Shown here piece by piece: positions 1 to 52,757 of a stretch of 52,757 nt of DNA (the stretch's first letter is position 1; each line of letters starts with the position of its first letter). The notes under the pieces are model-generated. The model did no database searches. It was given only the letters and a program-made list of their open reading frames with translations, and was not told where the DNA came from. The translations under genes were made by a program, and so were the position numbers. The stretch comes from a virus. Its lineage: Duplodnaviria > Caudoviricetes. The DNA lies in IMG/VR virus record IMGVR_UViG_3300013014_000040, positions 1-52,757 of that record; one strand, written 5' to 3'.

Positions 1-117
1 ACCATGGATCTTTTGTTCTGCAGTCAGCGAATGTTCCAATTGAATTGATCGTTGTGTGTTAAGGCATTGCTCCCATAACACTTCTTTCATTACAACAGAT
101 AGATTTATTCTAGCCAT
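1..117 (-). CDS. hypothetical protein, 5' part only (runs off window)
   Basis: ATG at 117 overlaps the stop of the upstream gene (TAATG). Open to the window edge: MARINLSVVMKEVLWEQ... Confidence 0.6.
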   Translation of the reverse strand, partial: MARINLSVVMKEVLWEQCLNTQRSIQLEHSLTAEQKIHG

Positions 118-392
118 TACTTTCTCTTTTTAATTTCTTCACGAATGATATTACGAATTAAACGACGAACTTCATCAATTTGCAACTCCGTATCTTTATC
201 TAAGTCGGCAATTGCTCTTTGCAATTGACTTTCCAAATCGCGCTTTTCAGATGTCATCTTCTTTAACTGGTCTAAAAGCTTTTGTTTGTCTTTACCGGCG
301 GCAGCTTGCCATTTTTTTGCTACATCTTGCATTTCAGATGAATGCTTTTCTAATTTCTCAGCTGCCTTAGTTACTTTCCTAGGAGTTGCCAT
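117..392 (-). CDS. coiled-coil hypothetical protein with C-terminal IRNIIREEIKK motif
   Basis: ORF track 117..398 (GTG); ATG at 392 preferred. Helical and Lys/Glu-rich. Confidence 0.75.
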   Translation of the reverse strand: MATPRKVTKAAEKLEKHSSEMQDVAKKWQAAAGKDKQKLLDQLKKMTSEKRDLESQLQRAIADLDKDTELQIDEVRRLIRNIIREEIKKRK

Positions 393-996
393 TTTCACCT
401 TTAAGGTTTGTTATTATAGTTTTTTTCAATTCTTGATAATCACTATCAAATTTTTCAAAGAATGCGCTTTGATCCCATTCTTCTAATCCACCATCCGCAT
501 TTTGTGTAAACTGTACTTTAAGTGAGTTACGCAAAATTTCAACTTCTTTATCTGTATCAGCTAGCCATGCTTCTGCATTAGCTAACATAAACTTACGTGA
601 ATATTCTTCCCATGCCTCTCGGCCTTTTAACCGAATAGCTGTCTCTTCCTTAAGGACACAATCAAAACATTTTTTATGCTTGAAATACATTTTAAAGTTT
701 AAAGCCTTTTCGTCATCACGCATCTTCTTTTTGCAGCAAGGACATTCTTTAGGAACAGACATTATATCACGTACTTGTTTAAGAATACTGTTTAATGGCG
801 TCCTAGTACGAAATCCGTTCTTCTGTTCTATTTTATATTCTACACCTGCAGGATCTTTCTCAATCCATATATCTCCTACAGCACGTTTGCTTGTAGTTCC
901 TTCTCCAGTGTAACCAAAAGACTTTCTAGTTTGAGTACTATGTGTACCTGCTAGTAATTCTTTATTTGCTTTAACATTTTGTAACTTATTGCTCAT
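379..996 (-). CDS. phage hypothetical protein, putative Zn-binding (CPCC...CFDC)
   Basis: 205-aa ORF with two CxxC-type clusters, tightly packed with neighbours. Confidence 0.8.
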   Translation of the reverse strand: MSNKLQNVKANKELLAGTHSTQTRKSFGYTGEGTTSKRAVGDIWIEKDPAGVEYKIEQKNGFRTRTPLNSILKQVRDIMSVPKECPCCKKKMRDDEKALNFKMYFKHKKCFDCVLKEETAIRLKGREAWEEYSRKFMLANAEAWLADTDKEVEILRNSLKVQFTQNADGGLEEWDQSAFFEKFDSDYQELKKTIITNLKGENGNS

Positions 997-998
997 AC

Positions 999-1553
999 TT
1001 ATTGTAACTGTGATTTAATTTTCATTTTAAGCATACGCTTAGCACTATCATCCAATGGTAGTCTTGATAGCATATCTATAACAAATGCTACTTGCTGTGT
1101 CGCTGGCTTGTTTTCGATAGCTTTAACTAGCATCTGATAAGCTTGAGTCTTTTCAACTTTTTCTGCTTTGCTGGCTAATGCACTGCCTGCCGCTGGCTTA
1201 TCTGATGCCGTATCAGAGCTTAATTCTAATTCATTAAGCTTGCCTTCTTTCATGTTAGAATCAGCTTTAAGACCACGTGCTACTTGACCACGTAATGCTG
1301 TTAGTTCATCAGCAGTGATACCAAATGTTTTCATTAGTGTAGTTAGTAATCCTACCTTTTGCATTCTAGGTAGTTTTGCAAGACGTTCAACGTCCATACC
1401 GCCTAATGCTTTATCGAGCATTGAACGTCCACCGCCTAAACTAGCACGTACCTGCGATCCTACATTTTTAATAAATGAGTTAGTAGTCGACTCGGCTAGT
1501 ATATTACGTACATGTTTACGTATTTCATTACGTAGTTCTTTTTCTGTTGCCAT
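999..1553 (-). CDS. putative internal head protein (leader LRNEIRKHVRNILAE)
   Basis: 184-aa ORF with AAGGA RBS and upstream ATATTTATT. The leader ends in L-x-E; function is inferred. Confidence 0.7.
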   Translation of the reverse strand: MATEKELRNEIRKHVRNILAESTTNSFIKNVGSQVRASLGGGRSMLDKALGGMDVERLAKLPRMQKVGLLTTLMKTFGITADELTALRGQVARGLKADSNMKEGKLNELELSSDTASDKPAAGSALASKAEKVEKTQAYQMLVKAIENKPATQQVAFVIDMLSRLPLDDSAKRMLKMKIKSQLQ

Positions 1554-1566
1554 ATATTTCCTTTTT

Positions 1567-1575
1567 AATAAATAT
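1567..1575 (-). promoter_or_regulatory. putative late promoter ATATTTATT
   Basis: One of 13 copies lying just upstream of minus-strand start codons. Confidence 0.65.
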
Positions 1576-3249
1576 CTATCTAAACTGAGATTCTAGTCCT
1601 TTAACAATAAATCGGCCGGTTATTTTAAACGGCTCGCCGTATATTTTAGGGTCTCTAATCACAATACCTTCATGTCCGCTAACTGGTCCTAAGGGTGAGC
1701 TTAAAGCTTCTAATACTGCATTACCCAATTCCATTGTAGCTAAATAAATAACAAAACCGTTAATTACTTTTTCTACATCTTTAGGATCGGCTAACATTTT
1801 AGCAGCATCTTCGCCTTGCGATAAAGCTAGCAATACTTGTTTTGATTGAGCCCCAATTGTCTTACCGTCAGCTAACTTAACCGTACTTTCTTTTTCATTA
1901 GTAGCTCCTGCTAACCATTGACTTAACGTCTTTGATATTTTTTTACCGTTAACGGTGATAGAATATTTTTTAGCTAGCTCCCCTGCAAAGTCTGGTTCTT
2001 TATCTAAGGTAGTCGGAACAGATCCTAGTACTTCGAACCCATATTCATTTGCAGTCGGGGTTAAATTGTTCAATAGATCTTGCATTGACTTCTTATTATA
2101 AGTTACCTCTTTAGTAGCACGACGCTTAGGTGTTACTTGTTCAATTTCTAATAATCCATGTATTGCTAAGAAGTTTTTATTATATGATAATACATTAGTA
2201 GAACCAGCTACATACTCAATATTGAATAAGATATTAGGGTTGTCCCATAGACCTAATGATTTAAGTTGAATGGTTATATCTGGTATAGCATCATTAAAGA
2301 TGTCTAATACTTTACCACCTGTTACTATCATGCCATGACCAGCACCGAACCGCGCTTCTAAGTCTGCCTTTGTTACGCCTTTAACATCTAAAGGTTTATT
2401 TGATCCACGGTCCATTACAAACTGGCGTCTGCCGGCAACGTTAATTAATCGTATAGAGGCATTTACTCCGTCAATCTTAACTGATGCAGGGCCTTTCTTA
2501 AGATACTCTGCTGCTCGCGCAAATACTTTAACTAGATCTTTTCCATTTTTTACTGAAGGAATATCAAACGGATGTGCCATATGGCCACCTGCGCCTCCCT
2601 CCACTATCAAATCTTTCAATTTCATTTTACTTTCCGTTAAGTTTTTTTTTATCATAGTATATGTAGCAGGATCATACCAACCCATTATTTTCTTAAATGT
2701 ATCGGGGCTACTAGTCTTTAAAGCATTTCTTAATGATGTACCCGACATTTCACCGAAGCCGGGAATATTTAATGATACATGGGGGGCTACAATTAAGTAT
2801 CCATGCTTATCATATCCTTGAAGATTATTTTTATTGCTTGCATACGGTTGAAAGTAAGAAGGATCTCCGCTCTTTTTAGGCTTCATAGAAAATCTAGGAT
2901 CATCATCCATATCTTTTTGACCTACCATGAATACTACTACTGTAGTAGCGGGGTCAAATCGACTTAATAGTTCCGTAGGAGTATAAGGTAGTTTAGTGTT
3001 TACTACATTTTTTATACCATACTTTGAAATAATAGTTTTCTTATCGGCAAAAGAAAATGGAGATCTGCCTTTTTCGGTTTTATCGCCGGTGGCTATAAAA
3101 GTATTTTCAGCTCCAAATTGATTTTGTAACCAGGTAAATGCTTTTGCATGATGATTACCAAACGGCTGAAAACGTCCAGGATAAACTGCTATAATACGTT
3201 TACCGGTATCTTCTGTTATAACTGATGCTAGCCAACTGCCTAAATTCAT
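1576..3249 (-). CDS. HxGH-type nucleotidyltransferase (cytidylyltransferase-like) fused to a KxDG ligase-like (DUF6267-like) domain
   Basis: N-half: IAVYPGRFQPFGNHH and MSGTSLR. C-half: GGAGGHMAHPFD, SVKIDG, HEGIVIR, FKITG. Confidence 0.7.
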   Translation of the reverse strand: MNLGSWLASVITEDTGKRIIAVYPGRFQPFGNHHAKAFTWLQNQFGAENTFIATGDKTEKGRSPFSFADKKTIISKYGIKNVVNTKLPYTPTELLSRFDPATTVVVFMVGQKDMDDDPRFSMKPKKSGDPSYFQPYASNKNNLQGYDKHGYLIVAPHVSLNIPGFGEMSGTSLRNALKTSSPDTFKKIMGWYDPATYTMIKKNLTESKMKLKDLIVEGGAGGHMAHPFDIPSVKNGKDLVKVFARAAEYLKKGPASVKIDGVNASIRLINVAGRRQFVMDRGSNKPLDVKGVTKADLEARFGAGHGMIVTGGKVLDIFNDAIPDITIQLKSLGLWDNPNILFNIEYVAGSTNVLSYNKNFLAIHGLLEIEQVTPKRRATKEVTYNKKSMQDLLNNLTPTANEYGFEVLGSVPTTLDKEPDFAGELAKKYSITVNGKKISKTLSQWLAGATNEKESTVKLADGKTIGAQSKQVLLALSQGEDAAKMLADPKDVEKVINGFVIYLATMELGNAVLEALSSPLGPVSGHEGIVIRDPKIYGEPFKITGRFIVKGLESQFR

Positions 3250-3264
3250 ATCATATTCCTTTTG

Positions 3265-3273
3265 AATAAATAT
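3265..3273 (-). promoter_or_regulatory. putative late promoter ATATTTATT
   Basis: Repeated intergenic motif, 15 nt upstream of ATG 3249. Confidence 0.65.
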
Positions 3274-3283
3274 GTTTATTGTG

Positions 3284-3502
3284 TTATAATCCGATCGCTG
3301 TTATAAATTCTTCAATTGTAGCATACATTACATTGTTTATAGAAACGTTAGTACAATCAAATACTAGTACCCCATCTATAAATTCTATGTAAGTTTGAGT
3401 TTCACTTATAATTGAATAGCCGTTAGGAAATTGTTCATATGCAAAGAAACGATCTTGTTCTCTTAAAATTATACCATCGGTAATTGTTGTTACATTTATC
3501 AT
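3284..3502 (-). CDS. small protein, possible tail-fibre-associated chaperone
   Basis: 72-aa ORF with ATGA overlap with the fibre gene stop. Confidence 0.65.
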   Translation of the reverse strand: MINVTTITDGIILREQDRFFAYEQFPNGYSIISETQTYIEFIDGVLVFDCTNVSINNVMYATIEEFITAIGL

Positions 3503-5430
3503 ACGCGTTCTAAATAATACATTGTTGAGTAACCAGAGTCACCTGTGTTAGTGTGTTGTATACCAAATATCATGTACTGGTCTACGGCCCAGTTTATTGT
3601 TGAAGCTGCTCTACCTGTTGCTACATCATCTGTTGCTAATGAAGTACCTACACCCACATGCTCTGTATTAATACCTGTTGCTGCTAGTATATAAAAGTCT
3701 CGTTTCATCTGCATAGAGGTTGTATTACCAGTTAGAATACCTAAAGTAGTAGCAGTTGATATATCGTTTGTAGTATTAATGTATATTCCAGTTGTAGTAT
3801 TACCGCCGGTAGCTAACTTTCTAACACGATATCTTACTCTAAGAATATCACCAGTAGTAAATGTGTTAGATGGAATTAGGAATGAAGTTGTTGCTGTTAA
3901 TGAAGTGGAACCAGTACCAACCATAGACCCAGTACCAAAACTTCTGTATGTAGATAATCTACCAGTAAGTAAGGATGCTGTCGCTGCATATGATGCTGTT
4001 CCGGTTAATGGGCCTACAAAACCGGATGGCGAGTAGGTTCTACTATCAGAACTTGAAACATATAAGTTATTATTTCCATAAATGTATCTACCAGTTGTTG
4101 TATTATAACTAGATATTACTTCACCTGCATTTGACCAATATATTCCACCATCACCTGTATTTGCTTCTATATAAATATGATCAGAAACGCCGACAGTTGA
4201 AGCTGGGTCATATACATTAATTTGTGAGGTTTGTATATTAACGCCACTTGCAGTCGCAAATAAGTTAATATCTCCAGTAGATGCTCTAACATTATGTGAT
4301 GGGCCAACTAGTTGTGTAGTACTATTTGATACAAGCAATGAACCTGTTACTGTTAAGTTACTTGTGAATCGGCCTGATCCACTTACATCTAATTGTGTTA
4401 TTGGAGTACTAGTTCCAATCCCAACATTACCACTACTTGAAACAAACATTCTTACAGAACCACTAGTTTCAAATGCTAATGATTGATTATCATTAGTACC
4501 TAATAAAGCAGTAGTGCCAAAACTATTTCCATTTTGTACAAACGCATTTGTACTTGCAGTATTGATGAATGATGCTGTTAGTGCATTTGTAGCCCAACTT
4601 GCAGTACCAAATAATGATCCTGTAAATGAACCACTAAATGAACCTGTGTTTGATAAAAATTGATCTACACGATTTGCTGTTACTATTAAAGAAGGAATAC
4701 CTGGCACTACTCCAAATGCTGGTTCAGCGTGTAAACGTACATTTGCATCTGGTGAGTACCACATTAGTTGAAAATAATCACCTGCAGCCGCATTTACAAA
4801 GAAATTCCATGCTGCAACATAATGAGCTCCATTTCCTTGGAGTTGTACTGATGTTGCAGTATCTGTTAAACTTGTTCCATTTTTTCTAATCCATATCCAT
4901 ATCTCATCAGTTCCACTATCTGTTTTATCTACTTGAGCAGAAAATTGTATATTATATACACCGGCATTTTCTACTTTAATATATGTGTTAAAAGGATTTG
5001 TAGAACCGGAAACAGATACGCCATTTGTAATGTCTGTTGTATTAAGAGACATTGAACGAGCAGTACCAGCAACATTAGTTTGAGTTGTTGTGTCATAAAA
5101 AGATCCATAGGATCCTGTCGCTGTATTAAATCCTCCTCCTCCACCTCCTGTTGAACTAATTGTAACTTGTCCAACTCCTGTAGTTGGTGATATGGATATG
5201 TTTGCTCCTGCTAGTAATTGAGTTACTCCGCCATTAGTTGCGTATGAGGCTGTTAAAGCGTATGATGCACTTATAGATGATCCAGAGCTTGTAAATTCTT
5301 TTACAATATTTCCAGATCCGCTGCCGTAAAATAGCCGGCCGTCTTTAGTATTAATGGCTAATTCGCCTTGTTGTAATGAAGTAGGTGTAACTCCTACGCC
5401 GGTACTATTTTTTATTATTATTGTAGCCAT
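3499..5430 (-). CDS. tail fibre / receptor-binding protein (Mtd_N-like N-terminus, C1q/BclA-like jelly-roll, fibre repeats)
   Basis: IIIKNS...PTSLQQGELAINTKDGRLFYG; AGVYNIQFSAQV; SGNVGIGTSTP..LDVSGSG; Ser/Thr/Gly-rich. Confidence 0.8.
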   Translation of the reverse strand: MATIIIKNSTGVGVTPTSLQQGELAINTKDGRLFYGSGSGNIVKEFTSSGSSISASYALTASYATNGGVTQLLAGANISISPTTGVGQVTISSTGGGGGGFNTATGSYGSFYDTTTQTNVAGTARSMSLNTTDITNGVSVSGSTNPFNTYIKVENAGVYNIQFSAQVDKTDSGTDEIWIWIRKNGTSLTDTATSVQLQGNGAHYVAAWNFFVNAAAGDYFQLMWYSPDANVRLHAEPAFGVVPGIPSLIVTANRVDQFLSNTGSFSGSFTGSLFGTASWATNALTASFINTASTNAFVQNGNSFGTTALLGTNDNQSLAFETSGSVRMFVSSSGNVGIGTSTPITQLDVSGSGRFTSNLTVTGSLLVSNSTTQLVGPSHNVRASTGDINLFATASGVNIQTSQINVYDPASTVGVSDHIYIEANTGDGGIYWSNAGEVISSYNTTTGRYIYGNNNLYVSSSDSRTYSPSGFVGPLTGTASYAATASLLTGRLSTYRSFGTGSMVGTGSTSLTATTSFLIPSNTFTTGDILRVRYRVRKLATGGNTTTGIYINTTNDISTATTLGILTGNTTSMQMKRDFYILAATGINTEHVGVGTSLATDDVATGRAASTINWAVDQYMIFGIQHTNTGDSGYSTMYYLERV

Positions 5431-5434
5431 TTTA

Positions 5435-5443
5435 TATAAATAT
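5435..5443 (-). promoter_or_regulatory. putative late promoter ATATTTATA
   Basis: Repeated motif only 4 nt before ATG 5430, with no SD (leaderless candidate). Confidence 0.65.
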
Positions 5444-5448
5444 TAACA

Positions 5449-8235
5449 TTAGAATGTACCGCCGTCTATATACGAAGCTGTTGCAACTGATAGCGACGAT
5501 AAATCTATAGCATCGAATGTCCCGTCACCTTTATATAATAATAAGGCTATATTTGCAAATACGGACGGGGCGGGTGTTGATACATAGAACGAACCAGTAT
5601 TAATTGCGCCGCCGCCGAATGCGGATGACGCAGTATAAAATAATTGTCCAGTACTATTAGTAACTAGTACTCTATCAGCTCCAGCAAAAGTATTTAATCC
5701 TTGAAAAAATATTGATCCAGATAATTTACTTTGTGTAGCACCTTTAAATGTACGTAAATCAAAACCGGGTGAAACTATTCTAAATTCGTCGTCCGCAGAA
5801 CTAACACGTATATATGATGATGTGTTAGCCATAGCCGAGAAGCCAGAACCGCCGTCAACGAATTCGTTTGTTACGGTACGTAATACAGATCCGGAATAAA
5901 ACAAAAATCCGGCAGTACTTCCACTTCCAGCGGCCGCCGCATTGATTCCATTATACCCTACAGTACGTATAAATCCGGAGCTAACGCCTGCTAACTCTAT
6001 ACCGGTATTAGTTTGATTACTTAGAAATACAGATCCAGTAATTAAGTTATTCGTGCCGTCAATATATGTATTATCGCCGTCGAACACGGCGCCGAATGCA
6101 ATACTCTCTAAATCAGCTTTATTGCTACGATAATCAAAATATTGAAATTTAAATGTTAATGGAGTGTTTAAGTGTTCTGATGGTATACGCTTGTTTAGTC
6201 GTACAAAATTTGGAGAATATCCAGTTTCTTTATCTGCTAATAATTGAACATCTGCTATAATAAACGACCCATTACGTGATACAAATTTTAAATCTACAGT
6301 AGCATTGTCTAGAGCTTTAAATCTAAATTGCACATTGGAATATGCGGAAGGTGTATGTTTAACTTGATAGGTTCCTATTCGTATACCTAAAGCATTGTTA
6401 TCGCCGAACACTCCAGTTAATGTTGCATTAATATTTGGTACTGGAATTATTTCACCTGCTTGAGAATATTGAAACTCTTCTTGTACTTCGATTTGCGAGC
6501 CAGATATATATACATCTACTCTAGCATTTGGTATATTTGCATCTGCAGATGAATAATTATCAATTGTCAAATCATTTGCTATACGAAATTTAACAATATA
6601 CTCTGTGTTTTTAGTAATAGCTGGACGGTACTGTTGTTTAATGTTAAACACTCCAGCGTCACCTATTCCCGCTATATATTGATTACCGGGTAGCCAATTG
6701 GCTAATAATCTAGCACCGCCTATTATTGTATCATTATCATATGTAATTGTAAACGGAGTCGTAACAGTGCCTATACCACTTGTTTCCCAATACTGATTAA
6801 TTTCTGCTAAATTATCAAAGCGTCCATAGTTTTCATAATACGAGCCGACAACAACATTAGTTTCCAATGTATTACTGTCAACTAATAAATCAGTTTGTTC
6901 TAGAATAGTATCACCGATGTCTATAAAGTCTCCAAAGAAGCCGCTAGGCTTATATAATGTTTTAACTTTGTATACATCGCCTGTAGCTGGCTCGATATCT
7001 GATAAAATAATATCAGCAAAGCTAGCAGAGTTTTGTGTTAGTATAGTACTAGTAGGTTGTATAAAACTAGCAGTAAAGTTTGATGAAGCTTGAATAGCAT
7101 TAACATCATATAATGAATATCCGCCACCGCCGCCGGTTCCTCCTCCGATTGCCACTGTCTGTGTTTTACGTAACGTTATATTAAACGGCCCAAACGTATT
7201 ATCATCAGCATTTTTAAATCCTGCAAATTGAGAGACTAATGCCTGTGTTGAATTTATGACATTAACAATAGCAAATTTAATTGAACCACTTAATTGGCTA
7301 GGGGATGTAGAATAATTTGCATTAGTTTCATTGACCTGAGAATCAGGATATATTAAACTAGCTTTACCCCGTGTTAATGCCTGTATATTAATATTTGGAT
7401 TATTAATAACAATTACACCGCCTTCCATTGACTGAGATAATGGTAAACCTGTAGTTGTTAGTAATGAATATCCATTTAACGTATTCAGTGGCGGCGATAA
7501 TGTAGTTGTGCCGCTAGTTAATGCTAATGTATTTTGAGGAACAGATAAATCGTAAAACTGATTTCCAAATGATGGTGTGCCGGCCGATTGTGCTCCTTGT
7601 GGTACAGTAGTATCCGGTCCGGTTGGCCCACCAAACGCCCCATTTAATATTTGATTGGATACTGGAGTAACAGTTACCGTAGCTCCACTCGCTGACATTT
7701 GAGTGAACACATTATATACGTTTGACGGCTGCAAATAGGCTTGTACAGTTTCCGTTACAGTTACATTTGGGTAGTTAGTGTATATAATTTCTACATCGTT
7801 ACGGTCGTTGGGGGCAATTGTTAATGCACGACTCCATAACACATTAGGAGTATTTCGGGTCGTTACGTCCCATGGTATAGTTTGATTAGTAGCTGGATTA
7901 ACACCTGCTCGGCCTGCAATATAAACTGTACAATCGCCTGGTGAGGTATCTTCGTAGATATAAACGGCAACAACACGTGTACCTTCCTTTTCAATATACT
8001 GCAATGGTTCGTAGTATATCGGATTACCATTGTAATCTAATATCTCAATAAAAATTTCGCTGTTAGTAACTAACTTAGAAGCATTAGCTCTTAACTTAAT
8101 TAAGTTTTTACCAGCTTTAAATTTATCCGGAAACTCAATAATATTAAAGAAATCACGTGATATAGCATCGGTATCATATACGGTATAGCTATAATCTTTT
8201 AATCCTACGTACGAGACTTTTTTACGTAACGGCAT
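5449..8235 (-). CDS. virion structural protein (tail/baseplate-associated)
   Basis: 928 aa, beta-rich S/T/G/N composition, C-terminal IDGGTF typical of fibre-type proteins, late motif upstream. Confidence 0.7.
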   Translation of the reverse strand: MPLRKKVSYVGLKDYSYTVYDTDAISRDFFNIIEFPDKFKAGKNLIKLRANASKLVTNSEIFIEILDYNGNPIYYEPLQYIEKEGTRVVAVYIYEDTSPGDCTVYIAGRAGVNPATNQTIPWDVTTRNTPNVLWSRALTIAPNDRNDVEIIYTNYPNVTVTETVQAYLQPSNVYNVFTQMSASGATVTVTPVSNQILNGAFGGPTGPDTTVPQGAQSAGTPSFGNQFYDLSVPQNTLALTSGTTTLSPPLNTLNGYSLLTTTGLPLSQSMEGGVIVINNPNINIQALTRGKASLIYPDSQVNETNANYSTSPSQLSGSIKFAIVNVINSTQALVSQFAGFKNADDNTFGPFNITLRKTQTVAIGGGTGGGGGYSLYDVNAIQASSNFTASFIQPTSTILTQNSASFADIILSDIEPATGDVYKVKTLYKPSGFFGDFIDIGDTILEQTDLLVDSNTLETNVVVGSYYENYGRFDNLAEINQYWETSGIGTVTTPFTITYDNDTIIGGARLLANWLPGNQYIAGIGDAGVFNIKQQYRPAITKNTEYIVKFRIANDLTIDNYSSADANIPNARVDVYISGSQIEVQEEFQYSQAGEIIPVPNINATLTGVFGDNNALGIRIGTYQVKHTPSAYSNVQFRFKALDNATVDLKFVSRNGSFIIADVQLLADKETGYSPNFVRLNKRIPSEHLNTPLTFKFQYFDYRSNKADLESIAFGAVFDGDNTYIDGTNNLITGSVFLSNQTNTGIELAGVSSGFIRTVGYNGINAAAAGSGSTAGFLFYSGSVLRTVTNEFVDGGSGFSAMANTSSYIRVSSADDEFRIVSPGFDLRTFKGATQSKLSGSIFFQGLNTFAGADRVLVTNSTGQLFYTASSAFGGGAINTGSFYVSTPAPSVFANIALLLYKGDGTFDAIDLSSLSVATASYIDGGTF

Positions 8236-8253
8236 TCATCATTCCTAATTTCA

Positions 8254-8262
8254 TATAAATAT
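8254..8262 (-). promoter_or_regulatory. putative late promoter ATATTTATA
   Basis: Repeated motif upstream of ATG 8235. Confidence 0.65.
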
Positions 8263-11200
8263 CAGGAATAACTTATTTTAGAGTATCCATACTCCTTTTT
8301 GATTTCAATAAGCTTGTCTACAATATCTCGCATAGCATCGATATGTGATATACACATAATGAATCCAAACTGGGACTTAAGATAATCAAACAATGCGAAC
8401 ATGCTATTTAAATTATCAGAATCTAATACGCCAAATCCTTCGTCTATTGCTAAGAAGTTTGGTCTTGGTAAACTTGATATTTTAATTAATGATGTACGAA
8501 TTGCCAATGAAGCAATAAACTTTTCCATACCAGAACTTAATTCTAACGGCCAAAAGTTATCTTGGTCATAAACAATGTAACCGTTAATATTCTTTCCGTC
8601 AGTTTCTAACAATATAGAAAAGTCCACAATTTGCGCTAGTATATTATTTATCTCAGCTTCAATTTGCGGTAATGCTTTTGTAATCAATCGATACGGTACG
8701 CCGTCTCTTTTAACCGATAACAAATAATATTCATAGCCTTTATACTGTATTTCTAAATCATGTAATCTTGTAATAGCTTTTTCTGCATCATGTTTAGCTT
8801 GTTCAGCCATTAATATCTTTCCAGATATCTGTAAAATATTCGCTTCTAATGATTTTATTTCGTTTGTTAACCCAGCAATCTCTTGTTGATGCTCTAAAAT
8901 TTCTTCGTTCTTTTCTTCGTTAAATTTAAGGTCATCAATATGTTGTAATGAGTCATTTAAGAATCGATTCAATTCTTGCAAATCTGCATTAACGTTTTGA
9001 ATTGCTGATTTTAGTTTTTGATCTTTTAATTGTAATTCAGATTGCTTTAAAATATATTTCCCTTCTAATGCCTTTAATTCATGTATCGTTACGTAAGCTT
9101 TATTAATGCTATACATATCACACTTCGGCCAAATCGCAGCAATCTCTGCTTGTAATGTCATATATTCTTTTTGTAACTCAGGCAATCGTTCACTAGCTTT
9201 TTTAGTATCTTGTAACCATGGATTAGCCATGCAATATTTACAATTTGGATCCCATTGATGTTTTTCCAATTTTGAAACCATTTTTTCGGCATGTACAATA
9301 TCCATATCCAATAACTTTTCTCTCGATGTCAATTCGCGATGTGTATCAATATTGTTTAGAATCGCTTGTTTTTCAGCATCTAACAAATCTAAGTCATATA
9401 TACTTAGTGTATGAGCCGTACTATCAATATTGATAATTACAGTATCGAGTTGGGCTGTTATGTCATCTACCTGCGCTAATAAACTATCTAATTCAATTTG
9501 TTTTTTATCAACTTTAACACGTATATTATCTGGCTTTTCAATGCCAGTGCCAATAGTCTTTAGTTCTTTGGTCATGCTAATAACTATCTCAGTCAGATCA
9601 TCTTTCATAGATTCTAACTCAGACTTTTGTTTAGTAATATTTGCTAACGACTTAGATAAATTCGTTATGGATTGTCCAGCTTCCGCTAATGATGTACTAT
9701 GATCTATACGTTTATATTCTCTAATTAAAGCAGCTGTCTCACGAATTTCTTCATTTGCTATCTGATACTGTTGTTCAAATACGTCTATATCTAAAAACTG
9801 AGTAAGTAGTTCTTTACGTTCACGTTGTGACATATCAATAAACCCAGTGTTATTACTTTGCAAAGATAAAGCCGTTAACACAAAGTCTTCATATGAACCT
9901 AAATACTGACGAATTATTTTATTTGTAGTATCACGCTGGTCTCCATTTAATAACACTTCTTCGCCGTTTTCATCAATAACCCAAAAGTTAACATCAACTT
10001 TAACATGGCCCTTATTATTCTTTTTACCAGTACGTTGTATAAAATAATCTTTACCGTCTAATTCAAATTGAAACTTACAATCAAAATTACTACGTTTATT
10101 ATTTAATACATGTATCGCTTTTGTAGTACGACTACATCTATCAAAGCAGCAAAATGCCAATGCATCTAATAATGTAGATTTTCCAGATGCATTCGGAGCA
10201 AATAAGCCATATGACCCGTTCAATGTAGAAAAATCAACGACATTATCATTACCATAACTAAACATATTACTAAACTCAAACATCTTAGGAGTCCATAATG
10301 CATTTCTAGTTATTTCTGATTCAGGTAACTTACCGTGCACAGTACGATTAATATGTCTAACACAATCCAATAGTTCTTCATCTAAAGCATATTCATCATT
10401 TAAGTAATCTGTAATAGCGGTGTTTTGCCATTCCACATCACGAATATCACCAAAGTTAACTTTTTGCTTTGAATCATAATTGCTTAAAGCATTTACTTTA
10501 TGAATTGCAATCTCCTGCACTTTATATTGTTTACGTAATTCTGATACTATAGTTTTTAATACAGATGTTTCAGTATCTTTAACCTTTAATCTTAATTTTG
10601 GCTTCTTAGGTACATCATTTGACGGGTTAAGTATAACACCATTATCAATTTCAAATGTATAATAACCATGGTCATTAACAAGCTCAATAAACTCGGAAGT
10701 ACTAGTCGCCAAGTCCCATACTAATATTCCATGGTGCAAAGCTTCGCCATGGTTTTGTTGAATTAAACTACCCGGATATGCAATTGTTTTCTTGCTATCT
10801 AAGAATTGTAACTTATGAATATCTCCTAGCAATACTAGATCATGGCCTTCAAATAATTCATTTGTAACATGTGTATTACTTAAGGTCATTCCAATATCAG
10901 TTTGAGCTAAATTTACAGCTCCGTGGTGTAAAGCAATCTTATATTTTCCATCAAAATCTTTAGCTTTTATGTATTCAGATGGCTTATTAAAGATAGACAT
11001 AACGTTAAAGTGTACATCAGATATACAATATATCCCGTTGTCTTTAAGGTAATGTAATTGAGGGTGGTTAAGGGCCTTAACAATAGGGGAAATGGCGTCT
11101 AACCGAGTCGCGTTATTAAGGTTACAATCATGATTTCCGCAAATTATTATAGTAGGTGCAATATCCGCTAAATTCTGAAAAAAATCTGATACTACATGTA

Positions 11201-11408
11201 CTAGTTCTGGTGACATATCTGTTTTAGCGTGGACAATATCTCCAGCCACATAGATTAAACTGTCTTTTGTTTTTGTCTTTTTAATGTAAGTATATAACTT
11301 TTTAAATACTTGCTGGTATTCATCGTGTCGTTTAACATTCCTAACATGTACATCTGCAATGTGATAAATTTTATCAATATGCTCTAACCCAATATCTATA
11401 GTAAACAT
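8262..11408 (-). CDS. sbcD-sbcC: fused SbcD/Mre11 nuclease - SbcC/Rad50 ATPase (gp47-gp46-like) recombination nuclease
   Basis: Phosphoesterase motifs ADVH, AGD, GNHD, HHG, GDIH; Walker A APNASGKST; coiled coil with CKYC Zn-hook; LSSGME signature; Walker B LAIDEGFG; H-loop ISH. Confidence 0.92.
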   Translation of the reverse strand: MFTIDIGLEHIDKIYHIADVHVRNVKRHDEYQQVFKKLYTYIKKTKTKDSLIYVAGDIVHAKTDMSPELVHVVSDFFQNLADIAPTIIICGNHDCNLNNATRLDAISPIVKALNHPQLHYLKDNGIYCISDVHFNVMSIFNKPSEYIKAKDFDGKYKIALHHGAVNLAQTDIGMTLSNTHVTNELFEGHDLVLLGDIHKLQFLDSKKTIAYPGSLIQQNHGEALHHGILVWDLATSTSEFIELVNDHGYYTFEIDNGVILNPSNDVPKKPKLRLKVKDTETSVLKTIVSELRKQYKVQEIAIHKVNALSNYDSKQKVNFGDIRDVEWQNTAITDYLNDEYALDEELLDCVRHINRTVHGKLPESEITRNALWTPKMFEFSNMFSYGNDNVVDFSTLNGSYGLFAPNASGKSTLLDALAFCCFDRCSRTTKAIHVLNNKRSNFDCKFQFELDGKDYFIQRTGKKNNKGHVKVDVNFWVIDENGEEVLLNGDQRDTTNKIIRQYLGSYEDFVLTALSLQSNNTGFIDMSQRERKELLTQFLDIDVFEQQYQIANEEIRETAALIREYKRIDHSTSLAEAGQSITNLSKSLANITKQKSELESMKDDLTEIVISMTKELKTIGTGIEKPDNIRVKVDKKQIELDSLLAQVDDITAQLDTVIINIDSTAHTLSIYDLDLLDAEKQAILNNIDTHRELTSREKLLDMDIVHAEKMVSKLEKHQWDPNCKYCMANPWLQDTKKASERLPELQKEYMTLQAEIAAIWPKCDMYSINKAYVTIHELKALEGKYILKQSELQLKDQKLKSAIQNVNADLQELNRFLNDSLQHIDDLKFNEEKNEEILEHQQEIAGLTNEIKSLEANILQISGKILMAEQAKHDAEKAITRLHDLEIQYKGYEYYLLSVKRDGVPYRLITKALPQIEAEINNILAQIVDFSILLETDGKNINGYIVYDQDNFWPLELSSGMEKFIASLAIRTSLIKISSLPRPNFLAIDEGFGVLDSDNLNSMFALFDYLKSQFGFIMCISHIDAMRDIVDKLIEIKKEYGYSKISYS

Positions 11409-12322
11409 AGTATTTTCTCTTCTATTAATTTATTTGCAGTTAACTGCGGCGTCAAGTCTAATAATTCTTTTATCTTTAAGAATCCTAATTTACTAGGATC
11501 TTTATCTGTTAAGTCTACAAAGTATACATTAACTCCGTTACTTATAAAATACTCAGCAGCTTCTAATGCTTGCTTACGAGCATCTAAATCTAAACATATG
11601 TAAATGTCCGTCACTCCCTTTTCAACAATACGTTTCTTTAAAGTATTTGAGATAGTCTTACCAAACAATGGAATAACGTTACGTTTGATTGCAATTGCAT
11701 CAAATGCTCCTTCTACTAATATAATAGGCATAGTCCAGTTTATATGTAATTCAAATCCAACTATATCTTTTGATACTTTAGGATTCTTATGTTTATACAT
11801 ATCTGACTCGTAATAAGCTCTAGCTACAAAGTAGTTTAAACTCCCATTAGCATCGTAACTAGGAATTATAATTTTTTTAGCGTATTGGCCTTTCCTACAG
11901 TACCCCATTCTATACTTAAGAATATCTTTAATAGTGATACCTCGATTCTTAAGATAATAAATAGCATTTCTATACTCCGGAGATGTCGTATCCAATACCC
12001 ATAATGGACGATATTCTTCTGGCAATGTAACAACCGGAGTATCTGTTGTAGTCTTAGTAGGTTTATATTCTGTCTCATCTACTAGTTTAAGTAATTGAGC
12101 AATCTTATCGCGTTGAACATTAAGTTTACGAAACAAGACACTTAACTTTCTACCAGATGCATTACAAACCCAGCAATGCCAGTATTGTGTTACAAGATTA
12201 ACTTCTAGCTTCTTCTTTTGAGTATGACAGAATGGACAACAATAAGCTATGTTATCGTTGGAATTCGTTTTGCCTTTACCTAAGACAGAATCTAATAAAG
12301 TGATTAAAGAGTACTTACTCAT
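11396..12322 (-). CDS. DNA primase (Zn-finger + TOPRIM; DnaG/gp61-like)
   Basis: CPFCH...WHCWVC Zn-finger; YLKNRGI; ILVEGAFDAI; ICLDLDA (DxD). Confidence 0.9.
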   Translation of the reverse strand: MSKYSLITLLDSVLGKGKTNSNDNIAYCCPFCHTQKKKLEVNLVTQYWHCWVCNASGRKLSVLFRKLNVQRDKIAQLLKLVDETEYKPTKTTTDTPVVTLPEEYRPLWVLDTTSPEYRNAIYYLKNRGITIKDILKYRMGYCRKGQYAKKIIIPSYDANGSLNYFVARAYYESDMYKHKNPKVSKDIVGFELHINWTMPIILVEGAFDAIAIKRNVIPLFGKTISNTLKKRIVEKGVTDIYICLDLDARKQALEAAEYFISNGVNVYFVDLTDKDPSKLGFLKIKELLDLTPQLTANKLIEEKILCLL

Positions 12323-12405
12323 TATAATATTATAACATTATATGATTAGCAACGTTATTATATAACATTGTTTCATTCATTAACTTTCATAAAAATTTAT
12401 TAATA

Positions 12406-12437
12406 TGAATTTATATAAAAAATCTCATAAGATCAAG
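12406..12437 (-). promoter_or_regulatory. putative host-RNAP (early/middle) promoter CTTG-N20-TAAATTCA
   Basis: Same spacing as six other copies; lies in the intergenic gap upstream of the primase. Confidence 0.4.
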
Positions 12438-12840
12438 AGATTAGCCAACTTTCCGGAATCTTTTTTTCTGCCCACTGAATTCCATGCTTATCACAAAAGT
12501 CTGCATATGATGTTTTTGAACCTTTACGAATCTTGGTTTTTGGGCTTTGAAAGAGGATGCGTACATCGAGCTCCGGGTGTTGTTCTTTAACTAATAAGTG
12601 CTTTTTACGGTCTTCTGTAGTCCAACGACCCTTTGTTTCTATTAGTATTCCATTCGGTAACGTGAAATCAACTGTATATTTTGACTGGCGTTCCGGTACT
12701 GTATACTTGATAACAGTCTGTTCGTACTTAGGATCTATATTTAATTCTTCTAACTGTTCAGATATCTTATGTTCGAAACCTGAGCGATAACCGTATTTGA
12801 TAGCGTTCGACCGTATCTTAGACTTTACATTCCATGCCAT
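12433..12840 (-). CDS. T7 endonuclease I-like Holliday junction resolvase
   Basis: YRSGFE, YTVDFTLPNGILIETKGRW, DRKKHLLVKEQHPELDVRILFQ match the T7 gp3 family. Confidence 0.92.
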   Translation of the reverse strand: MAWNVKSKIRSNAIKYGYRSGFEHKISEQLEELNIDPKYEQTVIKYTVPERQSKYTVDFTLPNGILIETKGRWTTEDRKKHLLVKEQHPELDVRILFQSPKTKIRKGSKTSYADFCDKHGIQWAEKKIPESWLIS

Positions 12841-12855
12841 AACTTATTCCTTTTA

Positions 12856-12864
12856 TATAAATAT
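12856..12864 (-). promoter_or_regulatory. putative late promoter ATATTTATA
   Basis: Repeated motif upstream of ATG 12840. Confidence 0.65.
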
Positions 12865-12869
12865 GATGA

Positions 12870-14711
12870 TTAGTAATCCCAACGAAGAATTATATTTGTC
12901 GGTATATCATCACGTTTTTGTATTGCTTGACCCAATTTTCCTACGGCTAACAACTGGCCTTTATTATTGTACAATCCAATTGTAGTGATATATGGATATA
13001 TACTGCCTGATATAAATCCTGTTAAACGATACTCACCTGGCTCGTTATATCGTTCAGCTCCTCGACCCGGTCCTGCTGTATTACAATTATTATCTTGCCC
13101 ACTACCCATTCTAAATGTAGCAGTAGGGTTAGTACTTACATTCATAACATCTGCTGGTACACGTACCATTACTTCATTTTCATAAACGGTACGTTGGCCT
13201 CTATATGTTAAATTCCAATCTCCGATAAAGAATCCAGATCCGGAATTATATTTTGGTAATGGCGATGTTATAACTACTTGTTCATTTCTATAAAATACAT
13301 TTCCGGCTACATTAGTTTGATATAGTGAGCCAGATAAATAATGTCTATTAGCTAATGACTGTATAGCAGTATCATTTAACGAATAATCATAAAAACGTAA
13401 CTCAGCTAAATTGCCTTTATACCCAAATCGATATGTAGTATCAACAGCTCCTATTATAATATCAGCCATATTCACTGTTGTTTCTGATGGTATAAAGTTT
13501 ACAGCTTCTGATACACCGTTTCGGTATATTGTGATATTATCTCCGTTATATACAATAGCATAATGTTGCCATATGGATGCAGACACTCCGGCATATAACT
13601 CGGTTGTTGTATTGCCATCACTAGCAATAAATTTTAATGACGGACGATCACCGGTCGCTACAGTGTAACTAGCAGATACATAACTACTAGATACATAAAA
13701 GTTATTTAATACAGTACCTAAGCTTATTTCAAAAGGTGTTTTATAACCAACCCATGGCTCTGTTAAATGATTTGGACGATTAATAACTGTATCAGCATAT
13801 CCTATCACTGTACCGGTATTATTACCATTAGGTATAGGCTGCAATTGTCTAGTTACTGAACCTTTTGATAGAATAACACTTGGAGCTGTTGTACTATTTA
13901 ATGAAGCCGAATCTGGATTAATCCAGAATGATATAGACCATCGGTCACAATGATTAAACCTATTATAAATTTCGTTATTAGCTAATCGTATATAACTAGA
14001 CCCGTTAAAGTATCCAGATAATCCAGAATCATGTACATTAGATGTACCATTGATTAAAGTAACCCCCGGCCGAATTTCTACATTACATACAATACTATCA
14101 ACGGTTGTATTTTGACGTTGAAATGTAATATTACCTGCGTCAATTAATCCAAAATTATTATTGAACTTACGGTACGTGTCATTAAATGTATAATACATAC
14201 GTAAATAACTAGCAGATGCAAATGAGCTAGTTAGTATAAGCGAATCACGTAAGCTACCATATGAATCATCGCGTAATGTAATCTGTTGTCCACTAACAGA
14301 ACTAGATACAGTAACACTCCCTGGCTTTATTCGTTCGCCGGCATCTAAATATGGAATGGCTATTGTGGAAGCCGAATAAAATAAAAATTTATAGTTTTTA
14401 TCAATATTTGTTAACTCACTACTTCTAGCCCAATCATATGGGTATCGATAAAATCGATGATCTAAGCTACGCCATTCAATATTTTGATCTGACTGATCTG
14501 TATTAAGTAAAAATCTAGATGACGGGTCATTTGTACTGATGAAACCTGTATTATGTACTGCCGATCGAATATAATAACCAGAACTAGTATTAGCTAAGTT
14601 ACAACTTGATCCTGTTATATTTGTAACAGTATACTGTTTGTATACTTTAAAAGGTCGTACATGTACGTCATTAAATCGTACCGGTCTAAATACAGATGGT
14701 GTAGCTGACAT
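12870..14711 (-). CDS. baseplate/tail structural protein with LamG-like (concanavalin A) domain
   Basis: FNGSSYI, WSISFWI, WQHYAIVYNG..IYRNG, YKGNLAELRFYD; C-terminal YITTIGLYN..QLLAVGKL. Confidence 0.8.
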   Translation of the reverse strand: MSATPSVFRPVRFNDVHVRPFKVYKQYTVTNITGSSCNLANTSSGYYIRSAVHNTGFISTNDPSSRFLLNTDQSDQNIEWRSLDHRFYRYPYDWARSSELTNIDKNYKFLFYSASTIAIPYLDAGERIKPGSVTVSSSVSGQQITLRDDSYGSLRDSLILTSSFASASYLRMYYTFNDTYRKFNNNFGLIDAGNITFQRQNTTVDSIVCNVEIRPGVTLINGTSNVHDSGLSGYFNGSSYIRLANNEIYNRFNHCDRWSISFWINPDSASLNSTTAPSVILSKGSVTRQLQPIPNGNNTGTVIGYADTVINRPNHLTEPWVGYKTPFEISLGTVLNNFYVSSSYVSASYTVATGDRPSLKFIASDGNTTTELYAGVSASIWQHYAIVYNGDNITIYRNGVSEAVNFIPSETTVNMADIIIGAVDTTYRFGYKGNLAELRFYDYSLNDTAIQSLANRHYLSGSLYQTNVAGNVFYRNEQVVITSPLPKYNSGSGFFIGDWNLTYRGQRTVYENEVMVRVPADVMNVSTNPTATFRMGSGQDNNCNTAGPGRGAERYNEPGEYRLTGFISGSIYPYITTIGLYNNKGQLLAVGKLGQAIQKRDDIPTNIILRWDY

Positions 14712-14720
14712 ATCATTTTA

Positions 14721-16076
14721 TTAAAAATCTAATTTTACTTTGATAAGAGCTTCGCGAGTAAATGATTTCAATATTGGCTTACTAAGTTTAGCTACTGCTA
14801 ACAATTCTTTATTGGTATTATAAAGGCCTACTGTTGTAATATATACTTGAGGATCTTGGAAGAAAGTTGCATATTTTAAATCTCCATATGAACCTGTTGT
14901 AAATGAAGGATTATTTGTGTAATTATACTCAGCATTTTTTACACGTACAAAGTAATACGTAGATTTTACTTGTTCAGATGATCTGGCTTGAATTCCGTAA
15001 TTAAAGGTTGTAGTACTAGAAATAGCACCTGAGCCTGATAATGAAGTATACATCTTCATGGCATTATCACCTTGCACTTGAGATCCGGTAGTTGTATTAA
15101 ACGAAGCTGAAAGATTTAATCGATCTCCATCTAATACTACAACTCCATAGTCAGGGTAAAATAAACCAAAGTATTGTGGTGCTGATGGATTAAATAATGT
15201 AGCTCCACCATCAATAGTACCAGATACAATATTGTACACTCTTCCAGCTTCACCTATAGTACCTAAAGTAGTTGATGAATCATCAATCAATCGTAATACT
15301 GCATTTGCGCTGTTAACTCTTACATTTGATCCGGTATGTACATTATTTGCATATAACGACCCAGATAAGTAAGCTAAATTGATTTCTAAGTTTCCTGGGT
15401 CAATTTTTTCTCTCCAACGAGCTCTATTAAAATTCAATACATAAATATTATCAGTATCACGTCCGTTAATAGTAAATTTATAATCGGTAGGATTTAGTAA
15501 TGTTTGAGCCCATTGCGCATAAATTGCTCGAGATGGAGTATCATTATTAAGGTTACCTGTTAAATCAACTGAACCAGATCCAGCATAATTACCGTATGCA
15601 ATAGAAAATTGCGGTTCGGTGCCAGGACCACCACAATTGCAATCTCCAGTATATATCTCACGATAATATGTATTCTGTATTGAAGTTTCTAATGAACTTG
15701 TATAAAATGATAACATACTTCCGGAGTTACATGAAAATAATCCCTTTGTAACAGTATCGACATTGTTAGGTAAAATGTCGTCTACGGAATTAAATGTTGT
15801 ATAAATACGTCCGCCGCGAGGTGGTCTCATACTAGGACCAACAATTATACCATTAGGGCCACTATTAGCATTCTGTACGGTATTACCGAAACTATCTGTT
15901 TGCATGCCATCTCTTACCGGACCGCTATTTCCAGCTCCACCTGACGTAGTCGATCCAGGACTACCTGCTGCTAACCAGTTTAAATACGCATTCTGTGTAG
16001 CTGCTGCGTTATTTAAATTTACTCCCAAATTTGTTGCCCAAGTTAAAAAAGCCTGGGGATACTGTTGTGCTGCCAT
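14721..16076 (-). CDS. baseplate/tail-collar-like structural protein
   Basis: C-terminal YITTVGLYNTNKELLAVAKLSKPILK is paralogous to the neighbour; structural context. Confidence 0.75.
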   Translation of the reverse strand: MAAQQYPQAFLTWATNLGVNLNNAAATQNAYLNWLAAGSPGSTTSGGAGNSGPVRDGMQTDSFGNTVQNANSGPNGIIVGPSMRPPRGGRIYTTFNSVDDILPNNVDTVTKGLFSCNSGSMLSFYTSSLETSIQNTYYREIYTGDCNCGGPGTEPQFSIAYGNYAGSGSVDLTGNLNNDTPSRAIYAQWAQTLLNPTDYKFTINGRDTDNIYVLNFNRARWREKIDPGNLEINLAYLSGSLYANNVHTGSNVRVNSANAVLRLIDDSSTTLGTIGEAGRVYNIVSGTIDGGATLFNPSAPQYFGLFYPDYGVVVLDGDRLNLSASFNTTTGSQVQGDNAMKMYTSLSGSGAISSTTTFNYGIQARSSEQVKSTYYFVRVKNAEYNYTNNPSFTTGSYGDLKYATFFQDPQVYITTVGLYNTNKELLAVAKLSKPILKSFTREALIKVKLDF

Positions 16077-16111
16077 ATTATTCTATTTTATTATTTTATC
16101 TTATTATTTTA

Positions 16112-16780
16112 TTATCCACTAATACCTTGACCAGGTGTAGTCGCTACTTGTAATTGAAGCACTGTAACATTAATTGTTACACGTCCGCCGGTCTCATTAC
16201 CGATAATTAATATAGTTGCTTGCTTATTTTGTGTTATTTGAGGAGCTCCAGTAAACTGGAATGTCTGTCCTGTAACTGTAACACTTTGTGCTGATTCATT
16301 GTCGCCAATAAATTGCGGAACTGATGCACCTGTTTGCAACGGAGCATTATTTACAGCATATATAGTACCAGCATCCGAATCAGATAATATCGCTGTATAT
16401 CCATATTGAGAATTACCACCAGCAAAATTAACGGTTTGTGGTTGAATAGTAAATGATTGACCTGAATCAAGTGTAATATCTGTTTGAGCAACGGCTACTA
16501 CCGGTATTCTTACAGTACCACGTGGTAACGTTACTAATTTATATTTCAACATTAATGTCTCATCTGGTAAAGCTTCGATGATAGGCATATTTTCTATTGC
16601 AGCGCCGTAATATGCAGTACCTAGCGGATGTTCTGTATTGTATAACCCGTAGTCAATTTCATCATCAGCTAAAGCGAATTGAGTAATTACAAATTCGTTT
16701 TGACCACGTGCCAATAACTCTCTCCCTTTTTTAGTAAGGATAGCATCTACTGTTATTGTACTATTATCTAAATATCCCAT
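16112..16780 (-). CDS. baseplate/tail-collar-like structural protein
   Basis: ILTKKGRELLA...ITQFALADDEIDY resembles the N-part of tail-collar (P2 gpH N-terminal) domains. Confidence 0.72.
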   Translation of the reverse strand: MGYLDNSTITVDAILTKKGRELLARGQNEFVITQFALADDEIDYGLYNTEHPLGTAYYGAAIENMPIIEALPDETLMLKYKLVTLPRGTVRIPVVAVAQTDITLDSGQSFTIQPQTVNFAGGNSQYGYTAILSDSDAGTIYAVNNAPLQTGASVPQFIGDNESAQSVTVTGQTFQFTGAPQITQNKQATILIIGNETGGRVTINVTVLQLQVATTPGQGISG

Positions 16781-16797
16781 AAAATTCCTTATTTTTT

Positions 16798-16806
16798 AAT
16801 AAATAT
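16798..16806 (-). promoter_or_regulatory. putative late promoter ATATTTATT
   Basis: Repeated motif upstream of ATG 16780. Confidence 0.65.
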
Positions 16807-16820
16807 GCATGTCATTAAAA

Positions 16821-19800
16821 TTACCGAACAATTAAATTTCCAGGCTGTCTACTACCACCACCTCGACTAGGAGTAGTTGTTGAAGGCGTTCCAGAATATA
16901 TTAGTTGATTTGGATTTGTTATGTAAACTTCAACAACTGGCATATAGCCAATTGGTAAATTTGTCGGCCTATTGATACCTGGGGCACTTATACGACATCC
17001 ATCGTAGTATAAATTATTTACGTTAGTAAAAAAATCGTCATGGTAGCATGCGCGAGCTACACTTTCACTATAATACATTCCTGCTGATTGGCTAACCGCA
17101 TGATCCCAATTCCTACGCATAGGATCTCCATATGTACTACTTCCAGAATAATGATATATAGGTTCTTGGTAAACATAACTCGTACGACAACGATCTATTA
17201 TTGTTTCTAAACCATAATGGCATACTTCATTAACAATACGTGTTATATTTAAATCTTGTATTGTCGGCTGCGACCCTCCAAGAGTATTATTAGTGAGAGT
17301 AGTAACTAGAGCTACATTATTTGTATTAGGTGGTATTGATACATGGTCATGTAAAATACTATAATTAGCACTAGTACCAGATATAAATAAATTACTAACA
17401 TTCTCACTAATCGTAGCTTTTAATGGCATGTCATCGGACCATACTATAATCTTTGTTCTTACCGCGTAACTACCGCTTGCATATAATATAGTACTCAATC
17501 TAAAGTTAAAAATAAAATCATAATCAACTAAGTACTCTGTATTGACATTGAATAGCGAATATAATTCATCGGACTGTTGCCCAATAGACATAGGGCCAGT
17601 TGTAGTAATATATGTACTACCCGTATCATCGGCAAGTACACTCAGCCCAACACCGGACCATCCATCTGCAGACCCCAAAGAAGCGGTATATACTGATTGT
17701 AATAAAGCAGTATCCCGCGGTCTTTCATCTACGGGCGGAGTAAATATAGTACAATAATTGGATCCTGATGGTACCATTGCAAAAGTAGCAACAGCCTCTG
17801 TAATATATGCAGAGTCGGTTAACGTAGCTCCGGATAATACCGTACCAGTATATTCATCGACAAATTCAGAATTGTTTAACGTAGCAGAACCTGACACTAT
17901 ACCAGTATAATCTAAAAACGTGTCACCACTTGTAACCGGACTAGTAGTAGGTAATACTATGTTTAATGTATCATCCTCTACCGTAATACCTTTATAAATC
18001 GGCATTTTAACACGCTCTAACGCATGTGGTTCAACTAGTAATCCGTATACATAATCAGCACGTTCAGGTAACAATTGCTTAATTTGATTGAACAACGAAA
18101 AGTCGAATTGACTAAAAATACGTATATATGCATTAACATCATTACGATCAGAAAACTTTTTCCAATATTGTTTTGAAAATTTAACTAAATCGGGATATGT
18201 ATATTCAAACTCATCACTAGGATCGCCTATAAAATCGTCTATTTCAACTCGTCCAATATGATTGAATATATCTTTATTCAATTGGTCGGCCATACTATAA
18301 AACATTCCCAACTTATTATCATCTACTGGGTATAAATCATATCTAGAACGTTCGCCTGATGTAATGGGAGATAATCTACGAACTAACTCATTATCATCTA
18401 ATCGAATCTTTTGTGAATAAAAATTATTACCACCTAACGAAGTACCAGGTATATAATAAGTTTCTTCGACTGCTTCATAATTACCACGTTGAAGATTTAA
18501 AGGAATTTTAAATCCTTGCAAGCTCGCAGTCGTTTCAAACGGCATTGACGTAGATCCAAAGTTTGTCAATCTACGATACGGCTGACTACTAGATATAGTA
18601 CTATTAACACTGCTCAAATCATAAGCTTTAGTATCAGATCCAAACGTAAACTGTCGTATCAATGTATCAAAACTACTCGATGGCGATAACCCTGACGCAT
18701 AACTAGTAGGATTAATTGTATGATCATAAAATGCCGAGTCAGATAAAATTTCTAACCAAGATCTATATTCTTGTAAATTACCATTAAACATGGTAGGTAC
18801 ACCATTTAAACCTAAAGATGCAGTTAAATATCCATTTATACCTAATGCGTCTGTATCACTTAACGAACCGGAACTACCACCAATATTAAGTATATATAAC
18901 GGAGTTGGACTACACCAAAATTGATAATGACTGCCAGTACTAGGAGTTGCTGACGCAGATACTGCATGCACTACTTTAGCATTAATAAAATCAGACTTTT
19001 TCTGTACACGTATATCGTATACAGTATCAGTATTTGGTACGGCATTATAATGTAACGCTGATGTTTTAAACTGCAATCGCAAATTCCACCAATCATTATC
19101 ATAAATAGGCGCCCAATCAGTAGTAGCTTTCAATGGAGTTACTATAGAAGCACTACCTTGCGCCATTATAAAATGCACGCGTCCATAATTACCGGATCCG
19201 GAATATGAAGCTGTATGTTCCAAAGCTACATGCCATACATTTGATCCATTTGCTGTATTTGTAACAGCATAGCCTAAATCATGATAAAGTGGATCAACAT
19301 ACTCAGTTGTTGTATTTTCTTTAGTATATGACATTAACAACATGGATTGTGCCACGCTAGGCTTAAAGCGTATCTCATGTGTCATGATAGGAATAATTCC
19401 TCTGCTAATACCCCATTCAGTATTACTAGATGTAACATGATGCATATGTGCAGAAACTTGGCTTTCACCAGTTAAACGAAGAGCATATGCAAAACGATCT
19501 TCAATTAAAGAAGGGGCATCATTGTCCGCTAGCGGACCGCCATATTCTCGTATAGAAAGTAAAGTCTGCGGAATACCATAAGTATTCATTAAAGCTTTAA
19601 CACTACGTGACGTGCCCTTAGTTTTTAATAAGTACGGTAAATTATTTACAATTCGACGCCATACTTCTGTAGTAATATCTTCGTTTGATTTACTAAATAA
19701 ACTACCGGTACTCTGATATGAACCAGAAGTATCAGTACCTAATTTATATTTCCATAACGCAGTAGCTTGATTTCCATTTGCTAACTTCCATCCTAAACTT

Positions 19801-21263
19801 TCAGCGATAGTATATAAAACCTCACGGCTCTTACCCAACTTAGGATTTTCTTCAGGTTTATATGTATCTGTTAATGCAGTAATATATGAATATAGAATAT
19901 CAAAGTGATGGCCTATCATATTAACGAACAATTCATATTCACTATTATTAGCATCATTACGAATGTGTTCTGGTACTGTTTTTACTAAAGCATTATTATT
20001 TTCTATGTCATAATATGAAGCTGTTGCACTAAATCCGTCATACCAATTAACTGCTATCGGCTCCGATGTTGAATATAAATGATATGATCCTGAATGTAAA
20101 TATTTTGGCCATGGTGTTAATGCATATCCATCTGCCCCAATATAACTTCCAGATGTACCATGTGTAGTCAAACTAGCAGTAGACTCGGTATATAACCAAC
20201 GTTCAAAGCCATCAAAACTACCAATTACATTATTTTTAAGATTAGTTGTTATTGATATATTATTTTGAAGTGCATTATTATCACTACCGATTGCTGAATC
20301 TAATGTTGTTAATTGCGCATCATAGTGTTCAATTAATTCTAATTTATATTTAAAATTTGCTAAACGTTCATAGGCTGAAGAATAAAACACAAAATTATCA
20401 AATGCAGAATAATCAACGTTTAATTGAATTCCGGATAACGACCCAGAAAAATATCTATCAATAATTTGTTGTGATGTAGATAAATTAGTACCTAATAAAT
20501 CATTCCATGTTTTAAAATCGGTTTCCGTAACTGTATTGTATTCGTCTGCAAATTCAAAATTAGGGCCGCGTAATAAATTTACTACATTGTCTTCGGGTGT
20601 AATTGTAACATTAACATTGTCAGTATACGAATCAGCTAATTCTTCAACTATCCATAACGTATCTGTTAAATTAATATCTGCAGGTAATGGTTGGTATAAA
20701 CGAAATGCAATTGTATCTGGCTCTAATACGTTTGATAAAGAATAATCACGTTGATTAATAATCTTAACAATATTATTCTTTCCAAAATTGACAGCTAAAT
20801 CACGATCGAATGCAGATTCTACAGTTGATAGATAATTTGCTACTGCATTACCATATAACGCTATCCGATCAGGTGCCAATGGAACTAAACGTACAACTAT
20901 CTCTCTTCTATCAGGCGATATTTCTTTAACCTGTATAAGTTGATTGAGTTCATCGCCTAATAAATTACGATGTATATTTGAAACTACTTCATAATATCCA
21001 TGCTGTATATCGACAGAGTTAAAAAACTCGCCATAATTTATGGCTATAGTATTACCAGTTAACTGAAATGCAGATGTACTGCCTCCCGTTATATAACGTC
21101 CCCCACCCGAATATAAATGTAATTCAACTGTAGGCCTTTCATCAGGATAGATAATCTGTGTACCTAATTGCATTTGTGCAATATCATCTTGTGTCCAGGA
21201 TATTGCTCTTACCGCACCCTTCGTTGATAATATGTAATCTTTATTCGAAAATCTTTCTAACAT
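16821..21263 (-). CDS. large baseplate wedge protein (gp7 / P2 gpI-like core)
   Basis: 1480 aa; LYTIAESLGW...RRIVNNLPYLLKTKGTSRSVKALMNTYGI, the K-G-T motif of tail-formation/wedge proteins. Confidence 0.75.
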   Translation of the reverse strand: MLERFSNKDYILSTKGAVRAISWTQDDIAQMQLGTQIIYPDERPTVELHLYSGGGRYITGGSTSAFQLTGNTIAINYGEFFNSVDIQHGYYEVVSNIHRNLLGDELNQLIQVKEISPDRREIVVRLVPLAPDRIALYGNAVANYLSTVESAFDRDLAVNFGKNNIVKIINQRDYSLSNVLEPDTIAFRLYQPLPADINLTDTLWIVEELADSYTDNVNVTITPEDNVVNLLRGPNFEFADEYNTVTETDFKTWNDLLGTNLSTSQQIIDRYFSGSLSGIQLNVDYSAFDNFVFYSSAYERLANFKYKLELIEHYDAQLTTLDSAIGSDNNALQNNISITTNLKNNVIGSFDGFERWLYTESTASLTTHGTSGSYIGADGYALTPWPKYLHSGSYHLYSTSEPIAVNWYDGFSATASYYDIENNNALVKTVPEHIRNDANNSEYELFVNMIGHHFDILYSYITALTDTYKPEENPKLGKSREVLYTIAESLGWKLANGNQATALWKYKLGTDTSGSYQSTGSLFSKSNEDITTEVWRRIVNNLPYLLKTKGTSRSVKALMNTYGIPQTLLSIREYGGPLADNDAPSLIEDRFAYALRLTGESQVSAHMHHVTSSNTEWGISRGIIPIMTHEIRFKPSVAQSMLLMSYTKENTTTEYVDPLYHDLGYAVTNTANGSNVWHVALEHTASYSGSGNYGRVHFIMAQGSASIVTPLKATTDWAPIYDNDWWNLRLQFKTSALHYNAVPNTDTVYDIRVQKKSDFINAKVVHAVSASATPSTGSHYQFWCSPTPLYILNIGGSSGSLSDTDALGINGYLTASLGLNGVPTMFNGNLQEYRSWLEILSDSAFYDHTINPTSYASGLSPSSSFDTLIRQFTFGSDTKAYDLSSVNSTISSSQPYRRLTNFGSTSMPFETTASLQGFKIPLNLQRGNYEAVEETYYIPGTSLGGNNFYSQKIRLDDNELVRRLSPITSGERSRYDLYPVDDNKLGMFYSMADQLNKDIFNHIGRVEIDDFIGDPSDEFEYTYPDLVKFSKQYWKKFSDRNDVNAYIRIFSQFDFSLFNQIKQLLPERADYVYGLLVEPHALERVKMPIYKGITVEDDTLNIVLPTTSPVTSGDTFLDYTGIVSGSATLNNSEFVDEYTGTVLSGATLTDSAYITEAVATFAMVPSGSNYCTIFTPPVDERPRDTALLQSVYTASLGSADGWSGVGLSVLADDTGSTYITTTGPMSIGQQSDELYSLFNVNTEYLVDYDFIFNFRLSTILYASGSYAVRTKIIVWSDDMPLKATISENVSNLFISGTSANYSILHDHVSIPPNTNNVALVTTLTNNTLGGSQPTIQDLNITRIVNEVCHYGLETIIDRCRTSYVYQEPIYHYSGSSTYGDPMRRNWDHAVSQSAGMYYSESVARACYHDDFFTNVNNLYYDGCRISAPGINRPTNLPIGYMPVVEVYITNPNQLIYSGTPSTTTPSRGGGSRQPGNLIVR

Positions 21264-21268
21264 GTTAA

Positions 21269-23866
21269 TTAAGGTATATAGTTATCAAACGTTTTTCCTG
21301 GTAAGTATTTATTTACAATAACACGTGCTGAATTTGGCCATTGTATTCCGCGACTATTATTTGCTAATACTTCGTTATATACTTTTTGTCGTACATATTC
21401 TATCGCTGTATAATATTTTTGCATTTGTTGTTTTGCATATGTATCAACAACTTCTTTGGCGGATGTAATTGCTGGTATCGCTGTACTATTATAACTATCT
21501 ATCACCTGCTGTATTGACATTAAATCTGTCAATATTGCATTAAATTCCCCGATACCTTCTGCAGTTGCTATACGGTCATCTAAATTATTTAATATATTTT
21601 TAATATCAGTGGCCGCTGATCTTAAAGTTACAATTAACTGATCAGCTACTATTGAATTCGCATATAAATGATTTACAACTGGTCCGGTTTGGTTTAGTAT
21701 CATAGCATCTGTATATCTGTCGTTCATTAATGAACTCATACGATCGCCTGGAGCAGGGCTTATAAATTTATTACGTGGCAATTCATATTCATCTCCCTGT
21801 GCTTCGCCCATAATAATTTGCAATCCTTGCCATAACACTGCCGCACCTGCTACAACTAACAATCCAACGCTAGATACAGTTGCAGTAGTCACGGCCGCGG
21901 TTGATACTAGTGGTATAGCCACACCTGAAACTACAACAGTGGCTGTCGCTGCTGTCGGCGCGGCAATTAATGCCGCAACACCTCCTACACTAGCAAATAA
22001 TCCGGCGACGGTAGTAGCCGCAGATGCAGCCCATTCGCCCGCATCTGAATCTTTAAGGTTTCGTAATCTATCTAGCTCAATAGTACGACCCCATTCGGAA
22101 ATATATACAATTTTATTTTCTTCTGATCTACTAAACTTCCAAAATATTGCATTGTTCTTTTCTAACAATTTTAAGAAGCTTGTACGATCATCTAATACTT
22201 TTAAATTATCGTTTCGTTTACGTTTAACAAATTTCCATTTATCGACGGCGTTTAATACTTTGTATATATCACCTCCCGGGCCTAATGCTGCAGCAGTATA
22301 CGCTGTTATATTATTCGGTACCGAATTAAGTATAGTTTCAATCGATGTAAAGTTTGTAGCTACTTGTAGCCAAATTTGATTGATTTGAGATGTAATAGCA
22401 TCAATTTGATATTGATCAACTAACTGCTGTTGTAATATTAAAATACGTGATAATGGATAATATGCTACACTACCGCGTGGTTCATACGGCTGTAATTCAT
22501 TCACCTCGAACATTTTACCGCCATTACTCCAGTAGTTTATATACTCTAAATAATCAGCTGGACTAACATCATCTACGTCGACGATATGCGGAAAGTCGTT
22601 CCATACCGGGGCAAATACATAACTTAAATCTGTTATAACAGTTATGCCGCCGGCGTTAACTAATAAATTTATTAATCCATTTTCGCCGTCTAGGATATCA
22701 CCTGCAGGTACATCAGCACTAGTTTTTAATTCCGACAAATTATACCCGTTCTGAACCGCATATAATTGTACTGTTACTGGATCAGTTACCTGTTTCCAAT
22801 ATCCATGTACCATTATACGTAATCTACGTGATATATCATCTAATGGATTATCTATATCACCAATTACATATGCATCATTATTATTATACGGAACAGGCCA
22901 GTTGTAAATAATCATTTTACCTTCGTACTGTACACGCAGTTTTTCTTTATATGTCTGTAACTGAAACGCCGTATCAAAATACATGTCATTCGGATCTTCT
23001 ATAGTAAACAGATCCGGATTATTTTCGTTTGTACCTGTATATCCTTCTGGCTTTATATAATCACCCGGATCTCGTTTAAACGGCCCACCTGGCCTATAAC
23101 CACTTTTATATCGTATAAAAGTTGACCATTCGGTACTACGATCTAATTTCGTACGAAAATTAAATTCTTCTAAACTATCAGCTGATGCTTGCGCTGTCTG
23201 GTCTCCTAGAAATGAGCCATCTAGACGCATATCATAATCGTTCATTTCACGTACGGACGCTTCTTTAATATCACTATACGTTTTACCGTTTTCAACTAAC
23301 AGTACTTCTAATGTTTTGTAATTAGGTATTGGATATGCGCGATTGTTTTGAATAAAATACACACAGAACGTTGAACTTACAACTGTATCAGGATCTTCTC
23401 CGTTTGCTAATCGTCTATTTATACGTGTTGGCCCGTATTGTATATACGCATCATGTAAATCAACTGGTAGATTTATTTCATATGGAACTAGGAAGTCTCC
23501 GGTAATGCCTGGTAAATTTAAATTGTTTCCTAGATCTGGGCCGAAATAACTCCATTCCTCGTCTAGAACATCATCTAAAACATCTTCATTGACATTTGGG
23601 TATGATTTTTCTAACATGTAATTTGCATACGCATCAGCACGTTGCACATCAACTGTCAATACATTTGATCCATCACGTGGTATGGCGTTAACAACATCTG
23701 ATGTACCTGTAGGACTAATCCAAAATGGACGTCCGAATGCATCATATTGCACTTGTGATACTTGATCATAAGTATATACGCCAGTTGCTGGCGGGTAGTG
23801 TTCGTAGGTATTACGTCGTCTTGTAAACCTATTATTAACTGTATTATTGTCTTGGGCTGTTGGCAT
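21269..23866 (-). CDS. putative virion protein with long hydrophobic Ala/Val segment
   Basis: 865-aa ORF inside the baseplate operon with a ~75-aa uncharged stretch. Confidence 0.7.
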   Translation of the reverse strand: MPTAQDNNTVNNRFTRRRNTYEHYPPATGVYTYDQVSQVQYDAFGRPFWISPTGTSDVVNAIPRDGSNVLTVDVQRADAYANYMLEKSYPNVNEDVLDDVLDEEWSYFGPDLGNNLNLPGITGDFLVPYEINLPVDLHDAYIQYGPTRINRRLANGEDPDTVVSSTFCVYFIQNNRAYPIPNYKTLEVLLVENGKTYSDIKEASVREMNDYDMRLDGSFLGDQTAQASADSLEEFNFRTKLDRSTEWSTFIRYKSGYRPGGPFKRDPGDYIKPEGYTGTNENNPDLFTIEDPNDMYFDTAFQLQTYKEKLRVQYEGKMIIYNWPVPYNNNDAYVIGDIDNPLDDISRRLRIMVHGYWKQVTDPVTVQLYAVQNGYNLSELKTSADVPAGDILDGENGLINLLVNAGGITVITDLSYVFAPVWNDFPHIVDVDDVSPADYLEYINYWSNGGKMFEVNELQPYEPRGSVAYYPLSRILILQQQLVDQYQIDAITSQINQIWLQVATNFTSIETILNSVPNNITAYTAAALGPGGDIYKVLNAVDKWKFVKRKRNDNLKVLDDRTSFLKLLEKNNAIFWKFSRSEENKIVYISEWGRTIELDRLRNLKDSDAGEWAASAATTVAGLFASVGGVAALIAAPTAATATVVVSGVAIPLVSTAAVTTATVSSVGLLVVAGAAVLWQGLQIIMGEAQGDEYELPRNKFISPAPGDRMSSLMNDRYTDAMILNQTGPVVNHLYANSIVADQLIVTLRSAATDIKNILNNLDDRIATAEGIGEFNAILTDLMSIQQVIDSYNSTAIPAITSAKEVVDTYAKQQMQKYYTAIEYVRQKVYNEVLANNSRGIQWPNSARVIVNKYLPGKTFDNYIP

Positions 23867-25014
23867 TATCTAATAACCTTAAAATAATATCCATTATCAT
23901 GTATTTGTACATTATTAACGTCGTGTATCGACTTTATAACTATTTTATAATATCGTTCTGGCATAAATGTGCTCAATCGTAATCTAAAGTAATTACCATT
24001 AGTATCACATGATATCTGTGTTGCAGTAGTATCAAACGGTATAATCGTTTCTTCTGTTATAGAATCTTTAACGGAATAGTAACTTCCTGACGGCAATCTA
24101 TAATTAGTTAAATAATGAGACTCAGTATTACTATAATTCTTTAATGGGTATTCTGGACGTGCACCTATTCGTAATGTAACAATATCTGTTTCTTTATAAG
24201 CTTCGCGTAGATTTTTTATATATGGTACATACAATTCGCTACTAGATACTTCTGTTACAGACCCAGTACCGGATAGATTAACATCATTCCATGCAATCTC
24301 TAATTTAGGTACATAAATTGTATTAGTTTCCCTAGAAAAGAACTTTAATGAACCTAGTATTTCGCCGGAAATTTCATCACTATAAGGTCTTTTAAGAACA
24401 AATCCGTAGTTAGGTGTATCATTGTCTATCCAATGTTTAACTATGTCGGTAACGTTCATTCTAATATCAGGTGACTGGAAATTAAATGACTGGCTAGCCT
24501 CATATGAAGAACCAGTGAACCATGTACCTCCACCCATTCTGTTAGTAATACCAAATTCATTTGCACTGGCAGCTGAAGCGGTATTCCATGTAGTAAGTAA
24601 ATCAGCTGACGTACGGTAATACCATGACACTCCGTTTGTTATTGGCGGGATGTCATTATAATTACCATTGCCATTACTCCAAGATTCAGATACTGGATAA
24701 GCTTTTAATGTATATGCAGTAAGTAAATCAGTAGCATCCGATGCCCTAAGACTTAAATATACAGATGATGAGCCAATGCCGGTACCAATCGGCGGAATCT
24801 CGCGGCTTGATATAGCTGATGATAATAATGATATCTGTCCACTAAAATCTAATAATATACGGCTATTAAATGTATTAGCATAAAAATTACCATCACTAGA
24901 TCTAGAACCGCTTGCTATCTTAGTTAATTCTAAAATAGAATCTATACCAGTATTCCGATCCGTAAATTGTTCGTATATTGTAGCATCTCTATCTACATAA
25001 TAAAATTGATACAT
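23866..25014 (-). CDS. virion structural protein (DNRLRE/CBM96-like domain)
   Basis: DATIYE, SRILLDF, AYPVSESWSNG, MNVTDIVKHW...NYGFVLK...FFSRE...PKLEIAW. Confidence 0.7.
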   Translation of the reverse strand: MYQFYYVDRDATIYEQFTDRNTGIDSILELTKIASGSRSSDGNFYANTFNSRILLDFSGQISLLSSAISSREIPPIGTGIGSSSVYLSLRASDATDLLTAYTLKAYPVSESWSNGNGNYNDIPPITNGVSWYYRTSADLLTTWNTASAASANEFGITNRMGGGTWFTGSSYEASQSFNFQSPDIRMNVTDIVKHWIDNDTPNYGFVLKRPYSDEISGEILGSLKFFSRETNTIYVPKLEIAWNDVNLSGTGSVTEVSSSELYVPYIKNLREAYKETDIVTLRIGARPEYPLKNYSNTESHYLTNYRLPSGSYYSVKDSITEETIIPFDTTATQISCDTNGNYFRLRLSTFMPERYYKIVIKSIHDVNNVQIHDNGYYFKVIR

Positions 25015-25025
25015 AGTACACTTCC

Positions 25026-26900
25026 TTAAGGTCTAATTACTCTACCCTTAATATCATTATCAGGATATTTAATTTCAAAAATACATGGATCTAAACTAGG
25101 ATATAATATTCCGTTTCTAGTAGCTAACTCAATGTTATAAACATTTCCAGAATAGCCACTATGGGTATCATATAAATTAGTAAATTCTAATTTAGGAATA
25201 CTTTGAACGCCGTCTAATCTATCTAATTCACTTACGATGTTTGATATGTTAATTGACCCGTTAATTTGCATACGGTCATTATCGAATAAAGTTTTGAGTT
25301 TATTAATACATTGTAATAATACTTCATTACTATTAAAATTAGGCCTAGGAATAACTTCAAACTCAATACCTAAATTAACAATATACGCAGTTTTTAAATT
25401 AATGCCGTCAGTCAATATACGATAATTAGATAGGTATGTACGTAAATTTTCTAGCAATGCTGTATTACCTGGTACAAGATTTTTATTGTTATCATATGAC
25501 AATACATATACATTTAATGCCAATGGATTTGGAATAGTTTCTCGCGGATATGTAATATCATATGCATTAACTTGCGAGTCAGCTACAACATACGCTTTGG
25601 CAACTGATCCATATTTAGCTGGCATTGAATAGCAACGTACAATATAATCTTCTCTTGTTATAGCTCTATTTTGTGCTGCAAATGACGCCATGGCATTTTG
25701 ACGAATACTTTCTTGTTCATCACGAGCCTTACCACCGACTGCTGGCAACGCATTGTTTACAGCCACCGATGATTTTACAAACGTTAAATCAACGTCATTG
25801 ATTTCCGTTACATATTCTACAGCATCTACTACTGTTAATACATTTGAAGATATATTATCATTGATGCCGCCACCTACACTATACCGTACGGTTAATGTTG
25901 TATTGTATGGAACTAGACCGTACGTACTAGTATATAAAAAGTTACTAGGATCAATATTTGAGTTAGTAGTACGTTCTAAATACTCTAATCCTAAACCTAC
26001 GTTTTTTGGATTAGGAATAATTTCTTCATCTGCATCCGAACTAATACCTGATCCAAATTGAATTTCAGTACGATAATCACCTCGTACACGTGTTACAAAT
26101 CTACGTGGTGTTTTACGTAGTTTTAAAATATACGGTACGGTACTTCTATACACGGCCATATCTGGGTCATTATATGGAATGTTCGCAATATCTTCAAACA
26201 CCGTATCCTGTGCTAGATAATCTGTTTGATACCAAGTATTTCCTTCAGCATCAACTACATCGATAATATCTAATACATTAGTTTCTGGTAATGATATTTT
26301 ATCATATGCCTTAGGCTCACTAAACGTAAAATCAGTTGTTATAACTTCGCCACTAACAGCACTAACGTATTTTTTTAAAAGGTAAAATAAAACGTTACCG
26401 TTATTGTCTAACTCATATACGGATATCTCTGTAGGATTATCTGCCGTATTAGCACTAAAATCAACAGGTTCTACTGTACGAAATTTAGTAGTACCCGTCG
26501 TGGTACTTAACTGCATCCCAGCTTTAATGGATAATGCATATCTATAATCAGGTTGTGCATTAACACCGCTACCTATAGATGGTACTAACTGATATACTTC
26601 AACAGTTACTGTCGCTGGCGAATTTAACTTTGGCTTATACCCAAATAATTGCGATAGTATTAAAACATTAGCATCTTCATGTGCAGTTTTAAGTAACGAC
26701 TCCCTAAACGACTGATCCGTATAATATGACAATACATCACCTACATACGATGCCATTTCAATAAACATCATACCAGGAGACGATTCATTAAAATCACTAT
26801 ATGTATTAGGAAAATATTGGCGTGTAAAATTTATAAGATTTTGTCTAAATTGTGCAAAATCTTTATTTAAATACTTTACATCCTTTTTAACTAATTCCAT
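25026..26900 (-). CDS. baseplate wedge subunit (T4 gp6 / Baseplate_J-like)
   Basis: KDFAQFRQNL, DFNESSPGMMFIEMASYVGDVLSYYTD, IQFGSG, QNRAITREDY. Confidence 0.88.
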   Translation of the reverse strand: MELVKKDVKYLNKDFAQFRQNLINFTRQYFPNTYSDFNESSPGMMFIEMASYVGDVLSYYTDQSFRESLLKTAHEDANVLILSQLFGYKPKLNSPATVTVEVYQLVPSIGSGVNAQPDYRYALSIKAGMQLSTTTGTTKFRTVEPVDFSANTADNPTEISVYELDNNGNVLFYLLKKYVSAVSGEVITTDFTFSEPKAYDKISLPETNVLDIIDVVDAEGNTWYQTDYLAQDTVFEDIANIPYNDPDMAVYRSTVPYILKLRKTPRRFVTRVRGDYRTEIQFGSGISSDADEEIIPNPKNVGLGLEYLERTTNSNIDPSNFLYTSTYGLVPYNTTLTVRYSVGGGINDNISSNVLTVVDAVEYVTEINDVDLTFVKSSVAVNNALPAVGGKARDEQESIRQNAMASFAAQNRAITREDYIVRCYSMPAKYGSVAKAYVVADSQVNAYDITYPRETIPNPLALNVYVLSYDNNKNLVPGNTALLENLRTYLSNYRILTDGINLKTAYIVNLGIEFEVIPRPNFNSNEVLLQCINKLKTLFDNDRMQINGSINISNIVSELDRLDGVQSIPKLEFTNLYDTHSGYSGNVYNIELATRNGILYPSLDPCIFEIKYPDNDIKGRVIRP

Positions 26901-27439
26901 TAAAAGCTCCCAACTTGAGTTAATACTAACGGTGTAATATCATTATTATTTATAGGAATAACTTGTATAGTATTCTCAGACAACAGTACATTGATAACAC
27001 GTTCTGCCGGAAAATTAGTGACTCTATATATAATCTTTACTGAAAATATATGGCGGTCGACGTTACGGCTAATATCTAAATCTACTAGTTCAATATACGG
27101 TACCCAACGCGCTATAGCACTACGTAATGAATCATCTACAGCGCCAACAAGATCTTCAGTGTTCTGTTCAAATAATGTATGGCGTAATGTAGTTCCAAAT
27201 TCTGGTTGCATATATCGTTCACCTACTTCAGTCATAACTAAATTAATTAAATTACTAGTCGACTGTTCTTCTGTAGTTTTTGACATATTAAATAACGTAC
27301 CGCCATTAGATGCGACCGAATTATATACTGATGTACTAGTTTGTCCTGCGGCTGCACGGTTAAACGGTAGTTTAATACCGATAGTACGATCTGGAAATAA
27401 ATTGATCGGCTGATATCTATATATTGGTCTATTAGACAT
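26900..27439 (-). CDS. baseplate wedge subunit gp25-like (GPW/gp25)
   Basis: NLINLVMTEVGERYMQPEFGTTL..LFEQ...AIARWVPYIEL. Confidence 0.9.
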   Translation of the reverse strand: MSNRPIYRYQPINLFPDRTIGIKLPFNRAAAGQTSTSVYNSVASNGGTLFNMSKTTEEQSTSNLINLVMTEVGERYMQPEFGTTLRHTLFEQNTEDLVGAVDDSLRSAIARWVPYIELVDLDISRNVDRHIFSVKIIYRVTNFPAERVINVLLSENTIQVIPINNNDITPLVLTQVGSF

Positions 27440-27909
27440 TAACGCATACCTTTCTTCTTATCAATCGCTTTCATTAACGCCGAATAATCTTTTGTCATGG
27501 CATTAACAACATTCGCTACATTTTCATTTCGTACGTTTACCGGAGCTCCGTTTATATCTTGCAAAGGAGCTACAGCTGGAGTAGCAAACGACATATCAGG
27601 TCCAGCTGATCTCATTCCGCCGAACGCTTGTGCCATTTCACTTTTAAAGTCCATTGTAGCCCATTCATCTTGAATCAATGGCGAGGCCGCTGTCTCATTT
27701 AATAAGTCGTTTAACATAGGATCTTTAACAAATGTTTTCGGCTTACTAGGTTTAACTGCTTGTTCTGACATTCGAATGCCATGGTCAATAATTTGTTTAG
27801 GTGCAACACGTTGTTCATTTAATACACGTTTCATTTCCGTACGAACTGCTGTCTGTACTTCTTCGCGAATGAGTTTACGTAAAGCATTAAAAAATGATTT
27901 TGTTTCCAT
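27439..27909 (-). CDS. hypothetical virion protein with LRKLIREEV...VLNE leader
   Basis: 156 aa; late motif upstream; DPMLNDLLNET and DYSALMK motifs. Confidence 0.75.
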   Translation of the reverse strand: METKSFFNALRKLIREEVQTAVRTEMKRVLNEQRVAPKQIIDHGIRMSEQAVKPSKPKTFVKDPMLNDLLNETAASPLIQDEWATMDFKSEMAQAFGGMRSAGPDMSFATPAVAPLQDINGAPVNVRNENVANVVNAMTKDYSALMKAIDKKKGMR

Positions 27910-27926
27910 AATAATTTCTATTTTTA

Positions 27927-27935
27927 TATAAATAT
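27927..27935 (-). promoter_or_regulatory. putative late promoter ATATTTATA
   Basis: Repeated motif upstream of ATG 27909. Confidence 0.65.
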
Positions 27936-27936
27936 G

Positions 27937-29013
27937 TTACTGCTTTAAAGTTGCAAGTATAGCAGTGATATTAGCCAATTCAGAAGTAATATTAGTTAAA
28001 TTACCGATGGCAGATGTAGCTACAGGAGAAAGAATTACAGCGCCAGGAATTCCAAGTGCAATATCAGCAGTTGCACTAGCAGCTAATGCAGTTGTTAATG
28101 TAGTGACTTGTACTGTTAAACTTGTCAATTGAGTTTGTATACTTTCAATCTGAGTAAAAAACTTATCCATATCCACTGCCCATTTCGGCGTAGCAATGTT
28201 AACAGTACTTTTACTAACTAAAGTGATATCATCTTTACGTGAATTTAAAAATATACGATCAGATGATATAATAGCTTGAGCGTTAGAATATGTTCCAGGT
28301 TTTACCCCAGTGCCTATTCGTGTTTGCGCGGGAGTTATTGAAATATTCTGGTCTGTTGTTAAGTATAATAAACTTTTATCAGTGTCCGGTTTTTCAATAT
28401 TATAATATTCACTACTATCAGATAAACCAGCAGTAAACATTAGTATAGGATTGTTAGTTTTACTTCCTTTCCATGGTGGATTACTTACAAAATAATTTGA
28501 ATTACCTTTTGTAATGTTAGATGAAAATCTAATAGCACTGCCATATCTGGAACTTATAAGTTTATCGCCTTCATATGGTTGAAGTGGTCGTATATCTTGT
28601 TCGGTATGTGATAGATATTCCGGCGTTACCTTCGGGCCGTTAGAAGCTATACCTATTGTATTATAATTACTAGCGCCAGCAGTTACTTGCGTAAATGCAT
28701 TAAAAAACGGTATACTATTAGTATTAACAGTGTTATGAAAATTAATTATCTTAGTATAAAATAACTTAACACTGTATAATGAACTCATATCATTTACATA
28801 GATTGTAACTAGTTCGCCTTTTAACGGCGTAACGATATCTGTTAGATCTAATGGCATAGCGTAAACATCAACCGGCGCGCGTGACGCTACTTGGCTGCGA
28901 ATCCGTATTTTAATTGTACCTTGCGGATATTCCGTACCAGTAACTTTATCAGTAAATGGAGCGTAGCTAAATGTGGTATCAATAACTTCAGCTAACGATA
29001 ATACAGATGCCAT
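27937..29013 (-). CDS. putative baseplate hub/central spike (gp5-like)
   Basis: OB-fold-like start (PLKGELV), PYEGD..ISSRYGSAIRF, IISSDRIFLNSR beta-repeats; close to gp25. Confidence 0.6.
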   Translation of the reverse strand: MASVLSLAEVIDTTFSYAPFTDKVTGTEYPQGTIKIRIRSQVASRAPVDVYAMPLDLTDIVTPLKGELVTIYVNDMSSLYSVKLFYTKIINFHNTVNTNSIPFFNAFTQVTAGASNYNTIGIASNGPKVTPEYLSHTEQDIRPLQPYEGDKLISSRYGSAIRFSSNITKGNSNYFVSNPPWKGSKTNNPILMFTAGLSDSSEYYNIEKPDTDKSLLYLTTDQNISITPAQTRIGTGVKPGTYSNAQAIISSDRIFLNSRKDDITLVSKSTVNIATPKWAVDMDKFFTQIESIQTQLTSLTVQVTTLTTALAASATADIALGIPGAVILSPVATSAIGNLTNITSELANITAILATLKQ

Positions 29014-29387
29014 TACTTATCCTTTATCACAGAATCAGCAGCTTTAATAGCCTTTACCTCGCTTTCAGCTTCTTGAATTAATTGCTTGCGTTCTTCATCC
29101 GAAAGACCAAATTCATTGCCATCATCTTCGCCTTTACTGCTAGCGGAAACTAAACGTTGTACAATTGAAGCTAATTTAACTAAAGCGTCGTCGTTCTTTA
29201 CAGACACTTCTAAGTACTCTGCAATCAATGGTACAATAACTGTAGCATCACCTGCATTCTTTACTAACGGTTGTAGTTCTTGTATTAACGTATCAATTTG
29301 TCGTGACTTCTTTTTAGAATTGTGATAGACATCACGCATCAGATCGGAAAACGATGTTCCTTTAAATAGTTCGTAGTCTGCACTCAT
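29013..29387 (-). CDS. helical phage hypothetical protein
   Basis: 124-aa ORF, late motif upstream, TAATG overlap with the next gene. Confidence 0.75.
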   Translation of the reverse strand: MSADYELFKGTSFSDLMRDVYHNSKKKSRQIDTLIQELQPLVKNAGDATVIVPLIAEYLEVSVKNDDALVKLASIVQRLVSASSKGEDDGNEFGLSDEERKQLIQEAESEVKAIKAADSVIKDK

Positions 29388-29401
29388 ATAAACCCTTTAA
29401 A

Positions 29402-29410
29402 TATAAATAT
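29402..29410 (-). promoter_or_regulatory. putative late promoter ATATTTATA
   Basis: Repeated motif upstream of ATG 29387; heads the baseplate operon. Confidence 0.65.
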
Positions 29411-29415
29411 AAGGG

Positions 29416-30186
29416 CTATAGTTTATTGTCGTTAAAACGTCCGGTCTTTTGATAGACCGAAAACATTTTAACAAAATCATTACGCATGACAGTCAATACT
29501 TTTGTAATATTCTGAGTCTTAAGACCCGTACGTTCACGTACTAAAATATATAAAGCCTTTTTATTAAAGTCTTCGATATTTTCACGTATACGAAATAACT
29601 CAAGGACAGTGTCCGCAACAATTAAATCTTTACGTGTACTAAAGATAGCAGTTGCATTCTTATCATACCAATCCGCCCATAAGTCTACAAAGTCTTTCAG
29701 GGATTCTTGATAGGAGGAAATACTTACTTCTGACATTAAATCGCGAGATTCATCAATTAATGATGTATCTACTTTTCGTTTAAATTTAGCATAGTTAGTA
29801 TTATTTTGTATGATTAAATAGTTTTTAGCTACAATACTAAAATAACTAAATGCTTTACCTTTACCTTCGGTAAATTTATGTATCTTCTCATTAAGAAAAG
29901 CTACCACTTCACATTTAATATCTTCGTATGGAATATCAAAATATGAAAATTTAAAGGTATGATATATGTTTTCAACTAACTTATTAAATGGATAATCTAT
30001 ATATTCACGATAAATTTTATTACGTAAATATTGATCTGTTTCCTTATTATAAGCTACAATAGCTCGTTCCGTTGTAATTGTAAAGTATTGTTTATCACTA
30101 ACCTTTCTACCTCGTTTACTTACAACAACAGCTGCAGCATCTGCTTCGGCTTGTATCTGTTGATAAAATTCTTCTACTGGCGTCAT
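29416..30186 (-). CDS. putative late-transcription sigma factor (T4 gp55-like / sigma region 2)
   Basis: FKFSY...YEDIKCEVVAFLNEKIHKFTEGKGKAFSYFSIVAKNYLI resembles sigma region 2; possible C-terminal HTH. Confidence 0.6.
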   Translation of the reverse strand: MTPVEEFYQQIQAEADAAAVVVSKRGRKVSDKQYFTITTERAIVAYNKETDQYLRNKIYREYIDYPFNKLVENIYHTFKFSYFDIPYEDIKCEVVAFLNEKIHKFTEGKGKAFSYFSIVAKNYLIIQNNTNYAKFKRKVDTSLIDESRDLMSEVSISSYQESLKDFVDLWADWYDKNATAIFSTRKDLIVADTVLELFRIRENIEDFNKKALYILVRERTGLKTQNITKVLTVMRNDFVKMFSVYQKTGRFNDNKL

Positions 30187-30470
30187 TCAAAATCTCCATT
30201 CAATTGACCAACAATATCTTTAAGTTCTTTAAAGACATATCCAGTCTCATCATCAGATTCAAATGAACCTAAACGATCGATATTTTTCATTCGTGAATAA
30301 GCTTCACCGGTTTTAGATTTCAAGTTATTATAAAATGTATAGTAATCTAAATTAGATTGCTCTAAGTCAGTTACATATTCTTCTAACGCCTCTGCCTTAC
30401 GCAATAAATTAAATATAACAAACACACATCCAATAAGTAGTGCCGATAAACATATAATTGTAATTAACAT
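30183..30470 (-). CDS. membrane-anchored coiled-coil protein
   Basis: Start moved to ATG 30470 (AAGGA RBS); N-terminal TM helix; GSFESDDETG motif. Confidence 0.7.
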   Translation of the reverse strand: MLITIICLSALLIGCVFVIFNLLRKAEALEEYVTDLEQSNLDYYTFYNNLKSKTGEAYSRMKNIDRLGSFESDDETGYVFKELKDIVGQLNGDFE

Positions 30471-30471
30471 A

Positions 30472-31224
30472 TTAGTCCTTAAATAAGTCGTTAAATAATT
30501 TTGATGCATCAATTGCCGACAGATCTGATTTTGTAGTCGCCTTTGGTTTTGATGCTATCGGCTTTGCAATTGCGGCTGAACCATTAGCCCAACGTTCGTA
30601 TTCAATACGTGCTGCCATATGGTCTGCATGATGTAAAATTAAAGCTAAGTTATTTCTCATCTTAGCATCGGCACTTCTAGCAATGTAATAAGGTTTATTA
30701 GCGTCATCATAAAGACCATCATGTATACGAATACCTAAATATTCATTCCATGACACTTGTATTCCGAAGTGTTGCAAGTTCCATAAACTTAAATCCGGTA
30801 CCATGGTAAATGGATTAGTTGGATTATGTTTATACATCTTACCTTGATTCTTTCTATGCCACTCCGAGTCATTAGGAATATAAATCTCACCACCGGGAGT
30901 AGGAAATCCTGCTTTACCTAAATCATGGTGCATAGCAGCAAACATTAATTCTTCCTTAGTAAAGCCGTCAATGCTAGCACCAGACGCTTCCCAACTGTCT
31001 AATAACGTTACCGCACAATCCATAACACGAAGTACATGATCTACATATCCACCTTCGAAGGCATTATGAAAATGATCGATACTTGATGCAGGCATCATAA
31101 TCATTCTATCTTCAAATGTATCGTACATTTTATTTAGAGCATCCTTACGTGTAGGGAAATACTCATTTACACGCTTACGATATTCAATCCAATTGTCGTG
31201 TATCTTTTCTGCTGTTAAACTCAT
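30472..31224 (-). CDS. HD-domain phosphohydrolase (YhaM-like HD)
   Basis: HNAFEGGYVDHVLRV, HHDLGK, IRIHDG, LHHADHMA. Confidence 0.88.
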   Translation of the reverse strand: MSLTAEKIHDNWIEYRKRVNEYFPTRKDALNKMYDTFEDRMIMMPASSIDHFHNAFEGGYVDHVLRVMDCAVTLLDSWEASGASIDGFTKEELMFAAMHHDLGKAGFPTPGGEIYIPNDSEWHRKNQGKMYKHNPTNPFTMVPDLSLWNLQHFGIQVSWNEYLGIRIHDGLYDDANKPYYIARSADAKMRNNLALILHHADHMAARIEYERWANGSAAIAKPIASKPKATTKSDLSAIDASKLFNDLFKD

Positions 31225-31228
31225 AGTA

Positions 31229-31846
31229 TTAAATTATTTCGTCAATTATTCCAAATTCTAATAACTGATTTGCTGTTAGAAACAAATCTGTTTTCTGTTG
31301 CTGTCTCCACCATTCAGCTGGTTTCTTAGTACGTTTTGCTAAAACATCGCAAACATCATCTTCAATTAATTTTAGATTGTTAATGTAAGCTGTCATGTCA
31401 CTCATCTTAACTCCATCCAAGTAACTACTTGATTCATGGAACATTACACATGAACGTTTACTAACCATTCTAGTACCGGTACCACATGCTAATATTACAG
31501 CAGCTGCTGAAAATGCTCTGCCACGGCAAATTGTATTTACTTTAATATCTAAAGTTTCAATATAATCGATAATACCTAACATATCATATACATCACCTCC
31601 ATTAGAGTTGATAATTAAATTGATAGGATCTGTATTACCTTCTTCTCTATTATTTAAGATAGCACGTATCTTAATCATTAAGTCAACTAAAGTAGTTCCA
31701 GTAACATCATCATTAAGATAAATTACTGAATCATTAAAGTCAATTAATGTTGTTAATTGTTCTGTAACCTCTGTATAAAGGCTTGTAGTCTCTTTATCAT
31801 CCTTGATAACCGACTTTTTCGTATTGTTTTCTTCGTATATACTCAT
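31229..31846 (-). CDS. clpP: ClpP-like serine protease
   Basis: IINSNGGDV, GRAFSAAAVILACG (Ser), VMFHE (His), TDLFLTA..LLEFGIIDEI (Asp). Confidence 0.9.
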   Translation of the reverse strand: MSIYEENNTKKSVIKDDKETTSLYTEVTEQLTTLIDFNDSVIYLNDDVTGTTLVDLMIKIRAILNNREEGNTDPINLIINSNGGDVYDMLGIIDYIETLDIKVNTICRGRAFSAAAVILACGTGTRMVSKRSCVMFHESSSYLDGVKMSDMTAYINNLKLIEDDVCDVLAKRTKKPAEWWRQQQKTDLFLTANQLLEFGIIDEII

Positions 31847-31854
31847 AACTGTTC

Positions 31855-31886
31855 TTAATATAAGGTAGTTTTATTGATTTACCTAA
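31855..31886 (-). promoter_or_regulatory. putative host-RNAP promoter TTAGG-N16-CCTTATATTAA
   Basis: Identical spacing to the copies at 34.7, 37.6 and 50.1 kb. Confidence 0.6.
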
Positions 31887-32399
31887 TTATTTGTTAACTT
31901 TGTTCAATTGACGTTCTAACTTCTTCATCTTCGATTGATGGCCTTTAATCTCCGTTTTCTTTCCAGATTTAAGTATCTGTCCACGTAAAAAGACTATTTG
32001 ACCTAAAATTTGTTCTTTAAGATCAGCCTTTTCCTGTTTAGTTAACTTCTTTTTACCCTCAGTTGGCTCTATCTTAGTAACAGCCCTAGTTCCTTTAAGT
32101 TTAGGTTGTTCTATACCCTTAAGGAATACATTGCCATCGGCATCAACAAACTCAACCATGAACTGCCATCCACGTGGACGCCCTTTAGATACATATCCAT
32201 TACGTATCTCAGGTGCGCCTGCTATCTTAGCAGTACATGACGTACACAATACCGCGGTAGTTATTTCTCCCACTTCAGACCATTGATTACAAATATTGCC
32301 TTTCCAATACTTGCCATCTGAAATACTATTTCGGCAAATCATATATCGTTTGCCATTGCGTTGTTTAGTCTCAAAAAGAGTTTTTATTTTTTCTGCCAT
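31887..32399 (-). CDS. phage hypothetical protein, Cys-containing (putative Zn) with basic C-terminal helix
   Basis: 170 aa; C..C..CTSC; GRPRGWQF..FVDADGNVF.KG. Confidence 0.8.
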   Translation of the reverse strand: MAEKIKTLFETKQRNGKRYMICRNSISDGKYWKGNICNQWSEVGEITTAVLCTSCTAKIAGAPEIRNGYVSKGRPRGWQFMVEFVDADGNVFLKGIEQPKLKGTRAVTKIEPTEGKKKLTKQEKADLKEQILGQIVFLRGQILKSGKKTEIKGHQSKMKKLERQLNKVNK

Positions 32400-32415
32400 A
32401 AATTTATTTGTTTAA

Positions 32416-33480
32416 TTACGCCCAATATGCTCTAGCACGTGGCGGCGGCTTAGCCGGTGTATTAACGGGGACTTCTGGTTTATCTTCTACAGGTTTATCT
32501 TCGTAGATATCTTCCGGTTCAATCTCTTCTTCCTCTACAATATCTTCTTCTACAACAACATCTTCTTCTACAACAACATCTTCTTCTACAACAACATCTT
32601 CGATATCTACATGTTCATATGCTCCATCCGGGCCTATTTGAAAATCATCTGATATATACGGTATGCTTTCGTTATGATCTTTTTGTTTTTTTTCAAATGC
32701 CATGTTTGCTGCTACTACTAATGCAATTGCCAATGGGTCGAATACAAATATAATAAGTAACAAGAACCAGTTGATAACTGTATCCATACTCTTACCGGTT
32801 AGATTACTTAAGTACTTTAAAGGGCCTAATTCTCCGGCTAATTGTGCATTTGATTCTATATCTAATATACGCATATCTAATGCCGTTAGGCTATCACTAA
32901 CACCGGTTAATTTTATATCTAAAAGATCCTTACTAGCCATTGCATTTGTCAATTGAGTTTCAAATGTTTTACGGTTAGCCTCATTAGCTCTAGTAACTAA
33001 TTGACCGGTATTTCTATCAACTGTTTGGGTCGTACTTCCATTGGCTAACGCTGTACGTAGCTGTGATATATCATTATCTAAACGTTGTTTCTCTGTTGCA
33101 TATTCTACTTTTGATTGCTCAAATCTAGTACGTTTAGTTTTAATAGTTTCAATTTGCTTTTCAACTACACCGGACTTATTAGCAGTATCTTGATATGCAC
33201 TAGACAAATAACCGTATATACCACCACTAGTAATAAGCATTAATATAGTTATAGCCCCTACCAAATATACCCGTAACACTTTGTTTATTGTTTCCCAGTA
33301 CTGATATAATAAAGATGCAATAACTAATTTAGCAAATTCTAAACTACTTGCCATTACGATAACTTGTGTACTAGCTCCAGCAAACAATTTACTCAATCCA
33401 TAGACTGAATAAAACGCTGCTGATGCTGATACTGCAAATGCACTAAGTGCAATTATATACGGAAATATTTTTGATCTCAT
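32416..33480 (-). CDS. multi-pass membrane protein with long coiled coil (DUF4407-like architecture)
   Basis: Three N-terminal TM helices, coiled coil, TM ending IFVFDPLAIALVVAA, acidic tail. Confidence 0.8.
   Translation of the reverse strand: MRSKIFPYIIALSAFAVSASAAFYSVYGLSKLFAGASTQVIVMASSLEFAKLVIASLLYQYWETINKVLRVYLVGAITILMLITSGGIYGYLSSAYQDTANKSGVVEKQIETIKTKRTRFEQSKVEYATEKQRLDNDISQLRTALANGSTTQTVDRNTGQLVTRANEANRKTFETQLTNAMASKDLLDIKLTGVSDSLTALDMRILDIESNAQLAGELGPLKYLSNLTGKSMDTVINWFLLLIIFVFDPLAIALVVAANMAFEKKQKDHNESIPYISDDFQIGPDGAYEHVDIEDVVVEEDVVVEEDVVVEEDIVEEEEIEPEDIYEDKPVEDKPEVPVNTPAKPPPRARAYWA
32542..32601. repeat. in-frame 18-bp tandem repeat (ATCTTCTTCTACAACAAC x3.3; encodes VVVEED)
   Basis: Exact units at 32542, 32560 and 32578 plus a partial copy. 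Confidence 0.95.
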
Positions 33481-33650
33481 TAGCTAATTTCTATACGATC
33501 CATTGCAAATCTAATTCGGCTGCGAATTTCGTTTAAGCGTCTAATAGCTTCATTGGTATCGACAGATTTCCTTTCAGCTAAATCAATTAAAATCATGGCC
33601 ATATTATCAGCCTCATCTAATCTACGTAATACATTGTCTTTGTCTTTCAT
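33480..33650 (-). CDS. small helical hypothetical protein (56 aa, not in ORF track)
   Basis: MKDKDNVLRRLDEADN...RIEIS*; ATGA and TAATG overlaps on both sides. Confidence 0.7.
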   Translation of the reverse strand: MKDKDNVLRRLDEADNMAMILIDLAERKSVDTNEAIRRLNEIRSRIRFAMDRIEIS

Positions 33651-34699
33651 ATTAAAACCTTTTGTTGATTATTATAATTATAAATATTTCTCCACTTTAA
33701 AAGTGCTAATTCTTTGGCTTTTGCTTCGATCATAATATCGACCTCATAGCCATATGTATTGATAGGATGAATAATATAATCGGCATGTGCCGTTATTTTA
33801 ATCTTATCAAAGTCTTTTTTATATTGGGCAAATGTCGGCCAAGTAAGTAATTCGGTCAATGGAATATTATGTTGGGCACTAACCTGTTCTAACATCAATT
33901 GATACTCCGTACGGCGTGATTCGCTATAATGGCAACATTGTATAATACCTGTCGGCCATGTACTACGAGCCATTTCAAATGCTTCTTGTTCGGATAAACT
34001 ACCTGGATGTAAACTATGATGAAAATAGTCAAAGGTAATAGGAATACCAATATTCTGATGAATGAACGAGTATAGCATAGATACACTATACATACTAGGC
34101 TTGTCATCATTTTCAAGTACTAAACGTGCCTTGCAACGATCCGACAATCGTTCCCAATTTTTCATCCAAGTATAAGCAGTACCCTCAGGGTCACCATAAA
34201 CGCCACCGACATGAATGTTAATTTTATTTTCATATGAAGGAGCAAAACCCATCATATCAAACATCTCAGAATGTCGTTCTAAGCTAGTAATGCTCTTGTT
34301 AACTACATCTTCGCGAGAACCGCCTAAGATATGGAACGGCCCTGGATGTGTAGTAAGTCTATGACCATGTGCCCTAGCAAACTCGCCGCATTCGAAAAGT
34401 ATTCTACTAATCTCATCATAGCCTGGTAATGTATGTAATTCATAATGATCAGCCCATGGTATCAATTCAGACCCTATACGAAATAAACGAATGTTATTCT
34501 CTTCGTTCCACTTAAGGATATGCAAAAGATCTTTTGCATTAAGAATAGCAATATCGCTAAGTTTCTTAAGGTCGTTATTAGGAAACCATGACTCTTTGCG
34601 TACCCCACGCCCGGTAAGGATACGACCACCTAACTTGTTAGGACGGGCTGCCAATGTATTATTGATACATGCATACCCTAAACGTACTTTTTTATTCAT
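33647..34699 (-). CDS. uvsE: UV DNA damage endonuclease UvsE/UvdE
   Basis: RLGYACIN, LKWNEENNIRLFRIGS, RLTTHPGPF, INIHVGG, RLVLENDD, PITFDYFHH, HYSE, AHADYI, DIMIEAKAKELAL. Confidence 0.95.
   Translation of the reverse strand: MNKKVRLGYACINNTLAARPNKLGGRILTGRGVRKESWFPNNDLKKLSDIAILNAKDLLHILKWNEENNIRLFRIGSELIPWADHYELHTLPGYDEISRILFECGEFARAHGHRLTTHPGPFHILGGSREDVVNKSITSLERHSEMFDMMGFAPSYENKINIHVGGVYGDPEGTAYTWMKNWERLSDRCKARLVLENDDKPSMYSVSMLYSFIHQNIGIPITFDYFHHSLHPGSLSEQEAFEMARSTWPTGIIQCCHYSESRRTEYQLMLEQVSAQHNIPLTELLTWPTFAQYKKDFDKIKITAHADYIIHPINTYGYEVDIMIEAKAKELALLKWRNIYNYNNQQKVLI
33679..33687 (-). promoter_or_regulatory. putative late promoter ATATTTATA (within the uvsE 3' end)
   Basis: Repeated motif upstream of ATG 33650. 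Confidence 0.5.
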
Positions 34700-34703
34700 G
34701 TCT

Positions 34704-34735
34704 TAAAGATAAGGACATTGATTCACATTTCCTAA
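34704..34735 (-). promoter_or_regulatory. putative host-RNAP promoter TTAGG-N16-CCTTATCTTTA
   Basis: Fills the gap directly upstream of uvsE; conserved spacing. Confidence 0.6.
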
Positions 34736-34951
34736 TTATTCTTCAGAAATGTTTTCTTCTTCGGTAATTTCAGTAAATTCAATATCTGTAACAGAATCGC
34801 AAAAATAAAATCTACCATCCTTGCGAAGTAATGTATCACATCGATACAGTTCTTTAAGTAGATTTAAATCAGATCCATCCTTCAACGTAGACTCTTTAAT
34901 AGTTCGTTTTAAGACCAGCATACGACCCTGGAATTCTATTATTTGATTCAT
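34736..34951 (-). CDS. hypothetical protein
   Basis: 71-aa ORF, packed in operon. Confidence 0.75.
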   Translation of the reverse strand: MNQIIEFQGRMLVLKRTIKESTLKDGSDLNLLKELYRCDTLLRKDGRFYFCDSVTDIEFTEITEEENISEE

Positions 34952-34995
34952 TGTAAACTAGTTATAATCGTTCTTATATAAAGGAATTTGGGGCG

Positions 34996-35406
34996 TTAAT
35001 TCTCGCATAATGGTTGATTAACTCCCAATATACGGTATGCTTTAAAGTATTTATAGAAATCGAAATCTGACTTCTTGATATACGGTACCGTTGCTAATAT
35101 GGTACCATCATGGTTCATTTTCTTAATGAAATGTCGTATTACACGTATACTATCAGAATTAAATGTAATTATATCGTCATAGTTAGAAATACATAGACGA
35201 TACGGTCCTACCATTAGATCTTGTATCTTAACTTGTACTATACGAGCATGTTCTAGACGTGTATGAAGCTGTTCTATTTGTTTACTATTAGCAGCTTCCT
35301 TACCTACAGTTAGAATATCATATAAATACTCAATCTTATCAGTAGGATCTAATCCTATAAATAAATCAAAGTCATCTTCGGATATTTTAATGTTTTGTAG
35401 AGCCAT
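34996..35406 (-). CDS. hypothetical protein
   Basis: 136-aa ORF. Confidence 0.75.
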   Translation of the reverse strand: MALQNIKISEDDFDLFIGLDPTDKIEYLYDILTVGKEAANSKQIEQLHTRLEHARIVQVKIQDLMVGPYRLCISNYDDIITFNSDSIRVIRHFIKKMNHDGTILATVPYIKKSDFDFYKYFKAYRILGVNQPLCEN

Positions 35407-35575
35407 GTTCTTTAAAGATTTGAAATGCTACATATGCCCAATCATGATCGGTATTTAATTTCTGTGTACTTAAATACTCTTTCAATCGTAATAAACGACT
35501 TTCAGAATCGGAGTCACGAAGAATTACATTGACTATATTCTGTTGTTTCTTTGTAAGTATCATCGTGACTCCCAT
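35387..35575 (-). CDS. hypothetical protein
   Basis: 62-aa ORF (alternative start 35563 with GGGAG RBS). Confidence 0.65.
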   Translation of the reverse strand: MGVTMILTKKQQNIVNVILRDSDSESRLLRLKEYLSTQKLNTDHDWAYVAFQIFKEHGSTKH

Positions 35576-35579
35576 TTTG

Positions 35580-35588
35580 AATAAATAT
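35580..35588 (-). promoter_or_regulatory. putative late promoter ATATTTATT
   Basis: Repeated intergenic motif. Confidence 0.6.
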
Positions 35589-35596
35589 GATTTTGA

Positions 35597-35866
35597 TTAG
35601 AGTTTACCCATCAATCCGAAACGATATCGTTTCAAAATAACTTCTCGGGCAGACTTACATGTTTGCTCAATATGCTCAAGTTCATCCATAGTGACACCAT
35701 ACTCATGGTTACCAATACAAAATTTACCTACTACAGGCATACTTGGGTTATTTGCAAATACCTGTGCTGATACTCGATCATCTGAGTCAAAATCGATTGA
35801 CCCGTAAAACTGTCCAAACTTTTTCACTTTCTTTTGATCCATTGCGAATCGACTGTTAACGCTCAT
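35597..35866 (-). CDS. hypothetical protein
   Basis: 89-aa ORF. Confidence 0.75.
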   Translation of the reverse strand: MSVNSRFAMDQKKVKKFGQFYGSIDFDSDDRVSAQVFANNPSMPVVGKFCIGNHEYGVTMDELEHIEQTCKSAREVILKRYRFGLMGKL

Positions 35867-35877
35867 AAATTTAATTT

Positions 35878-36693
35878 TTAAGATTTATATATAACTAACG
35901 TAAATGCTGAATCGCCCATACTATGATCGACTAAACATGCATTATACTTCTTTTGGTACTTATTTAAAAGTTCACCCGGATTATAACGAATAATACCATC
36001 CTGGTGGTCATGGTGATCAGATGTCAATACTATTGCAATTCCAATATTAGCATGTTCTAACATAATGTTTATAGTATCATCTAATATTTCCTCATTAGAT
36101 TTTTTCATATCTAAATCATAACGCAATGTTAATGCCATTATATTGATACACCAGTCTTTAACGATATCATGTGGAGCAGACCAATTCATTTCACGAATGT
36201 CAACGTTATCACCATACACTTGCTTACCTGCTTCAATTAACGGATAATTAGAATCTATACCAACATAATCAATTGACTTTCCAGTTTCGCTTGCTACAAA
36301 GATTTTAAAATCTCCGCGGCCGCATCCGTAATCTAAAACGCTAGACCCGCCGGTGTACATTAATATCGATCGGTATAACATTACTTGATATGCAGTGTCT
36401 GGATATCCTATAGCTTCAGGCGAATATAATAGGAATTCGTTAGTAGGAAGACTTTCTAAAATTGCATTACGTAATTCATCGGCATCAACCGTATCAATGT
36501 CTATTTCTGTCAATGTCTCAGCTACTATCGGCGTTGGAGTTTCACTATAGAATTCTTCTGTCGGGTCAATAACTTCTTCAAGGATTTCAGTATCTTCTTC
36601 TTTAATAGATACTTGGTTATTCGCCCATTCTACTTGTTCTTGCCACTCTTTACTGTTTTTATCTTTAAAGATATTTTTTAGTTTACTTAGCAT
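35878..36693 (-). CDS. class I SAM-dependent methyltransferase-like protein with acidic N-terminal extension
   Basis: SVLDYGCGRGDF (motif I), YVGIDSN..LIEAG (motif II). Confidence 0.8.
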   Translation of the reverse strand: MLSKLKNIFKDKNSKEWQEQVEWANNQVSIKEEDTEILEEVIDPTEEFYSETPTPIVAETLTEIDIDTVDADELRNAILESLPTNEFLLYSPEAIGYPDTAYQVMLYRSILMYTGGSSVLDYGCGRGDFKIFVASETGKSIDYVGIDSNYPLIEAGKQVYGDNVDIREMNWSAPHDIVKDWCINIMALTLRYDLDMKKSNEEILDDTINIMLEHANIGIAIVLTSDHHDHQDGIIRYNPGELLNKYQKKYNACLVDHSMGDSAFTLVIYKS

Positions 36694-36964
36694 AATTACT
36701 ACGATTTTTACGGTTTAAAATTCTTTGTACACGAGCCTCGACGTCACGATTATCTACTCGCAATGGATGTGTTCTATTAAAGTTTTGAGTAGTTCTACAT
36801 GCAATTGCAGCATACTCCCAAGCCTTCTCCGGATCATCTGTCACGGGCATCAGATACTCTTCTGATAACATCGTGTCCCCATTAACGATAAAACACTCAT
36901 CCATTTCATACTCGAGTCGAGCATTAGGGTACTTCTTGAGTACTTGTTTTTGAAATTTTGTCAT
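36683..36964 (-). CDS. hypothetical protein
   Basis: 93-aa ORF. Confidence 0.75.
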   Translation of the reverse strand: MTKFQKQVLKKYPNARLEYEMDECFIVNGDTMLSEEYLMPVTDDPEKAWEYAAIACRTTQNFNRTHPLRVDNRDVEARVQRILNRKNRSNYAK

Positions 36965-36965
36965 A

Positions 36966-37391
36966 TTAATAAGATCTTGGACCTACCACTGGGAAGGTTA
37001 AATCATTATTTTTATCGAAATGCTTGATGTCTTCAAGTATCATATCGGGACTAAAATTTGCAATTGTATGACCTATACTACGATCGACACGCATATTGTT
37101 ACTTCCGCCATTTTGTTGCCATACGGCTGTTAATGCAGAATCAATACACGGATTTGATTTTTCTTTATCTACCGGAACTAGAATGAATCCGGAGCCTTTT
37201 TCTGAACGAAGATCATATCCAACTCTTTTCCCTTTATGGGTTCTGATATTAGTGATCATTCCTATTTGATTTACACCTTCGAATCGAAATACTACATTCT
37301 CTCCTACGGCATATCTTTTCAATGGCCCATTTTCTTTGGCCAATCTTTGCTTCTCTGTTAAATGCGTAACTTTTACTTCAATGTTCTCCAT
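36966..37391 (-). CDS. hypothetical protein, SH3/KOW-like beta-barrel
   Basis: YAVGENVVFRFEG...GMIT...GYDL pattern. Confidence 0.7.
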   Translation of the reverse strand: MENIEVKVTHLTEKQRLAKENGPLKRYAVGENVVFRFEGVNQIGMITNIRTHKGKRVGYDLRSEKGSGFILVPVDKEKSNPCIDSALTAVWQQNGGSNNMRVDRSIGHTIANFSPDMILEDIKHFDKNNDLTFPVVGPRSY

Positions 37392-37393
37392 TC

Positions 37394-37603
37394 TTAAGAA
37401 TTTTGTGATTCAATAACTTTACAAATTTTACTAGTTCCAATTGACTTAACCTCGAACTCAATGCCCGACGATTTAAAGTCTTTGTTAATTAACTCTTCCG
37501 CATGCGTAACGGATACAGCGTCAATTAGATAGGTTTCAGACACCCATTTCACTCCCTTAGGAGTATCGGTAGCAATTGCTACTCTTGATACATAATAACT
37601 CAT
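37394..37603 (-). CDS. DUF4494-like protein (Bacteroidota-type)
   Basis: KWVSETYLIDAVSVTHAE...FEVKSI..SKI.KVI. Confidence 0.75.
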   Translation of the reverse strand: MSYYVSRVAIATDTPKGVKWVSETYLIDAVSVTHAEELINKDFKSSGIEFEVKSIGTSKICKVIESQNS

Positions 37604-37625
37604 AACTTATTTTTTTAATTAGATT

Positions 37626-37657
37626 TAAATATAATAACTATTTTTCACTATTCCTAA
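37626..37657 (-). promoter_or_regulatory. putative host-RNAP promoter TTAGG-N16-TATTATATTTA
   Basis: Same spacing as the other TTAGG copies; intergenic. Confidence 0.55.
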
Positions 37658-37674
37658 GGAAAAGTTAAAAAAGT

Positions 37675-38070
37675 TTATTTTTGTTTTGGTATCGGAGTTG
37701 TTCGGCGACCTCCTTTGGTTCTCATCTCCTCTAACTCATCAGCTACATCTAGTTCAGCTAAAATGAAACGAGTCAATACTCCCTTCTCTCCAATTAAAGA
37801 TGCTAATGTCTTATATTGATTATATGGAACATCACTACCAGCAGCATCTTTTGCTGTCTTAGCCATTGTAGATAATCTAGCGGTAATTTCATTACGAAGT
37901 TGTGAACGTAATAAAACTCCATACCCTGTAATATGTACTTCAGGATCGACTGGATCGAAACTCTTTGGATCTGTTAATGAACCGTAACGTCCTGCGCCTT
38001 CGGCTAATACATCACGTACTTCTGATTCAATTAACTTAAACAATTTATTTTTAAAATCTTTCCCTTCCAT
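37675..38070 (-). CDS. putative internal head protein (leader LFKLIESEVRDVLAE)
   Basis: 131 aa; AAGGA RBS; leader ends in L-x-E. Confidence 0.72.
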   Translation of the reverse strand: MEGKDFKNKLFKLIESEVRDVLAEGAGRYGSLTDPKSFDPVDPEVHITGYGVLLRSQLRNEITARLSTMAKTAKDAAGSDVPYNQYKTLASLIGEKGVLTRFILAELDVADELEEMRTKGGRRTTPIPKQK

Positions 38071-38093
38071 ATTTTTCCTTTAAAATTAATATA

Positions 38094-38119
38094 AGACCCA
38101 TAACTTATGCTATGGGTCT
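38094..38119 (-). terminator. stem-loop AGACCCATA-N8-TATGGGTCT, probable terminator or processing hairpin
   Basis: Perfect 9-bp inverted repeat just after the Hc1-like gene; weak U-tract. Confidence 0.55.
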
Positions 38120-38131
38120 ATATTAGTATAT

Positions 38132-38317
38132 TTACGATCTTTTTGATTCAGTTACCGATTCTTTACGGTATTCAGTAACAAGCTTCTTAAGATCTCCAAT
38201 TGATTTACGTGCTCTAGTAGCAGCTGATTTGTTTCCTTTTTCAGCAAACTTTGCATGGTTCTCTTCAAACTCAGTCCAAAGGTTTTTCAATTCTGTAAAT
38301 AGTTCTTCTGTTGTCAT
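38132..38317 (-). CDS. histone H1-like (Hc1 family) small protein
   Basis: KFAEKGNKSAATRARKSIGDLKKLVTEYRKES matches the Bacteroidota/Chlamydia Hc1 N-domain. Confidence 0.8.
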   Translation of the reverse strand: MTTEELFTELKNLWTEFEENHAKFAEKGNKSAATRARKSIGDLKKLVTEYRKESVTESKRS

Positions 38318-38338
38318 AACATTCCTTTATTTTGGTTA

Positions 38339-38560
38339 TTAATATTCATCGTCGTCTATAAGGAAATCTTCCTCATGGCGAATATGAAATTCTTTTTGAA
38401 ATTCAATTTCTAACATATCTTCATCAGACATATCATCGGCTTGGAATATAAGATCTCCGTCTAAATATACCTCACCAATTAGTGTTTCATCATCAATGAA
38501 AAATTCCAATTCTTCACCGATAAAATTATCACCTGTCATTATGTTCTCTAATGTAATCAT
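38339..38560 (-). CDS. highly acidic small protein (possible DNA mimic)
   Basis: 73 aa, about one third Asp/Glu; function is speculative. Confidence 0.7.
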   Translation of the reverse strand: MITLENIMTGDNFIGEELEFFIDDETLIGEVYLDGDLIFQADDMSDEDMLEIEFQKEFHIRHEEDFLIDDDEY

Positions 38561-38564
38561 CTTA

Positions 38565-38573
38565 TATAAATAT
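38565..38573 (-). promoter_or_regulatory. putative late promoter ATATTTATA
   Basis: 4 nt upstream of ATG 38560, with no SD. Confidence 0.6.
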
Positions 38574-38579
38574 CCTATG

Positions 38580-38747
38580 TTAGTCTTTCATTAGTTTATC
38601 AAAGGCATATTCCCATTGCTCTAACACATCTTTGTATTTGTGTTTTTCTTGCCATTTCATACGCTCTAATTGAGCCTGGAACTTATCCTCTAATTCATAT
38701 TCTGCAACTACAGAATGGATATGATAAAAACGGTCTTCTCTGTTCAT
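38580..38747 (-). CDS. small hypothetical protein (55 aa, not in ORF track)
   Basis: MNREDRFYHIHSVV...WEYAFDKLMKD*; GAGG RBS; fills the gap. Confidence 0.7.
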   Translation of the reverse strand: MNREDRFYHIHSVVAEYELEDKFQAQLERMKWQEKHKYKDVLEQWEYAFDKLMKD

Positions 38748-38773
38748 ATAATACCTCTTTAAAATATATATGA

Positions 38774-39094
38774 CTAAGCTTTGTTTATCATGGCTCTTTG
38801 AACAATTAGGTCTCTTTTCCTGGCAAAATCTTGGTAAGAATGGGAGTCGTAGTTAGCCTCTAAAAGCCGTATATTTTGTATTTTGAAGCCCCTATAACCG
38901 AGGTTTAAACGCTCCTTTAAACTTTGTATACATCGGCTACTCTTCGGGTTTTCGAAGTCGCAATGAAAGGCATATTCTATCCAATCTTCAGCATGTGAAT
39001 TTACCAGAAAAACACGGTATTTATGGCAATATGGAAACAGGTCATTTCTTAATGTTTCCGCGGATAAATTGCTTTTGTTCTTTGATTTTGGCAT
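38774..39094 (-). CDS. hypothetical protein
   Basis: 106-aa ORF; start uncertain (overlaps the upstream gene). Confidence 0.55.
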   Translation of the reverse strand: MPKSKNKSNLSAETLRNDLFPYCHKYRVFLVNSHAEDWIEYAFHCDFENPKSSRCIQSLKERLNLGYRGFKIQNIRLLEANYDSHSYQDFARKRDLIVQRAMINKA

Positions 39095-39359
39095 CTAATT
39101 CTGATTTATTAATTTCTTCAGATTTCGTCGGTTTTTCCGGTGAAATTGGCGTAATTACACCTCCATCTATTCTTGCAACAATCCACCATGGCGCTTTCTT
39201 ATGTGCATCTTTTTGCCATGCACAATTTGGTATTATAGTTCCATCGGTTTTACGGAGATCATAGTGTGAGTCAGGCCGTATTGCTATGACCTGACTCTCA
39301 TATTTTGCACCAAGAAATTGTACTACAACACGATCGTTTATCTTTAACTTCTTTGACAT
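39042..39359 (-). CDS. hypothetical protein, SH3-like
   Basis: LKINDRVVVQFLG...VIAI....YDL; similar pattern to 36966..37391. Confidence 0.7.
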   Translation of the reverse strand: MSKKLKINDRVVVQFLGAKYESQVIAIRPDSHYDLRKTDGTIIPNCAWQKDAHKKAPWWIVARIDGGVITPISPEKPTKSEEINKSELDAKIKEQKQFIRGNIKK

Positions 39360-39378
39360 ATACTTATTTTTAAGATAC

Positions 39379-39410
39379 TTAATTTAAGTATAAAATTTCA
39401 AATAAACAAA
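39379..39410 (-). promoter_or_regulatory. putative host-RNAP promoter TTTG-N20-TAAATTAA
   Basis: Intergenic; matches Bacteroidota -33/-7 spacing. Confidence 0.45.
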
Positions 39411-39426
39411 TCTTTTTTCAGAAAAG

Positions 39427-39567
39427 TTATCCTTGACCTACATTTAGTTTTTTATAGTTCTTAGCACGTTTGTTCTTGCTTTGTTTTGTCTTTGCATGAA
39501 CACCTGGACGACGTTTTTTCGGTGGTTTACGGTATATGCCCGTGTCTTTTACCTTTGCCTTTGCCAT
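39427..39567 (-). CDS. very basic 46-aa protein ending NYKKLNVGQG (not in ORF track)
   Basis: MAKAKVKDTGIYRKPPKKRRPGVHAKTKQSKNKRAKNYKKLNVGQG*; AAGGA RBS; resembles the small KKYRGQG phage peptides. Confidence 0.75.
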   Translation of the reverse strand: MAKAKVKDTGIYRKPPKKRRPGVHAKTKQSKNKRAKNYKKLNVGQG

Positions 39568-39577
39568 TATAGTATCC

Positions 39578-40174
39578 TTACTTTATATCAGACGAGCTAA
39601 TTAAAGTATAAGTAAAGTTGTTACCATGAATGTCTTTTGCTTTACGGCAAATTTTCATGAAAGCTTCAAAATCTGCAGACTTCTTGAATACTTGGCATCC
39701 TTCGCTCCAGTTCTCAACATATGTTGAATCTGCGCCAGCTTTATGAATGTTAATTCCAAATACACCTTCCTGTATTTTTTTCTCATCATACACTAAATCC
39801 TTGTTAGCATCGCGCCAAACCTTAACTGGCTTGTTCTGTCCTAATGCTTCATATTTTCCTTGGTGAAGACGGATAATATGCGAGCTGCGATACTGGCCTT
39901 CTACAAGACGAGCAACACCTGCTGCATTATGATATTCTTTAACTCCCTTCTTCCCTGGGTCGGTTGTAGCTGCCCAAGAATGGAATTTCCAAACACCGTT
40001 TTCTTTGTAAGAAATTGTCAATGCATCATCAAACACATTCGTAACAGTTTGACCAGTACTGGCATTTCTAATTCCTATGATATTGACATCATAGCCTTTG
40101 TTGCTAGCATCTTCAAACCAAACATATCCTTTGGCTTTAACGGCTGCTTCAACTTGTTCTCTGGTAAAATTCAT
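39578..40174 (-). CDS. L,D-transpeptidase (YkuD)-like protein, candidate endolysin
   Basis: FGINIHKAG...WSEGCQVF = HxG-x(n)-SxGC catalytic motif; no signal peptide. Confidence 0.6.
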   Translation of the reverse strand: MNFTREQVEAAVKAKGYVWFEDASNKGYDVNIIGIRNASTGQTVTNVFDDALTISYKENGVWKFHSWAATTDPGKKGVKEYHNAAGVARLVEGQYRSSHIIRLHQGKYEALGQNKPVKVWRDANKDLVYDEKKIQEGVFGINIHKAGADSTYVENWSEGCQVFKKSADFEAFMKICRKAKDIHGNNFTYTLISSSDIK

Positions 40175-40185
40175 AACACTCCTTT

Positions 40186-41337
40186 TTATTTATATTGTTT
40201 ACCTGTCGTCGCATTTATCAGTGTCAAATTGACATTTTTATCTTGTAAACGATTCTGAACAGCATCCAGGTTTGCTAGGCTGTCGTCCATGAATTTTATA
40301 TTAGTGTAACCTCTGTTTATTTGTTTCTCAATCCAATCAGCCTTCTTCTCAGGATCACTGCTTCCAGTACCAACTACATAAGTATTAATGCCGTATGAAT
40401 CACGTAAATGTTTCATGATAGGAAAGGCAATTCTACGCGCTGTTAGTATTGTTGTCTTAATAGACGGATTGGCTAATGACTTTTTAATTTGTTGAATATT
40501 CCTCATTATAGGAAGTGACTTCTTAATGATTTTATCGAAGTTAGAAAAGTCATATTTTTCGCCTGGCTTTAACTTATGTGTAGCAAATGCATGGCTATCT
40601 AATTCATATGTACTTCCATCCGGACGTTGAACGACTACAGACGATTGTGTCTTAACTAGTGTATCATCGAAATCATACACATGTAATGTTTTACCCTGCA
40701 CTTCATTAAGTCCTTTTACCTTCTGGTATCCAGATCCGTACGGAGATGATTTACCGGTATCAGTATATGTATCCGGGTCTAGATTTTCACGTTTCTTCTT
40801 GTTACCCCAGTTTGCAGCGCCTACCTTACGACATGCACTCAAAGCCAGAGAGCCGTACGCTGATGGCCATACATCATATCTAGCTTTTACTTTATGATAA
40901 CAAGCATCCTTTTCACCCTTAGCTTCAGTTTTAACATTGATAGCCTTTTTACCTGGCTTACCTTTACCGGAATACTTATCACGTTTTCTACGAACTGCGG
41001 ATTCTTTTTCTTTATCGGACATTGCAGATGCCTTTGATGCTGGTACACATTTTGGATACGCACGTTTACCGCCCGATCTAGAACCTGAATCTGCAGATGC
41101 ACCGCATGCGGGATGACCGCCACCTGGTTTAGTACGTGATATATCTACCCAACGTTGCTTAACCCATTTACGTAAATCTTCTTGTAATGGATCTGTTAAT
41201 ATACCTTCATGCATACGTAGAGCCGTTAAGTATTTTTTTAACGCAGTTTCATTGCCATCAGTGCAGCCGACTTTCTTTCCACTGTCCTTCTTATACACGC
41301 AATACTTATTATCTACTTTTCTATAGGTATATGGCAT
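40186..41337 (-). CDS. modular protein: Cys-containing basic modules (DUF5872-like) + C-terminal HAD-family phosphatase
   Basis: DLRKWVKQRWVD..CG..YPKCVP; DACYHKVKARYDVWPSAYGS; HAD motifs VYDFDDTL, ILTAR, K, FMDDS..NL. Confidence 0.75.
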   Translation of the reverse strand: MPYTYRKVDNKYCVYKKDSGKKVGCTDGNETALKKYLTALRMHEGILTDPLQEDLRKWVKQRWVDISRTKPGGGHPACGASADSGSRSGGKRAYPKCVPASKASAMSDKEKESAVRRKRDKYSGKGKPGKKAINVKTEAKGEKDACYHKVKARYDVWPSAYGSLALSACRKVGAANWGNKKKRENLDPDTYTDTGKSSPYGSGYQKVKGLNEVQGKTLHVYDFDDTLVKTQSSVVVQRPDGSTYELDSHAFATHKLKPGEKYDFSNFDKIIKKSLPIMRNIQQIKKSLANPSIKTTILTARRIAFPIMKHLRDSYGINTYVVGTGSSDPEKKADWIEKQINRGYTNIKFMDDSLANLDAVQNRLQDKNVNLTLINATTGKQYK

Positions 41338-41339
41338 AA

Positions 41340-42101
41340 TTAAAATTTTATTTTATCAAATATGTTTTTACGGTTAAGTACGAACGTATCCAGCTTCGTT
41401 TCAACCTTCATATCAATTGGCAGTTTCGCTAAATTCTTTTTTATAAATGCTTGATATAATCTACCACGGCGACTATCAAGGCTAGAAGTAGGGGTATCTG
41501 AGTTTACATTAGTATCAGATTTAGGTGCTATATATATTGTCTGAACTACACACGTGTATTCATCATCATTAATTGATATAACTAGTCCTTCTACACGATC
41601 TATATAATCTTTTATACATTCTATAACTGTAGACATTACACGATATTGTTCATTGAGATTAGTTTCCGGTTCTTCATGTGCAACATCTGTTGATATTGTA
41701 AATGATACATTAGTTCTTACTAATAGTACACCAGCTTCCGATTTACTTTTAGGCATATATGTATGGTCATGACCAGCGTTATCTAGTTGTGTTGCAAGAT
41801 TAATAATATAAAAGGCTTTTGGATTAACTTCTGATTGTGCTATATACTCAACCTTAATCCAACCAGTTTCTTTAATATTATGACGTCCCATTATATTTTG
41901 TGCGGAAAGTTTAATCTTTCTAACAGGGTCGGAAGCAGATCTCCACTTCAACGGCTTAGCAGTGCTTTCACCTACTTCGTTAATAGCTTCTTCGTCAATA
42001 GGAACACAGTTAGGTACTTGTCTATCGCCTTTCTTTTTCATACCGACCTGCTTATAGCCTTTCCAGCATTCTTCAGTCAATATGTTTTTAAGCTTAAGCA
42101 T
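41340..42101 (-). CDS. putative internal head protein (leader MLKLKNILTE; CWKGY..PNCVP module)
   Basis: 253 aa; leader, then a short Cys-pair module, then a RVMSTV...RGRLY domain. Confidence 0.75.
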   Translation of the reverse strand: MLKLKNILTEECWKGYKQVGMKKKGDRQVPNCVPIDEEAINEVGESTAKPLKWRSASDPVRKIKLSAQNIMGRHNIKETGWIKVEYIAQSEVNPKAFYIINLATQLDNAGHDHTYMPKSKSEAGVLLVRTNVSFTISTDVAHEEPETNLNEQYRVMSTVIECIKDYIDRVEGLVISINDDEYTCVVQTIYIAPKSDTNVNSDTPTSSLDSRRGRLYQAFIKKNLAKLPIDMKVETKLDTFVLNRKNIFDKIKF

Positions 42102-42148
42102 TTGGTTCCATCTTTACATCTGTTTTAGTGAGAGCCGATTAAGTTTTA

Positions 42149-43225
42149 TCATTGTATTAACTCGTATTTAATACCGTCACCTTTTGGTTCTGCAAATACA
42201 GTTGCATTTTCAAACAACATGAGCATTTTTTTAGCTTTTTTTAAATCTGTTTTTTCATAAGCATCAATACTCATATTTCTATCCTTGAATATGTCAATCA
42301 ATTCATCAAAGCTAACAGTATCAAGAATATCTAGAAAAGTTGATCGTTCAGTTTGATTTATTTCAATTCCAGCATCCGTATACTCATCTATCGGGGCATC
42401 AAGCTTATGACTGACTGATACAATACCCAATGTACCGGTACGTGCACTTAATCCTGCTGTAAGCTTAGCTATTTGTTTTATACCCGCGGGTATATTGCCA
42501 CTGAATGCAACAAACGATCCTAGCGTACCACCTATGAAATTTTTGTCATTTACATCTTCACCATTTAATGGGATAACTACTGTTTGCGCTTCGCTTTGCG
42601 TGCTGCCACCATAAAATCCTATCGTGCCACCAAAGAATGAAGCAACTTTAGGTATATGTTTCGACCACATAGCTTGACTACCTTGATATAGTATAGTGTC
42701 ACTTTCTAACACGCCGTATTTATATAAAAGAGTATCATATAAAAACGCACCAAAGCCGGCGCCTTTATATTCTTTGGCTATATTACTCCAATGAACTACT
42801 TGACCTTCCACGCCATATATGCGTTGCATACTATACTCACCTGTACTAGGAGTTGTTTCAATACGGCCTACATATACTGTTTCTGCAGGTCGTGATAAAT
42901 CAAATAGGTTATGCCAGAATCTATCATCAACTTTATTGCGTATAATATAATAGCTACCTTGACTGTCAAATGCATTGTCCTTGATAAAACCTCGCAGTCT
43001 ACCATCTAACGGGTTATTTTTAACCTCTGGTTTTGCTAACCAATATTCAGACCGGTTCCAAAACATCGATGTTGAATCTTTACCGTATAAGCGTTTAACT
43101 AAAGAATCAAATTTAGGATTCTCTGCTACAAAGTCATCCATTAGTTCAGCTGATGTGCTGTCATTTCCAGCGTCTCCTGACATTAGACTAATTTCCTTAA
43201 CGATATCTTTAAGCTTCATTGACAT
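42149..43225 (-). CDS. putative internal head protein with GNAT acetyltransferase-like domain (leader MKLKDIVKE)
   Basis: IAKEYKGAGFGAFLYD (motif A-like) ...LESDT....SQAMW. Confidence 0.65.
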   Translation of the reverse strand: MSMKLKDIVKEISLMSGDAGNDSTSAELMDDFVAENPKFDSLVKRLYGKDSTSMFWNRSEYWLAKPEVKNNPLDGRLRGFIKDNAFDSQGSYYIIRNKVDDRFWHNLFDLSRPAETVYVGRIETTPSTGEYSMQRIYGVEGQVVHWSNIAKEYKGAGFGAFLYDTLLYKYGVLESDTILYQGSQAMWSKHIPKVASFFGGTIGFYGGSTQSEAQTVVIPLNGEDVNDKNFIGGTLGSFVAFSGNIPAGIKQIAKLTAGLSARTGTLGIVSVSHKLDAPIDEYTDAGIEINQTERSTFLDILDTVSFDELIDIFKDRNMSIDAYEKTDLKKAKKMLMLFENATVFAEPKGDGIKYELIQ

Positions 43226-43226
43226 A

Positions 43227-43466
43227 TTACTTTTTTCTACCTAATGTAAACCCACCTGCAAATTTATCTAAACTAGTAGCACCTAATGCAACAATTACAA
43301 TCATCTCAACTGATGATATTAAATTTTCATCAGGCTTAATAGAGCAACGGCACGCTGTAGCTACCATAGTACCACATAGAAACAACATTCCAATCATAGC
43401 AATAATACGCTTGGTAGATTGTTGTCCTTCTTTATCTGCAAACAATTGTTTAAAAAAATCTTTCAT
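43227..43466 (-). CDS. holin-like two-TM small membrane protein
   Basis: 79 aa, two hydrophobic helices, STKR motif, basic C-terminus. Confidence 0.6.
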   Translation of the reverse strand: MKDFFKQLFADKEGQQSTKRIIAMIGMLFLCGTMVATACRCSIKPDENLISSVEMIVIVALGATSLDKFAGGFTLGRKK

Positions 43467-43479
43467 ACATATCCTTTAG

Positions 43480-43488
43480 AATAAATAT
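43480..43488 (-). promoter_or_regulatory. putative late promoter ATATTTATT
   Basis: Lies immediately after the terminator and upstream of ATG 43466. Confidence 0.65.
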
Positions 43489-43497
43489 CTAGCTAGT

Positions 43498-43522
43498 AAA
43501 AAAGCCACCCGGTTGGATGGCC
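43498..43522 (-). terminator. Rho-independent terminator
   Basis: Minus strand GGCCATCC-AACC-GGGTGGCT followed by a T-run; closes the leader-cassette array. Confidence 0.8.
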
Positions 43523-43570
43523 TTAATATATAGTCTGGGTGGCGTGTGTTTTTATAAGCGATTCAATTGT

Positions 43571-43822
43571 TTAATCAGCAGCATATTCATCATTTGCTTC
43601 TTGTTTCGCAGCATCAATAATATCAATAATGCAATATGCTAATCTATCCGCGGATTTATTGTCTAAGTTTACACCTATCGACTGTAACTCCTTTTCTAAT
43701 GCGGCTACGGCAGCTTTAACTTCTCCTTCTAGTCTAGGAGTAATGGCATTTAAAATAGCTCCTTCATGAAGGGCTTTACTAACCTCTTCACGGATAATTT
43801 GTTTTAGTTGTTTTGAATTCAT
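43571..43822 (-). CDS. leader-tagged cassette gene A (MNSKQLKQIIREEVSKALHE...)
   Basis: Start reassigned to ATG 43822 (AAGGA RBS, repeated leader). Confidence 0.75.
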   Translation of the reverse strand: MNSKQLKQIIREEVSKALHEGAILNAITPRLEGEVKAAVAALEKELQSIGVNLDNKSADRLAYCIIDIIDAAKQEANDEYAAD

Positions 43823-43824
43823 TT
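43776..43824. repeat. leader repeat type 1, copy A
   Basis: 49 bp, 2 mismatches to 45339-45387. Confidence 0.9.
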
Positions 43825-43832
43825 TATTGTCC

Positions 43833-43883
43833 TTATATATGTATTTTTTCACGGATAATTTGTTTTAGTCGACTTGAGTTCAT
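43833..43883 (-). pseudogene. leader-only mini-ORF MNSSRLKQIIREKIHI* (empty or degenerate cassette)
   Basis: Degenerate type-1 leader copy with an immediate stop. Confidence 0.6.
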
Positions 43884-43886
43884 AAT

Positions 43887-44429
43887 TTATTTACCAATTC
43901 TAGGTTTAATATCAGAGGGGAGAGGTCCTGTCGATGTAATTTTAATATCATCATTCTTAAGAAATACTTTTTTAAGTAAATGTCGTTGTTTTGAATCTAA
44001 ATTATGTTTACGCGAAAAAAATTCTACATCAGTCGAAGTTGGGTTATCAACTGTCGAGCTTTTAAATCTTTTAATAAGTTGTTTATCGCTAGATGATAGA
44101 TAAGGTACAGTCACTGTATCTTTAATAAGCGATACTACAGCGCTTAAAGGACCTGTCATGGTAACTTCATCTTCCATGTTTCCAGCAGCTAACTCTTTAG
44201 CATCTCTACGTCCCGCTTTTTTGTAGATTTGTGTTAAGATATCTTCAACCTCATTACGTGCATTTTCATCTTTTGGGTTTGATATACGTACGTCCATCGC
44301 TACTTTTAATTTGTTTATAAGAATACTACTGATAGTAACACTCTTACCGTCAATACTGATGGTTTCAGCTTCTTTCAATACGTTCCAAATCTCTTCACGT
44401 ATAATTTGTTGTAGTTGTTTTGAATTCAT
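43887..44429 (-). CDS. leader-tagged cassette gene B (MNSKQLQQIIREEIWNVLKEA...)
   Basis: Start reassigned to ATG 44429, which removes the overlap with 44440..44649. Confidence 0.75.
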   Translation of the reverse strand: MNSKQLQQIIREEIWNVLKEAETISIDGKSVTISSILINKLKVAMDVRISNPKDENARNEVEDILTQIYKKAGRRDAKELAAGNMEDEVTMTGPLSAVVSLIKDTVTVPYLSSSDKQLIKRFKSSTVDNPTSTDVEFFSRKHNLDSKQRHLLKKVFLKNDDIKITSTGPLPSDIKPRIGK

Positions 44430-44431
44430 TT
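44368..44431. repeat. leader repeat type 1, copy B
   Basis: 64 bp, 3 mismatches to 45324-45387; identity ends at the LKEA codons. Confidence 0.95.
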
Positions 44432-44439
44432 CATTATCT

Positions 44440-44649
44440 TTACAATTCATGATAACCAGCATTAGCCTGGTTGATGTAAACTTCTGCTTGAGAAATATGG
44501 CCTTGTATCCAAGCCGGAAGATTCTTTTCCGTCTTACCAACCTTTTGTGAAAGTTCTACAGCTGAACGTGCAATTACCAACAATTGTTGTTGAACCATTT
44601 TAACTTCATGGTCTTCGTCTGCTTCTTTGAGTAAGTTTTTTAGTTTCAT
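44440..44649 (-). CDS. leader-tagged cassette gene C (MKLKNLLKEA; DHEV.M...LPAWIQ motif)
   Basis: 69-aa ORF. Confidence 0.75.
   Translation of the reverse strand: MKLKNLLKEADEDHEVKMVQQQLLVIARSAVELSQKVGKTEKNLPAWIQGHISQAEVYINQANAGYHEL
44621..44649. repeat. leader repeat type 2, copy C
   Basis: 29 bp, 1 mismatch to 44851-44879. Confidence 0.92.
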
Positions 44650-44879
44650 TTGCGTAAATCTATTTGTTTTAGCCGAGCTTGTATTTGAACTAACTCACGT
44701 TTTGATAGTATCAACCATTTTCTAATATCTTTATGTTCAATAAGTCTAGCTGCGTCATCAATAGATTGCATTAACTCATCAACTGATGAAACAACATTTA
44801 CTAACGCTTGATGTTGTTTTGGTTCTAAGTAAGTTGTTAACTGACCAGAAGCTTCTTTAAGTAAGTTTTTTAGTTTCAT
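44646..44879 (-). CDS. leader-tagged cassette gene D (MKLKNLLKEA...)
   Basis: 77-aa ORF, ATGA overlap with gene C. Confidence 0.75.
   Translation of the reverse strand: MKLKNLLKEASGQLTTYLEPKQHQALVNVVSSVDELMQSIDDAARLIEHKDIRKWLILSKRELVQIQARLKQIDLRK
44851..44879. repeat. leader repeat type 2, copy D
   Basis: GCTTCTTT(A/G)AGTAAGTTTTTTAGTTTCAT. Confidence 0.92.
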
Positions 44880-44881
44880 AA

Positions 44882-45385
44882 TTATACTTTAAACTTTTTA
44901 ACGACATCTGCTAACTTGTTATAATGCTTAGCAACGAAAGCAGGATCTATTTCATAGACAGAATACCCAAAACTCGATAAAGCTTCGTTAACATCCGTTA
45001 GAGCTTTTGCAAGCTTTTTATCTTTAAGCATTTCAGCGCTATCATCATCACTACATATAGCAAAAAGTGTATCTGTGTTATCGGATAAAAGATCTAAAAC
45101 CTTTTTGAAGTCTGCGTTGTCACCTGTTTTATAAAATTTAGAGAAGTCCAATAAGAATTTTGCAAGATACTCAATACCTTTAAACTTTTTAAAGCCTGAT
45201 ATAGTTTCGCCTTCATAGTCTTCATAGTCATCATCCAATACAGAAGCTGTTAGTGGAGTTGTTACTAGTTTAAGTATCTGGTCAAATTTGTTAAAGTCTA
45301 AATCTTTTAACGGCGTTGACGATGCTTCTTTCAATACGTTACTAACCTCTTCACGTATAATTTGTTGTAGTTGTTTTGAATTCAT
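44882..45385 (-). CDS. leader-tagged cassette gene E (MNSKQLQQIIREEVSNVLKEA...)
   Basis: 167-aa ORF, AAGGA RBS, late motif upstream. Confidence 0.8.
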   Translation of the reverse strand: MNSKQLQQIIREEVSNVLKEASSTPLKDLDFNKFDQILKLVTTPLTASVLDDDYEDYEGETISGFKKFKGIEYLAKFLLDFSKFYKTGDNADFKKVLDLLSDNTDTLFAICSDDDSAEMLKDKKLAKALTDVNEALSSFGYSVYEIDPAFVAKHYNKLADVVKKFKV

Positions 45386-45387
45386 TT
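45324..45387. repeat. leader repeat type 1, copy E
   Basis: 64 bp, near-identical to 44368-44431. Confidence 0.95.
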
Positions 45388-45414
45388 ATATAGTCCTTAT
45401 ATAATAATAACAAT

Positions 45415-45423
45415 AATAAATAT
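45415..45423 (-). promoter_or_regulatory. putative late promoter ATATTTATT heading the cassette array
   Basis: Repeated motif upstream of ATG 45385. Confidence 0.6.
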
Positions 45424-45429
45424 TATACA

Positions 45430-45690
45430 CTACCAATAACCACCAGGACATGATTCATTAGGCGACATGCATTTTGCTGTTACCGGACAATTACATCCCG
45501 AGAATACCGTACGGTCTTTTGCCCAAGCCTTAATACGGCTGCTACACGTATTACCGTCTCGTACTGGACATTGTAAACATATGGTAAGTCTAGCATCAGC
45601 TAATTGCCGTGTTTCCGAATCTAATGTACCTCGTTTAGATAACCATAGATTCCACCACCCTTCGGCAATATTACGCGGATTGATTTTCAT
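45430..45690 (-). CDS. Cys-rich putative Zn-binding protein (DUF6171-like)
   Basis: RLTICLQCP...C...GCNCP..AK......CP..YW. Confidence 0.72.
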   Translation of the reverse strand: MKINPRNIAEGWWNLWLSKRGTLDSETRQLADARLTICLQCPVRDGNTCSSRIKAWAKDRTVFSGCNCPVTAKCMSPNESCPGGYW

Positions 45691-45889
45691 CAGCGACTTC
45701 TACCGGTGCTTCAGATATATTAGCCAGCTTCTCCTTGAACTCTCTCACAGCCATGATAGCCGTATTACCATGCATGACCTGTTCAAGTGATACCAGTTGT
45801 TTAAGATTTGCAGTAAACCAACGTCCAAATTGTTTGGCTTCCATGCTATTGCGTTGCTCGATGAGCACTCCCATTAATGATTGTTTCAT
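45671..45889 (-). CDS. hypothetical protein
   Basis: 72-aa ORF. Confidence 0.65.
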   Translation of the reverse strand: MKQSLMGVLIEQRNSMEAKQFGRWFTANLKQLVSLEQVMHGNTAIMAVREFKEKLANISEAPVEVADENQSA

Positions 45890-45984
45890 AATTTATTTTA
45901 TTTGTTTTTGTTGCGGGTTAAATTATAGTATAGTCCTCGACACACCCGTCACTGCGTTCGGGTCTCGGACTGGCTCCGCCGGCC

Positions 45985-46152
45985 CTATATGCCATTTAAT
46001 ACAGCAATCAAGCTATCAAAGAATGCATAGGCACACCAACCGACCATAGCCCAGCCAAAGGCCGACCAACCAGGATTGCCAGCTCGGGTATGGCGTCGTG
46101 CTATTTGAGCATTAAATACTCCCAATACCAAAAATACTACTAACATAATCAT
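45985..46152 (-). CDS. small membrane protein (55 aa, not in ORF track)
   Basis: MIMLVVFLVLGVF...GWAMVGWCAYAFFDSLIAVLNGI*; promoter directly upstream. Confidence 0.6.
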   Translation of the reverse strand: MIMLVVFLVLGVFNAQIARRHTRAGNPGWSAFGWAMVGWCAYAFFDSLIAVLNGI

Positions 46153-46177
46153 AAGCGTTTTCTTTTTAAATGTTTAT

Positions 46178-46209
46178 ACAATATACCGAAAAAATCTTGT
46201 ATCGTCAAA
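46178..46209 (-). promoter_or_regulatory. putative host-RNAP promoter TTTG-N20-TATATTGT (also reads TTGACG-N17-TATATT)
   Basis: Intergenic; same spacing as the other copies. Confidence 0.55.
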
Positions 46210-46528
46210 ACTTTGTTCCATTTGCACTGCGACATAAATCTAACACCAGCATTGTTTCATGAACCTCAACCTTAACAGGATCGGCAAACCCAATTAGCAC
46301 ATATTCATGTGTCAAGCCATATCCTCGATTTACGCTCGCACACCACGTGCCCAAGCGCTTCTTACCGGTCTCCGAATTTAGTATCCATACATCGCCATCA
46401 TGACGACCCAGACGTGCAAATTGTGCTCTACCAGCGGCAGTCTCTGCAAGACATACGATCAGCGTATTGCTAGCTGGCATCCATTCCCATTGGGGGCTCG
46501 GCCAAGCATTAAGTGTTACGGTTTCCAT
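46205..46528 (-). CDS. paralog-array protein 5 (WxW...NxxTG family)
   Basis: WEWMPASNTLIV...VWILNSETGKKRL; start 46528 preferred over 46564. Confidence 0.7.
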   Translation of the reverse strand: METVTLNAWPSPQWEWMPASNTLIVCLAETAAGRAQFARLGRHDGDVWILNSETGKKRLGTWCASVNRGYGLTHEYVLIGFADPVKVEVHETMLVLDLCRSANGTKF

Positions 46529-46838
46529 GTTTATGATAATTTGCGCGTAGGATGTCATAGTCATCCCATACAGTTAATTTAACGACACGCCCTTTGGGGT
46601 TATTTGTACAAGGTACCCGGGCCATGAAAGCTACATAATGATTCAGCCATTGGGAGTATTTGTTAAAGCGAGCATGGTTACCGGTTGCTGGGTTATGGAC
46701 GCGTACGGTATGCGCATGCCAGGTATCACCTAGATCTGATACTATAGGAAACAATTCCCATCGGGTAATGTGAATGGTATCAGTTCTGGTTTCCCATATA
46801 AAGGTACCTGGATCTAATCTATAGCTTAACGTGGTCAT
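46509..46838 (-). CDS. paralog-array protein 4
   Basis: FIWETRTDTIHI...VRVHNPATGNHARF...KLTVWD. Confidence 0.75.
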   Translation of the reverse strand: MTTLSYRLDPGTFIWETRTDTIHITRWELFPIVSDLGDTWHAHTVRVHNPATGNHARFNKYSQWLNHYVAFMARVPCTNNPKGRVVKLTVWDDYDILRANYHKHGNRNT

Positions 46839-47220
46839 CGGCCCATTTTTTAGGTGTTATTAAATTAGGTGTATCAGGATGTATATAGCGCGCTCTGTAT
46901 TGAGCCCACCCTGTAGCATTATCCCATACTTGCAAGGTATATGCTTCATCCATAGTCTTAAAGGTTGCCATGGTGAGTCTTCCATCGGCGCCTACTACGC
47001 TGTGGTCATAATGAAATATCATCTTGCCATTAGTTACGCGATTGTGAAGGCATATGGCTTCACCATGACGTGCCATGCCATCTAGATTCATCGCTGTATT
47101 ATCCTGCAGGTCCAACAACGCATAACGAATGATGTGGATAACACCTATATCCGGGAACCATGCCCACACATGTGAGCCCGGATCAAGTATTCCTACGTGT
47201 CCTACTACTCCGCGCGTCAT
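46819..47220 (-). CDS. paralog-array protein 3
   Basis: WAWFPDIGVIHI...ICLHNRVTNGKMIF...TLQVWD. Confidence 0.75.
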   Translation of the reverse strand: MTRGVVGHVGILDPGSHVWAWFPDIGVIHIIRYALLDLQDNTAMNLDGMARHGEAICLHNRVTNGKMIFHYDHSVVGADGRLTMATFKTMDEAYTLQVWDNATGWAQYRARYIHPDTPNLITPKKWADDHVKL

Positions 47221-47528
47221 ATGTCACCTCCTTTTATGCGTTCTTCCCATTCTGATGGTACCCATACCATCATGGTTAAGGTTGGGTCTTCTTCGCTGCG
47301 AAAAAGCTTGCAATAGCATGTCATACCCCAATTGGCATCATGGTAATGCTGAAATATCTTGGTGACGCCTGTAGCTGGATTATGTACCCGTAATGCTGGA
47401 ATATCCTCGCCCATGTGCTGTGGTGCTCCTGCACCGTACAACATCCAGGCATTGACATGGAAATGGTATTCAGCAGCATTCCAACGCCAATACTTGTTAA
47501 ACTGTTCACTTAGAAAAACTGTCATCAT
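47217..47528 (-). CDS. paralog-array protein 2
   Basis: WRWNAAEYHFHV...LRVHNPATGVTKIF...TMMVWV; start 47528 (ATGA overlap). Confidence 0.75.
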   Translation of the reverse strand: MMTVFLSEQFNKYWRWNAAEYHFHVNAWMLYGAGAPQHMGEDIPALRVHNPATGVTKIFQHYHDANWGMTCYCKLFRSEEDPTLTMMVWVPSEWEERIKGGDI

Positions 47529-47854
47529 ATGCTTATGCTCCTTTGTTTTTTTAGATTCTGAAGTAGCTCCCTGTTCTTCCAAATAACCATTGGTATGTTA
47601 AGGATACCCTTTTCCAGGTCCTCGGCCGCATACTTCATGCTATAGGTTCCGCGCCAGGTTTGCCGAAATACAATGGAGCCCTTAGTTTCTTCATTAATGG
47701 CTCGGATGGGGGTAGTCAGGTTATCCCAATGATAGGTACCGTGATCTCCGAATAAGAGCTCTAAGCATATATGTAATTCATCTGTAACCCATACCCAATC
47801 CTTATCACGATTGAAGCTCGATAGGTATGCGCGCAATAAACGTTCTTCTGTCAT
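47525..47854 (-). CDS. paralog-array protein 1
   Basis: WVWVTDELHI...IRAINEETKGSIVF...PMVIWK. Confidence 0.75.
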   Translation of the reverse strand: MTEERLLRAYLSSFNRDKDWVWVTDELHICLELLFGDHGTYHWDNLTTPIRAINEETKGSIVFRQTWRGTYSMKYAAEDLEKGILNIPMVIWKNRELLQNLKKQRSISI

Positions 47855-48045
47855 TGTTTGCTAGTTTTGATTCTTGTTCATTTATATATAGACCCTCTTG
47901 GGAGGGTTGGGCTTTAGCCCAAATCCTTTCAGACCGGCGGCTATAGCAAAAAAAAATATGTTCACGATAAAAATGGGTTAAGCACCCACCAAAGCACCGG
48001 TATTCCTGGGTATGTTAAGGATAACCGGTATATCCCCCTATATAT

Positions 48046-48101
48046 GGGGCTTTTAGGGCTATATAGGGCATTATGGGCGGTTATAGGTGGTTATGGGTGG
48101 G
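48046..48101 (+). other. G-tract array with ~10-bp period (G-quadruplex-forming consensus)
   Basis: GGGG-N6-GGG-N7-GGG-N6-GGG plus further GG/GGG runs, in non-coding DNA. Confidence 0.55.
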
Positions 48102-48106
48102 TATGG

Positions 48107-48547
48107 CTAGGTATGTTCGGTTGGCATTGGTATACACCGGTTAGGGTGTGCTTTCAGGTAATCCTTTAAAACATCTCGCCAATACCTTTCCATTGCCCTT
48201 GCTGCTACCTCTAAGGGGTTACGCTGATATCCAAAGCGGGTATCGGTGCGCGCATATAACCGCTTGATAGGCTGTCGGCTATGCGTATACTCATGCAGGA
48301 TGGTCTTAAGGTATTCCTGGATATGGCTAGCCTGCTTCGTGTTAATATATATAAGGTTCTCATCTTCATCATAGTAGCCGAGGGTAAATGCATCTGGGCT
48401 CCATGTTCTGGGTCTTATATGTTTAACATCAATTGCATACTCATGAACGCGCTTACCGAAGTATGTATTGCACCAGGCTAGCGTATAGTTCTTTAAATGC
48501 TTTAGTTGGCTAGCTTTAAGATCTGCTATCTGCGTATCGCCGTTCAT
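48107..48547 (-). CDS. zincin metallopeptidase-like protein (HExxH)
   Basis: LGYYD....IYIN, TILHEYTHSRQ, YQRNPLEVAA. Confidence 0.8.
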   Translation of the reverse strand: MNGDTQIADLKASQLKHLKNYTLAWCNTYFGKRVHEYAIDVKHIRPRTWSPDAFTLGYYDEDENLIYINTKQASHIQEYLKTILHEYTHSRQPIKRLYARTDTRFGYQRNPLEVAARAMERYWRDVLKDYLKAHPNRCIPMPTEHT

Positions 48548-48642
48548 ATTATCAGATTCAATAGCGCCAACGTTCCTACTAGTCCTAATATCCAGGCCAA
48601 CATCTCTACGGCCATCTTCTTGCTTATTATATACTTACTCAT
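48544..48642 (-). CDS. small membrane peptide (32 aa)
   Basis: MSKYIISKKMAVEMLAWILGLVGTLALLNLII*; ATGA overlaps at both ends. Confidence 0.55.
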   Translation of the reverse strand: MSKYIISKKMAVEMLAWILGLVGTLALLNLII

Positions 48643-48785
48643 TTCTTTATGTTATGTGCAGCTCCTGCTATTAATTCTTTCATTGCTTCCGTACCTAACC
48701 AGCATAGACCTACTAGGCATGCTATAAACGCTAACGGTACCATCGCGCGTAGTAAAAAGGGGGTGTCTCTATTCATATTAAACAT
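48639..48785 (-). CDS. small membrane peptide (48 aa)
   Basis: ...AMVPLAFIACLVGLCWLG...; fills the gap, ATGA overlap. Confidence 0.55.
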   Translation of the reverse strand: MFNMNRDTPFLLRAMVPLAFIACLVGLCWLGTEAMKELIAGAAHNIKK

Positions 48786-48789
48786 TGTA

Positions 48790-49122
48790 TTACTTATTTG
48801 CTGGTGTTACTCGGTACATAAAGCTTGGCTTAAGGCCCATTCTACGGCTGAAATGCGCTACTACGGTATAACCAAATAGCTCTTTTAACTTAGGAGCCAT
48901 GCCGTTAATTAACTTATAGGCATCATAAGCCTTACCATAATCATTTAGGTTCAGCTCATAGTACTTATAGCGCCATGCATTACGACGGGTACCGCGGCCT
49001 TGCATACCTACATACCAATGATACTCTTCGCTTATCTTGCGTTTGGTCCGGATCGATCCTATTTCTTTCTTAACAACGGCCCGTATATAAGCCGCAACTT
49101 CCTGGGTGGTTTTCTTTGTCAT
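48790..49122 (-). CDS. basic hypothetical protein
   Basis: 110-aa ORF. Confidence 0.7.
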   Translation of the reverse strand: MTKKTTQEVAAYIRAVVKKEIGSIRTKRKISEEYHWYVGMQGRGTRRNAWRYKYYELNLNDYGKAYDAYKLINGMAPKLKELFGYTVVAHFSRRMGLKPSFMYRVTPANK

Positions 49123-49141
49123 ATGACTTATTTTTTATATA

Positions 49142-49300
49142 TTAGTATCTAGATACCTTACTACGTAATGACCTCTTAGCCAGAACCTTGTCTCGGCCTC
49201 TTTGTTGGGCTTCGGTTTCTGATAGACGCTCTACGGTCAAAGCAAAATCATAGGCCATTCTAAATAAGACGCGCTCAGCGCCGGTGTACTCTGTACTCAT
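49142..49300 (-). CDS. small hypothetical protein (52 aa, not in ORF track)
   Basis: MSTEYTGAERVLFRMAYDF...KVSRY*; fills the gap. Confidence 0.6.
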   Translation of the reverse strand: MSTEYTGAERVLFRMAYDFALTVERLSETEAQQRGRDKVLAKRSLRSKVSRY

Positions 49301-49319
49301 ATATACTAGTTGTTTGTAA

Positions 49320-49730
49320 TTACTTGTTCATTACATAGGCCTTATCTGCCCACGTCTTGCTATTAACGGCCTTATATTGCGCCATACTATACAGGCCTGT
49401 ATTGCTAAGGTCCTGGTTGATATCTCCAATCACCATATCCTTTAACAAGACATCCATAGCCCAAACCTTCTTACCCATTCTAGCATATACCGTTAAGGCC
49501 GACTCTGTTAAAGGGCTAATGAAAGCAATACTTGCAATAGCTTTGGCCTTATATCCGCGGAAGGCTTGGATCGGTGAATCACATTGGACTTCCGATGATA
49601 CCATGAACCCAGCCTTACACTTGGTAATCACTCGATAGGTACCTTTACCAAAGAAGCCTTCTGCTCCAGATGCGGTCATCACATTCAATTCCTTACGGGG
49701 AACTACAACTAAATCTTTAATCATTCTCAT
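49320..49730 (-). CDS. hypothetical protein
   Basis: ORF track 49320..49784; ATG 49730 preferred. Confidence 0.72.
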   Translation of the reverse strand: MRMIKDLVVVPRKELNVMTASGAEGFFGKGTYRVITKCKAGFMVSSEVQCDSPIQAFRGYKAKAIASIAFISPLTESALTVYARMGKKVWAMDVLLKDMVIGDINQDLSNTGLYSMAQYKAVNSKTWADKAYVMNK

Positions 49731-49807
49731 TTCTATAGGGGTTAAAATTATAAACATCGGACGCTCAATACCTACGCTGCACAATTGCAGGGGCTACTAA
49801 GAACGGA

Positions 49808-50059
49808 TTAGGCCGTTACCTTAGCCGTTAACGGCACCCACTTTCCATCCACAATCTTATGGGGAATACCATCTCTCATGATATACTTGGGATAAGTCGG
49901 GGTCAAATTCTGAACCAAACCATTGTTACGGTTGAACTTTTGTGGACGTCCTGGGCGAACCTTTTCCGTCAAAGCCTTAAGCTCCTTAGCAGCCTGGATG
50001 GGCGATAAAAGGTCAACAATCTTTTTACTAGGGCTAAAATTCATTCTCTTGTTCTTCAT
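49808..50059 (-). CDS. basic hypothetical protein (PGRP AT-hook-like motif)
   Basis: 83 aa; AAGGA RBS; promoter upstream. Confidence 0.72.
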   Translation of the reverse strand: MKNKRMNFSPSKKIVDLLSPIQAAKELKALTEKVRPGRPQKFNRNNGLVQNLTPTYPKYIMRDGIPHKIVDGKWVPLTAKVTA

Positions 50060-50078
50060 ATCCTTTTTATTTATATAA

Positions 50079-50110
50079 TAAAGATAAGGACATTATTCCC
50101 AAAAACCTAA
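50079..50110 (-). promoter_or_regulatory. putative host-RNAP promoter TTAGG-N16-CCTTATCTTTA
   Basis: Shares AATGTCCTTATCTTTA with the copy at 34.7 kb. Confidence 0.65.
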
Positions 50111-50145
50111 GGAAATGTTGAAAATGTTTGCTAAATGTTGCCTTG

Positions 50146-50195
50146 TAACCTATTGATACACAATGACTTATAACCACTTGATAATCAATATGTTA
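50146..50195. repeat. two abutting 25-bp imperfect palindromes TAA-N4-TTG-N5-CAA-N4-TTA
   Basis: TAACCTATTGATACACAATGACTTA / TAACCACTTGATAATCAATATGTTA. Confidence 0.7.
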
Positions 50196-50727
50196 GGATC
50201 GATCCAGGGAGACGAAGTCTTTATATAAAAAATTTTTTTCTTCGAGAAAAAGTTGTTACACTTCCAACCACATTCCCCAATATACCATAACCGATGCATG
50301 ATTGGAGCGTCTTCATCTTCATTAAGGGAAAACTATTAAGGCGTACACCTTATTAGAACACGTTAATTGTAGGATCTGGATACGATTATATCTTGTTCTA
50401 GGGATCCTTTGGGCGCCTTTTAACGTTCTCTTATACGGTCTTTATTCGGTCGGCCTAGGGAGCACTTCTGAACGAAGCAATCCTAGCTTAAAGAAGCAAG
50501 GACCAGAGAAAAAACCACTAAACCCTGATCCTTGCTGTATTGCATATTGTTCTATATGCTATAACTCTTTCTTTATTATCTTTCGTATCTTATCTACTAG
50601 TACTACTATGGCTATTAGTATAGCAATTACTGCGCTGGTATAAAGAGTTACCCATGATATTGCTATCTTCTGGATTAGCATGCTTATCATACTCATCTTT
50701 ATTCTTATTAGGGAGGCCGTAACTTCG

Positions 50728-51117
50728 TTACAGCGCTACCGTTAGGATCTCTCGGATCACAATTTCATCTGCCGGATAATCTCCCTTAAGGAGCTTGGCT
50801 ACCGTGTAGTCAATGCTAACTCCCGATTTCTTTTGGATCCAAAACTCTTCAAGGAATTCTGATGAGGTAATGTCACCGATTGCATTTCGTGTTACTCGGA
50901 ACACTGCTACTTTTACTTGCTGATTCTTATTCATTTGATTTATTTGATTACTATTATTACTATTAGTTAAGGTTGAACCTCTGTGGATATGTACATCCGT
51001 AAGGAAGTTGGCCACCGGTATAGTGGCATTCGGTTGGAAGCTAAAACTACCATCGGTAGTGATGACCCGCTGGTCCAATAACACACACCCTTCTGAATTC
51101 ATTGTTACTGTATTCAT
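50728..51117 (-). CDS. hypothetical protein
   Basis: ORF track 50728..51153; start uncertain (51117 or 50934). Confidence 0.6.
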   Translation of the reverse strand: MNTVTMNSEGCVLLDQRVITTDGSFSFQPNATIPVANFLTDVHIHRGSTLTNSNNSNQINQMNKNQQVKVAVFRVTRNAIGDITSSEFLEEFWIQKKSGVSIDYTVAKLLKGDYPADEIVIREILTVAL

Positions 51118-51213
51118 ATTACTTCTTTTGTTTGTGGTCTCGATCAAATACAATTAAGCCAATGACTAGCAATGACCATATCATGAAAAGACCCGTTTCT
51201 ATTACGCCGTGCA

Positions 51214-51963
51214 TTATTTCTTATATGCTTCTGCTCCTTCGCGGATCAATTCTTTAACATAAGCTGCATATCGCATACTCCGTACGATCCCTATACTGAT
51301 CATTATGAAATAGGCTAAGCCTAATGCCCCAAATAGGATCGCCCAATACCCATTACCGATTCGGGCTTCTAAACATGTAATGAGCCATAACAAGAATGCC
51401 TTCTCATAAGCAAGGATACCGGATCCGAAGGCTTTGATTCTATCCCAAAAGGTAGTCTTGCGAGCACCAATAGCTGCATTCATGCTTTCTAACTTCTCTA
51501 ATAAGGCATCCCAATCAACTCCCGAATCACCATCCGCACATGCATCCGTACATCCACAATCTGAATAGCCGCAGGTGGCATTATCCTTTTCCGCATACTT
51601 GGCTTTAACCATTTCACTGCTAATGCGCATTGCATTCTCAATTGACTCTCGGGTCTTGATATGATCAACCTTTTGACCGTTAACCGTAGTAACAATCTTT
51701 GATTCCGTGTCACCTGAAGCTTGAAACTTTGGAAGACCTAATTGGTCATTCTCCGGATGGCCATATGCACGCTTGCCGCGCGGCTTTCTTGGCTTGGCCG
51801 TAGGCGTATCTGAAGCCGCAGGCGAAGATAAAGACGAGCCTTGCTCGGCTTTAACCACATCATCGTTAGCCACAACGGCCTTTGGTTTGCGTTTCTTATA
51901 ATAACGTTTCTTCTTTCCTTCGCCGGCACTCATCGTCGGCTTCTTTTCATTTTGATTTTCCAT
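51214..51963 (-). CDS. membrane protein with basic disordered N-terminus and small Cys cluster
   Basis: 249 aa; KKKRYYKKRKPK; CGYSDCGCTDAC; C-terminal TM helices. Confidence 0.75.
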   Translation of the reverse strand: MENQNEKKPTMSAGEGKKKRYYKKRKPKAVVANDDVVKAEQGSSLSSPAASDTPTAKPRKPRGKRAYGHPENDQLGLPKFQASGDTESKIVTTVNGQKVDHIKTRESIENAMRISSEMVKAKYAEKDNATCGYSDCGCTDACADGDSGVDWDALLEKLESMNAAIGARKTTFWDRIKAFGSGILAYEKAFLLWLITCLEARIGNGYWAILFGALGLAYFIMISIGIVRSMRYAAYVKELIREGAEAYKK

Positions 51964-51986
51964 AACTGGTTCTTTATTGTTTAGGT

Positions 51987-52232
51987 TTATACGTTTTCAT
52001 TTTCTGGGAATCGGCCTGGCTTGATAAGCTCCTTGGCACATGCTCGAACGGCTAACCATTCTTCGTATGTTAATGCCAGGCTTCTTTTTTCTTTACCTAC
52101 TTTGATTTCGATATCGATTCCTTGACCGTTACTCCATTCGGTAACTTCAGCAGTGCCTTTAGGCAAATCATAATTGCTCATGAACACTGCATAGACACTT
52201 GGCCTAGTAGTTGTTTTAGCTCTAATTTCCAT
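51987..52232 (-). CDS. hypothetical protein (EVTEWSNGQGIDI motif)
   Basis: ORF track 51987..52268; ATG 52232 preferred. Confidence 0.72.
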   Translation of the reverse strand: MEIRAKTTTRPSVYAVFMSNYDLPKGTAEVTEWSNGQGIDIEIKVGKEKRSLALTYEEWLAVRACAKELIKPGRFPENENV

Positions 52233-52452
52233 TCTTTCTTTTCTTATTAGGGTTAGTTGATACATCAAAACTCAAGGTATACATTTCCTGCTCCATCTTC
52301 GGACCGGATGTATACTTTTGGATCTTGTATTTATTTCTTATCTCTCCTAACTTGCTATCTACTTGATTAGCCTTTATACCGTGAAAGGATAAGGTTGTTA
52401 CCTGACGATTAAGAATGGTAACTGGTTCAATGTGTACTGATAAACGATACAT
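52222..52452 (-). CDS. hypothetical protein
   Basis: 76-aa ORF. Confidence 0.7.
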   Translation of the reverse strand: MYRLSVHIEPVTILNRQVTTLSFHGIKANQVDSKLGEIRNKYKIQKYTSGPKMEQEMYTLSFDVSTNPNKKRKNGN

Positions 52453-52464
52453 AACTTTTATTTT

Positions 52465-52683
52465 TTATTGTTGGTTGTTATTTCTTGATATTCCTATTCC
52501 AATATTACTCATGACCAATAACGCCCATACGGCAATGGATGACCAGAAGTTAAATTGTATATTGGATCCTAATGCATTCAATGACCATATGATAACATAT
52601 GGTATGCCCATTGCTACTAGCACTGTTAATACTATTGCTAATGTCATTGCACCCGGTTCGGTTGGATCTATATTTACTTTCAT
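52465..52683 (-). CDS. small two-TM membrane protein
   Basis: 72 aa; IIWSLNAL motif between hydrophobic helices. Confidence 0.72.
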   Translation of the reverse strand: MKVNIDPTEPGAMTLAIVLTVLVAMGIPYVIIWSLNALGSNIQFNFWSSIAVWALLVMSNIGIGISRNNNQQ

Positions 52684-52757
52684 TTCTTTTTACCTTTAAG
52701 GATACGATATATACCGTAACCATTTAATAATATTATTGTTCCACTCAAAGCTAAATG

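What the first reader, a model, noticed from the sequence alone, without database searches (positions are those of the whole stretch)
43498..45423. Array of unrelated cargo genes fused to DNA-repeated N-terminal leaders that stop at L-K-E-A
Seen: five genes lie between one ATATTTATT motif (45415) and one terminator (43498-43522). Their bodies are unrelated but their 5' ends are near-identical DNA. Type 1 (MNSKQLxQIIREEV..VLKEA): 44368-44431 vs 45324-45387 match at 61/64 nt, and 43776-43824 matches at 47/49 nt. Type 2 (MKLKNLLKEA): 44621-44649 vs 44851-44879 match at 28/29 nt. In both B/E and C/D the identity ends right after LKEA, and synonymous sites are conserved too, implying recent recombination or duplication. 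Known: T4 internal proteins carry a short N-terminal capsid-targeting sequence removed by the gp21 protease at L/I-x-E. Inference: this is a plug-in cassette locus. The leader would act both as a packaging/cleavage tag and as the homology arm for swapping cargo that is loaded into the head and injected with the DNA, possibly as a variable anti-defence or host-takeover payload.
Basis: partly seen in the sequence, partly recalled or inferred. Interest (0 to 1): 0.88.

Follow-up and report, generated by a model that had tools for sequence, protein, structure and literature searches.

The report
Swappable leader-tagged phage cargo genes
A lake-water phage carries a row of small unrelated genes that all begin with the same short leader, most likely an address tag that loads them into the phage head as in phage T4, and related phages shuffle these genes by recombining within the leader.

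Summary
Five minus-strand genes plus one truncated leader remnant lie between a promoter-like ATATTTATT (45415) and a terminator hairpin (about 43501-43524). Their 5' ends are near-identical DNA of two types, and identity stops at the Glu-Ala codons.

Leaders stay constant while cargo number and order vary. The same cargo occurs behind different leaders with the junction always at [L/I/V]-x-E|A/S, and breakpoints lie at or inside the leader.

The anatomy matches the T4 internal-protein system. T4 ipII and ipIII share identical DNA through MKTYQEFIAE|A and then diverge. The window is a contig about 30% complete that ends just before the head module, so its own protease is unseen. All 3 complete genomes of the wider clade encode a T4 gp21-type (S77) prohead protease. 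Their capsid proteins keep L-I-x-E|S/A at the position aligned with the T4 gp23 cleavage site, and head-module genes in two of the three carry the same leader types.

The long leader is a new family: 869 protein clusters, about 91 cargo families among the top 150 hits, and none in T4 or four cultured T4-like marine phages. Packaging, cleavage and injection are inferred, not shown. Cargo function is unknown. I rate it a new variant of a known kind.

The parts
45415..45423 (-). Promoter-like ATATTTATT about 30 nt upstream of gene A. It belongs to the ATATTTATW class.
   Evidence: All 14 of 14 window matches are on the coding strand, and 12 of 14 lie just upstream of start codons. One of them (27927-27935) heads the operon that holds the two recognisable baseplate-wedge genes. 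The total count is not above chance (14 against 10.8 expected). The argument rests on strand and placement only.
44882..45385 (-). Gene A, 167 aa. It has the long (type 1) leader, 21 codons at 45323-45385, then cargo A (147 aa if cut after Glu20, pI 4.7). Cargo A is the first gene of the array in every close relative whose upstream flank is visible.
44646..44879 (-). Gene B, 77 aa. It has the short (type 2) leader MKLKNLLKE|A (44850-44879), then cargo B (68 aa, pI 9.2).
   Evidence: Of 12 cargo-B homologues, 9 carry type 2 and 3 carry type 1, all with the same junction KEA|SGQ.
44440..44649 (-). Gene C, 69 aa. It has the type 2 leader (44620-44649), then cargo C (60 aa). Its ATG overlaps the stop codon of B.
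43887..44429 (-). Gene D, 180 aa. It has the type 1 leader (44367-44429), then cargo D (160 aa, pI 9.4).
   Evidence: In L008 the same cargo has a different leader front half, and DNA identity resumes at CGTGAAGAG inside the leader.
43833..43883 (-). Truncated leader remnant (MNSSRLKQIIREKIHI*). It is followed by a copy of the ATATAAGGAC ribosome-binding stretch that also precedes gene A. I read it as a recombination scar.
   Evidence: fourth copy of repeat family D1; leader profile E = 2e-6.
43571..43822 (-). Gene E, 83 aa. It has a type 1 leader ending ALHE|G (43760-43822), then cargo E (63 aa, pI 4.3).
   Evidence: A cargo-E relative (P0071) has an unrelated leader MVKNFRQFVNE|S at the same junction.
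43498..43524 (-). Intrinsic-terminator-like hairpin (10-bp stem, loop AACC) followed by UUUUUU. It closes the array.
   Evidence: The consensus scan did not report it.
43227..43466 (-). Conserved flanking gene (79 aa, predicted membrane protein) with its own ATATTTATT. It forms the fixed downstream edge of the array in L002, L006 and L008.
42149..43225 (-). 358-aa protein with a type 2-like N-terminus MSMKLKDIVKE|I. It is conserved in L006 and L008.
41340..42101 (-). 253-aa protein: type 2-like leader MLKLKNILTE|E directly followed by a CWxGY...VPNCVP domain.
   Evidence: In LR756508 the same domain sits behind a type 1-like leader.
27439..27909 (-). 156-aa protein heading the baseplate-wedge operon, with a type 1-like N-terminus (..LRKLIREEVQTAV..VLNE|Q). 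Whether it belongs to the system is uncertain.
   Evidence: E = 0.003. The motif is kept in its positional counterparts in G002 and Mel-JY01.

Best explanation
This is a hypervariable array of internal-protein-like genes in a large T4-like freshwater myovirus. Each gene is a short N-terminal leader fused to an unrelated cargo. There are two leader forms: a 21-residue amphipathic helix M-x3-4-L-K-Q-I-I-R/K-E-E-I/V-x3-L-K/N-E|A, and a 10-residue form MKLKNLLKE|A.

Inferred mechanism, by analogy with the T4 capsid targeting sequence:
- The array is transcribed from a late-type promoter together with structural genes.
- The leader binds the scaffolding core of the prohead and so loads the cargo.
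- The gp21-family (S77) prohead protease then cuts after the Glu of [L/I/V]-x-E.
- The mature cargo is left inside the head and enters the host with the DNA.

Shown here: the leader coding sequence is also the place where recombination happens. Cargos are added, lost, reordered and re-tagged between related phages by crossovers at or inside the leader. Some paralogous leaders within one genome are kept DNA-identical.

Not shown: packaging, cleavage, injection and what the cargos do.
For: 1. Leader DNA repeats with unrelated bodies, identity ending at the Glu-Ala codons.

2. T4 ipII and ipIII, read from NC_000866, have the same anatomy. Their DNA is identical from the ribosome-binding site through MKTYQEFIAE|A (GAAGC) and then diverges.

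3. Cassette behaviour in relatives.
- L002 has A-X1-X2-D, L006 has (A)-C-X3-E, L008 has (A)-X4-B-C-X5-D, and the window has A-B-C-D-remnant-E. All sit upstream of the same 79-aa gene.
- G010 carries a run of 8 leader genes with one leaderless ORF inside it. Seven of them were scored by the leader profile.

4. The same cargo occurs behind different leaders with a fixed junction.
- Cargo A: of 21 homologues aligned, 14 have a type 1 leader, 6 have MKYFKLFE.FVNE|A, and 1 is a fusion that keeps IVKE|A.
- Cargo B: 9 have type 2 and 3 have type 1.
- Cargo X1: type 2 in L002 and type 1 in L004.
- Cargo D and E relatives have unrelated N-termini ending LISE|A and FVNE|S.

5. DNA breakpoints lie at the ATG or inside the leader.

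6. The constraint is on the peptide. Conserved residues use several synonymous codons across genomes: L6 has 4, I10 has 3, L18 has 4.

7. The protease is present in the clade. PF03420 (S77) scores above the curated cut-off in 3 of 3 complete clade genomes: Mel-JY01 104.5 bits, G002 108.2 bits, G003 94.9 bits.

8. The clade capsid proteins have QLITE|S, QLISE|A and QLIEE|S aligned exactly with T4 gp23 FLTE65|A66. That this is the T4 cleavage position is my recollection.

9. The leader types occur on head-module genes.
- In G002: MRLKNKILIE|G, MSKDNKIKLKALLNE|A, MTSLKNIISE|K and a scaffold-like protein starting MQDLLKE|A, all between the portal and capsid genes.
- In G003: a type 1-like leader gene sits directly after the capsid gene.

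10. The same promoter-like 9-mer heads the baseplate operon.

11. In 130 of 148 top profile hits the leader ends [LIVMF]-x-E. It is followed by A, G, S or T in 98 of those 130. Conservation vanishes from the next residue on.

12. Literature passages read: gp21 cuts after L/I-x-E; the 10-residue CTS suffices for packaging; T-even Ip proteins share only the leader and sit in hotspots (PMC9026906, PMC3012670, PMC12373910).
Against: - No protease, scaffold or capsid gene is in the window. The record is rated 30% complete, and by synteny with G002 it ends just before the head module. The protease is therefore shown only for clade members whose baseplate protein is about 50% identical.
- There are no virion proteomics for any phage with these leaders. 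No paper on Mel-JY01 is held.
- The type 1 leader profile finds nothing in T4, S-PM2, Syn9, P-SSM2 or HTVC008M (0 of 5), nor in Mel-JY01 or immuto. It is therefore not homologous to the proven T4 tag.
- A type 1-like motif also heads a conserved gene at the start of the baseplate operon in three genomes. That does not fit a head-only role unless this gene too encodes a head protein.
- [L/I/V]-x-E is a short motif that is common by chance.
- The count is partly circular, because the search profile contained those columns.
- The 'late' class of the promoter motif is inferred from gene neighbours only.
Confidence: 0.65

Rival explanations
1. The leader is an assembly or targeting helix for some other destination, such as the tail or baseplate interior, another virion compartment or a host structure. 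It is not a head-protease substrate. The arrays would still be shuffled by recombination in the leader.
For: - A type 1-like N-terminus sits on the conserved first gene of the baseplate-wedge operon in the window (27439-27909), G002 (135791) and Mel-JY01 (162463).
- The heptad-like spacing of the hydrophobic residues in the leader would suit any helix-helix contact. This is read from the sequences.
Against: - It does not explain the near-invariant Glu followed by a small residue exactly at the module boundary.
- It does not explain why unrelated alternative leaders converge on [I/V]-x-E|A/S.
- The leader types occur on genes between the portal, protease, scaffold and capsid genes.
- The baseplate-adjacent proteins also have VLNE|Q, ILYE|S and IISE|N a little further in, so they could be head-protease substrates as well.
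Confidence: 0.12
2. These are small non-virion accessory proteins, for example host-takeover factors. They merely share an N-terminal helix by common descent and gene conversion. The helix is part of the working protein and nothing is packaged or cleaved.
For: - No cargo has a recognised function.
- Paralogous leaders within a genome can be DNA-identical.
- The locus adjoins a block of small ORFs of different base composition, GC 0.40-0.44 against about 0.35.
Against: - Hundreds of unrelated bodies share only the leader: 869 clusters, and 91 families among 136 cargos. That is module reuse, not descent of whole proteins.
- Conservation stops at one residue.
- The array uses the promoter-like motif shared with structural operons.
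- The leader types occur inside head modules.
Confidence: 0.12
3. The repeat works at the DNA or RNA level, as a translation-initiation or regulatory element or as a dedicated recombination or homing site. The peptide it encodes would be incidental.
For: - Within the window there are no synonymous differences between the A and D leaders.
- A GIY-YIG ORF lies next to the array in L005.
- Short regulatory cassettes are reported to mediate shuffling in T4-type phages. I saw only the search listing and abstracts of PMC2839356 and PMC4122927.
Against: - Across genomes the amino acids are kept while the codons vary. Synonymous differences occur at 498 of 1660 identical-residue codons between loci, and conserved Leu and Ile use 3-4 codons each.
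- The leader always starts at residue 1 of the protein or of an internal unit.
Confidence: 0.05
4. The genes are precursors of modified peptides (leader plus core), or form a polymorphic-toxin-like array with immunity genes.
For: The only support is the general picture of a constant N-terminal leader, a variable C-terminal part, tandem genes and a truncated remnant.
Against: - The cargos are 60-160-residue proteins and show no Cys/Ser/Thr-rich cores on inspection of the translations.
- No maturation enzyme, toxin or immunity family is detected in or beside the array.
- The genes are not arranged in alternating pairs.
Confidence: 0.02

Closest known systems
T-even phage internal proteins (IpI, IpII, IpIII and the variable Ip loci) with their capsid targeting sequence, processed by the gp21 prohead protease
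   Same: - A short N-terminal leader is shared by otherwise unrelated small proteins.
- Leaders within one genome are DNA-identical, and identity ends at the Glu-Ala codons. This was verified for T4 ipII/ipIII.
- The leader ends in L/I-x-E followed by Ala.
- The loci differ between related phages.
- The phage lineage has a gp21-family protease, a gp20-type portal and a gp23-type capsid protein.
- The 10-residue short leader MKLKNLLKE|A has the same length and layout as MKTYQEFIAE|A.
   Different: - The long leader is 21 residues and is not detectably related to the T4 tag (0 hits in T4).
- Arrays are longer, up to 8 leader genes.
- Two or more leader types are interchanged on one cargo.
- Some database proteins carry 2-3 leader units in one reading frame.
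- The phages are uncultured freshwater myoviruses, related at about 50% (baseplate protein) to Microcystis phage Mel-JY01 and 42% to Flavobacterium phage immuto.
- Packaging, cleavage and targets are unproven here. T4 Ip1-3 are shown inhibitors of GmrSD-type restriction (PMC12373910, passages read).
Propeptide-bearing ejection and inner-body proteins of giant phages (phiKZ, 201phi2-1, SPN3US), cut by diverged gp21 homologues
   Same: Many head-internal proteins are processed after Glu at a minimal motif, and the propeptides are thought to direct incorporation (PMC9026906, passages read).
   Different: The motif there is S/A-x-E. A shared, DNA-repeated, swappable leader is not mentioned in the passages I read, and I did not search for it. 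Those proteins are large and mostly conserved.
Promoter/stem-loop cassettes (PeSLs) that mediate gene shuffling in hyperplastic regions of T4-like phages
   Same: Short conserved sequences that flank variable genes serve as recombination points.
   Different: Those are intergenic regulatory motifs. Here the crossover sequence is the coding leader, and genes in the array are 0-10 nt apart with no promoter between them. I saw only the search listing and abstracts of PMC2839356 and PMC4122927.
Polymorphic toxin loci with orphan cassettes (a resemblance recalled from memory, not tested beyond the family scans)
   Same: A constant N-terminal delivery module, variable C-terminal parts exchanged at a conserved junction, and truncated remnants.
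   Different: No toxin or immunity domains are detected. The modules are whole small genes rather than C-terminal tips of one giant protein. The presumed delivery vehicle is a phage head.

Membership tests
T4-type internal protein / capsid-targeting-sequence system | A short N-terminal leader shared by otherwise unrelated proteins of one phage | tested here: met
   Two leader types occur on five genes. The bodies match no known family, and DNA identity between them is lost after the leader.
T4-type internal protein / capsid-targeting-sequence system | The leader ends in the gp21 recognition motif L/I-x-E, with the cut after Glu | tested here: met
   At the sequence level only. The endings are LKE|A (A-D), LHE|G (E), VNE|A, ISE|A and VNE|S on alternative leaders. 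130 of 148 top profile hits fit (partly circular). Actual cleavage cannot be tested with these tools.
T4-type internal protein / capsid-targeting-sequence system | The phage encodes a gp21-family (Peptidase_S77) prohead protease and a scaffolding core | tested here: inconclusive
   Not in the window, which is rated 30% complete and by synteny stops before the head module. Present above the Pfam cut-off in 3 of 3 complete clade genomes. Absent from 9 fragments rated 11-47% complete, which says nothing either way.
T4-type internal protein / capsid-targeting-sequence system | The leader is homologous in sequence to the T4 CTS (MKTYQEFIAE) | tested here: not met
   The type 1 profile gives no match in T4. 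The short leader resembles the T4 tag in length and layout only. This is therefore an analogue or a very distant relative, not a member by sequence.
T4-type internal protein / capsid-targeting-sequence system | The proteins are packaged in the head, processed, and injected with the DNA | not testable with these tools
T4-type internal protein / capsid-targeting-sequence system | The locus is polymorphic among related phages while the leader is kept | tested here: met
PeSL-type mobile regulatory cassettes | Recombination at intergenic promoter plus stem-loop motifs that flank each variable gene | tested here: not met
   There are no intergenic motifs inside the array. Breakpoints are at the ATG or within the leader.
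Modified-peptide (RiPP) precursor arrays | A leader plus a short modifiable core peptide, with maturation enzymes nearby | tested here: not met
   The cargos are 60-160 aa. No maturation enzyme families occur in or beside the locus.

The most novel reading that the evidence does not exclude
The 21-residue leader is a general address tag of a large group of uncultured aquatic T4-like phages. It would mark a very large and almost wholly unannotated pool of head-packaged, host-injected proteins: at least 869 protein clusters and roughly 90 unrelated cargo families among the best 150.

Because the tag is also the crossover site, these phages could trade injected effectors as plug-in units and re-tag them between a long and a short leader. 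Reading frames with two or three internal leader units, each preceded by ..E|S and ending ..E|A, would be polyproteins that the prohead protease cuts into several injected proteins.

Some relatives make 7-deazaguanine-modified DNA. A QueC gene lies 2 kb from the array in L001, and immuto phages appear in a paper on such modifications. Part of the cargo may therefore inhibit modification-dependent restriction, as T4 Ip1-3 do.
Probability: 0.35. Interest if true: 0.8.

Novelty: new variant of a known kind. Interest (0 to 1): 0.62.

Why it matters
If the leader is a head-loading tag, a 21-residue sequence signature would pick out injected proteins in uncultured phage genomes. These are the first phage proteins a cell meets, and in T4 all three characterised ones are anti-restriction factors. 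That would open hundreds of unannotated cargo families to directed tests for anti-defence activity.

It would also give a second, unrelated packaging tag for loading foreign proteins into phage heads.

Finally, it would show at DNA resolution how a coding tag doubles as a recombination site for exchanging payloads. That idea was proposed for T-even phages but has not been documented outside them in the papers I could search.

Tried and rejected
**Searches that gave nothing for the cargo**
- PHROGs, Pfam and PADLOC on A-E and their neighbours gave nothing above threshold.
- A profile of cargo A against PDB sequences gave only a weak 23-bit match to a disulfide isomerase fragment. I take it as chance.
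- The ESM Atlas gave no usable hit.
- blastn and tblastn of the locus, of A, of D and of the 358-aa protein against 50,697 phage records found no match.
- tblastn of a tandem-leader protein (P0080) found no match.

**Searches for relatives that fell short**
- An exact degenerate leader DNA pattern in IMG/VR gave 0 matches.
- The 358-aa protein in IMG/VR gave none.
- The leader alignment as a query for loci confirmed only 5 of more than 597 pattern matches.

**A recollection that did not hold**
I vaguely recalled that marine T4-like cyanophages carry this leader. The profile found 0 of 5 in S-PM2, Syn9, P-SSM2, HTVC008M and T4.

**Protease search in fragments**
The protease search in fragments G001 and G004-G011 found none. 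These fragments are 11-47% complete, so this says nothing.

**Read layout**
- RNA-library contigs hold the locus at 100% identity, but the tool states that this does not show transcription.
- The 'goes back 956' joint (45346 to 44391) runs through 41 letters shared by the A and D leaders. It is most simply an assembly loop.
- The X12 joint that skips cargo E has depth 2 and a 34-letter side.
- The X19 loose ends at 43773 and 43822 come from single contigs.
- I treat all of these as hints only.

**Promoter motif**
The ATATTTATW count is not above chance. Only its strand and placement are used.

**Literature**
- Repoila et al. 1994 (PMC395341) is not held. What I say of it comes from citing passages.
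- No paper mentions Mel-JY01.
- The five listed papers that mention immuto concern DNA modification, polymerases or virus dispersal by their titles and abstracts. I saw the listing only.
- The leader strings are not in any relevant paper.
- 'capsid targeting' with 'cyanophage' returns only the T4 review, and the four-term search returns two known papers.
- Supplementary files were not consulted. Virion proteome tables in supplements could bear on the claim.

**Rejected readings**
I rejected a Sec or Tat signal peptide, because the leader is charged and not hydrophobic. I also rejected RiPP and toxin-immunity arrays (see the rival explanations).

Full report
**What is there**

The window is a whole 52,757-bp virus record in which essentially every gene is on the minus strand. 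CheckV rates it about 30% complete. Between 45,423 and about 43,498 lie five tightly packed genes.

| Gene | Coordinates | Length | N-terminus |
|---|---|---|---|
| A | 44882-45385 | 167 aa | MNSKQLQQIIREEVSNVLKE\|A |
| B | 44646-44879 | 77 aa | MKLKNLLKE\|A |
| C | 44440-44649 | 69 aa | MKLKNLLKE\|A |
| D | 43887-44429 | 180 aa | MNSKQLQQIIREEIWNVLKE\|A |
| E | 43571-43822 | 83 aa | MNSKQLKQIIREEVSKALHE\|G |

The repeat search over the whole window ranks the long leader as its top direct-repeat family.
- 44368-44431 and 45324-45387 are 95% identical over 64 nt.
- 43761-43824 is a third copy.
- The short leader is a separate family, 44621-44649 against 44851-44879, 97% identical.

The fourth copy is a truncated leader ORF (43833-43883, MNSSRLKQIIREKIHI*). 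It runs into a copy of the ATATAAGGAC stretch that also precedes gene A. This looks like a recombination scar.

Identity starts at or 2 nt before the ATG and ends at GAAGC, the Glu-Ala codons. The three A/D mismatches all change the amino acid, so there is no synonymous difference in 21 codons.

A 10-bp hairpin followed by a U-run closes the array (-16.7 kcal/mol, z = -2.7).

**What kind of phage**

Recognisable genes in the window are two baseplate-wedge proteins (gp25-like and gp6-like), a fused Mre11/Rad50-like nuclease, a primase and an endonuclease.

The gp6-like protein is 50% identical to that of Microcystis phage Mel-JY01 (190 kb). It is 42% identical to an uncultured 484-kb phage and to the Flavobacterium phages immuto (160 kb). 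At least 599 IMG/VR stretches encode a relative. The best 80 loci are 45-74% identical and include a complete 197-kb genome (G002) and a 253-kb one (G003).

No terminase, portal, protease or capsid gene is in the window. In G002, homologues of the window's leftmost genes lie immediately upstream of terminase, portal, protease, scaffold and capsid protein. These are the cytidylyltransferase-like protein and the MSNKLQNVKAN... protein. The contig therefore simply stops before the head module.

Cargo A has 24 metagenomic homologues (E-values 1.7e-99 to 6.1e-40). Eight loci with flanks were fetched.

Close relatives keep the same downstream gene (79 aa, MKDFFKQLFADKEGQQ) but have different arrays:

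| Source | Array |
|---|---|
| Window | A-B-C-D-remnant-E |
| L002 | A-X1-X2-D |
| L006 | (A)-C-X3-E |
| L008 | (A)-X4-B-C-X5-D |

More distant relatives (L001, L004, L005, G008) place A-X-X6 arrays after the ribonucleotide reductase gene. All of those use the leader MKLSQLKQIIKEE.... G010 has a run of 8 leader genes, and the 484-kb phage has several runs. I count at least 12 cargo families in 9 loci.

The same cargo appears behind different leaders, always joined at the same residue.
- Cargo A: of 21 homologues aligned, 14 start with a long leader and 6 with an unrelated 13-residue leader MKYFKLFE.FVNE|A. One is a fusion in which another leader-cargo unit is joined in frame through ...IVKE|A.
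- Cargo B: of 12 homologues, 9 carry the short leader and 3 a long one. All have the junction KEA|SGQ.
- Cargo X1: it has the short leader in L002 and a long one in L004.
- Relatives of cargos D and E: they carry unrelated N-termini ending LISE|A and FVNE|S at the point where cargo homology begins.

DNA alignments of orthologous cargos place the breakpoints at the ATG (B, C, E) or inside the leader. For D in L008, identity resumes at CGTGAAGAG.

Population data give only weak hints of the same thing. One freshwater DNA contig skips cargo E, and single contigs diverge exactly at the two edges of the E leader.

**Peptide or DNA element?**

Across the 18 long leaders for which I had DNA, the conserved residues are encoded by several synonymous codons: L6 by 4, I10 by 3, E13 by 2, L18 by 4, A21 by 3. 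Synonymous differences occur at 498 of 1660 identical-residue codons between loci and at 45 of 201 within loci.

The constraint is therefore on the peptide. The DNA identity of particular pairs (A/D and B/C in the window) reflects recent duplication or conversion.

**How widespread**

A profile of the 18 long leaders (30 columns) was searched against 1.84 billion representative proteins. It found 869 with E <= 0.001.
- Among the 150 listed, 148 have the [KRQ]-[EQ]-E core within the first 45 residues, and the other two also start leader-like.
- 130 of the 148 have [LIVMF]-x-E at the end of the leader. A, G, S or T follows in 98 of those 130. From the next position on, no residue exceeds about 16%.
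- This is partly circular for the leader columns. It is not circular for the abrupt loss of conservation.
- Their 136 cargo parts of at least 30 residues fall into 91 single-linkage families. None carries an informative name.
- Some long proteins contain two or three units, each beginning MK(I/L)TK.QLKQIIKEE. The internal units are often preceded by ..ESK.

The profile finds 5 places in the window. It finds 3 in G002, 1 in G003 and 8 in the 484-kb phage, but none in Mel-JY01 or immuto. It also finds none in T4, S-PM2, Syn9, P-SSM2 or HTVC008M.

**Comparison with T4, made from sequence rather than memory**

In NC_000866, ipII and ipIII begin MKTYQEFIAE|A. Their DNA is identical from the ribosome-binding site through GAAGC and unrelated afterwards. 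ipI has a diverged version. That is the same anatomy as here.

The passages I read say the following.
- gp21 cuts after L/I-x-E, first seen as a Glu-Ala bond. The first 10 residues of IPIII suffice for head targeting, with residues 4 and 7 needed for targeting and 8 and 10 for processing. The review's authors suggest the tag is an evolutionary device for loading varied proteins (PMC9026906).
- The internal proteins are a diverse set that share only the tag (PMC3012670).
- Related phages encode at least 10 Ips in hotspots, and Ip1-3 each inhibit one GmrSD-type restriction enzyme (PMC12373910).

**Link to a head protease in this lineage**

- Peptidase_S77 is found above the curated cut-off in 3 of 3 complete clade genomes.
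- G002 has a T4-like head module: a gp20-type portal, three unknown proteins, the S77 protease, two unknown proteins, a scaffold-like acidic protein and a gp23-type capsid protein.
- The N-termini of proteins in that module look like the short leader: MRLKNKILIE|G, MSKDNKIKLKALLNE|A, MTSLKNIISE|K, and MQDLLKE|A on the scaffold-like protein. Two of the six genome-wide matches to a short-leader pattern in G002 lie in this 7-kb module. Two more are an adjacent gene pair near a long-leader gene.
- In G003 the only long-leader match is the gene directly after the capsid gene.
- Mel-JY01 has two adjacent MIKLKSLL.E genes.
- In an alignment with T4 gp23, the site FLTE65|A66 lines up with QLITE|S, QLISE|A and QLIEE|S in the three clade capsid proteins. 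That this is the T4 maturation site is my recollection. This suggests the clade protease keeps the L/I-x-E specificity.

**Expression class**

ATATTTATW occurs 14 times in the window, always on the coding strand. Twelve occurrences lie just upstream of start codons. These include gene A, the 79-aa flank gene and the first gene of the operon that holds the gp25-like and gp6-like baseplate genes.

The count itself is not above chance. The inference of a late-type promoter rests on strand, placement and neighbours.

The locus stands at 100% identity in contigs of lake metatranscriptome libraries. That does not prove transcription.

**Best explanation and its limits**

I commit to the following at about 0.65. 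These are internal-protein-like genes whose leader loads the cargo into the prohead. The S77 protease removes the leader after [L/I/V]-x-E, and the cargo enters the host with the DNA.

Shown:
- the repeats;
- the module boundary;
- cassette shuffling and leader swapping;
- peptide-level constraint;
- the protease and the conserved capsid cleavage motif in the clade;
- leader types in head modules.

Inferred:
- binding to the scaffold;
- cleavage;
- packaging;
- injection.

Unknown: cargo function.

The main discordant fact is a long-leader-like N-terminus on the conserved first gene of the baseplate operon in three genomes. It also has an [L/I]-x-E a little further in. It may be a conserved head-internal protein encoded there, or it may mean that the helix serves assembly more broadly.

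**Novelty**

The principle is known from T-even phages, so a specialist would not be astonished. The following are new, as far as my searches of the held literature show:
- a second, unrelated and longer leader family;
- its interchange with a short form on the same cargo;
- arrays of up to eight genes;
- multi-unit reading frames;
- its very wide spread in uncultured aquatic T4-like phages.

I rate it a new variant of a known kind, with interest 0.62.

Noticed in passing
window 46000-52757: The base composition shifts from GC 0.31-0.38 to 0.40-0.44 exactly upstream of the array. The block holds many small ORFs with no matches. L003 shows the same block joined to gene A, so it is not a misassembly.
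   Followed up: partly
window 45430-45690: An 86-aa Cys-rich ORF lies between the 72-aa gene and gene A. It is absent in L003, where the 76-aa homologue is followed directly by A. This is another insertion or deletion at the 5' edge of the array.
   Followed up: no
window 34689-34719 and 50064-50094; also upstream of starts at 31846 and 34951: There is a second upstream motif class (..TCCTTAT.TTTAAGA.C..) in front of an endonuclease gene and of several small or unannotated ORFs. It is distinct from ATATTTATW and may be an early or middle promoter.
   Followed up: no
window 1576-3249 (internal Met at 2625): The 557-aa cytidylyltransferase-like protein contains an internal short-leader-like MKLKDLIVE|G. 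Its 817-aa G002 counterpart contains ..KLLQE|DCWDGYKQIGMKKKGKKQVPNCVP internally. Leader-cargo units may have been fused into larger proteins.
   Followed up: partly
window 41340-42101 and 40186-41337; G002 166078-166623: The 253-aa and 383-aa proteins downstream of the array share PHROG families (phrog_4359, 38880, 727) with a 181-aa protein encoded between protease and scaffold in G002. That points to the head for these proteins too.
   Followed up: partly
window 39427-39567: A 46-aa extremely basic protein (MAKAKVKDTG..KKRRPG..) has similar counterparts directly beside the leader arrays in G010 and near the sheath gene in G002.
   Followed up: no
L001 12950-13798: A QueC gene (Pfam 122.6 bits) lies about 2 kb downstream of the leader array in a relative. 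Immuto phages appear in a paper on 7-deazaguanine DNA modifications (search listing of PMC10516641 only). This suggests modified DNA in the clade.
   Followed up: partly
L005 590-1222: A GIY-YIG-type ORF (MKRGIYKITSPEGKIYIGLS..) is inserted between the ribonucleotide reductase gene and cargo A in one relative only.
   Followed up: no
proteins P0079, P0085, P0118, P0135, P0205, P0207, P0208: These database proteins of 360-440 aa contain two or three leader units in one frame. The internal units start with Met and several are preceded by ..ESK. They could be polyproteins, fused gene calls or read-through.
   Followed up: partly
window 8262-11408: A single 1048-aa ORF combines a phosphoesterase-like N-terminus (..HIADVHVRN..) with an SbcC/Rad50-like body (phrog_77). 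In T4 these are two genes, 47 and 46. The T4 gene names are recalled.
   Followed up: no
window 32520-32606: An 18-nt tandem repeat lies inside the 354-aa ORF 32416-33480 (repeat family D2).
   Followed up: no
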